Assembly: GCA_005792545.1 (NCBI GenBank)
Contig: SXRM01000249.1
Location: 3,757-67,756 of the forward strand
From: Pseudomonadota bacterium
Lineage (GTDB): Bacteria; Myxococcota_A; UBA9042
Reading direction: 5' to 3'
DNA: 64,000 nucleotides
In this document: piece by piece, positions 1-64,000 of the stretch
Layout of the letters: every line of letters begins with the position of its first letter
Numbering within the stretch: position 1 is the stretch's first letter
Translations under genes and position numbers: made by a program
Notes under the pieces: model-generated
Database searches by the model: none
What the model was told of the DNA's origin: nothing
The model's input: the letters and a program-made list of their open reading frames with translations, nothing else

Positions 1-2713
1 GCTGACCGGTGTAGCTGTCCGCGACTTCCAGGTCCAGCCCGCCGACCCTGCGCCGGTCAGCCAGCGCGCCAACCCGCTGCAGGGCATAGCGTCCGCGGGT
101 CATGGTCGACAGCCGCACGTTGGCAGCGCACAACACATCGTCCAGCAACCCGGCCAGCACAAAGCGCTGCAACGCCAGGTTCTTGGGGTTGTTGCCATTG
201 CAAGTTGCCGCCAGTTCCTTGACGACCAGGTGCCGCGCCTCGAGATCCCCCGCTTGCACCGCCAGATCGGCCAGTGCCTGGGCGGTCTGCTGCAGCTGAC
301 CCCGCTGCGTTTGCAACCGGGCCAACTGTTGCTGCGCGGCGCTGTCCGCGGTTTTGGCGGTGGCGACGACCTGGGTCAGCATGGGCAGGTCGGGTGCCAC
401 GATGCCCGCTGCGCGCTCCGCGGCTTGTGCCGCCATCGCCGCGAGGCTGGTCGCCGCGTCGCGCCATACCTGCGCCAGTTGTTGCTGTTGCGCCAGCGTT
501 TCCACGGAGAGCCGCGCTGCTTGCCACTGCGCATGGCTCGCAAAACCGTGCGCGCCCAGCGTCAAAGCCAGCTCGTTGGCGCAGCGGTTCGACTCAGCGC
601 TGGCATCCTTGGCCGCCACCTCCGCTGCTTGCTGGCGGGCCAGCAGTCCGGCGCTGGCTTCGCCGGCTGCCGTCGCAGCTTGCTGCGCCGTGTCCAGCGC
701 CGCTTGCAGCTGGGCCGCCGCAGTGGTCTTGCTGGTGATGGCCTGCTCCAGCGCTGCCGGACTGCGCAGCGCTTCGGGCACGTCGGTGAGCAAGCTGGCC
801 ACGCGCTCGACCGCGGTCGCTGCCGCCGCCGTCGCTGCGGTGACTGCCGCTTCCAGGCCGGGCGCCGCTTGGCCAAGCCCGTGTAGCGCTGTTTCCGCCG
901 CGGTTACCCGCTCGACGGCAGCGGCCACCTTTGCGGCGGCGGTCTCGGCCTGCTGCACGGCTCGGCGGGCAGCCTGCAGTGCGGCGTCGTCGGCGAGCGC
1001 TGGGTCCAGCGACTCTTCGGCCAGCGCCTGGCTGGCTGCGTCGACCGCTGCCGCTGCGGCATCGACCTGCGCCGCGAGGCGCTGCGCTTTGACCTCACAG
1101 TCGCTGGCCAGGCTGCGCGCTCGCTCGTATTTGCCCTTGGCTTCTTCCAATTGCGCGTCGCTCGGCAGGGCGCCACCGCTGACTGCCGGCTGCGGATGAT
1201 CGCGGCTGCCACACACCGCGCACGGCTCGCCCGCTTGCAAGGTCGCCGCCAGTCGCGCCGCCTGGCCGGTGACCCACGCCTGATGGCACTGGTCATACAG
1301 GCTGAGCAGCGCCCCAGCAGCCTGCCCAGCCTGGGTCAGCGCTGCCGCGGCTTCTGTGTGCTGGCCGTGCAAGCTTGCATGCTTGGCTTGTTCGCTGCCA
1401 ACCGCAGCGGCCAGCCGGCGCACGCGTTCTAGCTTGGCGACGTGGGCCTGCAGGCCCGCGGCCGTGGCAGCAAGGCCTCGCAACGTGTCGACGCTCGCCT
1501 GCAACTTGGGCAACTGGTCTTGCAGGTCAAGCGCGGCGCTGGCGTTGTCCTGTCGGGCCTTTGTCGCGGTTTCCAGGGCCTGCTGCGCGGCTGCGGCAGC
1601 GACCCGGGCCAGGTCGAGCGCGCCGACCTTGTCGCGCATCCCTTCCAGTGTCTTGGCCTGCGCCGTCAAAGCGTCGCGCTGCGGGGCGTTGTCGCGCTGA
1701 TTTTGCAGCTCTGCTTGTGCCGCGGCCAGTTTTGGCAGGGCGACAGCGTAGGCCGCCTTGGCCTTTTGCGCCGAGTTCCCGGCATTGTCGGCCTGCTGCG
1801 CCGCCCTTTGCGCCAGCTGATCGGCCGCAACCACCTGCTGTGCGCGCAGCGCTGCCGCAATGTTGCCCTCACGCAGCTGCTGTTGCGGTCGCGTCTGCTC
1901 GTGGGCCGCCAACTGCTGCGCCGCGCTGGCCGCCTCCTGCAGGCGCTGCGCGTCCGCCTCGCCCGCCTGCAAGGCTGCCTGTGCCGCGCTGCGGGTCGCA
2001 ATTGCGTCGGCCGCGTCGGCGTTCGCCACCAGCAGTCCGGCATCTACGCGCACTACCTGTGCGTCCAGCTCCGCCACGTCTTTGGCGTCAAACTGACCCA
2101 GCAGCGTCTTTCTGCGCTCGTTGAGCAGCTCCGCTTGCTTGCCGAGCGCGCTCTCGCGGCCCTTGAGCTCGAGTTGAATGCTCTCGTACAGCTGGGTCGC
2201 AAACAGCTGCTTAAGGATGTCTTCGCGATCCTTACTGCCCGCGGACAGCAGCTGCCGAAACGCGCCCTGCGGCAGCACCACCACCTGCCGAAACTGCTCG
2301 ACGCTAAAGCCGAGCAGCTTACCGACCTTGTCGTTGACGTCGCCGAGGCGCTGGGCGTCGTCCTGCCAACCTTCGGGCCCAAGCTGCCGCGACAGCCGCG
2401 CCGACTGCGAGACTTCGGCCGTCGGTGGGCGCCGAACCACCTTCCACACGGTTTGGCCCAGAGCGAACTCCAGCGTCACTTCGGTGGGCACGTCTTTGGC
2501 GGCGTGCTGGCTGCGCATCTCGGCGGCCTGGCGCTCGCCACCTGAGGTTTTGCCGAACAACGCCACGCACATGGCGTCGAGGATGGCGGTCTTGCCGGCG
2601 CCGGTCGGCCCACTGATGGTGAACGGCGCTCGCTGCGGCAAGTTTGTGAAGTCAATGCGCTCGACCCCGGCAAACGGGCCAAAGGCTTGGATGGTCATGC
2701 GTAAGGGTCTCAT
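1..2713 (-). CDS. sbcC: SbcC/Rad50-family SMC ATPase (3' end runs off the window)
   Basis: Missing from the ORF track because it has no stop in the window. Manual translation from ATG 2713: MRPLRMTIQAFGPFAG...ISGPTGAGKTAILDAMCVALFG (Walker A), LPQGAF Q-loop, long Ala/Gln coiled coil, GEPCAVCGS zinc hook near 1200-1235. ATGA overlap with the sbcD stop. Confidence 0.95.
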   Translation of the reverse strand, partial: MRPLRMTIQAFGPFAGVERIDFTNLPQRAPFTISGPTGAGKTAILDAMCVALFGKTSGGERQAAEMRSQHAAKDVPTEVTLEFALGQTVWKVVRRPPTAEVSQSARLSRQLGPEGWQDDAQRLGDVNDKVGKLLGFSVEQFRQVVVLPQGAFRQLLSAGSKDREDILKQLFATQLYESIQLELKGRESALGKQAELLNERRKTLLGQFDAKDVAELDAQVVRVDAGLLVANADAADAIATRSAAQAALQAGEADAQRLQEAASAAQQLAAHEQTRPQQQLREGNIAAALRAQQVVAADQLAQRAAQQADNAGNSAQKAKAAYAVALPKLAAAQAELQNQRDNAPQRDALTAQAKTLEGMRDKVGALDLARVAAAAAQQALETATKARQDNASAALDLQDQLPKLQASVDTLRGLAATAAGLQAHVAKLERVRRLAAAVGSEQAKHASLHGQHTEAAAALTQAGQAAGALLSLYDQCHQAWVTGQAARLAATLQAGEPCAVCGSRDHPQPAVSGGALPSDAQLEEAKGKYERARSLASDCEVKAQRLAAQVDAAAAAVDAASQALAEESLDPALADDAALQAARRAVQQAETAAAKVAAAVERVTAAETALHGLGQAAPGLEAAVTAATAAAATAVERVASLLTDVPEALRSPAALEQAITSKTTAAAQLQAALDTAQQAATAAGEASAGLLARQQAAEVAAKDASAESNRCANELALTLGAHGFASHAQWQAARLSVETLAQQQQLAQVWRDAATSLAAMAAQAAERAAGIVAPDLPMLTQVVATAKTADSAAQQQLARLQTQRGQLQQTAQALADLAVQAGDLEARHLVVKELAATCNGNNPKNLALQRFVLAGLLDDVLCAANVRLSTMTRGRYALQRVGALADRRRVGGLDLEVADSYTGQ

Positions 2714-3927
2714 CGGGCACCTCGAGCGTCGGCAATCAGCTTGTCCACCAGCGGCGCGGCTACGACCCGCGCCGGATCGGGCAAAGGCACGCCGTGCACC
2801 GCCACCCAGAAGTCGCCCAGGACGTCGATCGGCTGTCGCTGGCGGTGGTCGCCGCGCAGCAACTCGCCGCTGCCGCCCTCCAGCTGGGGCCGGGCGATGT
2901 GCAGCGCGTTGGGGTAGCCTTGCCGCAACTGTCCCATCGGATCCAGCAGCACCCCGGCGTCGGTCAGCGTCGCCCACACCAGGTCGTCGCGGTGGGGGTC
3001 GCGCTTGCCTTGTTCCACCAGATCGGCCAACAACCCTTCGATCTTGCGCAGGGGGCGCACGGGCACCATCGACAATTCCGTCACGTCGACACTGCCGTCG
3101 CTACTCAGTGCCACCAGCGAGGCCGAGCGCGGCTGATCCGCTTCGGCAAACGAGTATTGCAGCAGCGAGCCGCTGTAGCGGATGCGCCGACTGCCAGCCA
3201 CCCACTGTGGCTGGTGCAAGTGGCCGAGGGCGGCGTAGTCAAACCCTTCGAAAGCCTGCGGATCGATGACGGCCGTGCCACCGACTGCCAGCGGTCGCTC
3301 GGACTCGCTGTATTCGTCGCCACTATTGTTGGCGACCCGGCCGCCTTGCACGAAACCGTGGGCGATGGCCACCGTGCGGTCGCCGGGTGGCACCTGGTCC
3401 AGCAGATGGCGCGCCTGCAGGGCCAGCGCAGCCGCGTGGTCGCGCACAGTGGCCCCGCCCGCGGCCGGATCCGCCTCGCCTACGCCGGCTTGTGCGCGCA
3501 CGGTCGTCGGCTCGGCGTAGGGCATCGGGCACAGCGACACCCACCAGCCGCCGGCGTCCAGCCGTACGGGCGCTGCGCGCAGGTCCACCGGACCGCGCAC
3601 GGTCAGGCCGCAACCGCCGAGCAGCGCTGCGCCAAACCCCAGCCGCTCAGGCCCGTCGTGGTTGCCGGCGATGAGCACGACTGGCGTCTGCAGGCGCTGC
3701 ACGATGGCCGTCAGCGTTTCATCGAGCAGCTGCACCGCGTCGGCCGCGGGCACCGATCGGTCGTAGATGTCGCCAGCGATGACAACGACGTTGGGTCGAT
3801 GGGCCTCGATGTGGGCAAGTAGCTGTTGCAGCACATGGCGCTGGTCGTCCAGCAGGGGCAGGCCGAGCAGGGTCTTGCCGATGTGCCAGTCGGCGGTGTG
3901 TAGGATTCTAAAATGCTTGTCGGACAT
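2710..3927 (-). CDS. sbcD: Exonuclease SbcD (Mre11-like metallophosphoesterase)
   Basis: HTADWHIG, AGDIYD, AGNHD, ALGHLH and YSGS motifs. Start placed at MSDKHF (3927). Confidence 0.96.
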   Translation of the reverse strand: MSDKHFRILHTADWHIGKTLLGLPLLDDQRHVLQQLLAHIEAHRPNVVVIAGDIYDRSVPAADAVQLLDETLTAIVQRLQTPVVLIAGNHDGPERLGFGAALLGGCGLTVRGPVDLRAAPVRLDAGGWWVSLCPMPYAEPTTVRAQAGVGEADPAAGGATVRDHAAALALQARHLLDQVPPGDRTVAIAHGFVQGGRVANNSGDEYSESERPLAVGGTAVIDPQAFEGFDYAALGHLHQPQWVAGSRRIRYSGSLLQYSFAEADQPRSASLVALSSDGSVDVTELSMVPVRPLRKIEGLLADLVEQGKRDPHRDDLVWATLTDAGVLLDPMGQLRQGYPNALHIARPQLEGGSGELLRGDHRQRQPIDVLGDFWVAVHGVPLPDPARVVAAPLVDKLIADARGAR

Positions 3928-4076
3928 GTGGTTAGCCTCAGTCGCGTGGCGCAATCCTAGCAGACTCGGGGTCAAGCCAAAACGTCGCCAGTCGGCAACT
4001 CCGTCGCAAAGCGACATGGCACGTCGCTCCCGCGAGACGTGCGCCAGCCTGCCGCCAGGCTGCGGCGAGCGGGAAT

Positions 4077-4247
4077 GGCTTGGACTATGACTGCGCCAGC
4101 GGCAAAAGCCGGTGCGACCCCACCCAGGCGCTGCCGCTGTTTGCCTGCGCAGTGCGCGAGGGTGGCGTGTGGGTAGAACTTGCCGCTGTGCAGCGCTGGC
4201 GCGCCGCGGCGCCCATGGACTTTTACGAAGACGAGTTGGACCCTTAG
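4077..4247 (+). pseudogene. Possible C-terminal remnant of a Rieske-type ferredoxin gene
   Basis: GLDYDCASGKSRCDPTQALPLFACAVREGGVWVEL resembles the GxxFDxxTG...P...L..F.V.V..G.VWV tail of Rieske ferredoxins. The CxH and CxxH ligands are absent. Confidence 0.35.
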
Positions 4248-4361
4248 CCATTGGCCGGGCCTGCGCGCGCATCCCCGGGCTGCAGGGGCAGCGTTTCACG
4301 GTCTGAGTGCCATTGCGCGTTGAGGCGCTGGCGGCTTGGCACCCATGTGTTGGAGGTCCGC

Positions 4362-4742
4362 ATGAACATTGGCATTGGCAACTTGTTGTTGGGCCTGGGC
4401 TGCTTCAAGGCCGTCGTCGGCCTCGCCGTGTACTGGGACGCTCTGCGCGCCGTCGCTCAGCCTGGCGGTTGGCCCATTGCTGACCAGAGTGTCGGGGCCG
4501 CAGCGCTGTGGTTCCTGGTCGCCGCCGGCCTGTTGGTGGCGCTGGGCCTGTCGGTGCGCAGCCTCGAACAGCGGGGCGGCATGCCGACGGCGGCGTTCGG
4601 GTGGTTCCTGGCCGCGGTGGCGTTGGGCGCAGTGGCGCTCATGCCAGCCAACGGGGCGTGGCTGATCTTTCCGATTGCGGCGCTGGTCGTGGTGCGTGCG
4701 CGGGGGCGCGAGGGGCAGGACCGCACCGCTGCGGCAGATTAG
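4362..4742 (+). CDS. Small integral membrane protein, unknown function
   Basis: GGAGG upstream of ATG 4362; about four hydrophobic segments. Confidence 0.7.
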   Translation: MNIGIGNLLLGLGCFKAVVGLAVYWDALRAVAQPGGWPIADQSVGAAALWFLVAAGLLVALGLSVRSLEQRGGMPTAAFGWFLAAVALGAVALMPANGAWLIFPIAALVVVRARGREGQDRTAAAD

Positions 4743-4761
4743 GCGCGAAGTGCTCCACCGG

Positions 4762-5103
4762 CTACGGCTCGCCCCGGCCATACACGGTCCACTGGCCAAC
4801 GTAAGCCGGATCGACCACCACTTCGCCCGTACTGCGCAGCCGATACTCGCCCGGCGAAGCTGCGCTGAACACCGCGGTATCAGGCGGGTACCAGCGCTCG
4901 CTGCCAGCGTGAACACCGCCCAACTGCACACAAATCCCTTGCTCGGGGTCGAGCGAGCGCACCGTGCCCCAGTACTGCGCGTGACCGAGCAGCTTGCCCG
5001 CGCGGTCGACGTACGTCTCGCCCAGCAGCACGACCTGGCCCAGCAACTGCTCCGCCATGGCCACGTCAAAGCGCAAGGCGTCTGGACTTTGAGCGTCGCG
5101 CAC
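4762..5103 (-). CDS. Conserved hypothetical protein
   Basis: 113-aa ORF with normal composition and a conserved-looking PPD...PGEYRLRSTGEVVVDP tail. Confidence 0.7.
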   Translation of the reverse strand: MRDAQSPDALRFDVAMAEQLLGQVVLLGETYVDRAGKLLGHAQYWGTVRSLDPEQGICVQLGGVHAGSERWYPPDTAVFSAASPGEYRLRSTGEVVVDPAYVGQWTVYGRGEP

Positions 5104-5105
5104 CG

Positions 5106-5225
5106 CTACCTCACCAGCACCTGCCCGAAGCCCTTGGCGTCGCAGTCGCCGTTATCGGCGCCGCAGCTGCCTGACTTGTAGGTGTCGATCTCGCTGCAGT
5201 TGTTACCGCCGTCGCAGGCCAAGCC
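5106..5225 (-). pseudogene. Degenerate orphan Cys-rich repeat fragment
   Basis: ACDGGNNCSEIDTYKSGSCG matches the window-wide CDDGNxCTxxDxCxxGxC repeat, with D>G and C>Y changes and no surrounding gene. Confidence 0.5.
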
Positions 5226-5361
5226 GTCTGCTACCGCCTCGACCGCGGCCTGCACAACGCGGAGCCCGGCGGCGTGGACTTGATCATACCTCCGCCACCT
5301 CCTTGACCGCCACCAGCGCGCCAAGCAGGATGCGCCCGCGGCATCAACGAGGAGCTGGCAA

Positions 5362-6468
5362 GTGCAGATCTTTTTGGCCATGTTGCTGGCGGCTGGCCTG
5401 TTGACGGCAATTGGCGTGCTGTACAACCGTCTGGGGCCCGTGTGGAGCGGGGCGCGCCGCGGCACCCAACAAGCGCCCTGGTTTCGCAAAGTGGACCGCT
5501 TTCTGTGGCAAGCCAGTTGCTATCGCTTGGGGGTGGACGCACCGGCCGACTTCGAGTTCAGCCTGGTGACCGAGTGGCCGCTGGACCGCTACGCCAAAGC
5601 TCGCGGCTGGGCGTTCGAGGACCAGATCGGCATCAGTGAGTTCGACGAAAAAGTCTACATCGTTGCCGACGATCCACGCGTTGCCGAGGCCCTTGGCAGG
5701 GTGCCCGAAGCTGCGCGAATGCTCGCCAAAGCAATGGAGTCCGTTGCAGCCGACCAGCGGGTGAGCGAGGTGCACTGCCGCAACGGCCGGCTCTGGATCG
5801 AAGTGGACCTGGGCAAAAGCGACACGGTGGCTGAGATCGAAGGCGACCCGCAACAGCGCCTGCGGCCGCTGCGGCAAATCGCGGAGAGCCTGGCGCGCGT
5901 CGGCACTGCGCAATCTCGGCCGCACAAGGCCGGGGCCGCCAAGCGGCACGCCGTCGTCGATGCCCTGGTGTGGGCCATGCTGGTCAGCGGTAGCGTGGCA
6001 ACATTGTGGTTTTCGCTGGATCTCCTGCCGGGGATGGCCAACGCAACGACGATCTGGGTCCGCGCCGCGTGGATCGCGCCGCTGTTGACGGCCCTTGGCG
6101 TCGTCGGCGCGGGGAGTTGGCTTGGCCGATCCGCGCGGCGCTTTGCCGCCGCCAAGTTCGTCGTGTTCGCCGGCGGTCCGGCCGCTTTTTTCTGGGCCAG
6201 CGGCGGAGCCAGCGTCGTCAACATTGCGCTAGACGACGGCCTGGGGCAGCAGGTCGAGATGCGGTTGGTCGATGCCTGGACAAGGTCTGTAAAATCAAGG
6301 GGCTATCCGGTGATTCGCCTGGCGGGCGCCGCGCCTGACACCGCCACGCCCATTGGGATCGATGTCGAACACCTGCCGATTACCCCGGTCGGCACGCGCT
6401 ACACGGTCAGGGTCCACGCTGGCGCGCTCGGCTGGCCGTGGGTGGATGCCGTCGCGCCGACGGATTGA
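5362..6468 (+). CDS. Membrane protein, unknown function
   Basis: GAGGAG RBS before GTG; N-terminal hydrophobic segment and three more TM-like segments. Confidence 0.75.
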   Translation: MQIFLAMLLAAGLLTAIGVLYNRLGPVWSGARRGTQQAPWFRKVDRFLWQASCYRLGVDAPADFEFSLVTEWPLDRYAKARGWAFEDQIGISEFDEKVYIVADDPRVAEALGRVPEAARMLAKAMESVAADQRVSEVHCRNGRLWIEVDLGKSDTVAEIEGDPQQRLRPLRQIAESLARVGTAQSRPHKAGAAKRHAVVDALVWAMLVSGSVATLWFSLDLLPGMANATTIWVRAAWIAPLLTALGVVGAGSWLGRSARRFAAAKFVVFAGGPAAFFWASGGASVVNIALDDGLGQQVEMRLVDAWTRSVKSRGYPVIRLAGAAPDTATPIGIDVEHLPITPVGTRYTVRVHAGALGWPWVDAVAPTD

Positions 6469-6630
6469 GAGCTTGTGTCCAAAACAACGCCGACTACGGC
6501 TCCCGCGTCGATGGGGGCGCACGACTCAGCGACCCCACCATGCACCGTTGTCGGCCCCATTCCTCCTTGCGGCACACCGCGAGTGCGCCTCCGTCGTCAT
6601 AGGGCTTCCGCCTGACCTTGCGGGCGCCTG
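6467..6630. repeat. Imperfect nested palindrome (REP/MITE-like remnant)
   Basis: Nested arms GGCTCCCGC/GCGGGCGCC, GCCCCAT/ATAGGGC and GGCACAC/GTGCGCC. Begins with GAGCTTGTGTCCAAAA right at the upstream stop. Single copy in the window. Confidence 0.3.
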
Positions 6631-6806
6631 ATTCCGCTCGCGAAGACCAATACGTCAATACCCTCAAATGCCGCTGCGGGATCGCCAGCCCCAGGATCGG
6701 CCGCATGGCGCGGACAGGCCCCGGGGTCAGGCCCAGCTAAGAACAGGTCCAATCTGGCGCACTTGCGCAATGGACGCGTGCCGCGCCGCTTGCTCGGATT
6801 CGTCGC

Positions 6807-6833
6807 GAGGCAGATTCTGCCTCATGGTGAGGC
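6807..6833 (+). promoter_or_regulatory. Putative vapBC autoregulatory operator
   Basis: Perfect inverted repeat GAGGCAGA-T-TCTGCCTC (6807-6823) overlapping GCCTCA-TGG-TGAGGC (6819-6833), just upstream of an RHH antitoxin ATG. Confidence 0.6.
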
Positions 6834-6838
6834 GGTCG

Positions 6839-7108
6839 ATGGCCATACCTCAATTGACCGTGCGCGGAGTGGACGATGAACTGGCGGACCTCCTGCGCCG
6901 ACACGCCGACTCTACCGGCATGTCGCTGAGTCAGGCGGCGCTCGACCTGTTGCGGCGGGGCGCTGGCCTTGCTTCCAAGCCAGTCGCCAGCCAGACCATC
7001 GGCCACTCCTTGGACCCCTGGTTTGGGACGTGGAGCGAGCAAGAAGCCAGCGCCGTTGCGCAGGCCGTCGCGGACTTTTCGACCGTCGACCCGGAGCTTT
7101 GGCGATGA
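6839..7108 (+). CDS. FitA/VapB-like ribbon-helix-helix antitoxin
   Basis: QLTVRGVDDELADLLRRHA...SLSQAALDLLRRG RHH pattern; acidic tail; ATGA overlap with the PIN toxin. Confidence 0.85.
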   Translation: MAIPQLTVRGVDDELADLLRRHADSTGMSLSQAALDLLRRGAGLASKPVASQTIGHSLDPWFGTWSEQEASAVAQAVADFSTVDPELWR

Positions 7109-7500
7109 GGTTGCTGCTCGACACCAACGCCTACACCGCCATGAAGCGCGGCCATCCACAGGTCACCGGCCAGATTCGCGCGGCGACCGCGCTATGCCTG
7201 TCGACCATCGTCGTTGGCGAATTGCTGCACGGCTTTCGCAATGGCCCGCGCTACGACGCCAATGTCGCGGAACTGCAGGCGTTGCTCGACCATCCGCTGT
7301 GCGCCCTGGTTGGCGTCGACTGGGACACCGCCGTTCACTTCGCCCGCATTGCGGCAGACTTGCGCCGCATCGGGCGGCCAATCGCCAGCAATGACATTTG
7401 GATTGCCGCCCAATGCTGGCAGACTGGCGCCACGCTGCTGACAAGCGACGGCGACTTTGCCCACATTGCAGGGCTGGCGTGGCAGCGATTCACGGTCTGA
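7105..7500 (+). CDS. vapC: VapC PIN-domain RNase toxin
   Basis: LLLDTN, VVGELLHG, NDIWIAA and LLTSDGDF PIN motifs; 131 aa. Confidence 0.93.
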   Translation: MRLLLDTNAYTAMKRGHPQVTGQIRAATALCLSTIVVGELLHGFRNGPRYDANVAELQALLDHPLCALVGVDWDTAVHFARIAADLRRIGRPIASNDIWIAAQCWQTGATLLTSDGDFAHIAGLAWQRFTV

Positions 7501-7556
7501 CAGCGGTGCCAGCAAAGCTCGATTCTGGTCGGATCCCAGCGTTGCAATCCTGCTGC

Positions 7557-10500
7557 CTACTTACAAACCGGCTTGCTCACCATCAACGAGTACCCATCCG
7601 TGCTCGCCGACGGCGTGCCCTGGGCATACGGGCTGTTGACCACCTTGGCCCCATCGGGTGGCGTGTCCGGGCAGGTCGTCGCCGCCACGCACGTGCAACT
7701 TTGCAGGTTGGCATCGCAGTTGTGCTGCACGATCGGCGCATCGACCCACTCGTTGTAGTTCAGGTCCAGCTTTTGACCGGAGTTGTTCCAGACCTGGTAG
7801 CCGTCGGGGCAGTTCTCGGGCGTGCAGCAATTGCCGGGTTCGGCTTTGCTATTGCAGTAGAATTTGTTGTGCTTGGTGGTGGCGCTCGCGACTCCGTTGA
7901 GCGTCACCGGCGCCGCGCCTGAGGCCAACGCCGACCGATACACCAGACCCCAGTGGCTGTTGCGGATGATGTTGGTGTTGCCGCTCAGCTTGCCCGCTTC
8001 GACGTAGACGCCCGCGCAGCCGGCGTTGCGGATGTGGCTGCTCGACAGGCTGACCTGTGGGTTGTTGACCGAGTACGCCGGGTTGTTGCGTAACGCAATG
8101 GTGTCGCCGAGCGTGCAGCCGGCGACCAGACCCGACAGCGTCACCACCGCGTTGCTGTCGGCGCGCAGGCCTTCGGTCAGGACCTTGTTGCCACACGCTG
8201 TTCCTGTGGACGTCGAACTGATGCCGAAGTACGAACTGGTGGTCGGCGTGAACACGCAGTTGGTGCTGGCCCAGATGCCGATCGAGCCCTTGCCGGTGAC
8301 GCGAAAGTACGCGCCGGCGGTGCTCTGGGCGGTGCCGCTGTCGGTCCGGCATAACATGCCGATGTCGTTGCCGTCGAGCCAGACCTCGTAGCCGGTGCTG
8401 CTGCCGTACATGACCTTGCCGCCGTCGACCCGCAACCCAATGCTGCCGCCGACCAGGTGGACGCCGCCGAAATACGGCTCCAGCGTGCCGCGCACGCGGG
8501 CACCTACTGCGGCGCCGACGACCTCGACGTCGTGCAGGCGAACCAGTGTCCCGGCCGGCACATCGACGCCGATCGACGGCTTGGCCGATGCGCCGGTACA
8601 GCCGCCAAATCGAAGGCTGGTCACATAATGCAGCGCGCTGCCCTGGGCGGTGAGCGTCGTCAGCCCGGTCTTGCCGGGAAAGCACGGTGTGCCCGAGATG
8701 TGAGCCAGCTGCACGCCGTGACGCAGCACGATCGGGTAGGTCTCTTTGAGCGACATCGTGCTGGCCGCATCGCCGGTGACCAGGATCTTCCAGCCGACCT
8801 TGTCGGTCTGCGCGTCGAGCACCGCCAGCGCCTGCGCGACGGTGTTGCAGTAGCCGCCGAGCGTGCTGGCGTTCTTGGTGCGGCCGCAGCACAGGTTGTC
8901 GGTGCCGACCGCCAGGCTGCCGCTGACATAGATGGTCTTGCCGGCCGGAAAGGCCGGGCAACTGGTGCACACGCCCGTCGCCATCACTTTGCCGGTGCCG
9001 CAGCTGCACACGCCCGCCTTGCAGGTGCCGGTGTTGGCGCCGCAGGCAGTACCCTCGCTGTTCAGTTTGGGCGTGCCAAACACGCAGGCCTTGCTGCCGC
9101 CCTTGCAGCCTTCGAAGCCCTGCGCGCAGCTGTCTTCGTAGTCGCACAGCATGTCGCCAAGCGGCCCGTCTTTGGATGGCACGGCATTGCAGCCGCCGAG
9201 CGCCGGGTCGCAGGCGTCCGTCGTGCACGGGTTGCCGTCGTCGCAGACCTTGGCGACGCTGCTGCACTTGCCGGTGCCCGATTCGCACTGGTCGTCGGTG
9301 CACACGGCGCCGTCGTCGCACTTGGCCTTGCCCTTGCAGGTGCCGCTGGCGCAAGCGTCGAACACCGAGCAGATGTTGCCATCGTCGCACGGCGGGCTGC
9401 CGACCGCAGGCAAGGGCTGGCACACGCCGTTGCTGCACTTGTCGTCGGTACACACGTTGCCGTCGTTGCAGTTCTTGGCAGTGCCGCCGCAGGTGCCTTT
9501 GGTACAAGCGTCGCTCTCGGTGCATGCGTTGTTGTCGCTGCAGGTTGCGCCATCGGCCATCGGCACGAACTGGCACAGCGCGGTCTTGGGGTCGCACACA
9601 TCAAGGGTGCAGGGGTTGTTGTCGGTGCACGCCTTTTTGGCGCCAGGCAGGCAGGTGCCGTTGGTGCACTTGTCGCCGGCGGTGCACAAGTCGCCGTCGG
9701 CGTCGCAGGTGTTGCTGTTGTACGCATGCTGGCAGCCCTGAATGGTGTTGCAAGTATCGTTGGTGCATGGGTTCTTGTCGTCGCAACTCAGGCTGCCCAG
9801 GGGCTTACACTGCCCCGATACACACTTGTCGTCCGGCGTGCACTTGCTGTTGTCGGCGTTGCAAGTGCCGCCTTCATTGACGTTGGTGGGTGCGCACTTG
9901 GCCAGTTTGGGGTCGCAGGCGACCTGCACGCACGGGGTGCTGCCGGTGCAGGTGATGACCGACCCGGGCTTGGTCTTGCAGCTGTAGGGCGCGACCGCCT
10001 TGTCGCAAAAGAGCGTGCCATTGCACGGATTGCCGGTGTTGCCGGCGGCGCAATCGGCGTCGGTATTGCACTTGCAGATGTCGCTGCCGCCTTTGCAACT
10101 GCCGGCGGCGCAGGTGTCCTTGACCGTGCAGGCGTTGTTGTCATCGCAGGCCAGCGTGTTGTTGGCGTGCACGCAGCCGGTCTTGCTGTCGCAGCTGTCG
10201 TCGGTGCACGGGTTGCTGTCGTCGCAGCCGTCTTTGGCTTTGGCGGTGCCGGCGCAGACTTTGTCTTTGCAGGTATCGTTGTCGCTGCAGGCGTTGCCGT
10301 CGTCGCACGGGCCGCCCGTCGGCGCATTGACGCAGCCGCTCTTGGCGTCGCAGTTGTCGACCGTGCACGCGTTCTTGTCGTCGCAGACCACCACCTGGCC
10401 CTGACACGCGCCGTCTTTGCAGGTGTCGCCTGCCGTGCACACCGTGCCGTCGCTGCACGCCGCCGTGTTGAACGGATACGCGCACTTGCCGATCTTGGCG

Positions 10501-12329
10501 TCGCAACCGTCGTCCGTGCACGGGTTGTCGTCTTTGCACTGCAGCGCCTGGCCCTGCTGGCACACCTTTTGGGCGCACGCATCGCCGACCGTGCAGGCAT
10601 CGCCGTCGTCGCAGGCCGACACGTTGGCCTGGTTCTGACAGCCGGCCTTGGGGTCGCAGCTGTCGTTGGTGCACGGGTTTTTGTCGTCGCACACCACTGT
10701 TTCGCCCTGGCAGGCCCCTTCTTTGCACGCATCGGCGTTGGTGCAGGCCGTCTCGTCGTTGCAGGGGGCCGTGTTGTTGGTATAGGCGCACTTGCCGGCC
10801 TTGGCGTCGCAGGCGTCGTCGGTGCAGGGGTTGCTGTCTTTGCAGACCAACGGCTGGCCTTTGGCGCAGGCTTTGGTGGCACACTCCTCGCCGGTGGTGC
10901 AGGGGTCGCCGTCGTCGCAGGCGGCGGTGTTGGCGGCGTTGACGCAGCCTTCCTTGGCGTCACAGCTGTCGTTGGTGCACGGGTTCTTGTCGTCACAGGC
11001 GGTCGGCGTGCCCTCGCACACGCCATCGGCGCAGGTGTCCGCCGCGGTACATGCGGTGCCGTCGTCGCAGGGTGAGCCGTCTTTTTTCTTCTTGTACGAG
11101 CAGTTGCCGCTCTCGATGTCGCAGTTTGCAGATACGCACACGTCGGGCGGTGTGCAGACCTTGGGCGCGCCGTTCTTGCATTGACCGGCCTGGCAGACGT
11201 CGCCGACCGTACACGGGTTTTGGTCGCTGCACGGCACATTGTCGTCCGCGGTCTGGGTGCAGCCTTTGGCCGGGTCGCAGGCGTCCTTGGTGCAGGCGTT
11301 GTTGTCGTTGCATGCCTTGACGGGCCCAGCCACGCACTTGCCGTCTTTGCATGCATCGTTCTCCGTGCACACGCTGCCGTCGGCGTCGCAAGGGCCGTCT
11401 TTGGGCGCGTGGATGCACAGCTTGGCCGCGGCGTCGCAGCTGTCGTTGGTGCAGGCGCTTTTGTCGTCGCAGGCGCTCTCGTCGGTCTGGCCGTCGCAGT
11501 CGTCGTCCTGGCCGTTGCAGGTCTCCGCCTTGACCTCTGGCACCGAGCAGGCCGACAGTCCCTGGTCCGAGCAGATCCGCTGGCCGTGGCATTTGCCGAC
11601 CACGCCGCCCTTGTCGTCTTTGATGAACTGGTAGCAGGCTGTCGTCAGCTTCTGCTGCGCCGCCCACGCCGAGCAGTCGCAGGTGCCAAAGGCACTCGGA
11701 TCGCCCTCCTTGGTCTTGCGGACACACTGCTTGGTGGCGGCGCCCTCGACCGAGGTCACCGACTGGCAGCCGTAGCCCGCGTCACAGTCGCTGTCGGCGG
11801 AGCAGGCGATGCCGCAAAACCGGCCCTGCTGGCCCTGGTCCACGCACACGGCGTCCTTGAGGCCCAGCGACTCGCACTGGGTCGACTTGTCGCAGGGGTC
11901 GCACAGCCGGCCGAACTTGGGCACGCACACGGTCGCGATGTCGCCGCCGGCGCCGGGGATCGCCGCGCATTTCCAGCCCGCTTTGCACTCGGTGACGCAC
12001 GGCGTCACGCACTGCTTCTGGGCGTCTGGGCCGAGGATGCAGAGACCCGTGTCGCACTCGGCGTTGTCCTTGCACGGGCAGCCGGCCGCACCAGGGCACG
12101 CGATCTTGACCTCGGGCAGATCCGGCAAGGTCGCGACGTCGCCCGAGTCGCCGCCACTGGCCGCGTCGGGGTCGCCGCCCACCGAGCTATCACCGCCGGC
12201 GGTGGCCGCGTCACTCGCTCCAGCTGCCGCGGCCGGGTTGGCCGTTTCCTCGCAGCTGGCGAGCAGCCACGTCACGGCGGCAAGGCTGCCTAGCCGACGC
12301 CAAAGTACCGGGCCCAATCGCACCGCCAT
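7557..12329 (-). CDS. Giant Cys-rich repeat lipoprotein with C-terminal parallel beta-helix-like region
   Basis: GGGAGGGG RBS, lipobox LLAS-C, acidic D/A/G linker, one ETCNGQDDDCDGQTDE (MopE-type putative metal-binding) motif, dozens of CDDxNxCTxDxC repeats, then a TIYVSG...ETYPIVL (DUF1565-like) region and beta-helix-like repeats. Confidence 0.85.
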   Translation of the reverse strand: MAVRLGPVLWRRLGSLAAVTWLLASCEETANPAAAAGASDAATAGGDSSVGGDPDAASGGDSGDVATLPDLPEVKIACPGAAGCPCKDNAECDTGLCILGPDAQKQCVTPCVTECKAGWKCAAIPGAGGDIATVCVPKFGRLCDPCDKSTQCESLGLKDAVCVDQGQQGRFCGIACSADSDCDAGYGCQSVTSVEGAATKQCVRKTKEGDPSAFGTCDCSAWAAQQKLTTACYQFIKDDKGGVVGKCHGQRICSDQGLSACSVPEVKAETCNGQDDDCDGQTDESACDDKSACTNDSCDAAAKLCIHAPKDGPCDADGSVCTENDACKDGKCVAGPVKACNDNNACTKDACDPAKGCTQTADDNVPCSDQNPCTVGDVCQAGQCKNGAPKVCTPPDVCVSANCDIESGNCSYKKKKDGSPCDDGTACTAADTCADGVCEGTPTACDDKNPCTNDSCDAKEGCVNAANTAACDDGDPCTTGEECATKACAKGQPLVCKDSNPCTDDACDAKAGKCAYTNNTAPCNDETACTNADACKEGACQGETVVCDDKNPCTNDSCDPKAGCQNQANVSACDDGDACTVGDACAQKVCQQGQALQCKDDNPCTDDGCDAKIGKCAYPFNTAACSDGTVCTAGDTCKDGACQGQVVVCDDKNACTVDNCDAKSGCVNAPTGGPCDDGNACSDNDTCKDKVCAGTAKAKDGCDDSNPCTDDSCDSKTGCVHANNTLACDDNNACTVKDTCAAGSCKGGSDICKCNTDADCAAGNTGNPCNGTLFCDKAVAPYSCKTKPGSVITCTGSTPCVQVACDPKLAKCAPTNVNEGGTCNADNSKCTPDDKCVSGQCKPLGSLSCDDKNPCTNDTCNTIQGCQHAYNSNTCDADGDLCTAGDKCTNGTCLPGAKKACTDNNPCTLDVCDPKTALCQFVPMADGATCSDNNACTESDACTKGTCGGTAKNCNDGNVCTDDKCSNGVCQPLPAVGSPPCDDGNICSVFDACASGTCKGKAKCDDGAVCTDDQCESGTGKCSSVAKVCDDGNPCTTDACDPALGGCNAVPSKDGPLGDMLCDYEDSCAQGFEGCKGGSKACVFGTPKLNSEGTACGANTGTCKAGVCSCGTGKVMATGVCTSCPAFPAGKTIYVSGSLAVGTDNLCCGRTKNASTLGGYCNTVAQALAVLDAQTDKVGWKILVTGDAASTMSLKETYPIVLRHGVQLAHISGTPCFPGKTGLTTLTAQGSALHYVTSLRFGGCTGASAKPSIGVDVPAGTLVRLHDVEVVGAAVGARVRGTLEPYFGGVHLVGGSIGLRVDGGKVMYGSSTGYEVWLDGNDIGMLCRTDSGTAQSTAGAYFRVTGKGSIGIWASTNCVFTPTTSSYFGISSTSTGTACGNKVLTEGLRADSNAVVTLSGLVAGCTLGDTIALRNNPAYSVNNPQVSLSSSHIRNAGCAGVYVEAGKLSGNTNIIRNSHWGLVYRSALASGAAPVTLNGVASATTKHNKFYCNSKAEPGNCCTPENCPDGYQVWNNSGQKLDLNYNEWVDAPIVQHNCDANLQSCTCVAATTCPDTPPDGAKVVNSPYAQGTPSASTDGYSLMVSKPVCK

Positions 12330-12600
12330 GACCCCTCCCGCTGGGCGTTCGGCCGGGGGAATGCCGGTCGCCCACGTCACGTACGGCGCGCAGCATAGCG
12401 GGGGCGGGGGCTGGGCTCAATTGGACATTTGCGGTGGACGATTTACGCGCTGCGGTTGGTGTGACTGCGCAAAAAGAACTAGCTGTTCGCTGGCAGCGAC
12501 GACCTACACGGTGCTCGCCACCTGCATCGTCGTCGGGGGCGATCCGCGTGGGAGTATCTGCACGCCATGCTGCCCGTGCTGGCAGCAGGCGCGGACTGGT

Positions 12601-12864
12601 TCACGTCACCCGCTCTGCGGCGAGCGCTGGGCTGGCAACAGAATCGTCGTAGAGCGTTTCTGGCGCAACGTCGATGCCGCCGGGCCAGACAACCGTGCCG
12701 TATGCGACCGCAACGCGACTGAACAAGTCGTCGACAAGCAAGCGATTCCAAGGCTTGAGAGCAACCAGCGGCCGCATGTCAAAGTAGCGGATCTCGCCGT
12801 TGGCATAGTGCAATTGCAACTGGTGCTCGGGCATGGCGTGTACTGCTGTGATCTCTAAACGCAT
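12601..12864 (-). CDS. DUF2442-family antitoxin (DhiA-like)
   Basis: MRLEITAVHAMPEHQLQLHYANGEIRYFDMRP...GTVVWPGGIDVAPETLY; adjacent to a DUF4160 gene. Confidence 0.85.
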   Translation of the reverse strand: MRLEITAVHAMPEHQLQLHYANGEIRYFDMRPLVALKPWNRLLVDDLFSRVAVAYGTVVWPGGIDVAPETLYDDSVASPALAAERVT

Positions 12865-12871
12865 GCCGCCT

Positions 12872-13139
12872 TCACTGCAGCGGCGCAATGCGCAGCGGTT
12901 CATCGCCGTTGACGGCAAGGCCCCAATCGACGACCAGTTCTTCGCGGTGGATCTCGATCCACGCTTGCACCAGCTTGCGCTGCTTCGCTGGCAATTCGCC
13001 ATCCAGCACGGCACCGTCTTCAATCGCAAAGACAGCTTCATCGCCTTGATAGCGGGCGTGAATGTGAGGTGCATGATGCCGCCGGTTGTCGCGGTGGTAT
13101 AAGCACCAAGATGCCGTAGAACAAACTGATTGTCGGCAC
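12872..13139 (-). pseudogene. DUF4160-family toxin (DhiT-like), frameshifted
   Basis: GTG 13139 opens VPTISLFYGILVL. The HHAPHIHARYQG...WIEIHREEL half lies in another frame. Junction CTT-A-TAC near 13100 fits a 2-nt loss from CTT ATG TAC. Confidence 0.8.
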
Positions 13140-13479
13140 TGTTTGCCACCGTGGTCGCGCTCTGGCGCGAGCTCGCTCGGCCGCCGCACCGTCGCGGGGC
13201 GGGCTCTGGGCAATTGTCGGTCGCCAGTTGCCGCTGTTCAAGATCGCGGGTCCGACGACTTTCCGTTGCTCGCGCCACTGTGCCATGCGCATGGGACAAC
13301 TGTGTTTGGCGCCGCAGTCGCCCCGCCAAGCACCAATCGCCGCCGGATGTCGCCAGTGAATTCTTCCAATTCGGTGTCGCCTCATCCGCGCAGTGCTTTC
13401 GCCACATCTTCCCGAGCAACGCCGATAGCATGGGGTCTGGTCAAGAACACTCGGGCGCAACATCCAGCCGATTGCCATG

Positions 13480-14520
13480 CTACCGCAAGTCACTGTACGG
13501 CCTTTGAATGATGCGGCCGGTGATTTCGCCGGCGATGAGGGCGAGGAACTGTTGCGGCGTTGCTCGGAGGTACTCTTTCGGCAGCCAGGCGCTGTGGCCG
13601 TCGAGCAGCGCGCGCCAGTCTTTTGGGTGGTAGCGGGCCGGCGAGCTCAAGGCCAACGAGATCGCGTAGTTCATGGTGATCTGTGACCATGGCACTGGTG
13701 GATGATCTGCCCGGCGCACGTAGTAGGCCAAACGGTCATACAGCGAAATGAGGTCAAATAGCCTGCGGTGCTTTTGGTGAAAATCGCTGAAGTACTTCGC
13801 GTTGGCGACATCACCGTCGCTGATCGTCGCAAGTGTTCGGACGACGAGTTTTCCATCAGCGGTCGCGTGTTAGCCGAGCAGGCGACTTGGCAATGCCGCA
13901 GACGACAACGCTGAGACTGCGTGCTTCGCGACCTCTGCTTCGAAGTACAGAGTCCCTGCCGTTGGCTTTAGCCGGACGGGACCGTGCAGCGTCACACAGC
14001 GCTCTTTGGCTCCGGTTCGCGATGTCTGCCAGGCCCGATGGGTCCACGGGATGCTGGCGACCAACTCCTCAAGGTCAACATCCGCCGCAGTGTCACCCAT
14101 GGCGCTGCACAGTGCTTGAAAGACTCCCGGGGTCTCCTGCGCAAGGCGACCGGGCAGGGGATCCGACGGCCCAGTGGCGACGGGCATTGGCAGCCTGTAG
14201 CTAAGGCCGTGAACGCGAAAGTTGGCGCTGGGACCCGATTGCCGCAATACGATCAACGCCTTTGATGCATTCAGGATCATGTAGTAGAGGTGCAATGGGT
14301 GGGCTTCGTAGCTTTCGCCGGCCAGGTTTGCTGCGAAGCGCTGAGCCTGCCGCCAGTATTCGTGGCTGTCGCTGTTGTGGTGGCCGTTGGCGAGGAACCA
14401 ATGCTCAAAAAACGCCCAGACGTCGGCGGCCAAGACGGCGACGTCCAGAGCGGGTCTCGATCCAAGTTGCAGGTCGACCGGTCGGCCGGTGTGCTCAAAG
14501 TGGTCTGACGATGTGCTCAT
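13480..14520 (-). pseudogene. YaaC-like protein interrupted by an in-frame TAA
   Basis: PLHLYYMILNASKAL, HGLSY and LSSPARYHPKDW motifs. ORFs 13870-14604 and 13480-13731 share a frame and are joined by open codons apart from TAA at 13870-13872. Confidence 0.7.
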
Positions 14521-14570
14521 CTTTTGCGTCTCATATTCACGATGATATTCAATCTGTTTTGGCTCGTGAT

Positions 14571-15885
14571 CTACCCCACTATCTTGCGCTGGACGACTGG
14601 CCAAATAAGTGCCACCGTGTTCATCGACAAGCCTGTCTCTTCAATAAGTTGCCGATTGGTGAGGCGCTTACCTGCATTCGCAAGCCTTTTTGGCAGCCGA
14701 CTCGACTGCCAATTCGTTTGCCCTCCGCACTGACTCGTTGGCAGCGAGGGCCGCCTGTTGCACCGAAGTCGGCCCCGGTCGCCAGACCGCCAGTCGCCGA
14801 ATCTCGGCGAGGATACCCTCGCGTTGCGTTGGATCCAGCCACGCCGCGCTGTGGCCATTGTGCTTTGCGCGCAGCCACTCGAGGAGCAGCAATTCACGGT
14901 CGGTCGGCGCTAGATAACCAACGAAAAACAGGTAAAACGCCACACCGCGCAGCGCCTCGTTGCGCGAGCCCGGCCGGTCGAGGCCAACCTGGTAGCGGCG
15001 CTCCCCGTCGCGGAACCGTGCCAATGCAGAGGTCTCGAACGGCGGCTTACCCTTCTTGGCGGCGTTGCGGTCGTAGCGGTACACCAAGCCACGCTGCAGG
15101 TGCAGGTCTGTTGCGTTGAGCAGGCCGGCAGTGGCCTTGGGCGGTGGCACCAGCTTAGGCGGCCGGCCCCGCCGCATTTGGGCGACGTGCGACGACGGTG
15201 TGAGGGCCGCTGCTTCGCCGACAAGTCGAGACGCTGGCACGGCGGTGTCCGTGACCCATTGCTCCAAAGCCAACAGGTTGCCGGCAACGTCCTCGGCTCG
15301 GAACTCGCGCAGCACCGCGCCGTCTACCGGCGACAGCCACGCAAAGCCGGCCTGACAGGGCAACCGAAAGGCCTGGCGGGCGTGTTGTGGGTCGGGGGTA
15401 ACCTCGCATACGCCGTTTTCGAAACGAGCAATGCCGGCGTCTTGCGCGAGTTGGCGCAGCAGCGCGTGCATGTCCGCGCTGGCCACGAAATCGTCTGCCA
15501 CAGGTACACGTGCCAGCCGCCGGATTGCGACGAGCGGCATAAGGTCAGGCGCAGATCGCGGGCCTTGGCTGCGGCGTCAAGGGTGGTGAAGGTGGCGAGC
15601 GTCCGGTAGGGGCTGGTGGCATCCAGGTCGATGGCGCCGAAGCGGGTGCGGTCGGTGAAGCGCAGGGCGAGCAGTTGCGGGCCGCGCGAAGATGCGCTGG
15701 ATGCGTAGGCGGCCAAGATGCGCGGCGCCGTGTAATAGCCGAAGCGGGTGCCCCATTTGGTGCGGTTTTCAGGGGTTGGCGAGCCTTGGACACCGTGCGC
15801 GGGGGGGAAAGAGGGCGAGGGCCTCGGCGGCCGCGGTTGGGGCTGGGACCATTGTCGTTGGTTGAACCGCCGGATGGTTAGCCAT
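14571..15885 (-). pseudogene. Plasmid-type AEP primase-like replication protein with C-terminal HTH, three frameshifts
   Basis: LALRF..RTRFGAIDLD (DxD), RSSQSGGWHVY, CEVTP..AFRLPCQ, terminal TNRQLIEETGLSMNTV HTH. Frame changes at the G7 run 15801-15807, near 15498 and at the T5 run near 14687-14691. Confidence 0.6.
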
Positions 15886-15957
15886 GACCGACACCGCCGG
15901 CGCACTGACCGACCGCCATCTGGTGCAGGATCGGCGCATGGGCGAAGGTACATTGCG

Positions 15958-18627
15958 TCATTCTGACGGTCCACACGGCGAGGGCATATTGGGCGCTCCG
16001 GGTTTCGGCGCGGGGACCGGCGCCCCTTTCGGAAGTTGCCGCCGAGCCGCAATCAAGCCTAGCCATTCCTTGAGTTCCGCGACGTCGCGGTGGACCGTCG
16101 CGAGTTCGGGCAACCGTTGGCCGATTTCCCGCGGTTGCGAGTGCTCGTAGCACGAATACTCGGTCATCAGGCGGTCCAACAAGATACAATCGGTCAGGTC
16201 AATGGCCGCTAAGCCTGCGAGCTTGTTCTTGGTCTGTACTTCGCGACGAAATCGCACGACGACACCGTCAAGTAGGTGATCTTCGACCGTTCGCTCCACG
16301 AGAATTCTGAAATCACTGCAAATCGCTTTGACTGCTGACTGATAGCTGCCGATATCCCCAGCCTCAAGCTCCTTTCTCGCCCTGACGAGTCGCTCGTTCA
16401 GCAGGGCATTCAACGCCTTGTCAACTTTGCCCTCAAGAACATTCGTCTCGGTCACCAGGCCAACGAGGCCCTCAACGTTTCGCAGCGCGATTTCCCGGCA
16501 CACCACTTTGGGCGTATCCGGTGCGACCAGCCCTGAGGTCTCTTGCTTTTTCGCTGCCTCGCGTACGGCAGCCAGAAACGACAGCCTGTGCGTGAGGACA
16601 ATCACCTGGCGCGCCTGCGCCAGTTCGACCAGCCTAGCCACCACGCGCTCCTCAAACTCTTGATCCAGCGACGAAATCGGGTCATCGAACACGAACGGCG
16701 ACCGCGAGTTCGCCACCGTCAGGTCCGCCAGAAACGTCGCCAGCGCCACAATTCTGGCCTCGCCCTCGCTCAACACGTCCGCAACCTTGGCGGGCTGTTT
16801 CGCGTCGACAAGCGCCAAGTGGAACAGTACCTTGCCCTTCGTCCGCTCCTTGACGTCCGGCCGCACCTTCAAGCGCCCACCGCCGAGCTTGGTCAACTCG
16901 GCCGCAAATCGTTCAACGTAGCCCTTTTCAACCTCAACTGTGGCGAGCTCCGCTTTCTTTTCAGTCATCTTCCGCGTGCCACATAGCTTCCTCGCCGCCT
17001 CAAGGTCTCGCACGGCGGCCAAGCGCTTCAGCTCCGCCTCAAACGCCGCAATATTGCTAAACGCCCACTCCTTTGTCTTGAGTTCGTTGAGTTCGCTGAT
17101 CAGGGCCTCGTGTTGACTGGGTGCCGCTGCCGCTTCAAGGGCTTGGATCTCGGTCTTCTTGTTCGCAATGTGCAGCCCAATCGCCGTCGCCAGCGGCGCA
17201 AGGCCCAACGGCGACAGTTCAGTCGCCGAGGCGATTGTGCCGGTCGACTTGAACCGTGCGTCGATTGCCGCAAGTGCCGTGTCCAGAGCGCCCTCGGAAA
17301 TCGCAATTACGTTGTATCGGGCCAACCAATCGGCGCGTTCAGGTGGCGCGGGAATGGCCGACACGAGGGCCTTGAGGGTCTCCTCGGCCTTTTTCGCCTT
17401 CACTTCCAGTTGGCAACCTACATATTCCTCGAACCTGTACATCCGCTCGGCCGCATCCGCGGCTATGGGCTGCTGGCATAGTGGGCACTGCGCGTCGGTA
17501 CCAACATGCGGGAACGAGCATTCCGGATAGGCGGATTTGGACGAGTACTCCCGCGCGGCTTCCCACATGGCGCGCCAACTCGCTTCCCCAATGCCGGGCA
17601 GGGTTGGTGGCTCGAATACCACTTTTGCCAGATCCTGGGCCGCCTGCCGGGCAACCATAGCTGCCGTGCGCGCGCCTGCGACGGCTGTCATGGCTTCGTC
17701 GGAATACGTCGAAGCCGTCGTGTCGTGCGTCCTTTTTAGCTGCTCCATCGTTGCGAGCAACTTCTTCTGCTTCGCCAACTGCTCAGCCGGATTGGGCTGC
17801 TTCAGCGCGTCCTCGAGGCTCAGCCTGCGCGCCGTGTCGGCGTCGGTCCAAGCCAACTTCTGGGCGAGCTGCTCGTTGGTCATGCTGACCTTCAGGTTCT
17901 TCAGCCATTCTGCCAACCTCGTAGTGGCCAGTTGGGCGGGCGGCACGGGTTTGCGCCGGACTTGGTTCTCGACCCTGCGTTTGAGCTCGGCGTCCACTGC
18001 GTCTGCGATGTTCACCAAATGGGTAATAAACCGAAGCGCTCGCGGCTCGTAGGTCGCCTCCATCGCCTGCTGCAGGTACTGCTGGGCGACGTCGCTGTCA
18101 AAGATGTGTGCGCCGCGCAGGGCCTCGTGTGGCTCCGAGTCAGGCGTCCAAGTGTGCAGGCCTTCGGTGCCGTCGGCTTTACGCAGGCGAATTCCGCAGG
18201 ACCTTTCGGCGGTTGTGGTGTCGAAAACGTTGGAAAGAATTGGTTTTCCGGGTCGGTTGCCGGTGGCGTGTTTTAGAATTCGGGCGTAGCTGGACTTGCC
18301 GCTGCCGTTTTGGCCGTAGATGACCACCAGGTTGGCTTGGCCAAAGTCGAGTTTTGCTTTTTGGGTTAGCGCGTTGATGCCTGTCGGGGCTTGCAAACCA
18401 AGAATAGTCGAGCTGGACGCTGAGTCTTCTGTATTGAATGCAAAGGTCGCGTTCCCAGCCGTTGACTTATCGCCGTTGGCCGCCTCGGTGACGGCCATGT
18501 CCGCCAATGTACTCACCGCTTCGAGGTTGGGAGCGCGGCCCGACTTGAGCAGTTCGCTAGCTGCGTGCCGCAGCCAAGCGCTCATGCCAAGGTCGTCAGA
18601 TTGCACGGCATCGCAGTTGTCAGCCAT
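15958..18627 (-). CDS. RloC-like ABC/SMC ATPase with zinc hook and putative C-terminal HEPN-like nuclease
   Basis: Walker A GQNGSGKS, CPLCQQ hook within a coiled coil, LSEGE signature, FVFDDPISSLD Walker B, LTH loop, and a C-terminal R..VERTVE...YSCYEH domain. AGGAG RBS; lower GC3 than neighbouring genes. Confidence 0.7.
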   Translation of the reverse strand: MADNCDAVQSDDLGMSAWLRHAASELLKSGRAPNLEAVSTLADMAVTEAANGDKSTAGNATFAFNTEDSASSSTILGLQAPTGINALTQKAKLDFGQANLVVIYGQNGSGKSSYARILKHATGNRPGKPILSNVFDTTTAERSCGIRLRKADGTEGLHTWTPDSEPHEALRGAHIFDSDVAQQYLQQAMEATYEPRALRFITHLVNIADAVDAELKRRVENQVRRKPVPPAQLATTRLAEWLKNLKVSMTNEQLAQKLAWTDADTARRLSLEDALKQPNPAEQLAKQKKLLATMEQLKRTHDTTASTYSDEAMTAVAGARTAAMVARQAAQDLAKVVFEPPTLPGIGEASWRAMWEAAREYSSKSAYPECSFPHVGTDAQCPLCQQPIAADAAERMYRFEEYVGCQLEVKAKKAEETLKALVSAIPAPPERADWLARYNVIAISEGALDTALAAIDARFKSTGTIASATELSPLGLAPLATAIGLHIANKKTEIQALEAAAAPSQHEALISELNELKTKEWAFSNIAAFEAELKRLAAVRDLEAARKLCGTRKMTEKKAELATVEVEKGYVERFAAELTKLGGGRLKVRPDVKERTKGKVLFHLALVDAKQPAKVADVLSEGEARIVALATFLADLTVANSRSPFVFDDPISSLDQEFEERVVARLVELAQARQVIVLTHRLSFLAAVREAAKKQETSGLVAPDTPKVVCREIALRNVEGLVGLVTETNVLEGKVDKALNALLNERLVRARKELEAGDIGSYQSAVKAICSDFRILVERTVEDHLLDGVVVRFRREVQTKNKLAGLAAIDLTDCILLDRLMTEYSCYEHSQPREIGQRLPELATVHRDVAELKEWLGLIAARRQLPKGAPVPAPKPGAPNMPSPCGPSE

Positions 18628-18895
18628 ATCTCTCCTGCCTTCGTTGTCCGTTAGGCGTCAAGTGGCTGCCTGCCGGAGGCGATCAGACTGTGCTGCGGCG
18701 AAGCAGGAATCGGTCGCCGCGCCCAACTCGCTACGGCTGGGCGTGGAAATACAAGTAGGGTTTCGTCTCCAATTATTGCCCTCCCGGCCTTGCTTTCGAC
18801 GACCTTGAGCCGACCGTGCCCTTATTCCAGGCGTTCAAAGACGACCGTCTTTGGCACCGCGGTCGCCACTTAGCAGTGGGGCATGCCGCCAAGCC

Positions 18896-19597
18896 TCAAA
18901 ACCGCCGCCGGTTGATCTTCTCCCAGCGCCGCCGTTCGTGGCGCGACAGGTTCTGTGGCACCGCCGAAGGCATCTGGCCAATGCGGCCAAACTCGCTGGT
19001 ATCCATCGGCTCGCCAGGCGCCATTCGCGCGATGTAGTGGACGTTCATATCCGCGGCCGCTTGGGCGACCTTCCGCAGCTGGTCCTGCGTCTGCACGCTG
19101 ACTCGGACCGGGCACTTCGCCGTGCCGATCGCACCTGGCCGCAGTTGCGAACCGGGCGCCTCCTTGGCCTCGTGCTCCGTCGCCTTGAGCTGTGCGTGGC
19201 ATGGGTGCTCGGGATTGCGCACCGCGCGCTTGACCATTGCGTAGTGTTCTTCGAGCCTGTGGGCATAGGCGGTATCTTCGCTCAACATCGACTCGACGAG
19301 TTCAAGCAATGCCGGCGCGAACGCATCTGCCCGCTGCGTCGGGTCGACGTACGTCACCTCGTCGTTGGGGCCCAGGTCGCCATCCACAAACGCGTGGCTG
19401 ATCGTGGCGCAGCTGCTAGCGTGCCCTCGGCGCACGACCAACAGCGACACCCGCCGGCAATCGCAATCCGGCTTGGGGCAGTACATTTCGAGCAAGCCGT
19501 ACTCGCCGTCTGGGATCGAGTCGTTGCCGCGGATTGCGAACGTGCGAACCGTCGCGTCGGCGACTTGCGGTTCGATCTGGTTGAAAGGAACTAGCAT
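18896..19597 (-). CDS. Hypothetical protein with C-x4-CDC putative metal site
   Basis: EMYCPKPDCDCRRV motif and RLEEHY helix, a pattern I associate with SEC-C-linked hypotheticals. Confidence 0.65.
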   Translation of the reverse strand: MLVPFNQIEPQVADATVRTFAIRGNDSIPDGEYGLLEMYCPKPDCDCRRVSLLVVRRGHASSCATISHAFVDGDLGPNDEVTYVDPTQRADAFAPALLELVESMLSEDTAYAHRLEEHYAMVKRAVRNPEHPCHAQLKATEHEAKEAPGSQLRPGAIGTAKCPVRVSVQTQDQLRKVAQAAADMNVHYIARMAPGEPMDTSEFGRIGQMPSAVPQNLSRHERRRWEKINRRRF

Positions 19598-19768
19598 GGT
19601 GGCAAGCCGAAAGCGCCGCGGCCGGGCGCGGCCGGCGATGCTACAACTCGGCCCGGCGGCGTGCAAAGGCGCTCACGCCGTTGCTTTGTTGCAGATTCAC
19701 TTGGGCGGCCCGCACCCGCACGCTGGCAATGGCGCGCATTCAGGCTCGCACATCGCCTGACCCGCGGC

Positions 19769-22700
19769 CTACTGCCCGCGCACGAACACGCTATACCCGC
19801 CGTAGTTGGTGCTGCCGCACAGCGTAAACGCCGTGCCCGTCATCGCCGCCTTGTCGTTGGCACACTGGTTGCCGCTGACCACGCCGGGCAGCACGAACGC
19901 GGCCTTGTCGGCCGCGCCATTGGAGCAGCCGTAGCCGAAGCCACAGGTGACCGCGCCAAAAGCCGGATCCGCACCGCACACGACTGCATTGCCGCCAACC
20001 GACCACTCGCCCGCAACCGCGGTCTTGGTCGTCCACGACCACGGCGCGGCCGTCTTTGGCGAGATCACGCCGTTTGCCGCCGTATCGCTGCATTTGAGCA
20101 GCATCTGCCCTTCGCCACCCCGCAGTTGGTCGACCGTTGCCGCCGGCACGCTGGCGTCGACCCGGGTCCAGCCGCCGCCGTCGGTGGTCTGGTCGCAGGT
20201 GGTCTTCCAGGCGTCGGCCTTGCTGCCGCCGTTGGGGTCCACGTAGTAGTGCGGGCTGCCGCTCCACTTGGCGACGGCCTGGATCGCCTTGCAACTGCTG
20301 CCGGCCGTGTACTTGCTGGCGCCGGTCAGGTCGGCGCAGCCGCTCCACTGCATCCATACCTTGCGGATGCGGTTGTTGCCCGAGTCGGCCACGATGAGGT
20401 TCCCCAACTTGTCCACGACGACGCCGTGTGGATTGTAGAAGCGCGCGTCGCCGCCCATGCCATCGGCAAAGCCGTTTTGTGGGGCGCCGGCAAGCGTAGT
20501 GGTGGAGCCGTCCAGGGAGACCCGCCGCAGCGACGCATTGCCTTTTTCGGCCACCACCACCGACCCGTCCGGCAACAGCGCAAGGCCGACCGGTGCGTTG
20601 AATCGGCCGGCAAAGCGCCCCGCGCCGTTGACGAACCCGATCGTATTGCCCGCGATGGTCACGACACTGCCCGCGATGTCCATGCGCCGAATCAGCTGGT
20701 TGTTGGTGTCGGCGATCCACACGTTGCCCGACCCATCGACCGCCAACCCCAACGGAAAGGCCAACTTGGCCGCTGCCGCCGGGCCGTCGATCGCGTTGCC
20801 CCCGGTGTTCAGGTTGAGCGAAGTCACAGCGCCATCCACCGTGATTTTTCGAATGCGGTGGTTGCCCGTGTCGGTAACGTAGGCGGACCCGGCCGTGTCT
20901 ACCACCACGTCGGACGGCGCCGAGAACTTGGCCAGCACGCCGGGACCGTCGGCGAGGCCGATGGCCGAGCCGGCTAGCGTACTGACCGTGCCATCGGGCG
21001 CCACCTTGCGAATGCGGTGGTTGTCGCGGTCGGCGACCAGCAGCGACCCGTCGGCGGTCACTGCCACCCCCATCGGCCAGGCGAACTTGGCGGCGTTGCC
21101 CTTGCCTTCGGCATAGCCGCCCACGCCACCCGCCACCGTGGACACCGTGCCGTCCGCCGCAATCTTGCGGATGCGGTTGTTGCCGGTGTCGGCGACGTAC
21201 AGGGCGCCATCTTTGTCGACCGCGACCCGGTGCGGACTGTTGAAGCGTGCCGTCGCCGCGGGTCCATCCTGGCTGCCGGCGTCGCCGCCGGCCAGCGTCG
21301 TGACCAACCCCGCAGCCATGCAGCCGCCGCCGCGGCATTGCTTTTGGCACGCACCGGGCGCGTCGCACACGCTTCCGTCAGCGGCTGGCGCGTACACGCA
21401 GCGCATGGCTGCGGCGTCGCAGGTCGCCACGGAGCAGGCCGGTCCCTCGTTACACGCTTGTGCGGCAGTGGCAGCGCCGTATTTGCAGCCGGCGGCCTTG
21501 TCGCAAACGTCTGTGGTGCACGGATTGCCGTCGTCGCAGTTGCCGGCAACTTGCCGTAGCCGCACGATACGGCAGTTGGACGCGTCACTGACGTACAAGC
21601 GCCCCTGGGCGTCGATGGCGATGCCGCGCGGCTTGCTCAACACGTTGCCAAGCGCTGACCCGCCAGCGGTCGTACCCGGTTTGCCAGAACCTGCCAGCGT
21701 GGTGACGGTGCCATCCGGGTCCAGCCGCCGCACCCGCAGGTTGCTCTCTTCGGCGATGTACAACACGCCCGCGGCATCGGCGACGAGGCCAGTGGGATGG
21801 AAGAACCGCCCGCCCAGTAATCCCTGGCCATCGACGAAGCCGCTGCCAGCCCCGCCAGCCAGGGTGGTGACAAAGCCGCTCAGCGTCAGCTTGCGAATGG
21901 CGTGGTTCTGGGTATCGGCTACGGCCAGTGCGCCGTCGGGCAATAGTGCGAGGTCGCGCGGTTGATTGAAGGCGGCGGCGCTGCCCTGGCCGTCCACAAA
22001 CCCTGATGTAGACCCAGCGAGCGTGGTGACCTGGCCATCGGGCGTGACCTTGCGAATGCGGTTGTTGCCGGTGTCCGCGACAAAGACGTTGCCGATGGGG
22101 TCAGCCACCAGCCCGCGGGGGTTGGTAAACGTGGCTGCGCTGCCCTTGCCGTCGGCGTTGCCGGCCTTGCCCGGATTGCCCGCCAGCGTGGTCACATTGC
22201 CTTGGGCATCCAGCTTGCGGATCACGTGGTTGCCATAGTCCGCGACGTAGACGTTGCCTGCGGCATCGGTGGCCACATCGTCGGGCTGGTAAAAGCGCGC
22301 CACCACGGCCTTGCCGTCGGCGTGACCCGCCGCAGGGAACAAACTGCCCGCTGGCGTGCGCACGTTGCCGTCCGGGTCCACCCGGCGAATCAGGTGGTTG
22401 CTGAGGTCGGCCACCCATAGTTGCCCCGCGCCGTCCATCGCCAGCCCGGTCGGTTGTCCAAAGCTCGCCCCGGCTTGGGTGCCGCCCACAGGCCGACGCA
22501 AGCCATCGGACAGCCCGGTGCCAGCGCCGGCCGGGCCGCCCTCGGGGCCGGCAAACGGCTCCGCCACCCAGTCGCCCGAGGGTTGCGGCACGCACTTGCC
22601 GCCGGTGCACCAGGTGTTGGCGGTGCAGGCGTTGCCGTCGTCGCAGGGGGTGCCGGCGGGCATCGGGCTGGCAGCACACCCGGCTGGTAGCGCGCAAGTG

Positions 22701-25700
22701 TCCAGGGTGCAAGGGTTGCCGTCGTTGCAGCCGCCGCCGGGGCCGGGCTTGCACGGACAGTTGGCGACTGGCGCACTGGACTTGCACAGGCCAGCGCTGC
22801 ACAGGTCGTTAGCAGTGCAGGCATCGCCGTCGTCACAGGCTTTATCCGTGCCCAGCGCCACATGCTGGCAGCCAAGCTTGGGCGTACACACGTCGGCAGT
22901 ACAGGCATTGGCGTCGTCGCACGACACCAACGCAGGCTTAAGTTTGCGCAGGCGGTGGTCGTCATTGCCGCTGACCAGCACCTCGCCACCGGGTAGCGGC
23001 AGCACGCCGGTGGGTTCAGCAAACTGTGCGGCCGCACCGACACCATCTACCACCCCCGAGGTCGCGCCGCCTGCGACCGTGTAGCTGCGGCCGCCCGGCA
23101 CCAACGCCCGGATTCGCTGCGCGCCAGCCCCGGTTTCGGTTACCCAAACCACGCCGGCCGCATCGACGCCGAGGCCATTGGGTTCGTTCAGACGGACACC
23201 ATAAGGCAGGTTGCCGTCTTGCGAACCGATGCTGTCCAGCCCGGCAAAAGTGGTGACGACGCCGGCTGGCGACAGCTTGCGCACGGTGTGGTTGTTGCCG
23301 TCGGCGATGTACAGGTTGCCGGCGGCGTCGCGGCCCAGGCCGCGCGGACCGAAAAAGCGGGCGCTGGCGGCCGCGCCATCCACATAGCCGTAGGTCACCG
23401 CCCCCGCGACGGTCGTGACTACGCCGGTCGGCGACACCGCTCGGATCATGTGGTTGCTTTCGTCGGACACCCACAGGTTGCCGGCCGCATCGCTGACCAC
23501 GTCGTTCGGGCTCTTGAAGCGCGCCGCCTTGCCGATGCCATCGACCGAACCTTGCGCGTTGGTGCCGGCAAGCGTCGACACGCTGCCATCGGGTGCGATC
23601 TTGCGGATGCAATGGTTGTTGCGGTCGGCGACGTACACGTTGCCGGCGCCGTCGGCGGCGATGCCGGTCGGGTAGCTGAAGCGGGCAGCGGTCGGCGGAC
23701 CGTCCTGGTAGCCGTTGCCGTACCACGCCGATCCGGCGTACAGCGTCACGATGCCCTGAGCAGAGATTTTGCGGACACAGTGGTTGCCGGTCTCAACGAC
23801 GTACACGTTGCCCTGCGGGTCGCGGACACTGCGCGCCGGCTTGTAGTAGCGGGCGTCTTGCAGCGGCCCGTCTTGCTTGCCGATGTCTTTACCCGACCAG
23901 GTGGTGACCTGCACCGCTGGCTGACACTGGCCAGCCGTGCACTGCAGCGCCAGCGCGCACCCCTGGCCATCGTTGCAAGCCTTGCCGTCCGGCTCGGATT
24001 TCCACGTGCAGGCGCCGCTTTGGGCGTCGCAGCTGTCCGCCGTGCACGGGTTGCCGTCGTTGCAATGCGTTGAAGGTGCGGTTGCGCACTGGCCCGTAGC
24101 GGGGTCGCAGCTGTCGGTCGTGCACGGGTTGCCATCGTCGCAGCTGTGGCCGCGGAGCTCCAGCGCCCGCAAGCGCTTGTTGCCGGTGTCTGCGACCAGC
24201 ATGCGGCCAAGGCCCGCGCTTGCTACACCCATGGGGCCCTGCAATAGGGCGCTGGCGGCTTTGCCGTCGTTGGGCAGGGTCGCGCTGCAGGCAGCCACAC
24301 CACAGGTAGGGCCAACCTTGGCCACGCACGCCGGCGTCCAGGTGCTGGCACAGCAAGCGGGATCCACAGCGCACACCTTGGCGACGCAGGGGTCGCAGGC
24401 TGCGGCGAGCGGCGGCCCGTTGATGCAGGCGTGATGCGCGCAAGCGGTCGTATTGGCGACCGTCCAGACCTTGCCGTCCAGCCCGAGCGCGCGCAAGCGA
24501 CTGTTGCCACGGTCGGCGATCAGCAGCAGGCCGCTGGGGTCCACAGCTACATCGTGCGGATCGTTAAACTTGGCCGTCGCCACCGCGCCATCCACCCACC
24601 CGGACGAACCGCCGCCGGCCACCGTCGTCACCACGGCCGCCGCGGTGATGCGGCGAATGGCGTGGTTGCCCGAATCGGCCACGAAAAGGTCGCCATTCTT
24701 GGCCCACGCCAGTGCGCTCAGGCTGGAGAAGGCTGCGTTGGTGCCCGTGCCATCTTTCTTGGCCGCCGTGCTGCCGGCAAACGTCGACACCGTGCCGTCC
24801 TTGGCAATCTTGCGGATGCGGTGGTTGTTGGTGTCGGCCACGTAAATCGTGCCGTCCTTGGCCACAGCGACGCCGCGCGGCGAATTGAACTTGGCCACAG
24901 TCGCGGCGCCGTCGACCCAGCCGCTGCCGCCCTGTCCGGCGACGAGCGTTACCGTGCCATCTGGCGTCACGCGCTTGATCTGATGGTTGCCCATGTCGGC
25001 GACGACCACGTCCTGACCGTCGATGGCCAGATGGTACGGTTGGCTGAAGCGGGCGCCGCTGCCTTTGCCCAGGTTGCTGCCGTACACGCTGGGCATGCCG
25101 GCGACCGTCACCACGACGCCGTCTGGACCCAAGCGGCGCACCACATGCAGCGCGGCCTCGCTGAACCAAATGTTGCCGGCGGCGTCTTGCGCCACGCCCG
25201 TTGGCCCGGTCAACGCCGCAGCGATGGCCGGCCCGTCGCTCATGCCGCCTGGCACTGCCGGCCCGCCGGTTAGGGTGTGCAAGTACGCGACGGGCGCGGT
25301 GGGTGCGCACACTTCGCTCTGGCAAGTGGTGTCCTTGGTGCAGCCATCGCCGTCGTCGCAGGTGGCGCCGTCGGCCTTGCCGATGCACACCGTGGCCGCG
25401 GCGCCGCAGGCCAGCGATTTCGGACCCGGCGCGCACTTGCCGGCCTTGCAGCCGTCGCCCTGGGTGCAGGCGTCGCCGTCGCTGCATGCCGCGCCATCGT
25501 AGTTGGCGGGGTGCTGGCAGCCGGCCGCCGAGCAAACGTCCTGAGTGCAGCTGTCGTTGTCGTTGCAGGCGGCGTCATCGCTGCCGTGGGTGCAGCCGAT
25601 GCCAAACTCGCAGGCGTCGGCCGTGCAGGCCACTTTGTCGTCGCACGGCCCGGCCGACGGGGTGTTGACGCAGCCCTTGACCGGGTCACAGCTCTCGATG

Positions 25701-27916
25701 GTGCAGGCGACGCCGTCGTCGCAGATCTTGGCGGCGTCGGCGTTAGCGCTGCTGCAGGCGCCGGTCGCCTTGTCGCAGCTGTCTAGCGTGCACGGCTTGC
25801 CATCGCCACAGTCTTTGGGCACGCCGGCCCCGCACGCGCCGGCTTTGCAGGTCTCGCCGCTGGTACAAGCGTTGCCGTCGTTGCACAGTTCGCTGTTCTT
25901 GAACGACACGCATCCCGCGAGCTTATTGCACACCTCGGTCGTGCACGCGTTTTTGTCGTCGCAGTCCACGGCCTTGCCGGCGCTGCAGCTACCGCCTTTG
26001 CAGCCGTCGTCGCTGGTGCAGGCGTCGCCATCGGTGCAGGTGGCGGCATTGGCAGCGTTGACGCAGCCAGCCTTGGGGTTGCAGCTGTCGTCCGTGCACG
26101 GATTGCCGTCGTCGCAGGGCTTGGTGATGTCCAGCGTCGGCAGCGCGCACACGCCCTGTTTGCAGATCTCGCCCACCGTGCACGGCGTGCCGTCGTTGCA
26201 CGGTTCGTCGTTGTGCAGGTAGGCCACCTGGCACTTGCCGGTCTTGGGCACGCAGCTGTTTTTCTGGCAGAAGTTGTCGTCCACGCTCGGACACGACACC
26301 ACGGTGGCCGGGTTGACCTGGCAGACATAGGGCGCCTTGGTCTTATTGCAGACCAGCGTGCCGTTGCACAGGTCGCCGTCCTCCTGGGTGGCGCAGTCGG
26401 CGTCGCTGTTGCATTTGCAGGTGTTGGCGCCCGCTTTGCACAGGCCTGTTGCACAGACATCGCCCTCGGTGCACACGTTGCCATCGTCGCAGGGTTTGCC
26501 GGCGTTGACCGCGGCCATGGCGCACTGTGCGGTCTTGGGGTCGCACAAGTTGTGCGAACACGGCGTGTTGAACGCCCCCGAGCAGCCGACCACAGTCTTG
26601 GGGTTGATGGCGCAGCTGTTTTTGACTTTGTCGCAGTAGAGCGTGCCGTTGCACAGGTCGCCGTCCTCAAAGGGGCCGCAGTCGGCGTCTTCGTTGCAGA
26701 TTCAGGTGTTGGTGGCGGCGGCGCAGGCCCCGGCTTTGCAGGTGTCGCCAGCCGTGCACTTGCTGCCGTCGGCCTCGCAGGTGGCGCCGTCGGGTAGCGG
26801 CACGGGCGCGCACTTGCCGGTCGTCGGCACGCAGGTGTTGACCTCGCAGGGCCCGTCGCCCGCCGTTTGGCACACCACTACGGTCGCTGGATTCGGTACA
26901 CAGGTGCCGGTGGCTTTGTTGCAAAACGGCACGCCATTGCACAGGTCGCCGTCGTCTTTGCTCGCGCACTCGGCGTCGTTCTGGCAGGTGCAGGTGTTGG
27001 CGCTGGCTGTGCAATTGCCTTTCTCGCAGGCGTCGCCGGCCGTGCACGGGTTGCCATCGTTGCACGCCGTCTTGTCCGCCACCGCGACCATTGCGCACTT
27101 GCCGGTCTTACTGTCGCAGGTGTTCTTGCTGCATGCGGTGTTATCCACCACTGGACAGACCACAACCGTAACCGGGTTCACCTGGCAGATCTTGCTGGCT
27201 TTGTTGCAGAACCACGAACCGGCGCACAAATCGGCGCCATTGAACTTGGCGCAGTCGGCGTTGCTGGTGCAGCAGGTGTTTTCGCCGCCTTTGCAGGTGC
27301 CGGCCGCGCAGACGTCGCCTTGGGTGCACGGCAGGGTGTCCTCGCACGGGGTGCCGTCGGACTTGGGTGCCTGGTCGCACTTGCCGGTGTTGGCGTTGCA
27401 GGCAACCGTCAGGCACTGGTTGGCCGGCGCCTGGCACTTGACCACCGTGATGGGGTTGACCTTGCACACGAATGGCGCCGTGGCCTTGTCGCAGTACAGC
27501 GTGCCGTTGCACAGGTCGCCGTCCTCCTTGGCAACGCAGTCGTCATTGGTTTTGCAGGCACAGGTGTTTGGGCCGCTGGAGCACAGGCCTGCCTTGCACG
27601 CATCGGCCGTACACGGGTCGCCATCGTCGCACGGCGTGCCGTCGGGCTTGTCGGTGCACGGCCCAATGGGCGGGTCTATGCCATCGACCGTTTCGGGTGC
27701 GTCGCCTGGGCCCAGATCGGGCGTGTCTGGCGCTTCGTCTGGCGGGTTGTCGGGGGCCGTTGCCGCATCGGTCGCAGAGTCCGCGGCAGCCGCAACATCG
27801 GCGGCGTTGGCCGTTTCTGCCACAGCGCTATCGGCGGTCGCGACCGGTGCCGGGTCTTCGCCGCACGAAAGCGCCAGCAGTGCACAAGACGCAAGCCAAT
27901 AGTGGTGCAGTCGCAT
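19769..27916 (-). CDS. Giant lipoprotein: Cys-rich repeats, four NHL beta-propeller blocks, fibrinogen-like C-terminus; one in-frame TGA at 26702-26704
   Basis: ORFs 26702-27931 and 19769-26593 are in the same frame and contiguous across a single TGA. Lipobox LALS-C; many YVADTGNNRIRK NHL repeats; SCKAI...YYVDPNG...CDQTTDGGGWT fibrinogen-related motif. Confidence 0.85.
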
Positions 27917-28023
27917 CGAAAACCCGTCCAACGCCTTGCGCGTTCAGGGGGCCATGGTGCGAAAATGGGGCGGAAACGGCAAGCGCATGCGACTGCATGC
28001 CAGTGCGGTTGTGTCCCCAAACG

Positions 28024-29742
28024 TCAACGATGCCGGCCCACCACCGCCAAAAGCCGCTCGCGGGTCGCGCCAATCAGTTTGTCGTCCTGCGCAGCCAGGG
28101 CGGCGCGAAAATGGGCAATCAGCTCACCCAGGTGTGCCCGCTCAGCCCCCGTCAGCGCCATATACAGGGCATCGGCGCGGCTGAGCGCCGTCACGTTCGG
28201 CAGTGCCTCTTGCGGGTGGAACTTGAGGCGCGCCATCGCCGCCCGCGCTTCCTCGATTTGGGCCGCGGTCAAACGGCCCGGTGACTGCTCGATGACCAAC
28301 TGCGCCTTCTTGCCTGTCGAGCGCACCGTGGTCTCAACTTCGATAATGCCATTGAGATCATAGCTGAATCGGATGTCCACCCCCTCCTGCCCGCTCGGCC
28401 CCGCTGGGATGTCCTTGACCGCGTACTCGCCGAGCTTGGTGTTGTGCGCCGCCATCGGGTGCTCGCCCTGGTACACATCGACGGTAATCGAGGTCTGCTC
28501 GTCCTGGGACGTGACAAAGGGCTTACTGCGGCTGCACGGAATGACCGTGCCGCGCTCGATGATCGGCACGAACACGCCCGTGATCTCCAGCGGCCCCATG
28601 CGGCTCATGCTGCTGGTTCCGAGCGAAAATGGCGCAATATCCGTCACCACCAGGTCATCCACCGCCGCGTCGCCTTGCTTTAATGCCGCCTGCACCGCCG
28701 CACCCATCGCCACCGCCTCGTCCGGCGGCAGCTTGCGCAGCGGCAAGCGGCCAAACAGCTGGCTCGCCAACCGACCCACACACGGCAGCCGCGTCGAGCC
28801 ACCGACCAGCAGCACTTCGTCGATTTGCGTTGGTTTCAAGTTGGCATCGCGCAGCGCCCGCACCACGATGCCGCGGATGCGATCGAGCAACGGCGCCCAC
28901 TCGGCCTCGGCTTCGGCGCGCGTCACGGACATTTCCAGCGACAGCGTCTTGCCGCCGACCGCCAGCTCGTAGAGCGCAATCTGCGCCTTGTCGGTCTCGC
29001 TCAGCTGCTTTTTGGCCATCTCGGCCGACTGGCGCAGCCGCGCCCACGCTTTGACATCCTTGGCAGCGTCCACCTGGTGGTCGGCCTGGATCTGCACCGC
29101 AAAGCGCTTGCCCAGCGCCTCGTCAAAGTCGTCGCCACCCAGCCGCGAGTCGCCGGCGCTCGCCTGCACTTCGATGACGCCCTCGATGATCTCCAAGATG
29201 GTGACGTCAAAGGTGCCACCGCCGAGATCCAGCACCGCGGCGCGCAATTCGCGGTTGCGCTCGTGCAGGCCATAGGCCATCGCGGCGGCCGTCGGCTCGT
29301 TGATGATGCGCTCGACGTGCAACCCTGCGATGCGCCCGGCAGCGCGCGTGGCCTGGCGTTGGGCGTCGCCAAAGTACGCGGGCACGGTGACCACGGCTTC
29401 GTCAATCGTCCTACCCAGCGCCTTTTCGGCGTCGAGCTTGAGCGCGCGCAGCACCAGCGCCGACAGGTCTTGCGGCGTGAACTTCTTGCCCGCCAGCTCA
29501 TAGACCTTGTCCGAGCCCATGTCGCGCTTGAACGACATCGCCGACCGCTCCGGGTGCGTCACGGCGCGTGCCCGCGCCGCCGCGCCGACCAGCACCCGGC
29601 CGTCGTCGTCCAGGCTGACCGCGCTTGGCGTCAGCAGCTCGCCCAGGCCATTGGGCAACACCACAGGTTTACCGTCTTGCAGTACGGCCACCAGCGAGTA
29701 GGTGGTGCCCAAGTCGATGCCAAGAATGGGTTTGCTGCTCAT
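28024..29742 (-). CDS. hscC: Hsp70-family chaperone, HscC type
   Basis: [29 protein letters not shown] and LVGGSTR motifs; short C-terminus with [12 protein letters not shown] and LKFHP; coupled (ATGA) to a DjlB/C-type J protein. Confidence 0.85.
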
Positions 29743-31418
29743 TTGTCGCCTTTCTTGGTGGGCATGCTGCGCCGGCATGCTTGTACGGCTGCGACGACCG
29801 CGCAACCCGGTTCGCCGCCGCCGGGCGAGGCCAGCGCGGCCTTTTCGACGGCGTCGGCGTCGCCGTGCAGCGCGCCCAAGAGCGTCGCCGTCTCCCAGGC
29901 CGCCAGCTGGCAGCGGCCAACCCGCAGGGCCGCCGCCACTTTCTTGCCTTGCGCGCGCAAGGCCTGCGCCGAGTCAGGGGCAGCGTGTTCCGCCAAGGCA
30001 TCGACGCTGCTGCGCACATGGCGACCGGCAGCCGCACCGGTGCCAGGCGCCTTGCCGCAGCCAGCTGGCAGGTCGCTGGGCCAGCCTGGGGCTGTCTGCC
30101 ACGGCGTCAACACCGCCGCCAGCCCCACGGGCCGCCACGGCACTAGCGGGTAGCGCAGCGCCAGGTCGGGGATGGTGACCGGCGTCGGCGGGACGTACAG
30201 GTCGCGGAACAGGTGGTCGAGGTTGGGCGCCTGCGGCCGATAGTTGGGCAAATAATCCACCGTCGAAATACCCCGTTGGGTCCGGGACTTGCTTTTGCCG
30301 GCCATGCCGGCCAGCGCCCCAATCGCCACCATGATCATCGCAATCAGCGCGACGGCGCCCCAGGAGTCTGCCGTATGGCGTCGCGGTGGCACCGGCAATG
30401 GCCAGGGCTGCTGCGCCGTCGCGAAAGGCAGCGCCACCTGCCCCGGCCGCCGCTGGTCCCAGCCCTTCTGCAACGCCGCGACCAGCGTCTGCGCCGCCAC
30501 CGGGCAGTGCATGCGCAGCATCAGCAACGCCACCGGCACGCGATCCAAGTGCGTGTCGAGCCAGCGGTCAACCACTGGCTGCAGGTCGGCCTTGGACAGT
30601 TGCTCGGCCTGCAACAGCAGCGCAAACACCGGCTGCTGCAGGCTGCGGGCCGCGAGCGCCGTCTCGCGCGTGACCTGCCAGCGCAGCATCGACTCGGTGC
30701 TGCGAAACACCTTGAGCTCGCCGCCATTGGCGTCGATCCAGCCCGCTAGCGCCTTGGCCAGTCGCTCGGCACTGGCGCGGTGCCCTTGCTGCAACAGGTC
30801 GGCAATGCCCTGCACGCAGCGCAGGACCTGCGGCCGCGGCGCGTCAGGCAGGTCGCGTGCCACATCGAGCGCGCGCGCCAGCTCGTAGGCGTGGACCACC
30901 GGGCGATCGCCCAGACCGCGCTCGAAGACGCCGCGCAGCCGCGCACGCTCGATCCGCGGATCCGCCGCGGGCAGGGGCTGCGGTGCCGGTTGCCCGTGCG
31001 GGAAGGCAGCCAACTCGGGCAATGCCTCAGCGGCTTGGTCGGCAACAGTCTGCGCTGGCGCAGCCTGGACCTGGACATCCTCCAGGTCCATCTCGGACAG
31101 CAATGCGTCCAGATCCTGGGCATAGGCCTCGCGCGCCGCAGCCGGGTCTACCCACACGATGGGCGCACGGGCGCTGTCGGCACGGTCGACTTCGTCCTCG
31201 TCGTCTTCGTTGTCGCGCAGATCCGGCTGGCCCAACAACCACGGTCGCTCACGCAGGGCCTCGTCCACTGCCTCCCAGGCCGCGCGGGCGCGGGCAAAAC
31301 CCTCTGGATCGCGCTCGGGCTTGCAGACCTTGACCTGCCGCAGATAGGCGCGCCGCGCGGTGTCGCGGTCGAACCGTTCGGGCAGGCCCAGATGCGTGCG
31401 GGCGGCGTACAGGTCCAT
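29739..31418 (-). CDS. J-domain co-chaperone (DjlB/DjlC-like) with a transmembrane segment
   Basis: N-terminal LGL...RRAYLRQVKVCKPERDPEGFARARAAWE; TM helix WGAVALIAMIMVAIGALAG. Confidence 0.75.
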   Translation of the reverse strand: MDLYAARTHLGLPERFDRDTARRAYLRQVKVCKPERDPEGFARARAAWEAVDEALRERPWLLGQPDLRDNEDDEDEVDRADSARAPIVWVDPAAAREAYAQDLDALLSEMDLEDVQVQAAPAQTVADQAAEALPELAAFPHGQPAPQPLPAADPRIERARLRGVFERGLGDRPVVHAYELARALDVARDLPDAPRPQVLRCVQGIADLLQQGHRASAERLAKALAGWIDANGGELKVFRSTESMLRWQVTRETALAARSLQQPVFALLLQAEQLSKADLQPVVDRWLDTHLDRVPVALLMLRMHCPVAAQTLVAALQKGWDQRRPGQVALPFATAQQPWPLPVPPRRHTADSWGAVALIAMIMVAIGALAGMAGKSKSRTQRGISTVDYLPNYRPQAPNLDHLFRDLYVPPTPVTIPDLALRYPLVPWRPVGLAAVLTPWQTAPGWPSDLPAGCGKAPGTGAAAGRHVRSSVDALAEHAAPDSAQALRAQGKKVAAALRVGRCQLAAWETATLLGALHGDADAVEKAALASPGGGEPGCAVVAAVQACRRSMPTKKGDK

Positions 31419-31490
31419 GCGGGCAGCGTAGCGCCAAACGAGGGGGTTGGCACGGGCGCTGGGACGCGCGGCCGGCGGCGACGGTGCAGG
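31277..31490. repeat. Direct repeat copy 1 (5' end and upstream region of the J-domain gene)
   Basis: Aligns with 32659-32873; 11 mismatches and no gaps counted by eye over the first ~170 nt. Confidence 0.92.
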
Positions 31491-31661
31491 GCTGAAGGCG
31501 CGGCGGGTTCCACACCGGGACACCCGGCGCCGCTAGCTGTTGGCAGGCACCGGCGATCGGGAACTGCCCGTCTGACCGCAGCTGCGCCGCCCTTGCCGCC
31601 AACCACGGCCACGCGTACGCTGACCTCGCATGGCGGGTTGGTGCCGCCGAAAATCGCCCGG

Positions 31662-31964
31662 ATGCCGCCTGCCGCTCTGCACGTAACGCCCGCGCACCTG
31701 CTGACCGACAGCCAAGGCCGGCCCTACTTCTTGTGGGACATGGATATGACGTTGGCCCAGTTGCGCGCTCAGTTGGCCATGCCGCCGTCGGCCGGCCGCG
31801 ATGCGCTGACGGCCAAGGTGCTGCGGCAAGCCAAGCCAGACGATGCGGTACACCTGATCGGCAAAGCCGAAATCGTCGCCCGTATGGACGACTTGGGGCC
31901 ATTGCTCGGCGACACCCGCGCGTTCTGGGAGTTTTGGGCCGCGCGCTGGCGCCAAACGAGGTAG
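31662..31964 (+). CDS. Small partner (putative antitoxin) of an AbiEii-type nucleotidyltransferase
   Basis: 100 aa with RPYFLWD and LG..RAFWEFW motifs; ends 3 nt before the NTase gene. Confidence 0.75.
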   Translation: MPPAALHVTPAHLLTDSQGRPYFLWDMDMTLAQLRAQLAMPPSAGRDALTAKVLRQAKPDDAVHLIGKAEIVARMDDLGPLLGDTRAFWEFWAARWRQTR

Positions 31965-31967
31965 GGC

Positions 31968-32615
31968 GTGGCGGCGTTGACGACCCTACAACTGCGCATC
32001 GTTGCGCTGGTGCAGTCGGTGGAGCCAGCGCCACTTCTGTTTGGGGGCGCCGCCATCTTGGCGCTGTACAGCGACCACCGGTTGACCCGCGACCTGGACC
32101 TGCAATGGCAGCCTTGTGACGACCTGTCGCAAGTGGCGCCGCAAGTGCAACGCGTGCTCACAGCGGCTGGGATTACATGGGCGGTCATCCAACGCTCACC
32201 GACGTTTGTGCGTCTTCGCGCGGCCCTCCACGACGAAGTCGTGCTCTTGGACCTGGTCGCCCACCCTGGCAGCGCACGAACCGACACCTGTCGTGCGATG
32301 ATCGGCGGCGTGCCTTGCCTGGCATTGACGCTGCAGGGGGCATTGATGGACAAGCTGGGCGCGTTGCTGTCACGGCAAGAGGGCCGCGATTTGGACGACA
32401 TCGCACACCTGCTCGCGGTCGGCGGCGATCTCGCTGCCGCCCTTGCCGCCGCCCCCAACCAGGATGCCGGTTTTTCGTGCATGACCGTTGCGTGGTTGTT
32501 GCGCGGCTGGCGCATGGAGGCCGTGGCGCTGGCTTCCGGATGGTCCCCCGCCAAGATGGCCGAAATGACCCTGTTTCGCGACCAGCTCGTCGAGCGGTTG
32601 GCGGCTAGCGTGTAG
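31968..32615 (+). CDS. AbiEii/AbiGii-family nucleotidyltransferase toxin (type IV TA-like)
   Basis: LFGGAAI..Y.DHRLTRDLD and DKLGAL..RQEGRDLDD motifs. Confidence 0.85.
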   Translation: MAALTTLQLRIVALVQSVEPAPLLFGGAAILALYSDHRLTRDLDLQWQPCDDLSQVAPQVQRVLTAAGITWAVIQRSPTFVRLRAALHDEVVLLDLVAHPGSARTDTCRAMIGGVPCLALTLQGALMDKLGALLSRQEGRDLDDIAHLLAVGGDLAAALAAAPNQDAGFSCMTVAWLLRGWRMEAVALASGWSPAKMAEMTLFRDQLVERLAASV

Positions 32616-32658
32616 GCTGACGCCGCTTTCTTGCACTTGGCCAGTTCCTTTGTCTCCG

Positions 32659-32873
32659 AGGCCACGCGGGCGCGCGCAAAGCCCTCGGGATCGCGCTCGG
32701 GCTTGCAGACCTTGACATGCCGCAGATAGCCGCGCCGCGCGGTGTCGCGGACGAACCGTTCGGGCAGGCCCAAGTGCATGCGGGCGGCGTACAGGTCCAT
32801 GCGGGCAGGGTAGCGCCAAACGAGGGGGTTGCCACGGGGCCGTGGGACGCGCCGCGGGCGGAGCAGGTGCAGG
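32659..32873 (-). pseudogene. Direct repeat copy 2: truncated duplicate of the J-domain gene 5' end
   Basis: ATG 32800: MDLYAARMHLGLPERFVRDTARRGYLRHVKVCKPERDPEGFARARVA, after which homology stops. Confidence 0.88.
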
Positions 32874-32985
32874 CGCGGGGCTCCGGTTGGTTCAACAGAA
32901 GGACAGCTGAGGCCCGCAGCGGATGGCATGCAGTGGGGGATGCTGAACCGGATCGGCAGAGCTCTGGTGTGTGCAGTGCTTGGCG

Positions 32986-33015
32986 TTGACACGTCTTGTC
33001 TTGCAGCGTTACGGT
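32986..33015 (+). promoter_or_regulatory. Putative sigma70 promoter of the teneurin-like toxin operon
   Basis: TTGACA (32986-32991), 18-nt spacer, TACGGT (33010-33015), about 70 nt before the AGGAGG-preceded ATG. Confidence 0.55.
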
Positions 33016-33094
33016 TGCGACGTTCACGGGCTGCTGCACTTGGTCATGCGGCGGTCGGCAGGTTGTGCCGTTGCAGGAGGCCCTGATGTGTAAG

Positions 33095-33105
33095 CCCCCC
33101 CCCCC
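33095..33105 (+). repeat. C11 homopolymer, candidate slipped-strand phase-variation tract
   Basis: AGGAGG (33075-33080), 5 nt, then ATG TGT AAG followed by 11 C. This frame stops at TGA 33119-33121; with 10 or 13 C it is in frame with the toxin ORF. Confidence 0.75.
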
Positions 33106-33122
33106 GGTTGACGTTTTCTGAA

Positions 33123-36100
33123 ATGTCCAGAATCGCTTGCTTGCTCGCGATTGCGCTTCTCGCCGCGTGCACTGTCGATGTCGCGGTGGCCCCGGACCGG
33201 GATAGTGGTGAGAGCGATCTCAAGGTGGCCGACTCTGGGTTCGCGACGAGATCGACAGCGCTGACCAATCCGGGCATCGAGCTCAAGTCGCAAGATCTCG
33301 CGACGATTGAGGTGGGCACGCAATCCGCTGTGGACGTGCCTGTCATTTTTGAAGTCGCCGTTGCGAACCCTAGCCCGATAACCGACGAGATTCGCTGCCG
33401 CCGAGACGGTCTGATCGAGACGGTGTACGGGGGCCTGCAAAGCGGCCAATTCACGCATACGTTTACTCAAGTGCCACGCGGCATGCATGACCTGGCGTGT
33501 TCGCTGTTTATTGGCGCCGACCTGGTCCAACGAGCGACGCGCCGCGTATTTGTTTCCGGCGACTGCACCGGCGGCGACTGCGACGATGGCAACCCCTGCA
33601 CCAACGACCCGTGCATCAATGGCAAATGCGTCTACGAGGCACTGCCAAACTGCTGCCTTTCCGACGATGCTTGTCCGAAGTCCCACACCTGCGTTCAGTT
33701 GACAGCGGGACCCAAGGTCTGCTCGCCTTGTGCGAGCGATAGCGTCTGCGACGACGGTGCCAACGCCGGCGGTACCGACTGTGCCCAAGACAAATGCAAC
33801 CTCGACGCAAGTTTAGGCCCCTACGCGCTTTGCGAACATCCGACCAACTGCAATACGGAGAGGCCACTACGCGGTTGCACTACCTTCACGGGCAACCTGG
33901 GCGGGTGGATAGGCCCCGCGGCGTTTTCGCACCAAGTCGCTGACCTTACAGGCTCTGCATCGCCAGGATCGGTGCGCTTCCAATCGGCGTCGTCCGACAA
34001 TGGGCCGTTTTGCCTGCGCTCACCCGAGTTTGTGGCACCGCCAGCCGGGCCGACAACGTGGACCGTGCAGTTCTGGCACAAGCTGGTGTCAGGGTCGCCA
34101 GTGACGTTATCGGTGACGCCGGTGTACCCGAACGCCGGCGGGTGGGCACAATCGTCTGCACCGCCCTGGACCAAACAAATCCCCGCCCCCGCCGGGCAGC
34201 CGGTGCTGGAGTCCATTGTTCCGGTGGACCCATTGGGCGGCGGCACAATCAAGCTCGACATCTGCGTCACTGTGGCTGGTGCCGCGGTTTGGGACCTGGA
34301 CGACGTCTGCATCGCTGCCGGCACTGCCCCGACGCTCGTTTGCAAGCCGATTGTGCACATGACCGCAGGCGGCAAGCGGACCGACAAAGTGTACGATTTG
34401 CATGCCCTGGGTGGCTCTGCCGGCTATCCATTGCAATTCAGTAAGCTCGCAGGGCCATCGTGGCTGGGATTCTACCCGGCGCTTTACGATGGCCACCTTG
34501 GGCAATGGCTGGCTAGCCCGGATCTGCGGTCGATGGCCAAGGAACAGGCTGGCTACCACGCAGTTACGATCCGAGCGAGCGATACTGTACTGCAAGCGCA
34601 GTGCACGACGAGCGCGAATATCCGGCATCCGAGCGGGCTACTGATCTGGGCGCCCGGGGCGCCGGACCATGCCTTTCAGCCTTTGCGCGATGCGGCGAAG
34701 GCGTTGGGTATGAGCTGGCTGGATACGCCGGCGCTTGCCAATGTCGGGGACCTATCGGCATTCCACACGATTATCGGCGTGTTGGGGATTGGCGTTGCTC
34801 CGCACTTCCCGTCTGCGCAGGAGGCTGAACGGCTGATTGCGCATTGGCAGTCAGGTCGGCTGGCCCTGGCTGGCAGCGCGTACTGGTCGGCGAATGACGG
34901 TGGCTGGTCGGCCAACCAAAAGGCAATGCGCCAAGCGTTTGGCACAACAGGCTATTCTGCCCCAGGCCAGCCCAACCTCGAACCCTCCGCTACTGGCTTC
35001 GCACTGCACCTCGACACCAACCAAGTCCCCGCAGCGCCACAACCCTATGCCATCAAGGAGGACGAGAACCTCTGGGCCAACAACGACCACCTGACCGTAA
35101 CCAATGCCGCCACGAGCTGCCTGCCGGTGTTGCGCGTCCAGCCGTTCACCGGCCCGGCCTTCTGGACCGAAATTGCGTGCGAGCACCAGGGCGGCAACCG
35201 CACGATCGCGATGTCCGCACCCTTCGGCGCGTTCAAGGACGCGCTGGGCCACGCCTCGACCGTCGAGCATGCCAAGCGGATCCTGCAGTTCCTGTCTAAC
35301 GGCTTTCCGCCGTGCGCGAGCAGTTCGGACTGCAACGACAACGATGCATGCACAACAAACGCTTGCGTCGACGGCAAATGCGACTTTGCCGCGCCGGTCA
35401 ACTGCAATGACGCCAACGATTGCACCGTGGACAGTTGCTCGAAAGACACCGGGTGCGCGCACTATGCTGACCCCAACGCGACATGCAACGACACCACGAC
35501 CTGTACCGGCGACGAACACTGCCAGGCCGGCGTGTGCATTACCGGCGGCGTGATGGCGTGTGACGACACCGACGGCAACCCTTGCACCTCGCCCTCCTGC
35601 ATTGCCTGGGTCGGTTGCGTCAACTTCAACAATGCCAACGCCTGCAACGACCAAAACCCGTGCACGGAAAACGACCCGTGCCAGGGCGGCGTCTGCGCTG
35701 GGGCGAACCAGACGGTGGCCGCGACCGGGTACTGCGCGCCCGACCCGATCGGCCCCCTGCCGCCGGACCCGACGGCACTTGCGCCTCCGTTGCCCACCAC
35801 CACCGTCACCTCGTTTTCGGCAGCCGTCGCCTTCCTGTGGTCCGGTGCCAATGCCATCCAGAAGCCGCTGCCGAATGCGGCGCCGCTGAACTTCGACCCC
35901 AGAGTCATCGCAGTCAGCCGCGGCAAGGTCATGCAGCGGAGTGGCAATGGCGTTGCGCCCCTGCCCAAGGCCAAAGTGTGGGTACCGGCGCACCCCGAAT
36001 GGGGCTACGTGCTGACGCGCATCGATGGCAGCTTCGACTTCGTGGCCGAGCAGGGCGCCGGTATCGTGGTCGAGTTCGTCAAGCCGGGGTTCTTCCCCGT

Positions 36101-39100
36101 TCATCGCAAGATCGACGTGCCCAGGCGCGATTACGTGGTGCTTGCTGAAGTTGTGCTGGTGCAGCCGGATCCGGTATCGAAAGTGTTGCAATTTCCGACG
36201 CCGCCCCTAGCGGTTGGTGCACTGCTGAGCTCTGTTGTCCAGGGCCCGCCGGGCAGCACCAAGGTCGACGACGGCCCACGCCAGACCATGCTGCTCGTGC
36301 CGCCCGAGACGACGGCGGTAGTCCATGGCCCAGGTGGCGCGCTGACCTCGCCGCCACAACTGACCTTGCGGGTGACTGAGTACACGGTCGGGCCAAATGG
36401 CCCGGCGGCAATGCCCGCAAATCTGCCGCCGGCGTCCGGCTATACGTGGTGTGGCGAGTTCAGCGCGGATGAGGTGATGGCGGCTGGCCCCAAAGCGTGG
36501 GTCGAGTTCGGCAAGCCCCTGTCGGTGTACCTCGACAACTTTCTGGATCTGCCCGTCGGTCGGACCGTGCCGCTCGGCTACTACGACCGCACCGATGCCG
36601 TGTGGAAGCAGCCGCGCCCAAAGACGGACGGCAATGGCAATGCGCTCGCCAAGACTGTCGGCAACGCGCTGGTTATCGCCGCCGGCATTTACCAAGGTGA
36701 ACTCAAAGTCTGGCTGACGCCGCCAACCCAGGGCCTGGCCACGCCTGGCTTGCCCAATGCGCTCCTTGACGCGATGGGCATGGCCGCTTGGGAACGTGAC
36801 GCGCTCAAACAGCGACTCCAGATGTTGCCCGGTGGCGCGCCTGCTCAGCCCAAGTCGTTCTGGCGCTTTCAGATTGACCACATGACACCTTGGGATGCCA
36901 ACCTGGGCTATTCCTACGTCGCCGAAGGTCCTACGGAAGACCCGCCAGGTATTTCGGGGCCGCCAGACGACACCGAAACGCCGACGTGCAAGAAAGGTTC
37001 GATCATCGAATGTGAAACGCAAGGCCTGGGCGAGGTCTTTCCCGTCGTTGGGACGCCGCTCGCGCTTCGCTACCAGAGTCGCCGCACGCCCGGTGGCCGG
37101 CAGCGGTTGGTGGAGGTGCCAGCGCCGACCGCGACCACGCCAGCGAAGGCGACCTCAACGGTCAACGTGGCCGGCCAGACCGTGCCACAGACCGGTACGG
37201 GCGGCTCGGGCGGCAAAGTGTTCCAGTGGGATGGCAAGGACGCGTTCGGACGCACGGTCAACGGTTACCAGCTCGCTGCGGCAACGACGACCTATGCCTA
37301 CAATAACAAGCGGATTACTGTCCCCATTTCCGAGGGTTCGATTGGTTTCTCGATCACGCTCCAGGACATCGCCATTTCTTTGGGGTGCACATGCGCGTCC
37401 GATGCGAGCGCCACGCTCACCTGCCACTACCCGGACGGCTCGCTATGCATGGCGATGGGCGGCACCGAGCCGACCTCGACCTTGGTCAAGTTCCCGCCGC
37501 CGCTATTCGGCACCCAGGCCGCGACGACGAAGGGCTTGGCGACCGTTGAAGTACCTGTGCTCGCCTTTAGCCCGAATCTCGCTCAGCGGACGAACACGCG
37601 CACGGTTCACAAGCGCATCGGCAACGTCGCCCCTGATGGCGACCTCGGCGGGCTGAGCCTGGGCGTGCACCATGTGTACGACCCTGGGTCACAAACCTTG
37701 GTGCTGGGCAGTGGCAAGGTGCGCAACCTGCCGACAAACAAGCTCACCGTGTCGTCGCACGCCGGGGCCGGGACCACGGCGTTGTCGACCGTGCTTGCGG
37801 AGCCGCCCGTGCCCATGGCGGGCATTGAACTGACCAACAAGATTGACGCGCTGGTGGTGACACCCCATGGTTACACCTACTTCGCCTCGGAAGGCAACCT
37901 CTATGAACTGAACCCAGCGGGTAACGTGCGCCGGGCCTGTCAGCAAGCAGGCGGCTTCGCAGTCAGGTCCCTCGCTCTTGCTGGCCCGATTACGCTGCTG
38001 GTCGGTATGCACAACAATCTGAACGGTGTGGTCCACAAGACACAGGTTGGCGCGGCATCCTGCGGCGGTGCGCCGGCCTACGGCAACGCAAGCGCCACCA
38101 GTGCCGGTAATTGGGGGCCTGCGAAAGACGCCAAGCTTCTGCCGTCCGCGCTGGCGGTCGCCCCAGACGGCGCAGTCTTCATCGCAGAGGGTGCTGAGGA
38201 CCCCGACATGCGCAAGGTTCGCCGGATCGATCCCAGCGGTGTGATTGCGCCGTATTTGGGCTCGGGCCTCGACCCGGATCTTTCGACTTCGTGTGAAGAC
38301 ATCGACCAGCCGGCGACCCAAGTTTGCATCGGCCGGCCCAGTGCATTGGCGGTGGATGGCGGCGGCAACCTGTTCGTTGGTACCGACACCGGGCGGCTCT
38401 TTTGGGTCAGCGGCGCAGATGGCCGCGTCCGTCGAATCCACGTCGAATTGCCTGCCACGCAAGCGGGCACAACCCTGCTCGGCCTGTATGCTGGGGCTAC
38501 CAATGTCATCGGCTACTGCCAGTTCGGCGGCAATGGCCAAGGCACTGTCAAGCTTGCCATGACCGGCCAGCCCGTTTCGGGCGTCTGGCGCCTGCTTGGC
38601 GCGGACCAGACGCTCGCAGCTGACAGCGGCGCCGCGCAAGTAGCAAACCTGCTCGGCGGCTCGGCCGGGGACCTTGCCATTTCCAACTGCACCGCCGTGG
38701 CCCACACCCCACAAGGCGATTGGTATGCCGCTGCGCTTGTCGACTACGTTGCGCAATCACGGCGGATCCTGCGCGTCACGCCCCAAGGCCAGGCTTGGAC
38801 CGGGGGCAACCTCTACCTGCCGTCCGAGGATGGTAGCGAGGCCTACGAATTCACTGCCGACGGCCGGCACGTAAGCACGAAAGACGCAACCACCGGCGCG
38901 ACCCTGTGGGCGTTTCAATACGACCCGCCATTCTCTGGCAAGTTGGTTTCCGTCACCGACGCCGACGGCATCCTCACCACCATCACGCGAGACGCCGCCG
39001 GCAAATCCGTTGCATTGTCGGGCCCGCCGCAGCAAGGCGCGATCACCAAGATCGCGCTCAACGACAGCGGTCTTGCCAGCAAGTTCATCAATCCGGCCGG

Positions 39101-42100
39101 CGAGACGACGACACTGGTCTATGAGACAGCGCAAGCCAAGCATGGGCTGCTGAGCAAGCTCATCCAACCGAGCGGCGACATCAGTACCTTTGCATGGGAC
39201 GACCGCGGTCGGCTGCAGAAGGACACCAATGCGGCCGGCCAGTACAAGCAGTTGGCTACGAACGAGACGGTCGCCGAAAACAAGGCCGTGACGACCGTGA
39301 CGACCAACCTCGGCCGCGTTACCACCTATGACACCAAGCACAACCCAGACGGCAGCAGCGAGCGCAAGACGGTCACGCCGGCCGGGCTGCTGACGCTCCG
39401 GCGCGAGTTCATCACGACCGCGTGGGTCATGGCCGATGGCACCGTCAAGCAAACAGCCGAAGCCGGCAGCCAGCGCGCCAACTACTTCCGCCGGGATCCT
39501 GATGGCACGGCGACCTGGCTGCGCAATGGCCCGGATACCCAGTGGGGCGCCGGGGGGCAGCAGCCTGTTGAGGCGTTTGTCTCAGTGCCTGCAATGCCCG
39601 CGGGCGAGACCTATGGGCCGGCGTTGTTGGCCCGCCAGTCGCGCGTTGAGGAGATCACCAAGCAAGCCGGTGGCCAGCCCGTGCCTCTGGTCAACCGGTT
39701 GGTGACCGACTCGATGGACGTGACGGACCTGGGCGTGCTCGGGTCAGTATCTTTCAAGCAAAAGGCCGAAATTGTCGCGGGGACGTGGCAGGTAACCTCA
39801 ACATCTGCCCAGAACCGCGTGGTGACCACCTATTTCGACGCCAGCTACCGCCCGGAGCGGACGGTTGTCTCCGGCTTGCCAGAAACCAAGACCGCCTACA
39901 ACACCGATGGCACCGTGGCGACGGTGACCACCACATCCGCGCTTGACCAGAACCAGGTGCGGACGGTGTCCTACACCTATGCCGGCGGCCGTGTGTCCAA
40001 GGTGACAGCGACGGGCACCATCTCAGGCACCACCAACACGACCACCGCTAGCGTGGAAATCGGCACCGATGCCGCGTGGCGCGTATCGAGCCAAAAATTC
40101 ACTGACGGCCCGACGATCACGTTGGCGCGCGCCGCCGCCGGCCGCCTTGCCGGCGTTTCGATGCCCAAGTCAGCGGTGGAACTCGAGCCGCCGGTGTACA
40201 GCTTCACGTATGGCAAGGCGGACCAACCGAAAAACGAAGCCTTGCCGGCGGTGGCGCCCAAGCAGGCGTGGCTGACACAGTTCGAGTACGACAACGACGG
40301 CAATCTTGCGAAGGCGACGCGGCCGGATGGCAAACAGGTCAAGTTCGAGCGCAATGGCCTGGCGCAAGTCGAGAATATTGAAGCGCCCAACGACGCCGAG
40401 CCCAACGACCCCGTTGTAACCACGGTTGCCCTCAAACCGGAGTACGACGCGGCGGGACGGGTCAAGAAAATCGCGCACAGCAAGTACGGTAGCTTGGGCT
40501 TCGCCTGGCGCGGCGTCCTCAACGGCCGTGAAACCTGGCTGGCGCCGGATGGCAACGACCCGCCCGGCAGTAACGGCCCAGCCGCCAATTGGAGCGTGCT
40601 GCGCGACTACGATTCCGCGCTGCGACTGCGCCGGGTTGGGGTGCTCAAGCCTGACGTGGCCGGCCTGGCCAACTACCATTGGGTGCACGCGTTCCTCGAT
40701 GGCGATGGCTTGCTGACGGGCTTGCAACTCAGGAGCGGCAACCTGGAGAGCCCGTACCCAGTCACAGTGGCCATGGGCACGTATGGTCGCGACGCTGCCA
40801 ATGGCCTGCTGACGGGTCGGTTGCTCGGCGCGGTGGCGGAGGCTCGCAGCTATGACGGGTTTGCCGATCCTTTGACCTACCTCGTTGAGATGCCAGCGAC
40901 CGCGCAGAGCCCGGCAACATTGCTGTACCGCGAGGACTACACCAAGCGCGATGGGCTGGGCCGCCTGATGGAACGAAAAATCAAGTACGGTGGCGTCGAC
41001 GACACTTGGACCTATACCTACGACGGGGCCCGAGGCTGGCTCAAGACTGCGCACAAGAACGGTGTTCTGGTTGGCGAATGGAAGTACGACGTCCGCGGCA
41101 ACCGCACGTCGTCGATGGAGAATGGCGTCACGACGACGGCAGCGTTTGACGTGCAGGACAAGCAACTGACCGCGGGCGACCGCACGTACACCTACGGCGA
41201 CGACCTTGGGCGGGTGACCGGCGAGTCGGAACCGGGCGTCGAGTCGCGCAGCTACACTTGGGATGCTGGCGGGCGGTTGGTCAAAGCCGTCCTCGTCAAG
41301 GACGGCGCGACTACGACCGTCGACTACGTGCTCGACGCTGCCGGTCGGCGTATTGGTAGGAAGCTCAACGGCGTGGTACAGGCCGGCTGGCTCTACGACG
41401 GCGCGCTGCGGCCGACGGCGCAGCTCGATGCCAACGGCAAGTTGGTGTTGCGGTTTGCCTATGGATCGCTGGGGCATTCGCCCGATGCCGCGGTCAAGTT
41501 CAACACTGAGACCGGTGCGGTCGCGGGCGTTTACTGGTTTGTGCATGACCAGGTCGGTAGTGTGGTGGCTGTGGTGGACACGGCGACAGGGGGCGCTGTC
41601 GAGCGGTGCAGCTACCAGCCGTGGGGCAAGCGAGATTGCGAACCGCTGCCGCCGCCGCCGTTCACGCATCCGTTCGGCTTCGCTGGTGGGCTGCACGACC
41701 TTGACACCGGGCTGGTTCGGTTTGGGGCGCGCGAGTACGACCCGCGGATCGGGCGGTGGCTGGCGCGGGATCCGATTGGGTTGGCGGGGGGGTGGAACCC
41801 GGCAGCGTACGTGGGCAATGACCCGATTGGCGCAACCGACCCAAGCGGACTGCGGCCGGATTTTGACATGGGCCCAATTGACCAGTGCCGCGCACTAGAT
41901 TCCGGCTGTCGCGAGGATTTCCTAAAGGTCGCCGAAGTTTGGGAAGCTATAGCAACAGTTCTGTTTTCAGGCCCACGGTGTGCCGGCCGTAGCCCTGGCA
42001 AGGATGGCTACGCCTTCTCGGGCCATCCTCGCGGTCCCTTGAAGGGCAGTACGGCGGGCCGCGGGCGGTCGAACTCGGGCAAAGGGGGTGGACCGGCTGG

Positions 42101-42290
42101 CCGGCCACCAGAGAAACTTACTGACTGGGAAGTCGACCAGTTGACGAAAGCCGGCCACCATCCCCATTCCTTGAAACCCAATTCCAAATACGATTTGTAC
42201 AAGGACGGCGACGGCAATATTTCGGTGCACCGGAAGGGCGGCAGCGGTGTCGGCGATCCAACTAACCTCAACATTAATGACTTCAAATGA
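33123..42290 (+). CDS. Teneurin-like Rhs/YD polymorphic toxin lipoprotein with Cys-rich stalk and Ntox33-like C-terminal toxin
   Basis: Lipobox LLAA-C; Cys repeats; teneurin-type segments (GYVLTRIDGSFDF, ETQGLGEVFPVVGTPLALRYQSRR, FQWDGKDAFG, LGGLSLGVHHVYD); NHL repeats; YD repeats; Rhs core ending DPIGATDPSGL; tip with HPHSLK and DLYKD. True start may be 33086. Confidence 0.9.
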   Translation: MSRIACLLAIALLAACTVDVAVAPDRDSGESDLKVADSGFATRSTALTNPGIELKSQDLATIEVGTQSAVDVPVIFEVAVANPSPITDEIRCRRDGLIETVYGGLQSGQFTHTFTQVPRGMHDLACSLFIGADLVQRATRRVFVSGDCTGGDCDDGNPCTNDPCINGKCVYEALPNCCLSDDACPKSHTCVQLTAGPKVCSPCASDSVCDDGANAGGTDCAQDKCNLDASLGPYALCEHPTNCNTERPLRGCTTFTGNLGGWIGPAAFSHQVADLTGSASPGSVRFQSASSDNGPFCLRSPEFVAPPAGPTTWTVQFWHKLVSGSPVTLSVTPVYPNAGGWAQSSAPPWTKQIPAPAGQPVLESIVPVDPLGGGTIKLDICVTVAGAAVWDLDDVCIAAGTAPTLVCKPIVHMTAGGKRTDKVYDLHALGGSAGYPLQFSKLAGPSWLGFYPALYDGHLGQWLASPDLRSMAKEQAGYHAVTIRASDTVLQAQCTTSANIRHPSGLLIWAPGAPDHAFQPLRDAAKALGMSWLDTPALANVGDLSAFHTIIGVLGIGVAPHFPSAQEAERLIAHWQSGRLALAGSAYWSANDGGWSANQKAMRQAFGTTGYSAPGQPNLEPSATGFALHLDTNQVPAAPQPYAIKEDENLWANNDHLTVTNAATSCLPVLRVQPFTGPAFWTEIACEHQGGNRTIAMSAPFGAFKDALGHASTVEHAKRILQFLSNGFPPCASSSDCNDNDACTTNACVDGKCDFAAPVNCNDANDCTVDSCSKDTGCAHYADPNATCNDTTTCTGDEHCQAGVCITGGVMACDDTDGNPCTSPSCIAWVGCVNFNNANACNDQNPCTENDPCQGGVCAGANQTVAATGYCAPDPIGPLPPDPTALAPPLPTTTVTSFSAAVAFLWSGANAIQKPLPNAAPLNFDPRVIAVSRGKVMQRSGNGVAPLPKAKVWVPAHPEWGYVLTRIDGSFDFVAEQGAGIVVEFVKPGFFPVHRKIDVPRRDYVVLAEVVLVQPDPVSKVLQFPTPPLAVGALLSSVVQGPPGSTKVDDGPRQTMLLVPPETTAVVHGPGGALTSPPQLTLRVTEYTVGPNGPAAMPANLPPASGYTWCGEFSADEVMAAGPKAWVEFGKPLSVYLDNFLDLPVGRTVPLGYYDRTDAVWKQPRPKTDGNGNALAKTVGNALVIAAGIYQGELKVWLTPPTQGLATPGLPNALLDAMGMAAWERDALKQRLQMLPGGAPAQPKSFWRFQIDHMTPWDANLGYSYVAEGPTEDPPGISGPPDDTETPTCKKGSIIECETQGLGEVFPVVGTPLALRYQSRRTPGGRQRLVEVPAPTATTPAKATSTVNVAGQTVPQTGTGGSGGKVFQWDGKDAFGRTVNGYQLAAATTTYAYNNKRITVPISEGSIGFSITLQDIAISLGCTCASDASATLTCHYPDGSLCMAMGGTEPTSTLVKFPPPLFGTQAATTKGLATVEVPVLAFSPNLAQRTNTRTVHKRIGNVAPDGDLGGLSLGVHHVYDPGSQTLVLGSGKVRNLPTNKLTVSSHAGAGTTALSTVLAEPPVPMAGIELTNKIDALVVTPHGYTYFASEGNLYELNPAGNVRRACQQAGGFAVRSLALAGPITLLVGMHNNLNGVVHKTQVGAASCGGAPAYGNASATSAGNWGPAKDAKLLPSALAVAPDGAVFIAEGAEDPDMRKVRRIDPSGVIAPYLGSGLDPDLSTSCEDIDQPATQVCIGRPSALAVDGGGNLFVGTDTGRLFWVSGADGRVRRIHVELPATQAGTTLLGLYAGATNVIGYCQFGGNGQGTVKLAMTGQPVSGVWRLLGADQTLAADSGAAQVANLLGGSAGDLAISNCTAVAHTPQGDWYAAALVDYVAQSRRILRVTPQGQAWTGGNLYLPSEDGSEAYEFTADGRHVSTKDATTGATLWAFQYDPPFSGKLVSVTDADGILTTITRDAAGKSVALSGPPQQGAITKIALNDSGLASKFINPAGETTTLVYETAQAKHGLLSKLIQPSGDISTFAWDDRGRLQKDTNAAGQYKQLATNETVAENKAVTTVTTNLGRVTTYDTKHNPDGSSERKTVTPAGLLTLRREFITTAWVMADGTVKQTAEAGSQRANYFRRDPDGTATWLRNGPDTQWGAGGQQPVEAFVSVPAMPAGETYGPALLARQSRVEEITKQAGGQPVPLVNRLVTDSMDVTDLGVLGSVSFKQKAEIVAGTWQVTSTSAQNRVVTTYFDASYRPERTVVSGLPETKTAYNTDGTVATVTTTSALDQNQVRTVSYTYAGGRVSKVTATGTISGTTNTTTASVEIGTDAAWRVSSQKFTDGPTITLARAAAGRLAGVSMPKSAVELEPPVYSFTYGKADQPKNEALPAVAPKQAWLTQFEYDNDGNLAKATRPDGKQVKFERNGLAQVENIEAPNDAEPNDPVVTTVALKPEYDAAGRVKKIAHSKYGSLGFAWRGVLNGRETWLAPDGNDPPGSNGPAANWSVLRDYDSALRLRRVGVLKPDVAGLANYHWVHAFLDGDGLLTGLQLRSGNLESPYPVTVAMGTYGRDAANGLLTGRLLGAVAEARSYDGFADPLTYLVEMPATAQSPATLLYREDYTKRDGLGRLMERKIKYGGVDDTWTYTYDGARGWLKTAHKNGVLVGEWKYDVRGNRTSSMENGVTTTAAFDVQDKQLTAGDRTYTYGDDLGRVTGESEPGVESRSYTWDAGGRLVKAVLVKDGATTTVDYVLDAAGRRIGRKLNGVVQAGWLYDGALRPTAQLDANGKLVLRFAYGSLGHSPDAAVKFNTETGAVAGVYWFVHDQVGSVVAVVDTATGGAVERCSYQPWGKRDCEPLPPPPFTHPFGFAGGLHDLDTGLVRFGAREYDPRIGRWLARDPIGLAGGWNPAAYVGNDPIGATDPSGLRPDFDMGPIDQCRALDSGCREDFLKVAEVWEAIATVLFSGPRCAGRSPGKDGYAFSGHPRGPLKGSTAGRGRSNSGKGGGPAGRPPEKLTDWEVDQLTKAGHHPHSLKPNSKYDLYKDGDGNISVHRKGGSGVGDPTNLNINDFK

Positions 42291-42664
42291 AAACATTCGT
42301 TTTGCTTACGATTGGCCCACTTCAGGGCACAGCACCGCGTGCCGACGACATTGATGCGCTGGCCAAGAGCGCTGGCGTCGACATTGAAGACCGCACGTGG
42401 TTTGGGATGCCGTATTGGCGGTTCTCAAGCCACAGGTCCGGAATCGCGCTGGCGTTGCATGTCGCCGAGATCGTGCCAACTCTGGTGCGTCTGACCCAGC
42501 TCGCCCGCCGAGGCGCCGTCGCAGTACCTGCCCAGTTGGGTCTGGTCGTTTACGGCAGCGACAACTGGGACATCTGCTTTTCTGGAAAGCAACTGCGTCA
42601 GTTTGCGCGCCTGGGTATAGACTTGGAAGTACAGCACTACTATTCAAATATGAATGCCGAGTGA
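42287..42664 (+). CDS. Putative immunity protein (DUF4279-like C-terminus)
   Basis: 125 aa, ATGA-coupled to the toxin stop, lower GC, ends FSGKQLRQFARLGIDLEV. Confidence 0.75.
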   Translation: MKTFVLLTIGPLQGTAPRADDIDALAKSAGVDIEDRTWFGMPYWRFSSHRSGIALALHVAEIVPTLVRLTQLARRGAVAVPAQLGLVVYGSDNWDICFSGKQLRQFARLGIDLEVQHYYSNMNAE

Positions 42665-43002
42665 GCGTATCATGTACGCCACCCCATCAGTGCCCCGGCT
42701 TTGCCCGCGCTCACGCGTAGAGCGGTTTTGGCAACGAGCACGCTGGACTATTGGTCATTTCGGCACTGGTTCGGCCCGGCAGTCAGATTTTGGGGCCTGG
42801 CCGCCATTGGCGACGGCTAGGGGTTTGCAGTCCGTTCTGCGACTTCCACGAACGCCTGGCTTGCCGGGCCGAGTTGGCTTGATGGGGCATCGCACTTCCG
42901 GTTTCGTGTGGAAACGCAGTATTGTGTCGCATTGGTCGGCTTGGGGGCCGTCGTTGGGCTGGCGCTGATGTTGGTCGTCCGCATCGGGTTGAGGTGGATA
43001 AG

Positions 43003-45741
43003 ATGACCGGCAAAGGGCACTTGGCGATCGGCGACCGCATGGCTGCATTCGGAAACGGCCGTTGCGAACCCCCGGCTGCACCCGCCGTGCTATCTTGCCG
43101 GTTACTCTGCGTTGCCGCTGTCCACTTTGGTTGCAGCGAAGACGCCGAAAGCGGCAAAGCCACCGCCCAGCGTGCGGATATCGCTGTCGTCGAAGCCGAC
43201 GCGGCAGCAGACGCGCCCACCGACGCGCCCCAACCCCCGGCCACAGCAAAACCCTGCCCCCCGACCCCCTGCCCCGACCAAAACCCCTGCACCCACGACT
43301 ACCCCCGCCCCGACTGCACCTGCGCCCACGACCCGCTGCCTTTGGCTTGCAACGACAACAACGCCTGCACCACCGCCGACTTCTGCGGCCCCGACGCCAC
43401 CTGCGCAGGCTTGCCGCTACCCGCCACCGCCTGCGCCGACGCCAACCCCTGCACGCTCGACGCCTGCGACCCCAAGCTCGGCTGCGTCCACTCGCCTGCC
43501 GACACGACCACGCCTTGCGACGACGGCAACCCGTGCACCACCCCCGACGGCTGCAAGGCCGGGGCATGCTCGCCGGGACCCAAGCTGCCGTGTGACTGCA
43601 CCACCACCGCCGACTGTGCCTCCAAAGAGGACGGCAACAAGTGCAACGGCACGCTGTACTGCGACACCACCGCGCCGCCGTTTCAGTGCAAAGTGCTTCC
43701 CGGCTCCGTCGTTGTCTGCCCGGCCGGCTTCGACACCCCGTGCACGCAGCTCAAGTGCCTCGACAGCACCGGGCAGTGTGCGCCGCTTGGCGTCAACGAA
43801 GGCGGGCCGTGCAGCGACGGCAACGCGTGCAGCGTAGGCGACCACTGCTCCGTTGGCGCTTGCCTGCCGACCGGCGTCACCACCTGTGACGACGGCAATC
43901 CCTGCACCGCCGACGGCTGTGGGCTGGCGTTTGGCTGCAACCACAAGCCGGTGGTCGACGGAACAGCTTGCGAAGCAGACGGCAGTGTGTGCACGCAGGC
44001 CGATGCGTGCGCCACCGGGAGCTGCGCCGCCGGCAAGCCGCTGCTGTGCAATGACGGCAACCAGTGCACCTTCGACGACTGCTCGCCGGCGGTCGGCTGC
44101 GTCGCCATCTTCACCACAGCCAGTTGCAATGACGGTAATGCGTGCACCGGCGGCGATGAGTGCTACAAGGGCCTCTGCTTCGGCAAAGAGGTCAATTGCG
44201 ACGACGGCAACGCGTGCACCGTGGACCTGTGCGCGGCTGGCAGCGGGTGCGACCATGTTATCGCGCCGTTCGCTTGCTCGGACGGCAACGCATGCACGGT
44301 CGGCGATGCTTGCAAGGGCGGGGTGTGCACGCCGGGGCCGGCCACCGTGACGTGCAATGACAACAGCGTCTGCACGGTTGACAGCTGCGTGCCCGCGAAG
44401 GGCTGCAACTTTGCGCCGTTGCCCGAAGACACGACGTGTACCGATGATGTGGCGTGTACAAGCGGCGATGCTTGCAAGGCGGGCAAGTGTGTTGGGGCGG
44501 CGGCGGTTTGGAAAGTGGAGTTTGGTCTGGCAAATAGCGACATTCCGCGCAAACTGCTCGTCTTGCCTGACGGATACGTGGTCGTGGGCTACTCAAAGTC
44601 GTTTTCGACGGTCAGTCGCGCCTGGTTCGTGCGCATTGACACGCACGGCAACCTCCTATGGCAAAAGTCGGCTGGTGGCAAAACGAACATAGAGGTTTAT
44701 TCGGCTACCGGCGTAGGCGGCGGTCTGCTAGTTGTGGCGACTGTCCAGGGCGACAGCGCCACGGCCTCGAAGACCTGGTTGAGCAAGGTCACCGGCAATG
44801 GGGACGTCGCGTGGACGGAACTCGGCGTGCCTTGCTACGGACACACAGCGGGTGAGAGCATTATTGTCCCAGCGCCCGCGGGTTTTGCCTGCATATCGGC
44901 GCTGTATGGCATGGGCATGGCGCGCCTTGACCAGCAGGCCAAGCTGCTGTGGACCGGCAATCTCGGCCAGCCTGCGGATCAGACAAGGACAATAACGGCA
45001 ATGCCCGGGGGCTTTGTGCTTGCGGGCCAGGTGCCGATCGAACAAAAAGGGGGGCAACAGCTTCGTTTTGTTGCTACCGATGACGTTGGCAAGCAGATTT
45101 GGCAGTTGACCGCGCCCGTGCAAGGCTCGCCCAGTGTCATCGATTCAGACAGCGGCCCACTCGGGCCAGTCTTTGTTGGCAGCGCGACTTGGATTGAGAC
45201 TATAAACATCAAGAAGTTTGCCCGCGCGCTGCAGGTTGATGCCGGCGGCAAGCTTGTTTGGGATGCGCTGTATTCGTTTGCACCCAGTTGGGCAGAAGCA
45301 GTGGGTGTCGCGGCCGGTCCAGAAGGCCTCGCCGTCGCCGGTGTCGTTATCGCTTCAACGCCTCCCTTCAAGGCGACACCCATGCTGTTGAGGACGGATG
45401 CCGCCGGCTTGGAGCGCTGGCGGGCATTGTTCGAGATCAATTCCGACGGCAATACAGTTGATGTTGCGTTTGTCGATGGCGGCATCACCGTCCTCGGCGG
45501 CTATGATCCCCCAGGCGACGACAAGATTGACGGCTGGCTCGCCCATACCGACGCATTCGGCAACTATTCGTGCGCCAACTCCGGCCCTTGCTACGCCATG
45601 AAACTCGCCGACTGCGACGACAACAACCCTTGCACCTACGACCAGTGCGACGCCGCGCACAATGGGTGTTGGAATCCTAAGCAGCCCGACAGCACGCCCT
45701 GCGGCGGGGGCAAGGTCTGCAAGGCGGGGGTATGCCAGTAA
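43003..45741 (+). CDS. Cys-rich repeat (lipo)protein with C-terminal beta-propeller-like domain
   Basis: GAGGTGG RBS; probable lipobox VHFG-C; CDDGNxCT repeats; repeated G.LLW/G..V.VG blades; terminal Cys repeat. Confidence 0.82.
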   Translation: MTGKGHLAIGDRMAAFGNGRCEPPAAPAVLSCRLLCVAAVHFGCSEDAESGKATAQRADIAVVEADAAADAPTDAPQPPATAKPCPPTPCPDQNPCTHDYPRPDCTCAHDPLPLACNDNNACTTADFCGPDATCAGLPLPATACADANPCTLDACDPKLGCVHSPADTTTPCDDGNPCTTPDGCKAGACSPGPKLPCDCTTTADCASKEDGNKCNGTLYCDTTAPPFQCKVLPGSVVVCPAGFDTPCTQLKCLDSTGQCAPLGVNEGGPCSDGNACSVGDHCSVGACLPTGVTTCDDGNPCTADGCGLAFGCNHKPVVDGTACEADGSVCTQADACATGSCAAGKPLLCNDGNQCTFDDCSPAVGCVAIFTTASCNDGNACTGGDECYKGLCFGKEVNCDDGNACTVDLCAAGSGCDHVIAPFACSDGNACTVGDACKGGVCTPGPATVTCNDNSVCTVDSCVPAKGCNFAPLPEDTTCTDDVACTSGDACKAGKCVGAAAVWKVEFGLANSDIPRKLLVLPDGYVVVGYSKSFSTVSRAWFVRIDTHGNLLWQKSAGGKTNIEVYSATGVGGGLLVVATVQGDSATASKTWLSKVTGNGDVAWTELGVPCYGHTAGESIIVPAPAGFACISALYGMGMARLDQQAKLLWTGNLGQPADQTRTITAMPGGFVLAGQVPIEQKGGQQLRFVATDDVGKQIWQLTAPVQGSPSVIDSDSGPLGPVFVGSATWIETINIKKFARALQVDAGGKLVWDALYSFAPSWAEAVGVAAGPEGLAVAGVVIASTPPFKATPMLLRTDAAGLERWRALFEINSDGNTVDVAFVDGGITVLGGYDPPGDDKIDGWLAHTDAFGNYSCANSGPCYAMKLADCDDNNPCTYDQCDAAHNGCWNPKQPDSTPCGGGKVCKAGVCQ

Positions 45742-45799
45742 CGGCGTTCGTTTGCGGTGCTGATTGGGCCACCCCCGACACCGCAGCCGGCGCGTCCGC

Positions 45800-47272
45800 C
45801 TACCGATGCCCCCGCAACGCCCGCGCCATCACACTGGCTTTGGCCTTCATACGCTCGCGCTCCACCGCATCGCCCCAGCGCTCCTGGTAATTCGGCTGCA
45901 AGGCGGCAATCGGGTCAAAGAAAAAGAACTGCTTGTCCGGGTCCACGTTCGGGCTCGAAAACACCGCGATGCCCGAGTCGCGGTCGTAAAAATCGTAGCT
46001 GTGCGCATCGCGCTTGCCGCCGCCGCCCAAGGTATCCACCACGAACGTCGGCGTATTGAAGCCGGCCGTGACCCCGCGCACCGCCTTTTCGAGGTCGATG
46101 GCCTTCTGCAGCGTGGTCCGCAGGTCTTCGACGCCTTTGACCAGGTCGTGCACGTACATGTAGTACGGATGCACGCCGACCGCGCCCAGGCGCTTGACTA
46201 GCCCCTTGCAGGTGTCGACGTCGTCGTTGACGCGGTACTGCAGCACGCTCTGATTGCGGATGTGCACCCCAAACTCGGCCAGCAGCCCCAGCGCGTCGCG
46301 GGTAATCCAGGTGATCTCGCGCGGATGGTTGAAGTGGGTGTGCAGCACCACGTCCTTGCGCAGCTGACGGCCAAATGCCACCACGTCGCACAGCGCCTTG
46401 GTCCACTCCTGGTCGGTCAGCAGCTTTTGCGGCATCACCGCCGGGCCTTTGGTGGCAAAGCGGATGCGGCGGATATTGGGCAGCTGCAGCAGGCGCTCGC
46501 CCAGCATGCGAATATGCCGCGCCGGCAGGTTGTAAACGTCGCCGCCCGACAGCACGATGTCTTCCAGCTCTGGCCGGGTCGCGATGTAGGCGAAAATCTG
46601 CTCCCAGCGCGCCGCGTCGGCGTTCAGCTGCACCTTGTCGACAAGCTCGGTGTCCAGGCCCACGGCGTAGCTGCGCGTGCAGAAACGGCAATACACCGGG
46701 CAGGTGTCGAGCGCCAGGAACAGTGCCTTGTCCGGGTAGCGGTGGGTCAGGCCAGGCACCGGCGCGTCTTCCTGCTCGTGCAGCGAGTCCAGCGTCAGCT
46801 CCGGGTGGTCGGCCTGCAGCTGCGACCCGAGCGGAATGAACTGCCGGCGCAGCGGATCCTGGTACGGATCGGACCAGTCGATGAGGCTGAGCAGGTAGGG
46901 CGTCACCCGCACCGACATCGGCGACCGGCCAAAGCCCTGGGCCGCGTCTTGCACGAATTGGGCGGGCGCCACGCCCTGGATCGCCTGCAGCAGCTTGTCC
47001 GGGCTGGTGATGCTGTGGCGGCCCTGCCAGCGGTAGTCCAAAAACGTCGCCGTATCGACATCGGCGTAGGCCGGGATGCGCTGCCAGAACTGGCCTTCGT
47101 CGAATTCGGTGTGGCGCAGCGCGCTGGCCGCGGCCGGCGGCTTGACGTGGCGGCCGGGCAGCGGCGCGAACGGCTGGACGGCCTGGGGCGCAGCCTCAAC
47201 CGGCTGCGGCGCCGAAATGCGGCTCACGGAACCGATCGACAGGGCTTGGGACGCGGCGGCGGATTCAGACAT
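45800..47272 (-). CDS. KamA-family radical SAM aminomutase
   Basis: GLTHRYPDK, CPVYCRFCTR, LSGGD, HFNHPREIT, NQSVL and GGGGK (PLP lysine) motifs. Confidence 0.92.
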   Translation of the reverse strand: MSESAAASQALSIGSVSRISAPQPVEAAPQAVQPFAPLPGRHVKPPAAASALRHTEFDEGQFWQRIPAYADVDTATFLDYRWQGRHSITSPDKLLQAIQGVAPAQFVQDAAQGFGRSPMSVRVTPYLLSLIDWSDPYQDPLRRQFIPLGSQLQADHPELTLDSLHEQEDAPVPGLTHRYPDKALFLALDTCPVYCRFCTRSYAVGLDTELVDKVQLNADAARWEQIFAYIATRPELEDIVLSGGDVYNLPARHIRMLGERLLQLPNIRRIRFATKGPAVMPQKLLTDQEWTKALCDVVAFGRQLRKDVVLHTHFNHPREITWITRDALGLLAEFGVHIRNQSVLQYRVNDDVDTCKGLVKRLGAVGVHPYYMYVHDLVKGVEDLRTTLQKAIDLEKAVRGVTAGFNTPTFVVDTLGGGGKRDAHSYDFYDRDSGIAVFSSPNVDPDKQFFFFDPIAALQPNYQERWGDAVERERMKAKASVMARALRGHR

Positions 47273-47368
47273 CGGCGGACTCCAAAACGATGATCCCCCC
47301 GAAGCCAACCCACGTTCGGCTTCTAACCCCCCGATTGCAAACGCCGCTTGCGGCGACGGTTTGCTCCT

Positions 47369-48583
47369 TCAGTGTACCACTGGCGCTGCGGCCGCGCCAA
47401 GCACCAATTGGCCCAATTCGGCCAACTGCGCCACATGGTGCAGGTCACCCTCGTGTTGCGGCACCGCCACGCACAGCCCGCCCGGACCCGCCAGGTGGCG
47501 CAGGGATTTGAGGTGCTGCGCGTCGGCGTGGGCCAGATGCCGCAGCCGGTCGCCCGCCAGGTGCAGCTGCGCGGCCCAGTTGGTCAGTTGCTCCGCCGGC
47601 GCGCCCGCCGACTGCAAGGCCGAGCGCAGGTGGGCCTCGTCGGTCGGGCCGTGCAGCGTGTCTGGCAGCTGCAACACCCGGTTGACGACGAACCCAGTGG
47701 TGCCGATGCCATGGCTGTGCAACACGTGGTGCAGGTGCCGCGCCTCACGCAGGCTGGTCTCGCCGGGCGCCGTTACCACCACAAAATGGGTGCTGTCGGC
47801 ACGCAGTAGGGCATCGGTCGCCACCGCCCTGTCGCGCAGCCGCGGCAGCACCTCTTGAAAGGCCACGAAGAACTGCGCCACATCGGGCAGCGTCTCGGCG
47901 CCGAACAGCCGACCCAGCACCGACATCGCCACCGAGCCGCCGGTGCCGAGCAGACCCGACAGTCCGCCGGCTTTCTTGCCTGGCAGCGGTACCTTGGCAA
48001 ACCACTTGAGCACGCGATCGTTGATAAAGCTCGCCAGCGTGTGGCCAGCGCGCAAGAAATCCAAGGCGTTGTGCATGGGCGGGGTGTCGAGCACCAGCAC
48101 GTCATATTGTCCGCGCTGGTGCAACTCGCAGATGAGCTCCAGCGCCATGTAGTCGGGCGAGGCTTGTAAGGTCGGCAAGAAGGCCTTGTAGATCCGGTTG
48201 TTGATGACGTCGTCGCGCCGGGCCTGGTCGGGCAGCAAGCGCTCGACCATCGCGATAGCGCCGGTCGACGGGTCGAGCATCATGGCGTGCAGCGAGCCCT
48301 GGCCGAGCTCTGGCTGACCGGGCAGCAAGTGACGCAGCCGCGGTAGCACCTCGTGGGCGACGTTGGGGGCTGTCAGCTGCTCAGGGTTATCGGGCTGCAG
48401 CCCCAGCGCTTGCAGCAGGCGCCGCGCCGGGTCGATGGTCAGCACCAGCACGCGCTTGCCCTGCACGGCGTACGCCAGCGCCAGCGCCGCGCTGGTGGTG
48501 GTTTTGCCGACCCCGCCAGAACCGGCCAGCACCACCAGCCCTGCTTTGGGCAAGTCGGCCGCCAGACGCACCGCGTGCTTCAC
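47369..48583 (-). CDS. ArsA/Get3-family ATPase (second of a tandem pair)
   Basis: GSGGVGKTT, LTIDPARRL and LDTPP motifs; GTGA overlap with the upstream paralog. Confidence 0.88.
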   Translation of the reverse strand: MKHAVRLAADLPKAGLVVLAGSGGVGKTTTSAALALAYAVQGKRVLVLTIDPARRLLQALGLQPDNPEQLTAPNVAHEVLPRLRHLLPGQPELGQGSLHAMMLDPSTGAIAMVERLLPDQARRDDVINNRIYKAFLPTLQASPDYMALELICELHQRGQYDVLVLDTPPMHNALDFLRAGHTLASFINDRVLKWFAKVPLPGKKAGGLSGLLGTGGSVAMSVLGRLFGAETLPDVAQFFVAFQEVLPRLRDRAVATDALLRADSTHFVVVTAPGETSLREARHLHHVLHSHGIGTTGFVVNRVLQLPDTLHGPTDEAHLRSALQSAGAPAEQLTNWAAQLHLAGDRLRHLAHADAQHLKSLRHLAGPGGLCVAVPQHEGDLHHVAQLAELGQLVLGAAAAPVVH

Positions 48584-49563
48584 GCTGGCACCGGATCCTG
48601 GCCGAGTAGGCCAGCGATTTCGTCGATTTGCGGCAGCGGCAAGTCGCGCCGAAACAGGAACGGCACTTGCAGCACCCGGCCCTGGGCCGCGTCGCTCAGC
48701 CTGGGCAATAGGGCTAGCGCGCGCTGTCGGCGGTTGGCCAGCCAGCGAGCTGCCCACAGCGCCCCTTGCAGGCCGGTTGGCCCGTGCAGCGGCGGGTCCG
48801 TTTGCAGCGGGCCCGGGTCAGCGGCCGGCACCACGCCGTTGAGCACCAGCGCCGCCGGCACTACGCCGTGGGCCTTGTGCAGGATCGCTTGCAGTTCCAA
48901 GGTCTCGACCACCGGCATGTCTTCGGGCAGCGTCACCAGCACCAGGCCCGCGCGCTGCGGATCGAGCAACAGCTCGCGCATGCCGCCTGCGTAGTTGTGG
49001 ACCGGGCCAGAGCGAAACGCCTGCTGCAAGGTCCGCGGAATCTGGTACATGCCCTGCACGAAGCCGCTGGTCGGCAGATCGCAGATCGCCAGGTCCCAGG
49101 TGCGGTCGCCGCGCGGACCGTGCAGCTGCAGCATGTGCCACACCTGGTACAGCACCAGGATCGGTTTGATGGCGGGCACGGCCTGGAAAAACGACTCCAC
49201 GGCTTTGTTGCGCAGCGCCAGGTTGACCAGCGTCTCGACCTTAAGCTGCTGGATCGCGAAAAAGCGCAGGCTGTCCATGACATCCAGGGCCATCACGTCC
49301 AAGTTGGGCGCGACCCGCTGTGGCTGCGCGCCGACGTGGCGGACGCCAAACAGCGGACCCGCGCGCGACACCGACTCCAGCTCGACCAGCAACACGCGCT
49401 TGCCCCGTTGGCTGGCATGGCGGGCCAGCGCCTGGGCCATCGTCGACTTGCCGACGCCGCCCTTGCCGGTCACCAGCAGCAGTTCGCGCTGCAAAAGGTC
49501 CGCGCAAACCTGGCCCTGCGGGAGCGGCGCGGGCGGCGAATTGTGCGCGGGGGGCGCGGTCAT
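48580..49563 (-). CDS. ArsA/Get3-family ATPase (first of a tandem pair)
   Basis: VTGKGGVGKST, CDLPTSG and VTLPEDMPVVET motifs. Confidence 0.88.
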   Translation of the reverse strand: MTAPPAHNSPPAPLPQGQVCADLLQRELLLVTGKGGVGKSTMAQALARHASQRGKRVLLVELESVSRAGPLFGVRHVGAQPQRVAPNLDVMALDVMDSLRFFAIQQLKVETLVNLALRNKAVESFFQAVPAIKPILVLYQVWHMLQLHGPRGDRTWDLAICDLPTSGFVQGMYQIPRTLQQAFRSGPVHNYAGGMRELLLDPQRAGLVLVTLPEDMPVVETLELQAILHKAHGVVPAALVLNGVVPAADPGPLQTDPPLHGPTGLQGALWAARWLANRRQRALALLPRLSDAAQGRVLQVPFLFRRDLPLPQIDEIAGLLGQDPVPA

Positions 49564-49617
49564 GGCCGGCAGCATAGCCGGTTGGGGGCGCAGCGCAACG
49601 GTCGCAGGTAGTCGAGA

Positions 49618-49923
49618 TTAGGCGCCGGTAAACAGCAGGGCGAGTGCCGCCAGAATGTCGGCGCGGCGGTCGGCCAGGTTGGCGATGGGAGAGCGCAGTT
49701 CGCGCCTTGGCACGGCGGCGACACTGGTCGTCAACACCCGATAGGCGTTGCCGTCGATGACAAACACGGGCGTCAGGGAACGGACAACGTAGCCAACGAG
49801 CCGTGCTGCCGGGACTAGCGGAATCACGACGCGTGTTTCCAATTCCGACAGCAACTCCGCCTGAACGTCGAGCAACAGCACTTCGCCGCCGTTTGGATCG
49901 CGGTATGCGTCGAACTGCGCCAT
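49618..49923 (-). CDS. ccdB: CcdB-family gyrase-poison toxin
   Basis: MAQFDAYRDP...LLDVQAELLSELETRVVIPL...LTPVF...ILAALALLFTG. Confidence 0.9.
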   Translation of the reverse strand: MAQFDAYRDPNGGEVLLLDVQAELLSELETRVVIPLVPAARLVGYVVRSLTPVFVIDGNAYRVLTTSVAAVPRRELRSPIANLADRRADILAALALLFTGA

Positions 49924-50186
49924 CAAAAATCTCGATACCGTGCAAGCGGCAGACCATACTCGCGAAAGTAGGCGTTGTAGGTCTCAATCGCCTCGCGGTT
50001 CTCCGCCACCCAATCGGCAGCTTTTTGCGCCTCGACCTGCTTGCGCAACGCCGCTTCGCAAGTCGCCGACACGTTGATGCCGGCGGCGCGGGCCTCCGCG
50101 ACCAGCGCTGCATCCAGGGTCAAGTTCACGGCTTTCTTGCGCGGCTTGGCGGCGACAGGTTGCGACGGAGCGGAAGCGGCGAGCAT
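49923..50186 (-). CDS. ccdA: CcdA antitoxin
   Basis: KKAVNLTLDAALVAEARAAGINVS...WVAENREAIETYN...GLPLARYRDF; TGATG overlap with ccdB. Confidence 0.92.
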   Translation of the reverse strand: MLAASAPSQPVAAKPRKKAVNLTLDAALVAEARAAGINVSATCEAALRKQVEAQKAADWVAENREAIETYNAYFREYGLPLARYRDF

Positions 50187-50207
50187 GGCGGACCTCGAAA
50201 ACGACCT

Positions 50208-50242
50208 ATGCGCATTGTATGCGCATCCCCGCGGTCGTTCAA
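50208..50242 (-). promoter_or_regulatory. ccdAB sigma70 promoter with twin palindromic operator
   Basis: Minus strand TTGAAC-N17-TACAAT; two ATGCGCAT palindromes (50208-50215, 50219-50226) straddle the -10 box. Confidence 0.75.
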
Positions 50243-51456
50243 CCGCCGCCGAATCCGCCGCCGCCGAGGTAGGTCTTGATGAGGCCGCATAGGGGCGAGT
50301 CGGGGCAGCACACCGGGTCGGTGATGAGGTCGGGGGCCTGTTTCTTCCAGCTGCCCGGGTTGATGCACATCCGATAGCCCTTGCTCGGGTAGTAGTAGGC
50401 CCAAAAGAAGCACATTTCCTTGTTGGCCGACTCGCCAAAGCCGACGTTTGCGGTGGTGGAGTTGAACCACGAGCAGCGGTACTGAAAGCCCTGACCGGTC
50501 TTGAATTCCAGCGGCGGGTCGTACACCGCCATCGGCGCCTCGGCCCAGTCGAACGGCTTATCCTTGGGCGGGTACACCAGCGGCGCGTCGGTCGAGGTGC
50601 CGCCCTGGGCGAGCGCGATCTGCACGTCGGTGCCGAGCGCATGGGTGTGGCCGGTCGCAGCGAACACCTTGGTCCCTGGCCAGACGTCGATGAAATTCCA
50701 CGGTGTGGTGGTGGTCTTGCCCGCCTTGAGCGAGAAATCCGGCGTGCCATAGAACAGCATGTCGGCTTCGTTTTCGACCTTGTCCTTGGGCAGCGTCGAA
50801 AACGTGATGTCGGCGCCCGTTTCAATGGCGTCCTTGTAGTAGTTGAGGTAGTGGGCCTCGATGCGGATCATCTGCTTGGCCGCGAACTTGAACGCTACCC
50901 CCTTGGGCAGCGTCAGCGTCTCGGTCGCCACCTGACTGATCATCAGCGGCACGTTGCCGCCGGACAGCGTTTCCGTGAACGGCGTGCACTTCTTGGGTTC
51001 TGGCTGTTCGACGGTGGCGTCGCTGCGGTACACGATGAGGTGGTGCGAGCCCTTGGCGAGCTTGCTGTGAATCTGGTGCACCCACACCTCGGTCTCGTTG
51101 TCCAAGCGCTTGAGGATGCAGCGGGTCGTCTCTTCCTTGGGCTGCATGGTCCACGGTGTCAGGCCCAGCTTGAGCTCGGTCGGGTAGGGCTTGGGCGGAC
51201 CCGCGTCGGCTACCGCGGCGTCGCCCGGCACGGCATCTGTCGCAACAGCGACGTCGGTCGGACTGGTCGATGTGTCGCTTTGGACTTCGACGGCCGTCGC
51301 GTCGTCGCCTGTGGCGCCATCCGCACCGCTCTGACTGGTGTCGGCCGCCGCAACTACGTCTGCACTGGCGATTACATCGGCACCCGCCGCCGCACCGCCG
51401 CCCTCACACGCCCAAACAGCCAACGCCAGTACTGGCGTCGCGATCCACCTGCTCAT
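50239..51456 (-). CDS. Copper type II ascorbate-dependent monooxygenase-like lipoprotein (PHM/DBH fold)
   Basis: Lipobox AVWA-C, acidic linker, GSHHL and EAHY (CuH ligands), GHTH and EMC (CuM ligands). Confidence 0.8.
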   Translation of the reverse strand: MSRWIATPVLALAVWACEGGGAAAGADVIASADVVAAADTSQSGADGATGDDATAVEVQSDTSTSPTDVAVATDAVPGDAAVADAGPPKPYPTELKLGLTPWTMQPKEETTRCILKRLDNETEVWVHQIHSKLAKGSHHLIVYRSDATVEQPEPKKCTPFTETLSGGNVPLMISQVATETLTLPKGVAFKFAAKQMIRIEAHYLNYYKDAIETGADITFSTLPKDKVENEADMLFYGTPDFSLKAGKTTTTPWNFIDVWPGTKVFAATGHTHALGTDVQIALAQGGTSTDAPLVYPPKDKPFDWAEAPMAVYDPPLEFKTGQGFQYRCSWFNSTTANVGFGESANKEMCFFWAYYYPSKGYRMCINPGSWKKQAPDLITDPVCCPDSPLCGLIKTYLGGGGFGGG

Positions 51457-51620
51457 CCTTGCCCCAATCCGCCGCGCAGCCTGCGCCCGGCCGCCAAGCA
51501 TCGCGATTTCCTCGACGTCGTCAAGGTGATTGCGGTGCCCTCGCCCCACGCTGGGTTGCCAACCGGGGCGCCAAGGCGGTACCGTCGCCGCGGCTCTCAC
51601 GCCAGCCAGCGAGCCTTGTT

Positions 51621-52097
51621 ATGCGCAGCCTTCTCGTCCTTGTCGGCCTCGCCGCGATCTGCGGCGCCGCGCCGGCCTTTGCCAGCAACTGTGAGTCGAT
51701 CAGCGACAGCGACGCCCGCAACCACTGCCGCGCCGTGGCCAAGAAAGACAAAGGCGCCTGCGAGTCGATCCGCGACAGCGATCGCCGCAACCTGTGCCGC
51801 GCCGAGGCGAGCGGCAACAAAAGCCACTGCGAGTCGATCAGCGACAGCAACAAGCGCAACCAGTGTCGCGGCGTCGCCGGTGGCAAGGACAGCGCCGGTT
51901 CATGCGAATCGATCTCAGACAGCGACCAGCGCAACCACTGCCGCGCCGTGGCCCGCAAAGACAAGGGACCCTGCGAGTCGATCCGCGACAGTGACGCCCG
52001 CAACTACTGCCGAGCGGTGGCAGGTGGCAACAAGTCGCCATGCGAGTCGATCAAAGACAGCAACTTGCGCAACCGCTGCCGGGCCGAGGCGCGATAG
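51621..52097 (+). CDS. Small secreted protein of six tandem ~23-aa two-Cys repeats
   Basis: Signal peptide ending APAFA; six CESI[SRK]DS[DN]xRNxCR units, visible as DNA tandem repeats (TGCGAGTCGATC). Confidence 0.85.
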   Translation: MRSLLVLVGLAAICGAAPAFASNCESISDSDARNHCRAVAKKDKGACESIRDSDRRNLCRAEASGNKSHCESISDSNKRNQCRGVAGGKDSAGSCESISDSDQRNHCRAVARKDKGPCESIRDSDARNYCRAVAGGNKSPCESIKDSNLRNRCRAEAR

Positions 52098-52113
52098 GTC
52101 AGGCCGCTGCGGT

Positions 52114-53625
52114 TCAGAACGAGCACGCCGCCAGCTGCGCCGCGCAGAACTGCTCGACACAGGCCGCACAGTTGGGCGATCCGGGGTTGGCGCACCAATT
52201 GCCGCACTTGCCGTCGCGGCAGTCGATGAAATCGTCTACCGCGGCCTGGGCCGCCGGCGTGCCCGCGGCCTTGCACGCTTTGGCGCAGGTGATGTCGCCA
52301 GAGCACTTGCCTTGGCACTGGGCGATCTGCAAGCAAGTCGTGTACAGCGCTCCAGCGCCGCCAAAGCACTTGTCCCAGCCCGCTTTGCATGCCTGCTGAG
52401 CGCACTGCAGCTGCGCGTCGCCGGCTAGGCCCGCGCACAGGTTGTCGATGCAGGTCAGCAGCCCATAGTAGTCCAGACCGCCCTGCTGGCTGGCGCTGCT
52501 GCCGCAGGTGTTGGCGCAGGTCGAAGATCCACCGCAGCCGGACAGACACTCGCTCAGCTGTTTGCAGCTGGCGGTGCCGGCGCCAGTGCAGGCTTTTTGC
52601 TCGGCAAAGCAGTTGGTGTACACGCACAGCAGCGTCTCGTTGAGCTTGCCGGCATCGGCCAGCGGTTTGCACACGGCCTTGATGCAGCCCTGGTAGCCAG
52701 CGAGCAAGCCGAGCGCGGCGTCGCTGCCCTTGGCCTTGCAGCTGTCGGGGCAGCCGGCATCGCCGGCCGGGCAGTTACCGATGCACGCCACCACCTGCGC
52801 GCACGACAGCGTGCCGCCACCTTTTGGTACGCACACGCCTTTTTGGCAAGATTGGCCGCTCGGACAGGCCGGCGCACATGGCGCATCGATGCAGACGTTG
52901 CCCTGGCAGACCTGGCCGGGCGGGCAGCCCGGGTTGCAGGCCGGCGGCGCCTGACAAATCCCCAGCTGGCAGACTTCGCCAGGCTTACAGGCGACCGGCA
53001 AGTTCCACGACAGGCAGCCTGAGCCGGTCAGCTGGCAGGTCTTGGTCGCCGGCACGCCGTCCACGCATTGCACGAGGTTGAGCGCCGGGCACGGATCCTT
53101 GCACCCGCAAATCCCTTTTTGGCATTGCAGGTCGGCTGGGCACGCTGGCTGCGCCACCCATTTGCCAGCCTGGCAGAGCTGCGGCGTGTTGCCGGCACAC
53201 TGCGCCTCGCCCGCTGCGCATAGAGCGCCATCGGCTAACGGGATATCCTTGGCAACGTCGAGATCGGTGGCCTGACTGTCCGATGCAACCTCCGGCGCGG
53301 CATCCGGGCCGCTATCGGCAACGGCTTCGGCCTTTGCATCCGAGCTGGGCGCATCGGCCAGGCCTTCGGTCTTGCCGCCGTCGCCAGCCGTTTCTGCAGC
53401 GGTCGCGCCGTCGCCGCTGGCGTCGGTGTCGCCAAACGCGATGATACTACAGGCAATTGGCATGCACTGCACCGGGTCGACGCAGCCGCTGCTGCCCGGG
53501 CACGGATGGCAGGCCTGGGTGACCGGGTCGCGGCAGACGCGGGTGCTGTCGGCCGGATTGGGGGCGCAGGCGGCGACGAGCGTCATCGCCCCGATCGCAC
53601 CTGCCAAAAACAACGCGCGCGCCAT
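52114..53625 (-). CDS. Cys-rich lipoprotein
   Basis: Lipobox LVAA-C, acidic linker, CPxGQxCxxGxC repeats, three C-terminal CxQxxxCxxxC helical units. Confidence 0.82.
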   Translation of the reverse strand: MARALFLAGAIGAMTLVAACAPNPADSTRVCRDPVTQACHPCPGSSGCVDPVQCMPIACSIIAFGDTDASGDGATAAETAGDGGKTEGLADAPSSDAKAEAVADSGPDAAPEVASDSQATDLDVAKDIPLADGALCAAGEAQCAGNTPQLCQAGKWVAQPACPADLQCQKGICGCKDPCPALNLVQCVDGVPATKTCQLTGSGCLSWNLPVACKPGEVCQLGICQAPPACNPGCPPGQVCQGNVCIDAPCAPACPSGQSCQKGVCVPKGGGTLSCAQVVACIGNCPAGDAGCPDSCKAKGSDAALGLLAGYQGCIKAVCKPLADAGKLNETLLCVYTNCFAEQKACTGAGTASCKQLSECLSGCGGSSTCANTCGSSASQQGGLDYYGLLTCIDNLCAGLAGDAQLQCAQQACKAGWDKCFGGAGALYTTCLQIAQCQGKCSGDITCAKACKAAGTPAAQAAVDDFIDCRDGKCGNWCANPGSPNCAACVEQFCAAQLAACSF

Positions 53626-53704
53626 GGCCGCAAGGATACGTGGCCTGCGCCGCCCGCACAATCGCGCTATCATCGCCACGGCGCCTGCGCGCCGCAAAAC
53701 TACC

Positions 53705-54394
53705 GTGCCGCTGCTCGAACCGACCGTGCTGTATTGCGACAACCACCTGCTCGCGCTCGACAAGCCCGCGGGCATGCCGATCCAGGCCGATGCTAGCGGC
53801 GACCTCGACTTACACAGCTGGGCCAAGGTCTGGATCGGCAAACAGTTCCGCAAGCCCGGCGCCGTGTTCTGCGGCATCGTCCATCGGCTCGACCGTCCGG
53901 CGCGCGGTGTGGTGGTGCTGGCGCGCACCTCCAAGGCGGCGGCGCGGCTGTCGCGGCAGTTTGCCGAGCGCACCGCCCACAAGGTCTACGAGGCCGTCGT
54001 GTTGGCCGAAGTCGCCAGTGACACGGGCGACTGCGTCGATTGGCTGGCCACCGGCGAAGGATCTACGCGCGTCGTGGCGGCCAGCCACCCGGATGCGCAG
54101 CGCGCTGAGCTGACGTGGCAGGTGGCGGATCGCGCTGTCGGCCGGACGCTGTTGCAGATTGCGCTGCGCACTGGCCGCAAGCACCAGATTCGCGCCCAGT
54201 GGGCGCACCGCGGTCATCCGTTGCTCGGCGACCTGCGCTATGGCGCACCGGCCCCGCTGCCCGACCGCAGCATCGCGCTGTGGGCGCGCGAGCTGACCTT
54301 GTCGCACCCGACCCGGCCAGAGACGCTGACGTTTGCGTCCACGCCGCCGCCCGGCTGGCCGTGGCACCTGGAGGCTCGCCTTGCTCCCCGATGA
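53705..54394 (+). CDS. RluA-family pseudouridine synthase
   Basis: DKPAG, VHRLDR (catalytic Asp), TGRKHQIR and PLLGDLRYG motifs. Confidence 0.92.
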   Translation: MPLLEPTVLYCDNHLLALDKPAGMPIQADASGDLDLHSWAKVWIGKQFRKPGAVFCGIVHRLDRPARGVVVLARTSKAAARLSRQFAERTAHKVYEAVVLAEVASDTGDCVDWLATGEGSTRVVAASHPDAQRAELTWQVADRAVGRTLLQIALRTGRKHQIRAQWAHRGHPLLGDLRYGAPAPLPDRSIALWARELTLSHPTRPETLTFASTPPPGWPWHLEARLAPR

Positions 54395-54452
54395 TTCTTG
54401 GTCTTCAAAGGTCGCCGCCGTCGCGACTCGCCACGCCGCTACCCGACCGCTG

Positions 54453-55538
54453 GTGCGCGGTCAGCACGTGCCCTACTTCCGCCGTGGCGTGCTGTCGGTG
54501 CCGTCGTTCAAGTGGAACCGCACCGGCGAACCCAACGTCGAGGCGCGCGGCCAGTCGCTGCGGCTGATGGGCAATGCCACGCGTTTGCCGGTGGACGCGC
54601 TGTTCTTTGACTTGGAAGACGCGGCGCCTGACCAGCCCGAGTTCAAAGCGCTAGCGCGCGATTTCTGCCGGCAAGCGCTGCTGGCCGCGGCCGGGTGCGG
54701 TCGCGTAGTGGGTTTTCGGCCCAACGACATTCGCTCGCCGTACTTTGCCGATGACCTGGCAGCGGTGTTACCGACCGCCGGCGCGCACCTGCATTTCGTG
54801 GTGCTGCCCAAAACGGAGTCGGCCGACGAGGTGCGCGACGTGGCCCGCCTGCTGCGGGGCGCGGCCGACCGCTTCGGCTGGGCGCAGGTGCCGCGCCTGG
54901 AGGTGCTCATCGAGTCACCGCGGGCGCTTTTGCAAGCCGAGTCGATCGCCGCCGTCGACGAAGTGGCCACGCTGGTGTTTGGCGCCTACGACTTTGCGCG
55001 GTGCATCGGTGGCGAGGTGGACCCGCAGAGCTGGCTCAGGGACCAGTCCGCAGCCCGCCAGTGGCTGCCGATCGTGGCCGCGGCTCACGGCAAAGACGCG
55101 CTCGACGCCGTGACCGCGACGCTGCCGGTTCGCGCCAAGGATCCGGCCGCGCCGACGGACGCAGAACGCGCGCGTCACAACGAGGCACTGGCGCTGGCCA
55201 GCCGCGACGCCGCCGATGCTGCGCGGCTGGGCTACGCCGGCAAGTGGGTGCTGCACCCCGACCAGATCGCGCCCATTCAGGCCGCGTTTGCGCCGACCGC
55301 CGAGCGCGCCCATCAAGCGCTTGCCCTGTGCGCCGCCTATGCCCGCGCTGCCCTGGCCGGGTCGGGGGCAGAGCGCGACGAGGCAGGCGGGCAAGTCCGG
55401 TTGGTCGACAAGGCCGTGGCGGGCGTGGAGTTCTGGGCCGTCAAGGCGGGCTTGCGCGCCGGCGCTTTGAACGTCGCCGACCTGCACGCTAGCGGTTTTT
55501 CGCTGGACGAACTGCGCGCGGCATCTTGTGGCCGCTGA
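54453..55538 (+). CDS. CitE/HpcH-family CoA-ester lyase (start uncertain)
   Basis: FFDLEDA, RPN, LPKTES, LIESP, FGAYD and GKWVLHPDQI motifs. Confidence 0.85.
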   Translation: MRGQHVPYFRRGVLSVPSFKWNRTGEPNVEARGQSLRLMGNATRLPVDALFFDLEDAAPDQPEFKALARDFCRQALLAAAGCGRVVGFRPNDIRSPYFADDLAAVLPTAGAHLHFVVLPKTESADEVRDVARLLRGAADRFGWAQVPRLEVLIESPRALLQAESIAAVDEVATLVFGAYDFARCIGGEVDPQSWLRDQSAARQWLPIVAAAHGKDALDAVTATLPVRAKDPAAPTDAERARHNEALALASRDAADAARLGYAGKWVLHPDQIAPIQAAFAPTAERAHQALALCAAYARAALAGSGAERDEAGGQVRLVDKAVAGVEFWAVKAGLRAGALNVADLHASGFSLDELRAASCGR

Positions 55539-55550
55539 CGCCATCAGGGG

Positions 55551-57734
55551 CTAGGGATTGGGCGGCGGTGGCGGGCAGTCGGGTTTCTTGGTGTTCTTGC
55601 ACACTTTGGCGGCGCACTGGTCGGTGGTGCAGTCGTTCTTATCGTCGCAATCGGCATCGGCTTCGCAACAGCCGGAGATCTTGGCGCAAGTGCAGCCCTG
55701 CGTCGCATCGCACTTGGGCGCCTCACAAGCAGCGCACTTCTTGGTCGCGCACTCGCCGTCCAGGTAGCAGAGTTGCTTACTGCACGCCACCTTGACGGCC
55801 AGTTCGTCCACCGCCACCCCGGCAAACTCGTTCTTGCTGCCATCGCCGGCGTCAAAACCCAGGCACAGCTGGATCGTCTTGCCCTGCAGGGCGTCGAGCG
55901 CCACGGTGATGGTCTTCCATTTGCCGTTGGTGGTGCCCGCAATCAGGTCGCTGGACCACACCACCGTCGGCTGGTTGGCGACCATCGCCACAACGGTGAA
56001 CTCGTCGTACTTGGCCAGCCCGGCCAGCGGCGGATTGACGTACTTGCCTGCAGCGACGCCGGTCCACTCGGTATCGAGCTGCAGCTGGAAAGTCAGCAGG
56101 TTGAACAAGGAGCCCGCTTTGATTTCGACGGGCTTACTGCACACCAGGCCCTTAGGCCCGACATCGTCGCTCAACACCGGGTCGTCATAGGTGGTGCCTT
56201 CTTCGTTCGAGAACGCCAGCGCGCCGCCCGCTTCGCCGCCATTGGGCGCAAGGTGCCAACCGACCGTCGCCGAGTTCTGCTGCAGCGTCGTCCACCCAGT
56301 CAGCGCATCGTCGAACGGCGCATACAGCGATACCGCACTCTTGCAGCAGCCGGGCTTGGCGGGATCGGGGTTGTTGGCGCACTGACCGTTCTTGCACGCA
56401 TCGAGCGTACACGCCACGCCGTCGTCGCAATCGGCGTCGGCCGCACAACAACCAGCAGCCTTGCCGTACAGGCACGCGCCCGCTCCGGAGCCCGCGGCGC
56501 CGTTGACGTAGGGATGGCAGGCATCGAGCGTACAGGCGTTTTCGTCCGCCTTGCACGGGTTGGCGGCGTCGCAGTAGGCCTGGGCGCACACGGTCTCCCA
56601 CACCACGTCGTCCAAGTAGATGCCCTCGTGGTCGTTCTTGAACGCCGAGCCGCTCGCAAAATTCCACTGGACTTTGACGGTCTTGCCGGCCCAGTCGCTG
56701 AGATCGACGGCAATCTGCTGCCACTGGCCCTTGGTGGTCTTGCCGATCGCCATCGACGTCCACACCTGGGTCATCTTGGTGCCCTCGACGACCTGCGCGG
56801 TCAGCACGTCTTTTTCGGCGAGGCACTGCGCCACGTCGTTGACCAGAAAGCAGCTGGCGCCAGTCGGGCACGCGGTCTTGCAGGTCGCCGGCTTGAACTG
56901 ATTGGCGTAGGGCGCCTCGGTATCGAGCCACAGCCAGAACACTAGATGCGCCTTCTTGCCTTCGGGCAGGAACTGGGCGTTGCTGGCAAGCACCGTCGCC
57001 ACCGGCTGCGCAGTCTTGGCCGGCTTACAGCCGCTGTCGGGCGACATCGAGTTGTCGTAGGTCTTGCAGGCGTTGCCGAAGTACAGCGACTGCTTGCCCG
57101 AGTGCGCCCGCGCGGTGCTGGGCTGCCACTGTACGTTGCCGTTGGTCGCGGCGTCCGACGACTTGAGCCCATCGGTCACCGCCGCCTCGAACCCGGACTT
57201 GAGCAGCGTCTTCTTGCCCGAGCAGCACAGCGGATCGACCGTGTTCTTGCACTGGTGGCTGGCGCTGTCACAGGTGTCGGTGGTGCACTCGTCCTTGTCG
57301 TCGCAGCCGGCGTTGTTGCAGCACGACGGAAACGGCTTGGGGATGGCCTTGCAGGTGCCCAGATCGCACAGCGCGTCCTGGCACGGCGACAGCGTCAGCT
57401 TGCCGGCGCAGTCGGTCCCGGTCGCGCACTGCGCCACGTCGGCCGGTGGCACATCCGGGGCGACCTCGGGTGCGGCATCGGCATCGTCACCGGCAACTTC
57501 TTCCGTTGTGTCGAGCGGATCGCCGCCGTCGGAGGCCCCATCTGGCGTCACGGTGTCTACGCCGGTTTCGCCCCCGGCCGCGTCGGCAGGTTCGCCCGAG
57601 TCGGTGGCGACTTCGGCCGCGCTGTCACTGCCCGCGTCCTTGGCCGCTGGCTTGGGCTCTTCGCCGCAGCCGGCGCCCATGACGGCCGCCAATACGGCAA
57701 CCAGCATCGGTACTGTCCACCACCGCATGTGCAT
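55551..57734 (-). CDS. Cys-rich lipoprotein with two MAM/cleaved-adhesin-like beta-sandwich domains
   Basis: Lipobox MGAG-C; CC..DADCDD.D.CT.D.C repeats; domains with SG..SLYFG, FWLWLDTE, W..I.VDLS and GIYLDDV motifs. Confidence 0.82.
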   Translation of the reverse strand: MHMRWWTVPMLVAVLAAVMGAGCGEEPKPAAKDAGSDSAAEVATDSGEPADAAGGETGVDTVTPDGASDGGDPLDTTEEVAGDDADAAPEVAPDVPPADVAQCATGTDCAGKLTLSPCQDALCDLGTCKAIPKPFPSCCNNAGCDDKDECTTDTCDSASHQCKNTVDPLCCSGKKTLLKSGFEAAVTDGLKSSDAATNGNVQWQPSTARAHSGKQSLYFGNACKTYDNSMSPDSGCKPAKTAQPVATVLASNAQFLPEGKKAHLVFWLWLDTEAPYANQFKPATCKTACPTGASCFLVNDVAQCLAEKDVLTAQVVEGTKMTQVWTSMAIGKTTKGQWQQIAVDLSDWAGKTVKVQWNFASGSAFKNDHEGIYLDDVVWETVCAQAYCDAANPCKADENACTLDACHPYVNGAAGSGAGACLYGKAAGCCAADADCDDGVACTLDACKNGQCANNPDPAKPGCCKSAVSLYAPFDDALTGWTTLQQNSATVGWHLAPNGGEAGGALAFSNEEGTTYDDPVLSDDVGPKGLVCSKPVEIKAGSLFNLLTFQLQLDTEWTGVAAGKYVNPPLAGLAKYDEFTVVAMVANQPTVVWSSDLIAGTTNGKWKTITVALDALQGKTIQLCLGFDAGDGSKNEFAGVAVDELAVKVACSKQLCYLDGECATKKCAACEAPKCDATQGCTCAKISGCCEADADCDDKNDCTTDQCAAKVCKNTKKPDCPPPPPNP

Positions 57735-57787
57735 GCCTACGTTTCTCCAGCCCGCCGTGCCCGTGCAGATCGCCGCCGCCATCCCGG

Positions 57788-60700
57788 TCAGCTGCCGCAG
57801 TCGGTGGTGACCTTGAGGTCGTCGATGAACACGCCCTTACCGCCGTTGCCAATGCTGTCGATGGTGTTGAAGTACAGCTCGATCTGGATTTCCTGGCCCA
57901 TATACGGCGACAGGTCATAGCTGATGTCGTACCACTTGTTGGGCGTAACGCCGGTGCCCTTGTCCCACACCGTCAGCTTCTGGCCGTTGACGTACAGGTA
58001 CACGTACATGTCGTCGTATGAGCCTTTGCCGCCCGACTCGGTGTCCATCAGCAAACCCATCGTCAGCTTGGACTTGGTGCCGGCCGGCAGCTGGATCTTG
58101 GGCGTTGTGGCTTTGCCGTTGGTCGAGCCCATGTCGAAGCTGCCCTTGGCCGGGTCGCCATACCACAGCACGGCCGGCGCGCTTTTGTTCAAGCCGCCCG
58201 GAGGACTGGCGTTGATCTGCCAGCCCTTGCCCGCACCAGCGCTGTTGCTGATGGTGATGTCCTTGAGCGCGCCCTGGTCGAAGTCGTTGACCCACACGTC
58301 GGGTTCGCAGCAACCGGCGGCGCCGGTCGGCTTGTGCTGGCACTTGCCGCCGACGCAGGTGTCGGTGGTGCACTTGGTCTCGCCGTCGGCGCAGTCTTTG
58401 TCGGCGGCGCAGCACAAGGTGGCGTTGACGCACTTGTTCTGCATGCAATTGTCGGTGGTGCAGGCGTTCTTGTCGTCGCACTGCGAACTGCTCAAACAAC
58501 AGCCCGGTACGCCCGGATTGCTGCACTGACCGCCCGGGCCGGGGCAGACGTCGGTGGTGCAAGCGTTGGCGTCGTTGCAGTCGCCAGGACCCATGCAGCA
58601 GCCCTTGATGGCCGTGAACGAGCACTTCTTGGTGGTGGTCACACACAGGTCCGCCGTGCACAGGTTGCTGTCGTTGCAGTCCTTGTCGCCGGCGCAGCAG
58701 CTGTTGGTGTAGGTGCACAGGCCATCGGTGCACACGCCAGCCAGACACCCAAAGCCGGTGGTTGGGCAGTTGGCGCTGGTCGTGCACTTCTTGTTCTGGC
58801 AAGTCGAGGTCACCACGACGTCGTCCAGATAGATGCCGGTCGCCACGTAGGTGCCACCGGTGGTGGTGGCCACGACTTCAAACTTCAACTCGACCGACTT
58901 GCCGCCAAGTGGTGTCAGATCCACCACCGTGTTCTTCCACACGTTGAAGTGCGACGAGTACGAGAAGCTCGCCAGCACGTTCTCAACGCCATCGATCACC
59001 ACGTAGACCCGGAAGGTGTAGCTGGTGCCATTGCCGCTGACGTGGTACGACCAGAACGACAGCGTAGTCTCCTTGCCAGGCAGGACCGTAACCGCCGGCG
59101 AGGCCGCGGTCACTTTGAACACCGGGTTGGTAAAGGGCACCGAACTACTGTCTTTGGCCGGGTCGGCCATTTTGAGGCTGCCCGGCGCCGACTTGGTGAA
59201 CGTGCTGTCTTTGTAGAACCACTTAATCGTCGGGTGGGTGCTGGTCAACGTCCAGCCCTCTTCGGAGCCGTCGAACTTGCTGACCAGCACTTGCGGTGCA
59301 CAGCAGCCAGGCACGGTCGCGCTGGTGTACACGCACTTGCCTTTGTCGCAGGCGTCGGTGGTGCACGGGTTGAAGTCGTCGCAGTCGTCATTGAACAGGC
59401 AGCAGGTGTCGGCGTAGCTGCACTGGCCCGAATTGCACGTGCCCTTCTTGCACGGATCGCTGGTCGCGCATTCGCCGTCGCCTTTGCAGCACTTGTTGAT
59501 GTGCTGGCACTGGCCGCCGGCCGCCGGACACACGTCGTCGGTGCAGGCGTTGTTGTCGTTGCAGCCGGCGCTGTCCATGCAGCAGCCCGGCAGGTCGCTG
59601 TGGCTGCAGGTGCCGCCCGGGCCGCTGCACAGGTCGAGCGTGCACGGCTTTTTGTCGTCGCAGTTGGCGTTGGTCACGCAGCAGTCGGCCTTGGCAGTGT
59701 TCTTGCACACCGGCAGCTTATCGCCCTCGCCGACGCAGGCGTCGGTGGTGCAGGCGTTGCCGTCTTCGCACTCGGCGTCGGCGGCGCAACAGCCGGTCGC
59801 CACTGCCAGATCGTCAATGAAGGCGCCGGCATAGGCATTGAGCACGCCGTCTTTGGTGGCGAACACCAACTGGAACTGCACGGTCTTGTCGGCAAACGCC
59901 GCCAGATCGACCACGATGCGCTGCCAGGCTCCATGGGTGCTGCCGCCGATCGCGTCGCTGGTCCAGATCGCCGACGGCTGGCCGCCGGAGACAACTTGCA
60001 CGGTCAGCAGGTCGTCGCCCTCGGTCTGCTCGGTGTCGAGCCACAGCCAGAAGTTGAGTTTGGGCTTGATGCCCGGCAGGTTGGGTATCTTGGCGTCGCC
60101 ACTGGTCGCGGTGGCGCCGACCGCTTTGCCGTTGGCGTAGGTGCCCTTGGCCGGGTCGCCGATCCACAGCGACTTGCCGCCCGAGATGGCTTTCTTGTCG
60201 GTGTAATTCCAACTGATGCCGTTGCCGGCGACGTCTTTGATGACCACGCTTTCGGTGGGGCCGTCCATGGGCAGTAGCCACGTGTTGGCACTGAGCACCG
60301 CCTTGCCGACGCCGCCCTGGCAGGCCAGACAAGACTTGGTCTTGGAGATGCCGCCGACAGCGACGCACTCGACCTTGCCGCCGCCGATCTCAATGAGGCA
60401 CGCCTTGTCCAGCGCTTTGAAGTTGCACTTGCCGGCGACGCAGGTTGAGGCTGTGGTCACGCACGGATTGACGCAGTCGGCGCTGCTGGTGCAGGTCGCG
60501 TTGTACTCGCCGGGCACCGGTGTGGCGCCACCGACGTCGGCCGGCACGTCTTTGCCGACTTCGACACCGGTGTCGCCTGGGCCCAGATCCGGTCCGGTAT
60601 CGGGCACATCGGCGACGGTCTCCGGCTCGGCATCGGCGACATCGGCGACGTCAGCGACGTCTTGGGCGACCTCAGGATCGCTGTCAGCGGCGCCATCGCC

Positions 60701-60910
60701 AACGTCGGTTTTGGCGGTATCTGCGGAGTCGCCGCTGCCGCTGTCGGTCGGACTGGTCTCAGCCGGGCCGCCGTCGGTGGTCACGCTCAGATCGGCGGCG
60801 CCGGTGTTGGCGTCGGCAACGGGCGCAACTGGATCGGTGCCGCACGCCGAGACGCCCAACGCGGTGGCCACTGCGAACCACGCTGCCCACCGCTTGCCTT
60901 GCTGTCGCAT
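57788..60910 (-). CDS. Cys-rich lipoprotein with three MAM/cleaved-adhesin-like domains (paralog of the downstream gene)
   Basis: Lipobox GVSA-C; same FWLWLDTE and G.FIDDL domain three times, alternating with CC-type Cys repeats. Confidence 0.84.
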   Translation of the reverse strand: MRQQGKRWAAWFAVATALGVSACGTDPVAPVADANTGAADLSVTTDGGPAETSPTDSGSGDSADTAKTDVGDGAADSDPEVAQDVADVADVADAEPETVADVPDTGPDLGPGDTGVEVGKDVPADVGGATPVPGEYNATCTSSADCVNPCVTTASTCVAGKCNFKALDKACLIEIGGGKVECVAVGGISKTKSCLACQGGVGKAVLSANTWLLPMDGPTESVVIKDVAGNGISWNYTDKKAISGGKSLWIGDPAKGTYANGKAVGATATSGDAKIPNLPGIKPKLNFWLWLDTEQTEGDDLLTVQVVSGGQPSAIWTSDAIGGSTHGAWQRIVVDLAAFADKTVQFQLVFATKDGVLNAYAGAFIDDLAVATGCCAADAECEDGNACTTDACVGEGDKLPVCKNTAKADCCVTNANCDDKKPCTLDLCSGPGGTCSHSDLPGCCMDSAGCNDNNACTDDVCPAAGGQCQHINKCCKGDGECATSDPCKKGTCNSGQCSYADTCCLFNDDCDDFNPCTTDACDKGKCVYTSATVPGCCAPQVLVSKFDGSEEGWTLTSTHPTIKWFYKDSTFTKSAPGSLKMADPAKDSSSVPFTNPVFKVTAASPAVTVLPGKETTLSFWSYHVSGNGTSYTFRVYVVIDGVENVLASFSYSSHFNVWKNTVVDLTPLGGKSVELKFEVVATTTGGTYVATGIYLDDVVVTSTCQNKKCTTSANCPTTGFGCLAGVCTDGLCTYTNSCCAGDKDCNDSNLCTADLCVTTTKKCSFTAIKGCCMGPGDCNDANACTTDVCPGPGGQCSNPGVPGCCLSSSQCDDKNACTTDNCMQNKCVNATLCCAADKDCADGETKCTTDTCVGGKCQHKPTGAAGCCEPDVWVNDFDQGALKDITISNSAGAGKGWQINASPPGGLNKSAPAVLWYGDPAKGSFDMGSTNGKATTPKIQLPAGTKSKLTMGLLMDTESGGKGSYDDMYVYLYVNGQKLTVWDKGTGVTPNKWYDISYDLSPYMGQEIQIELYFNTIDSIGNGGKGVFIDDLKVTTDCGS

Positions 60911-60953
60911 GTGCCGACCTCTCGCTGCCTGGGCGCCTGCGCCCGCCAATTCC

Positions 60954-60994
60954 CCAGCCGACGGCGACCCTTGCCCGATGGGTCGCACGGCTGG
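60954..60994 (-). promoter_or_regulatory. GC-rich stem-loop in the presumed 5' leader
   Basis: CCAGCCG/CGGCTGG and GCGACCC/GGGTCGC stems, 45-85 nt upstream of ATG 60910; no U tail. Confidence 0.35.
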
Positions 60995-61227
60995 CGAATC
61001 GCGCAATGTAGCATGCGGCCGAACGGAACGGCAAACGCGTTTTCGCTCGCCGGCGACGGCTACCGGCCGCACAGCTAGACCGTGCATGTCCGTCCGGATG
61101 TGTCCCTGATCCAAATGTCCGCTATGTGAACCGTAGGAGCGGCGAGTCGGCTGCAGAGAAGCGAGCTTGCGACCCACCCAGCCAGCCAAAGGAACCAGTC
61201 CCAGAATCATTGATTGTGCGACAGTTC

Positions 61228-63477
61228 CTACCAGCCGCAGAACGTGACGATGCGCGCGGGGAGCTTGAGCGCAAACAGGCTGCCGCTCGTCGTCGCCAGG
61301 TCGCCCACCGCGTTGGCGCACAGGCGCTGGGGCACCATGTCCTTGGTCGTCGGCAGCGCCACGGTGTCCAGGATCTCGCCCGCGGCGTTGAGGTGCAGCA
61401 GGTTGCCCGGGCCCGCCACCAACGCCTGCAGCACGGCCAGCGTGCCATCGGTCTGCGGCGCGACGTCGACCAGTTGCGCGCTAAAGGTCTTGCCGACCAG
61501 TGCCTGCGCCAGCACCTGGCCATCTGCGCCGAAGCGCGCCAGCCACGACTGGGAGACAGCGTTGTCTTTGGCCTGGGCCTGGCCGACCACGTAAACGCTG
61601 CCAGCGGGGCCGAGCACCACGGCAGCTGCGCGCGAAGCCAGGTAACCGGAGACGATCTTGGTCCACAGCAGGTTGCCGGCTTCGTCGTAGCGCACCAGCA
61701 TCGCCGCCGGGGTCTCGCCCGCACCTGCGACGGCCGTACTGCTGTAGCCCACCGCAAGCACGCCACCATCGGTCAAAGTCACCACATCCTGCGCGCGGTC
61801 GCCGAGCAGGACCGCCGAGTGCTTCTGCCAGATCGACTTGCCCGCGCCATCCAGGCGCGCCACCCACAGGTCATCGTTGGCGGCGGTGGTGCCGACGCCG
61901 CGGCGGCCGGCCAGGTACAGGCCGCCGTCGCTGCGGCGAGCGATGGCTTCGGCGCCCAAGTGGATGAGCGGGTTGGCCGTTGGCGCGCACAGTTGCTGCT
62001 CGGCGGCGGTCGTACCGTCTGCGGAAAGCTGCACGAGTAGCGCGCAGCCGGCGCCGCTGGCCTTGTCGGTTGCCGTGCCCGCCGCAACGATGTCGCCGTT
62101 GGTCGCCGTGACCGCGCCCGCCAGCGACCCGGCGTTCGCTCCAAGGGCTTTGTCCCACACCAGCGTACCGAGCATGTCGGTGCGCACGGCCCAGGCCTTG
62201 CCACCCTCTTGCTGTCCGACCAGGATCCAGCCGCCGTCGGGCAGCGCAGCCACGCCGCCCAGATTGGCGACGGCCATGCCTAGCGTCTTGTTGGCCGTGA
62301 CAGTGCCCTTCTTGCAGCCTGCGACGCACTGACCGAGCTTGCAGACTAGCCCGAGCGGTCCACAGTCCTTGCCTTTCTGCCAACTGCTGCCGAGCGCGTC
62401 GCACTGCAGGGTCCCGCTGCCGTCGCAGCCGCCGCCATTGGGTGCGCAGGTCTGGGCTACGCAGGTCTGGCTCACGCAGACCTGGCCCGGGTTGCAGGCG
62501 ATCTTGTCGTAGCCAGTGCCGTCGGACTTGCACACCAACAGCGCTCCGTCTTTGCAGGTCGCGCTGGCAGCGGCGCAGACCTTGGCGGGTTCGCACTGGC
62601 CGGCATTGCAGACAAGCCCCGTACTTGAGCAGTCCTTGACCAGGCTCTGCGCCGTGCCGTTAGCGTTGCACTGCATCACCTGCGCGCCGACGCACGCGAG
62701 CTTGCCCGCGGCACACACCACGGGTTTGCACGCCCCGTCACTGCACAGTGCTGCGGGGCCGCACGGTTGGCTGCCGTAGGCGGTGCCGCCCGCGTTGCAC
62801 ACGATGCGCACGTCGGCGTCCTGGCACTTGCCGCTGCCGGGTGCGCAGATCTTGGGCACGCAAACGCCGTCGAGGCAGCCTTGGTTGGTAGCGCAATCAG
62901 CGCCGCTGGCGCACAGCGCGCACTGGCCTGCAGCTTTGTCGCAAACCAGACCTGTCGGGCATTCCTTGGTGCTGGCGCAGGGCTGCGCCGGCGGCAGGCA
63001 GACGTGGCCCTTGCACACCATGCCCTTGGCGCAGTCGGCGGCGACCAGGCACGGCACGCACTCGCCGCTCAGCACGTCGCAAACCTGGCCCTGGCCCTGA
63101 CACTGTTTGTCGCCCTGACACGGGGTGTGAAAGAAGCACTGCCCCGCGATGCAGTCGCCCTTGGCCCCGCAGTCGGCGCTGCTCGTGCAGGCCGGCTTGG
63201 GCGCCTCGCTGTCGCCCTGCTGGTCGGCCGCCGTTGCTGCGTCCGCCGCAATGACCTCAGCGACAAGACCGTCGCCGACAGCGCTATCCGCGGCGGTCTG
63301 GACATCGTCGGGCGTAAACGCCAGGTCGCCGCCGATATCCGCTCCCGTGTTGCCAGCGCCGATGGTTGGCTTGCGCGCGGGCGGATCCTGGCAAGCCAGC
63401 AGCGCGCACGCCGCCACCAGCAAGCGTGCAAAGCCATGGGGCCGGGTCGGGCGTTCGGCGACAAGTAGCGCGGTCAT
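61228..63477 (-). CDS. Cys-rich lipoprotein with C-terminal beta-propeller-like domain
   Basis: Lipobox ALLA-C; CxxxxDC..G.VC repeats; DGG.ILVG/G.LVW blades. Confidence 0.82.
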   Translation of the reverse strand: MTALLVAERPTRPHGFARLLVAACALLACQDPPARKPTIGAGNTGADIGGDLAFTPDDVQTAADSAVGDGLVAEVIAADAATAADQQGDSEAPKPACTSSADCGAKGDCIAGQCFFHTPCQGDKQCQGQGQVCDVLSGECVPCLVAADCAKGMVCKGHVCLPPAQPCASTKECPTGLVCDKAAGQCALCASGADCATNQGCLDGVCVPKICAPGSGKCQDADVRIVCNAGGTAYGSQPCGPAALCSDGACKPVVCAAGKLACVGAQVMQCNANGTAQSLVKDCSSTGLVCNAGQCEPAKVCAAASATCKDGALLVCKSDGTGYDKIACNPGQVCVSQTCVAQTCAPNGGGCDGSGTLQCDALGSSWQKGKDCGPLGLVCKLGQCVAGCKKGTVTANKTLGMAVANLGGVAALPDGGWILVGQQEGGKAWAVRTDMLGTLVWDKALGANAGSLAGAVTATNGDIVAAGTATDKASGAGCALLVQLSADGTTAAEQQLCAPTANPLIHLGAEAIARRSDGGLYLAGRRGVGTTAANDDLWVARLDGAGKSIWQKHSAVLLGDRAQDVVTLTDGGVLAVGYSSTAVAGAGETPAAMLVRYDEAGNLLWTKIVSGYLASRAAAVVLGPAGSVYVVGQAQAKDNAVSQSWLARFGADGQVLAQALVGKTFSAQLVDVAPQTDGTLAVLQALVAGPGNLLHLNAAGEILDTVALPTTKDMVPQRLCANAVGDLATTSGSLFALKLPARIVTFCGW

Positions 63478-63597
63478 CAAGGGCCGATGGGCGCCGCGGC
63501 GCGCGGACGCTGGGTGGGCGACAAGGTATCGCCTCGGGGCAGGGCCGGCAAATTGCCGGGCGGTGCGCTTGCAACGGTCTAAAATCAAACAACGATT

Positions 63598-64000
63598 CTA
63601 CGCGGCGTTCGCCAGCGGTTGGTCGTCTGGCGCGTTCTGCTGGGCCGCCCACACCGTGGCATAGGTGCCGCCCGCCGCCACCAGATCCGCGTGTATTCCG
63701 CGCTCGACGACGCGGCCGGCGTCGGGTCCCGCCGGATCGGCCAGTACCAGGATTTCGTCGGCGTGCGCCAGCGCTGTCAGCCGGTGCGAGATGAGGATCG
63801 CCGACATGCCGTGACCGGCGATGTGCCGCCGCAACACCGCCAACAAGCGCTCTTCGGTGTCGTGGTCCACGGCGCTCAACACGTCGTCAAGCACGATCAG
63901 CCGGCCTTCTCGGTACAGGGCTCGCGCCAATTGGGTGCGTTGCCGCTGACCGCCGGACAGCAGCAGGCCCCGCTCGCCAACCACTGTGTCCAGGCCCTGC
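63598..64000 (-). CDS. ABC transporter ATP-binding protein, C-terminal part (partial)
   Basis: VGERGLLLSGGQRQR, VLDDVLSAVD and ISHRL motifs. Confidence 0.92.
   Translation of the reverse strand, partial: QGLDTVVGERGLLLSGGQRQRTQLARALYREGRLIVLDDVLSAVDHDTEERLLAVLRRHIAGHGMSAILISHRLTALAHADEILVLADPAGPDAGRVVERGIHADLVAAGGTYATVWAAQQNAPDDQPLANAA

Follow-up and report, generated by a model that had tools for sequence, protein, structure and literature searches.

The locus studied here lies in the genome (7.03 Mb, 66.5% G+C) of an uncultured freshwater myxobacterium (Myxococcota), and all positions refer to the window, that is, the whole stretch of 64,000 nucleotides that was analysed. The largest feature is an open reading frame that begins with MSRIACLLAIALLAAC at ATG 33123, ends at 42290 and was described beforehand as a teneurin-like toxin gene. 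The profile searches agree with this description, since Pfam matched TEN_YD-shell, TTR_TEN1-4, RHS_repeat and Ntox33 and NCBIfam matched Rhs_assc_core and YD_repeat_2x (PF25023, 3.4e-16; TIGR03696, 8e-21; TTR, 2.5e-13; PF05593 also matched; Ntox33 on residues 2997-3052, 7.7e-11). The YD-shell and Rhs-associated core are followed by a variable C-terminal toxin, as in TLP/Rhs-type proteins, and FN-plug and NHL gave no match at E <= 0.01 with the Pfam profiles. Judged by rule and without a predictor, the product of ATG 33123 carries an SPII lipoprotein signal of normal type, with a signal peptide of 15 residues and a lipobox LAAC with Cys16. Directly downstream lies an ORF of 125 aa, for which no Pfam or NCBIfam match was found; we regard it as a candidate immunity gene, a position that fits the downstream immunity genes of TLPs in the parts of the published account that deal with them (PMC13018210). 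The features of the locus are the following.

32986..32991, plus strand: -35-like hexamer TTGACA, identical in the paralog
33010..33015, plus strand: -10-like hexamer TACGGT, identical in the paralog, called by hand from conservation
33017..33074, plus strand: conserved 5' untranslated leader, 52 of 58 positions identical between the paralogs
33075..33080, plus strand: Shine-Dalgarno sequence (SD) AGGAGG, 5 nt ahead of the ATG at 33086
33086..33121, plus strand: short frame in the C11 state, 11 codons
33095..33105, plus strand: proposed slip tract C11, codons 4-7 after ATG 33086, 9 nt from the start of that ATG
33106..33122, plus strand: A/T-rich linker of 17 nt with a stop in each off frame (TGA 33109-33111 and TGA 33119-33121)
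33123..42290, plus strand: teneurin-like polymorphic toxin gene counted from the second ATG, 3055 aa
42287..42664, plus strand: candidate immunity gene, its ATG overlapping the toxin stop as ATGA

Every sequence statement made in the preliminary description about the beginning of the gene is correct: the AGGAGG is followed, after 5 nt, by the ATG at 33086-33088, then by TGT AAG and then by exactly 11 C. With 11 C the frame of ATG 33086 yields MCKPPPPVDVF and ends at TGA 33119-33121, as had been stated, and with one C less this ATG is in frame with the long ORF. The tract is thus placed between the SD with its ATG and the body of the ORF, where a change of one base in either direction shifts the frame. 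Both off frames meet a stop within the 17 nt of the linker, a property shared by 0.27% of random genomic 17-mers, and the resulting peptides of 11 and 8 residues have MCKPPPP in common and differ in their tails. ATG 33123 sits 1 nt past the TGA of the short frame, and the claim that it has no clear SD is borne out by the absence of GGAG, GAGG and AGGA from the 20 nt that precede it.

Analysis of the homopolymers of the genome revealed three G/C runs of at least 11 nucleotides, as compared with 0.14 extrapolated from the genome's own run lengths, in which counts fall about 0.17-fold per added base (lengths 4 to 8); a plain base-composition model would predict about 52 such runs in 7.03 Mb. The three runs are the C11 tract, a C12 at the matching position of a paralogous gene, and one run at the end of a contig. 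On its own contig the C11 tract is the sole homopolymer of at least 9, which agrees with its earlier description as the longest one noticed in the window, and its length is above the 8-9 or so G/C nucleotides from which tracts are considered hypermutable and is exceptional for this genome. The start site ahead of the tract was compared with others of its kind. Among the AGGAGG-N4-8-ATG sites of the genome, 98 of 107 are open for at least 30 codons, and the nine shorter ones include both poly-C leaders; for background sites with spacers of 25-32, 26 of 68 were short. A spacer of 5 is also the commonest AGGAGG-to-ATG distance (47 of 138 genomic sites). In this genome, an AGGAGG and ATG site of such quality is nearly always the start of a real gene.

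The paralog is encoded in the same genome, and the two proteins share 61% amino-acid identity, with four-fold synonymous sites near saturation (44.5% identical, versus 32.8% expected from composition). Its C12 occupies the same place as the C11 tract (C257:14523-14534), and both linker TGAs and the second ATG are kept. The leaders are identical at 47 of 48 positions between 33047 and 33094, and at all 20 between 33075 and 33094. At the other end of the gene the paralog has HNH domains and not Ntox33, and the last 89 aligned codons are 27% identical. In this genome neither paralog is in frame, the tracts being C11 and C12, respectively. The two leaders, being paralogous, are not independent observations, and the appearance of purifying selection on the leader could also result from a short gene conversion that covered only about 33010-33105.

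Homology with the paralog starts at TTGACA 32986, and the two hexamers are kept while 9 of the 18 spacer positions between them (32992-33009) differ. A consensus promoter scan returned 0 sites in the leader region, and made no call at TTGACA/TACGGT because the second hexamer matches the consensus at 3 of 6 positions. Two other promoter candidates were rejected: a sigma-54 site (GG-N10-GC, 33061-33074), whose GG is GA in the paralog, and TTGACG at 33108 as an internal -35 element, which has no TAnnnT 16-18 nt downstream. We also found no Rfam family in the leader, the one sub-threshold match (ASdes) lying at 32723-32746. The fold of the 144-nt leader was no better than that of shuffled sequences (z = +1.01). 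For its 58-nt 5' part, z was -1.42 (window) and -1.29 (paralog), and the two minimum-energy folds were not the same. A conserved hairpin and a pairing of the poly-C tract with the SD were dropped, given these z scores near those of shuffles and the differing folds of the paralog.

In the protein collection, the cluster of the window's protein contains P0004 (3067 aa, contig of 70,955 nt), which matches P0003 (3055 aa, contig of 71,940 nt) residue for residue over 3055 aa; the window's protein departs from the two at a single residue, P852Q. P0004 has in addition 12 N-terminal residues from ATG 33086, exactly the N-terminus that the preliminary description had given for a tract of 10 C. As read from this N-terminus, P0004 is the in-frame C10 form; it comes from a single other public assembly, in which a consensus error at the homopolymer is possible. 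Tract length therefore differs among C11 in the window, the C10-type P0004 and the C12 of the paralog with its nearly identical flank. The single match among metagenome contigs (L042) is the same as the paralog leader over 451 bases, C12 included; since so many bases are alike and the records are 29,359 and 29,319 nt long, it is very probably the same stretch as the paralog contig and not independent of it. The exact leader pattern had 0 matches among the genome contigs searched, a blastn search of the leader against its own genome found the paralog only, a DNA search of 41 genomes (its own and 40 relatives) found only the locus itself and the paralog, and no shorter protein fragments of the N-terminus were found at E <= 1e-10.

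In other genomes of the family, relatives that share the N-terminal domain have an in-frame SD and ATG situated 9 to about 100 codons before the lipobox at 27 of 29 loci. The genome-wide SD statistics and these relatives both point to the use of ATG 33086 as a start. Tract conservation, which had been proposed as a check, extends to the paralog with its C12 but not to the relatives, since none of the 29 loci has a homopolymer of at least 7 between -400 and +60. We also sampled tracts of at least 10 C in genomes of the family, its own included, at one locus per genome with a match (31 runs at 30 loci, one locus holding two), and an SD with a start within 70 nt upstream was found at 0 of the 30 loci; the arrangement is thus known from this species only.

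Taken together, these data suggest that the C11 tract is probably a hypermutable slip tract that switches the teneurin-like lipoprotein toxin gene in and out of frame, a reading that we favour with some reserve. Transcription would probably proceed from the conserved TTGACA-18-TACGGT, with a start about 65 nt upstream of ATG 33086, and ribosomes would bind at the strong AGGAGG-N5-ATG. A tract of C10 or C13 would lead them straight into the 3055-aa ORF and would yield, at high expression, a pre-lipoprotein whose signal peptide is 12 or 13 residues longer. With C11 they would terminate at TGA 33119-33121, 1 nt ahead of ATG 33123, and with C12 at the TGA inside TTGACG, so that any toxin in the off states would come from inefficient re-initiation at the SD-less ATG 33123, with low or no expression. 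Replication slippage would alter the length of the tract, and a clone would then yield high- and low-expressing cells, while the second, diverged toxin with its other C-terminal domain would carry its own copy of the switch. The sequences show the anatomy of the locus, the conservation and the differing tract lengths of the paralog and of the other assembly; the mutation rate and reversibility of the tract, the expression levels and the re-initiation are inferred, as are any consequences for immunity and kin conflict, including the 'armed siblings' suggested in the preliminary description.

The original proposal that the tract gates translation holds in part. The strong SD and ATG path, the C10 form and the C12 paralog support it, but the gating is probably not all-or-none: the off frames end at the conserved ATG 33123 or no more than 12 nt ahead of it, an arrangement favourable to re-initiation, and OFF may therefore mean low expression by re-initiation and not none. 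Since signal peptidase II cleaves lipoproteins at the lipobox cysteine, the mature lipoprotein would be the same from either start, and N-terminal proteomics would not discriminate between them. Against the switch, the out-of-frame paralogs would fit equally well a gene whose translation has simply come to begin at the second ATG. This ATG is conserved, has an A/T-rich stretch before it and is followed by the normal lipoprotein signal.

These last observations lead to the alternative that survives best, although we consider it unlikely. ATG 33123 would be the working start at any tract length, and the frame of ATG 33086 would deliver ribosomes to it by termination and re-initiation, perhaps as an EF-P-dependent polyproline stalling leader in which tract length is of minor importance. 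ATG 33123 and the stops before it are kept in both paralogs in two different frames, both paralogs are uncoupled from ATG 33086 in this genome, gene callers begin the proteins at ATG 33123, MSRIACLLAIALLAAC is by rule a normal lipoprotein signal, and both short peptides contain MCKPPPP, proline runs being known to stall ribosomes (EF-P). However, MCKPPPP is all that the peptides share, their C-terminal parts being different, and the region from the SD to the second ATG folds no better than shuffles (z = 0.35 and 0.77), which offers no alternative RNA structure around the SD, the tract and the second ATG; neither finding is of the kind expected from a stalling or attenuation leader peptide. Codon choice also speaks against it. 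The proline codons of the tract are CCC throughout, save for a final CCG in the C11 frame, and in the long ORFs of the genome CCC accounts for 28% and CCG for 56% of proline codons; in a peptide selected for proline one would expect to see the preferred CCG, so that the pure run argues for selection on the homopolymer and not on a proline-rich peptide. In addition, SD-less re-initiation is usually inefficient, and a natural in-frame form (P0004) exists.

Five sequencing runs were listed for the locus, with no RNA run among those that carry it, and the contigs of four of them (X1-X4) bear on a second alternative, in which nothing switches, the tract has one true length, and C10 versus C11 is a sequencing or assembly error; the gene would then always be read in frame from ATG 33086 or always from ATG 33123. 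Homopolymers of 10-12 are error-prone in sequencing, C10 is found in one assembly only, and in the runs X1 and X2, which are possibly the source samples, k-mer depth drops across the tract (29.8 and 15.4 on the shared unitig 33063-33105, against summed flank depths of 63.9 and 45.8). On the other hand, the Logan contigs of both runs contain C11 only and no indel rows (such contigs drop rare variants), the unitig over 33076-33606 carries C11 in both, and the unitig 33063-33105 is unbranched, with no C10 allele passing the contig filter. C11 thus comes from contigs of two separate runs, at depths of about 37 and 20 and with no C10 branch. The paralog has C12 in the MAG, and on each of the 2 contigs that carry it in the protein collection the gene call begins at the second ATG, which means an out-of-frame tract. 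Error by itself would also fail to explain why the two longest internal G/C runs stand at the same place in old paralogs, or why both off frames contain stops, and we consider this alternative very unlikely. The contigs of X3 do not reach the leader, and those of X4 (depth 3, about 94% alike) end at 33079.

About as unlikely is a stable DNA tract from which the in-frame product arises by slippage of RNA polymerase or by a +1 or -1 shift of the ribosome on CCC codons, so that a fixed fraction of the initiations at ATG 33086 would give toxin. Both +1 slippage at CCC-C and slippage of the polymerase on long homopolymers have been described, and C11 would need a +1 and C12 a -1 shift, both on identical CCC codons; however, the C10 DNA form in an assembly places the change at the level of DNA, and no downstream stimulatory structure stands out in the folds. 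Least probable of all is a role of the C run as a cis-acting element, in RNA or DNA, that is bound by a G-rich small RNA or a protein, with length tuning the binding and frame effects being secondary, for although the near identity of 33047-33094 between old paralogs is unexplained by coding, frame effects are unavoidable in a tract that follows a strong SD and ATG if that start is used, and neither an Rfam match nor a significant structure was found.

Returning to the slip-tract switch, a more elaborate version of it is conceivable, though we hold it to be doubtful. The leader could act as a three-state dial, duplicated on two toxins with different warheads, in which the in-frame state would be fully expressed, a stop 1 nt ahead of the restart codon would allow coupled expression at a low level and a stop 12 nt ahead of it would allow the least, and a clonal swarm would contain cells with varying toxin combinations. 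If so, immunity levels might vary too, because the immunity gene overlaps the toxin stop, and the toxin-based policing of siblings would be a heritable but reversible trait. For the slip-tract switch in its simple form, if it is real, toxin-based kin discrimination in myxobacteria would gain a component that is both stochastic and heritable, and it would be possible to test directly which cells of a swarm are armed. Such a switch is invisible in annotation, since gene callers take the second ATG as the start of both paralogs.

Contingency loci are textbook material for host-adapted pathogens and, to our knowledge, have hardly been described in free-living, social, high-G+C bacteria. In pilC of Neisseria, the tract lies in the part of the gene that encodes the signal peptide, and the tract described here likewise precedes the hydrophobic core of a signal peptide. 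The pilC gene, which codes for a surface protein, goes ON and OFF through frameshifts in a G/C homopolymer 9-20 long that lies within its coding region (Jonsson et al. 1991, as cited in PMC5953494). Unlike pilC, the present locus belongs to an environmental myxobacterium and not to a host-adapted pathogen, it encodes a polymorphic toxin and not a pilus protein, OFF may be leaky in it because both off frames run out at a second ATG that is conserved, and its switching is predicted from sequence. A second parallel is inlA of Listeria monocytogenes, in which, according to the relevant passages of PMC2831843, a 5' poly(A) tract a few codons past the start causes a frameshift and a truncated product of about 8 aa, and 5'-end homopolymers are proposed there as a general means of reversible gene inactivation. 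The off-state peptides of 11 and 8 residues are similar in length, while the present tract is a poly(C) in a G+C-rich genome as opposed to poly(A/T), its downstream restart codon is conserved and it exists in two paralogous copies.

The toxin itself agrees with the TLPs reported from Myxococcota, which are characterised in the passages concerned by TTR, YD-shell, Rhs core, a variable C-terminal toxin, an SPII signal and a small downstream gene (Nat Commun 2026, PMC13018210), all of which have their counterparts here. The string 'phase varia' occurs 0 times in the main text of that paper, whose passages on these proteins describe no tract-based control, and the texts returned by a full-text literature search (including PMC13018210, PMC3848433 and PMC4287609) contain, in the portions retrieved, no contingency locus either on a polymorphic toxin of the teneurin-like or Rhs kind or in any member of the Myxococcota. 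The slippage mechanism proposed here is classical, and its target, a bacterial teneurin-like toxin, and its lineage, the Myxococcota, appear to be new.

The window comes from a contig of 71,940 nt in a draft genome of 7.03 Mb (435 contigs, 66.5% G+C, 78% completeness), and the sequencing runs that contain the locus are labelled freshwater metagenomes. Re-reading of the window confirmed the order of elements reported in the preliminary description (Shine-Dalgarno sequence, ATG 33086, C11, stop, ATG 33123), which had proposed that poly-C slippage sets the translation of a teneurin-like toxin stochastically on or off. The elements of the locus are as follows:

28024-29805, minus strand: Hsp70 gene, upstream of the toxin
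30780-31964, plus strand: ORF without family match, 5' of the AbiEii-type gene, in the antitoxin position
31968-32615, plus strand: AbiEii-type nucleotidyltransferase toxin gene, just 5' of the toxin leader
33075-33080, plus strand: Shine-Dalgarno sequence AGGAGG, followed by ccctg and ATG 33086
33086-33094, plus strand: ATG 33086, then TGT AAG, directly 5' of the C tract
33095-33105, plus strand: C11 tract, exactly eleven C
33106-33122, plus strand: A/T-rich linker of 17 nt between the C tract and ATG 33123, ggttgacgttttctgaa
33123-42290, plus strand: toxin ORF from ATG 33123, 3055 codons, starting 1 nt past the short-frame stop
from 42287, plus strand: 125-codon ORF (candidate immunity gene), overlapping the toxin stop as ATGA, without family match in profile searches

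With eleven C, translation from ATG 33086 gives MCKPPPPVDVF and ends at TGA 33119-33121. The product of the toxin ORF begins with MSRIACLLAIALLAAC, read by rule as a putative lipoprotein signal with the lipobox LAAC, and family profile searches found in it teneurin TTR, YD-shell, RHS repeats, an Rhs-associated core and a C-terminal Ntox33 domain. Upstream of the leader, a stretch of about 280 nt (32651-32932) has a second copy 1.3 kb further 5' (31269-31549, 85% identity), also matches two same-genus genomes at 84-88% (G004:C179 and G003:C191), and may be a dispersed element. A 939-codon ORF full of Dicty_CTDC-type cysteine repeats (6 stretches, E = 4e-26) lies 3' of the candidate immunity gene, at 42922-45741. 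The same type of repeat occurs inside the toxin gene at 33556-33656, where metagenome contig depth is very high because the repeat is common to many genes.

A plain composition model predicts about 52 G/C runs of at least 11 in the genome; the observed counts drop 0.17-fold per extra base between lengths 4 and 8, and extrapolation gives 0.14 such runs. The genome strongly avoids homopolymers, and three G/C runs of at least 11 were observed genome-wide (C11, C12 and C14). The C12 run, on contig C257, occupies exactly the same leader position in a second gene of 3054-3055 codons, a diverged teneurin-like paralog. The C14 run (C40:8892-8905) is the longest homopolymer of the genome and lies 3 nt from a contig end, which points either to an assembly that broke at a hypermutable tract or to an artefact. 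We also observed C10-C13 runs followed directly by ATTGTTCAGATC(C/G)(A/T)TGATT, recurrent in this genome (C134:8686-8695, where the run lies 6 nt downstream of a Cys-rich gene's stop codon) and in two genomes of the same genus (loci L063, with two copies, and L070); this unit resembles a repeated element or a signal with its own variable C run.

The window toxin and its paralog are 61% identical as proteins, and their four-fold synonymous sites are 44.5% identical compared with 32.8% expected from composition, a proximity indicating that the duplication is old. Their C-terminal toxin parts diverge (the last 89 aligned codons are 27% identical), with Ntox33 in the window toxin and HNH domains in the paralog. 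The leader is almost unchanged although the synonymous sites are near saturation, with identities of 20/20 at 33075-33094, 47/48 (98%) at 33047-33094 and 52/58 (90%) at 33017-33074. Beyond ATG 33123 the identity is 77% over the first 114 nt and 60% in the following stretch, and a hand count of the alignment gave 12 synonymous differences in the first 38 codons. The conserved 5' untranslated segment 33017-33074 showed no Rfam match and no significant RNA fold. Homology to the paralog starts at TTGACA (32986-32991), the next 18 nt contain 9 differences, and TACGGT (33010-33015) is identical; we read the two hexamers as a candidate -35/-10 pair with a free spacer, and a promoter consensus scan did not call this pair. 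At C12 the paralog's short frame encodes MCKPPPPD, with its stop TGA inside TTGACG, and both paralogs are out of frame with their Shine-Dalgarno-led ATG, one in each off frame.

Regarding ATG 33086 as a start codon, the spacing between AGGAGG and ATG peaks genome-wide at 5 nt (47 of 138 sites with spacers of 3-10). Among sites with spacers of 4-8, 98 of 107 open at least 30 codons and the poly-C leaders account for two of the nine short exceptions, while at a non-functional control distance of 25-32 short frames made up 26 of 68. Giant ORFs that begin with relatives of the first 176 residues of the toxin (25-40% identity) are present in 30 of 37 genomes of this myxobacterial family, the window's own genome (G000) included. 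In 27 of 29 loci fetched from other genomes, a Shine-Dalgarno sequence (AGGAGG, AAGAGG or GAGGA) and ATG are in frame with the giant ORF, usually opening MRNQH or MRHQH at a distance of 9 to about 100 codons 5' of the lipobox, as in the start region MRHQHKTCVMRLGLVAALFALTAC. The corresponding pair in the window stands 12 codons ahead of the signal peptide, a positional correspondence rather than a proven homology. None of the 29 loci has a homopolymer of at least 7 between -400 and +60. Across the genera of the family, giant lipoprotein genes (2000-6500 codons) share the start region A(A/G)GAGGAT-TG(T/G)(G/A)-ATG CGN (A/C)AY CAG CAY, encoding MRNQH/MRHQH and followed by a linker that ranges widely, from 9 to about 100 residues, up to the lipobox, and several of these loci carry GATCCCCC about 60 nt 5' of the ATG. 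This region, seen in loci L013-L041 (e.g. L034, about 1450-1500) and on the minus strand of contig C169 of the same genome as the window (start 15220), could represent either an extended form of the signal region or a conserved element of translation control.

The linker contains a TGA in each off frame (33109-33111 and 33119-33121). Stops in both off frames occur in only 0.27% of random 17-mers from this genome, and both TGAs are kept in the paralog together with ATG 33123. Ribosomes starting out of frame at ATG 33086 would therefore end at, or 12 nt before, the start codon ATG 33123, which opens a normal short signal peptide. We infer that the off states would permit some re-initiation there and that the tract would switch translation between high and low rather than on and off. 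After cleavage at the lipobox cysteine the mature protein is identical from either start, and consequently N-terminal proteomics would not discriminate between them.

At the 90% level the window's protein clusters with two database entries, P0003 and P0004. P0003 is equally long and differs by the single substitution P852Q; codon 852 (35676-35678) is Pro in the window and Gln in both other assemblies, the sole protein difference over 3055 residues. P0004 (3067 aa, from a 70,955-nt contig) corresponds to P0003 plus twelve N-terminal residues, which start with the MCK of ATG 33086 and include three prolines, on a background otherwise identical at the protein level. Since this N-terminus is the product of a tract with one C fewer, the independent assembly that encodes P0004 carries the in-frame form. 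Logan contigs of the runs X1 and X2, possibly the source samples, show C11, with depths of 37 and 20 respectively. No branch leaves the unitig 33063-33105 in either run and no indel rows were reported, and the C10 allele is therefore absent from these runs or below the filter of contigs, which cannot show minor variants. For the paralog, the protein cluster contains a single member; it is found on two contigs, and on each of them the gene call begins at the second ATG.

RNA-level slippage or frameshifting on the C run is a possible alternative to slippage in the DNA. C10, found in a single other assembly, may be an assembly error, but this would leave the paralogous placement, the conservation and the off-frame stops unexplained. 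A leader peptide with polyproline stalling in the ATG 33086 frame is weakened by a tract that consists of C alone even though the genome prefers CCG for Pro (56% vs 28% for CCC), by the different tails of the two short peptides and by folding, which gave no outstanding RNA structure. At the comparative level, the slip-tract reading has good support.

The window toxin groups with the bacterial teneurin-like proteins reported in 2026 (PMC13018210), which that study presents as common in Myxococcota and as predicted SPII lipoproteins with an immunity gene next to them on the 3' side; a term count of its main text gave no mention of phase variation. Full-text searches of the literature on phase variation together with polymorphic, Rhs or contact-dependent toxins or Myxococcus yielded no report of such a repeat-controlled toxin: PMC3848433 and PMC4287609 concern other mechanisms, and PMC9900821 describes homopolymer frameshifts in genes of the type VII secretion machinery rather than in a toxin. 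The interest of the proposed tract switch is moderate and lies in its target, a teneurin-like toxin, and in the lineage. The proposed mechanism itself is classical and shared with contingency loci such as Neisseria pilC, with G/C tracts of 9-20 within the reading frame (PMC5953494), and Listeria inlA, in which a 5' poly(A) tract leads to an 8-aa product (PMC2831843).
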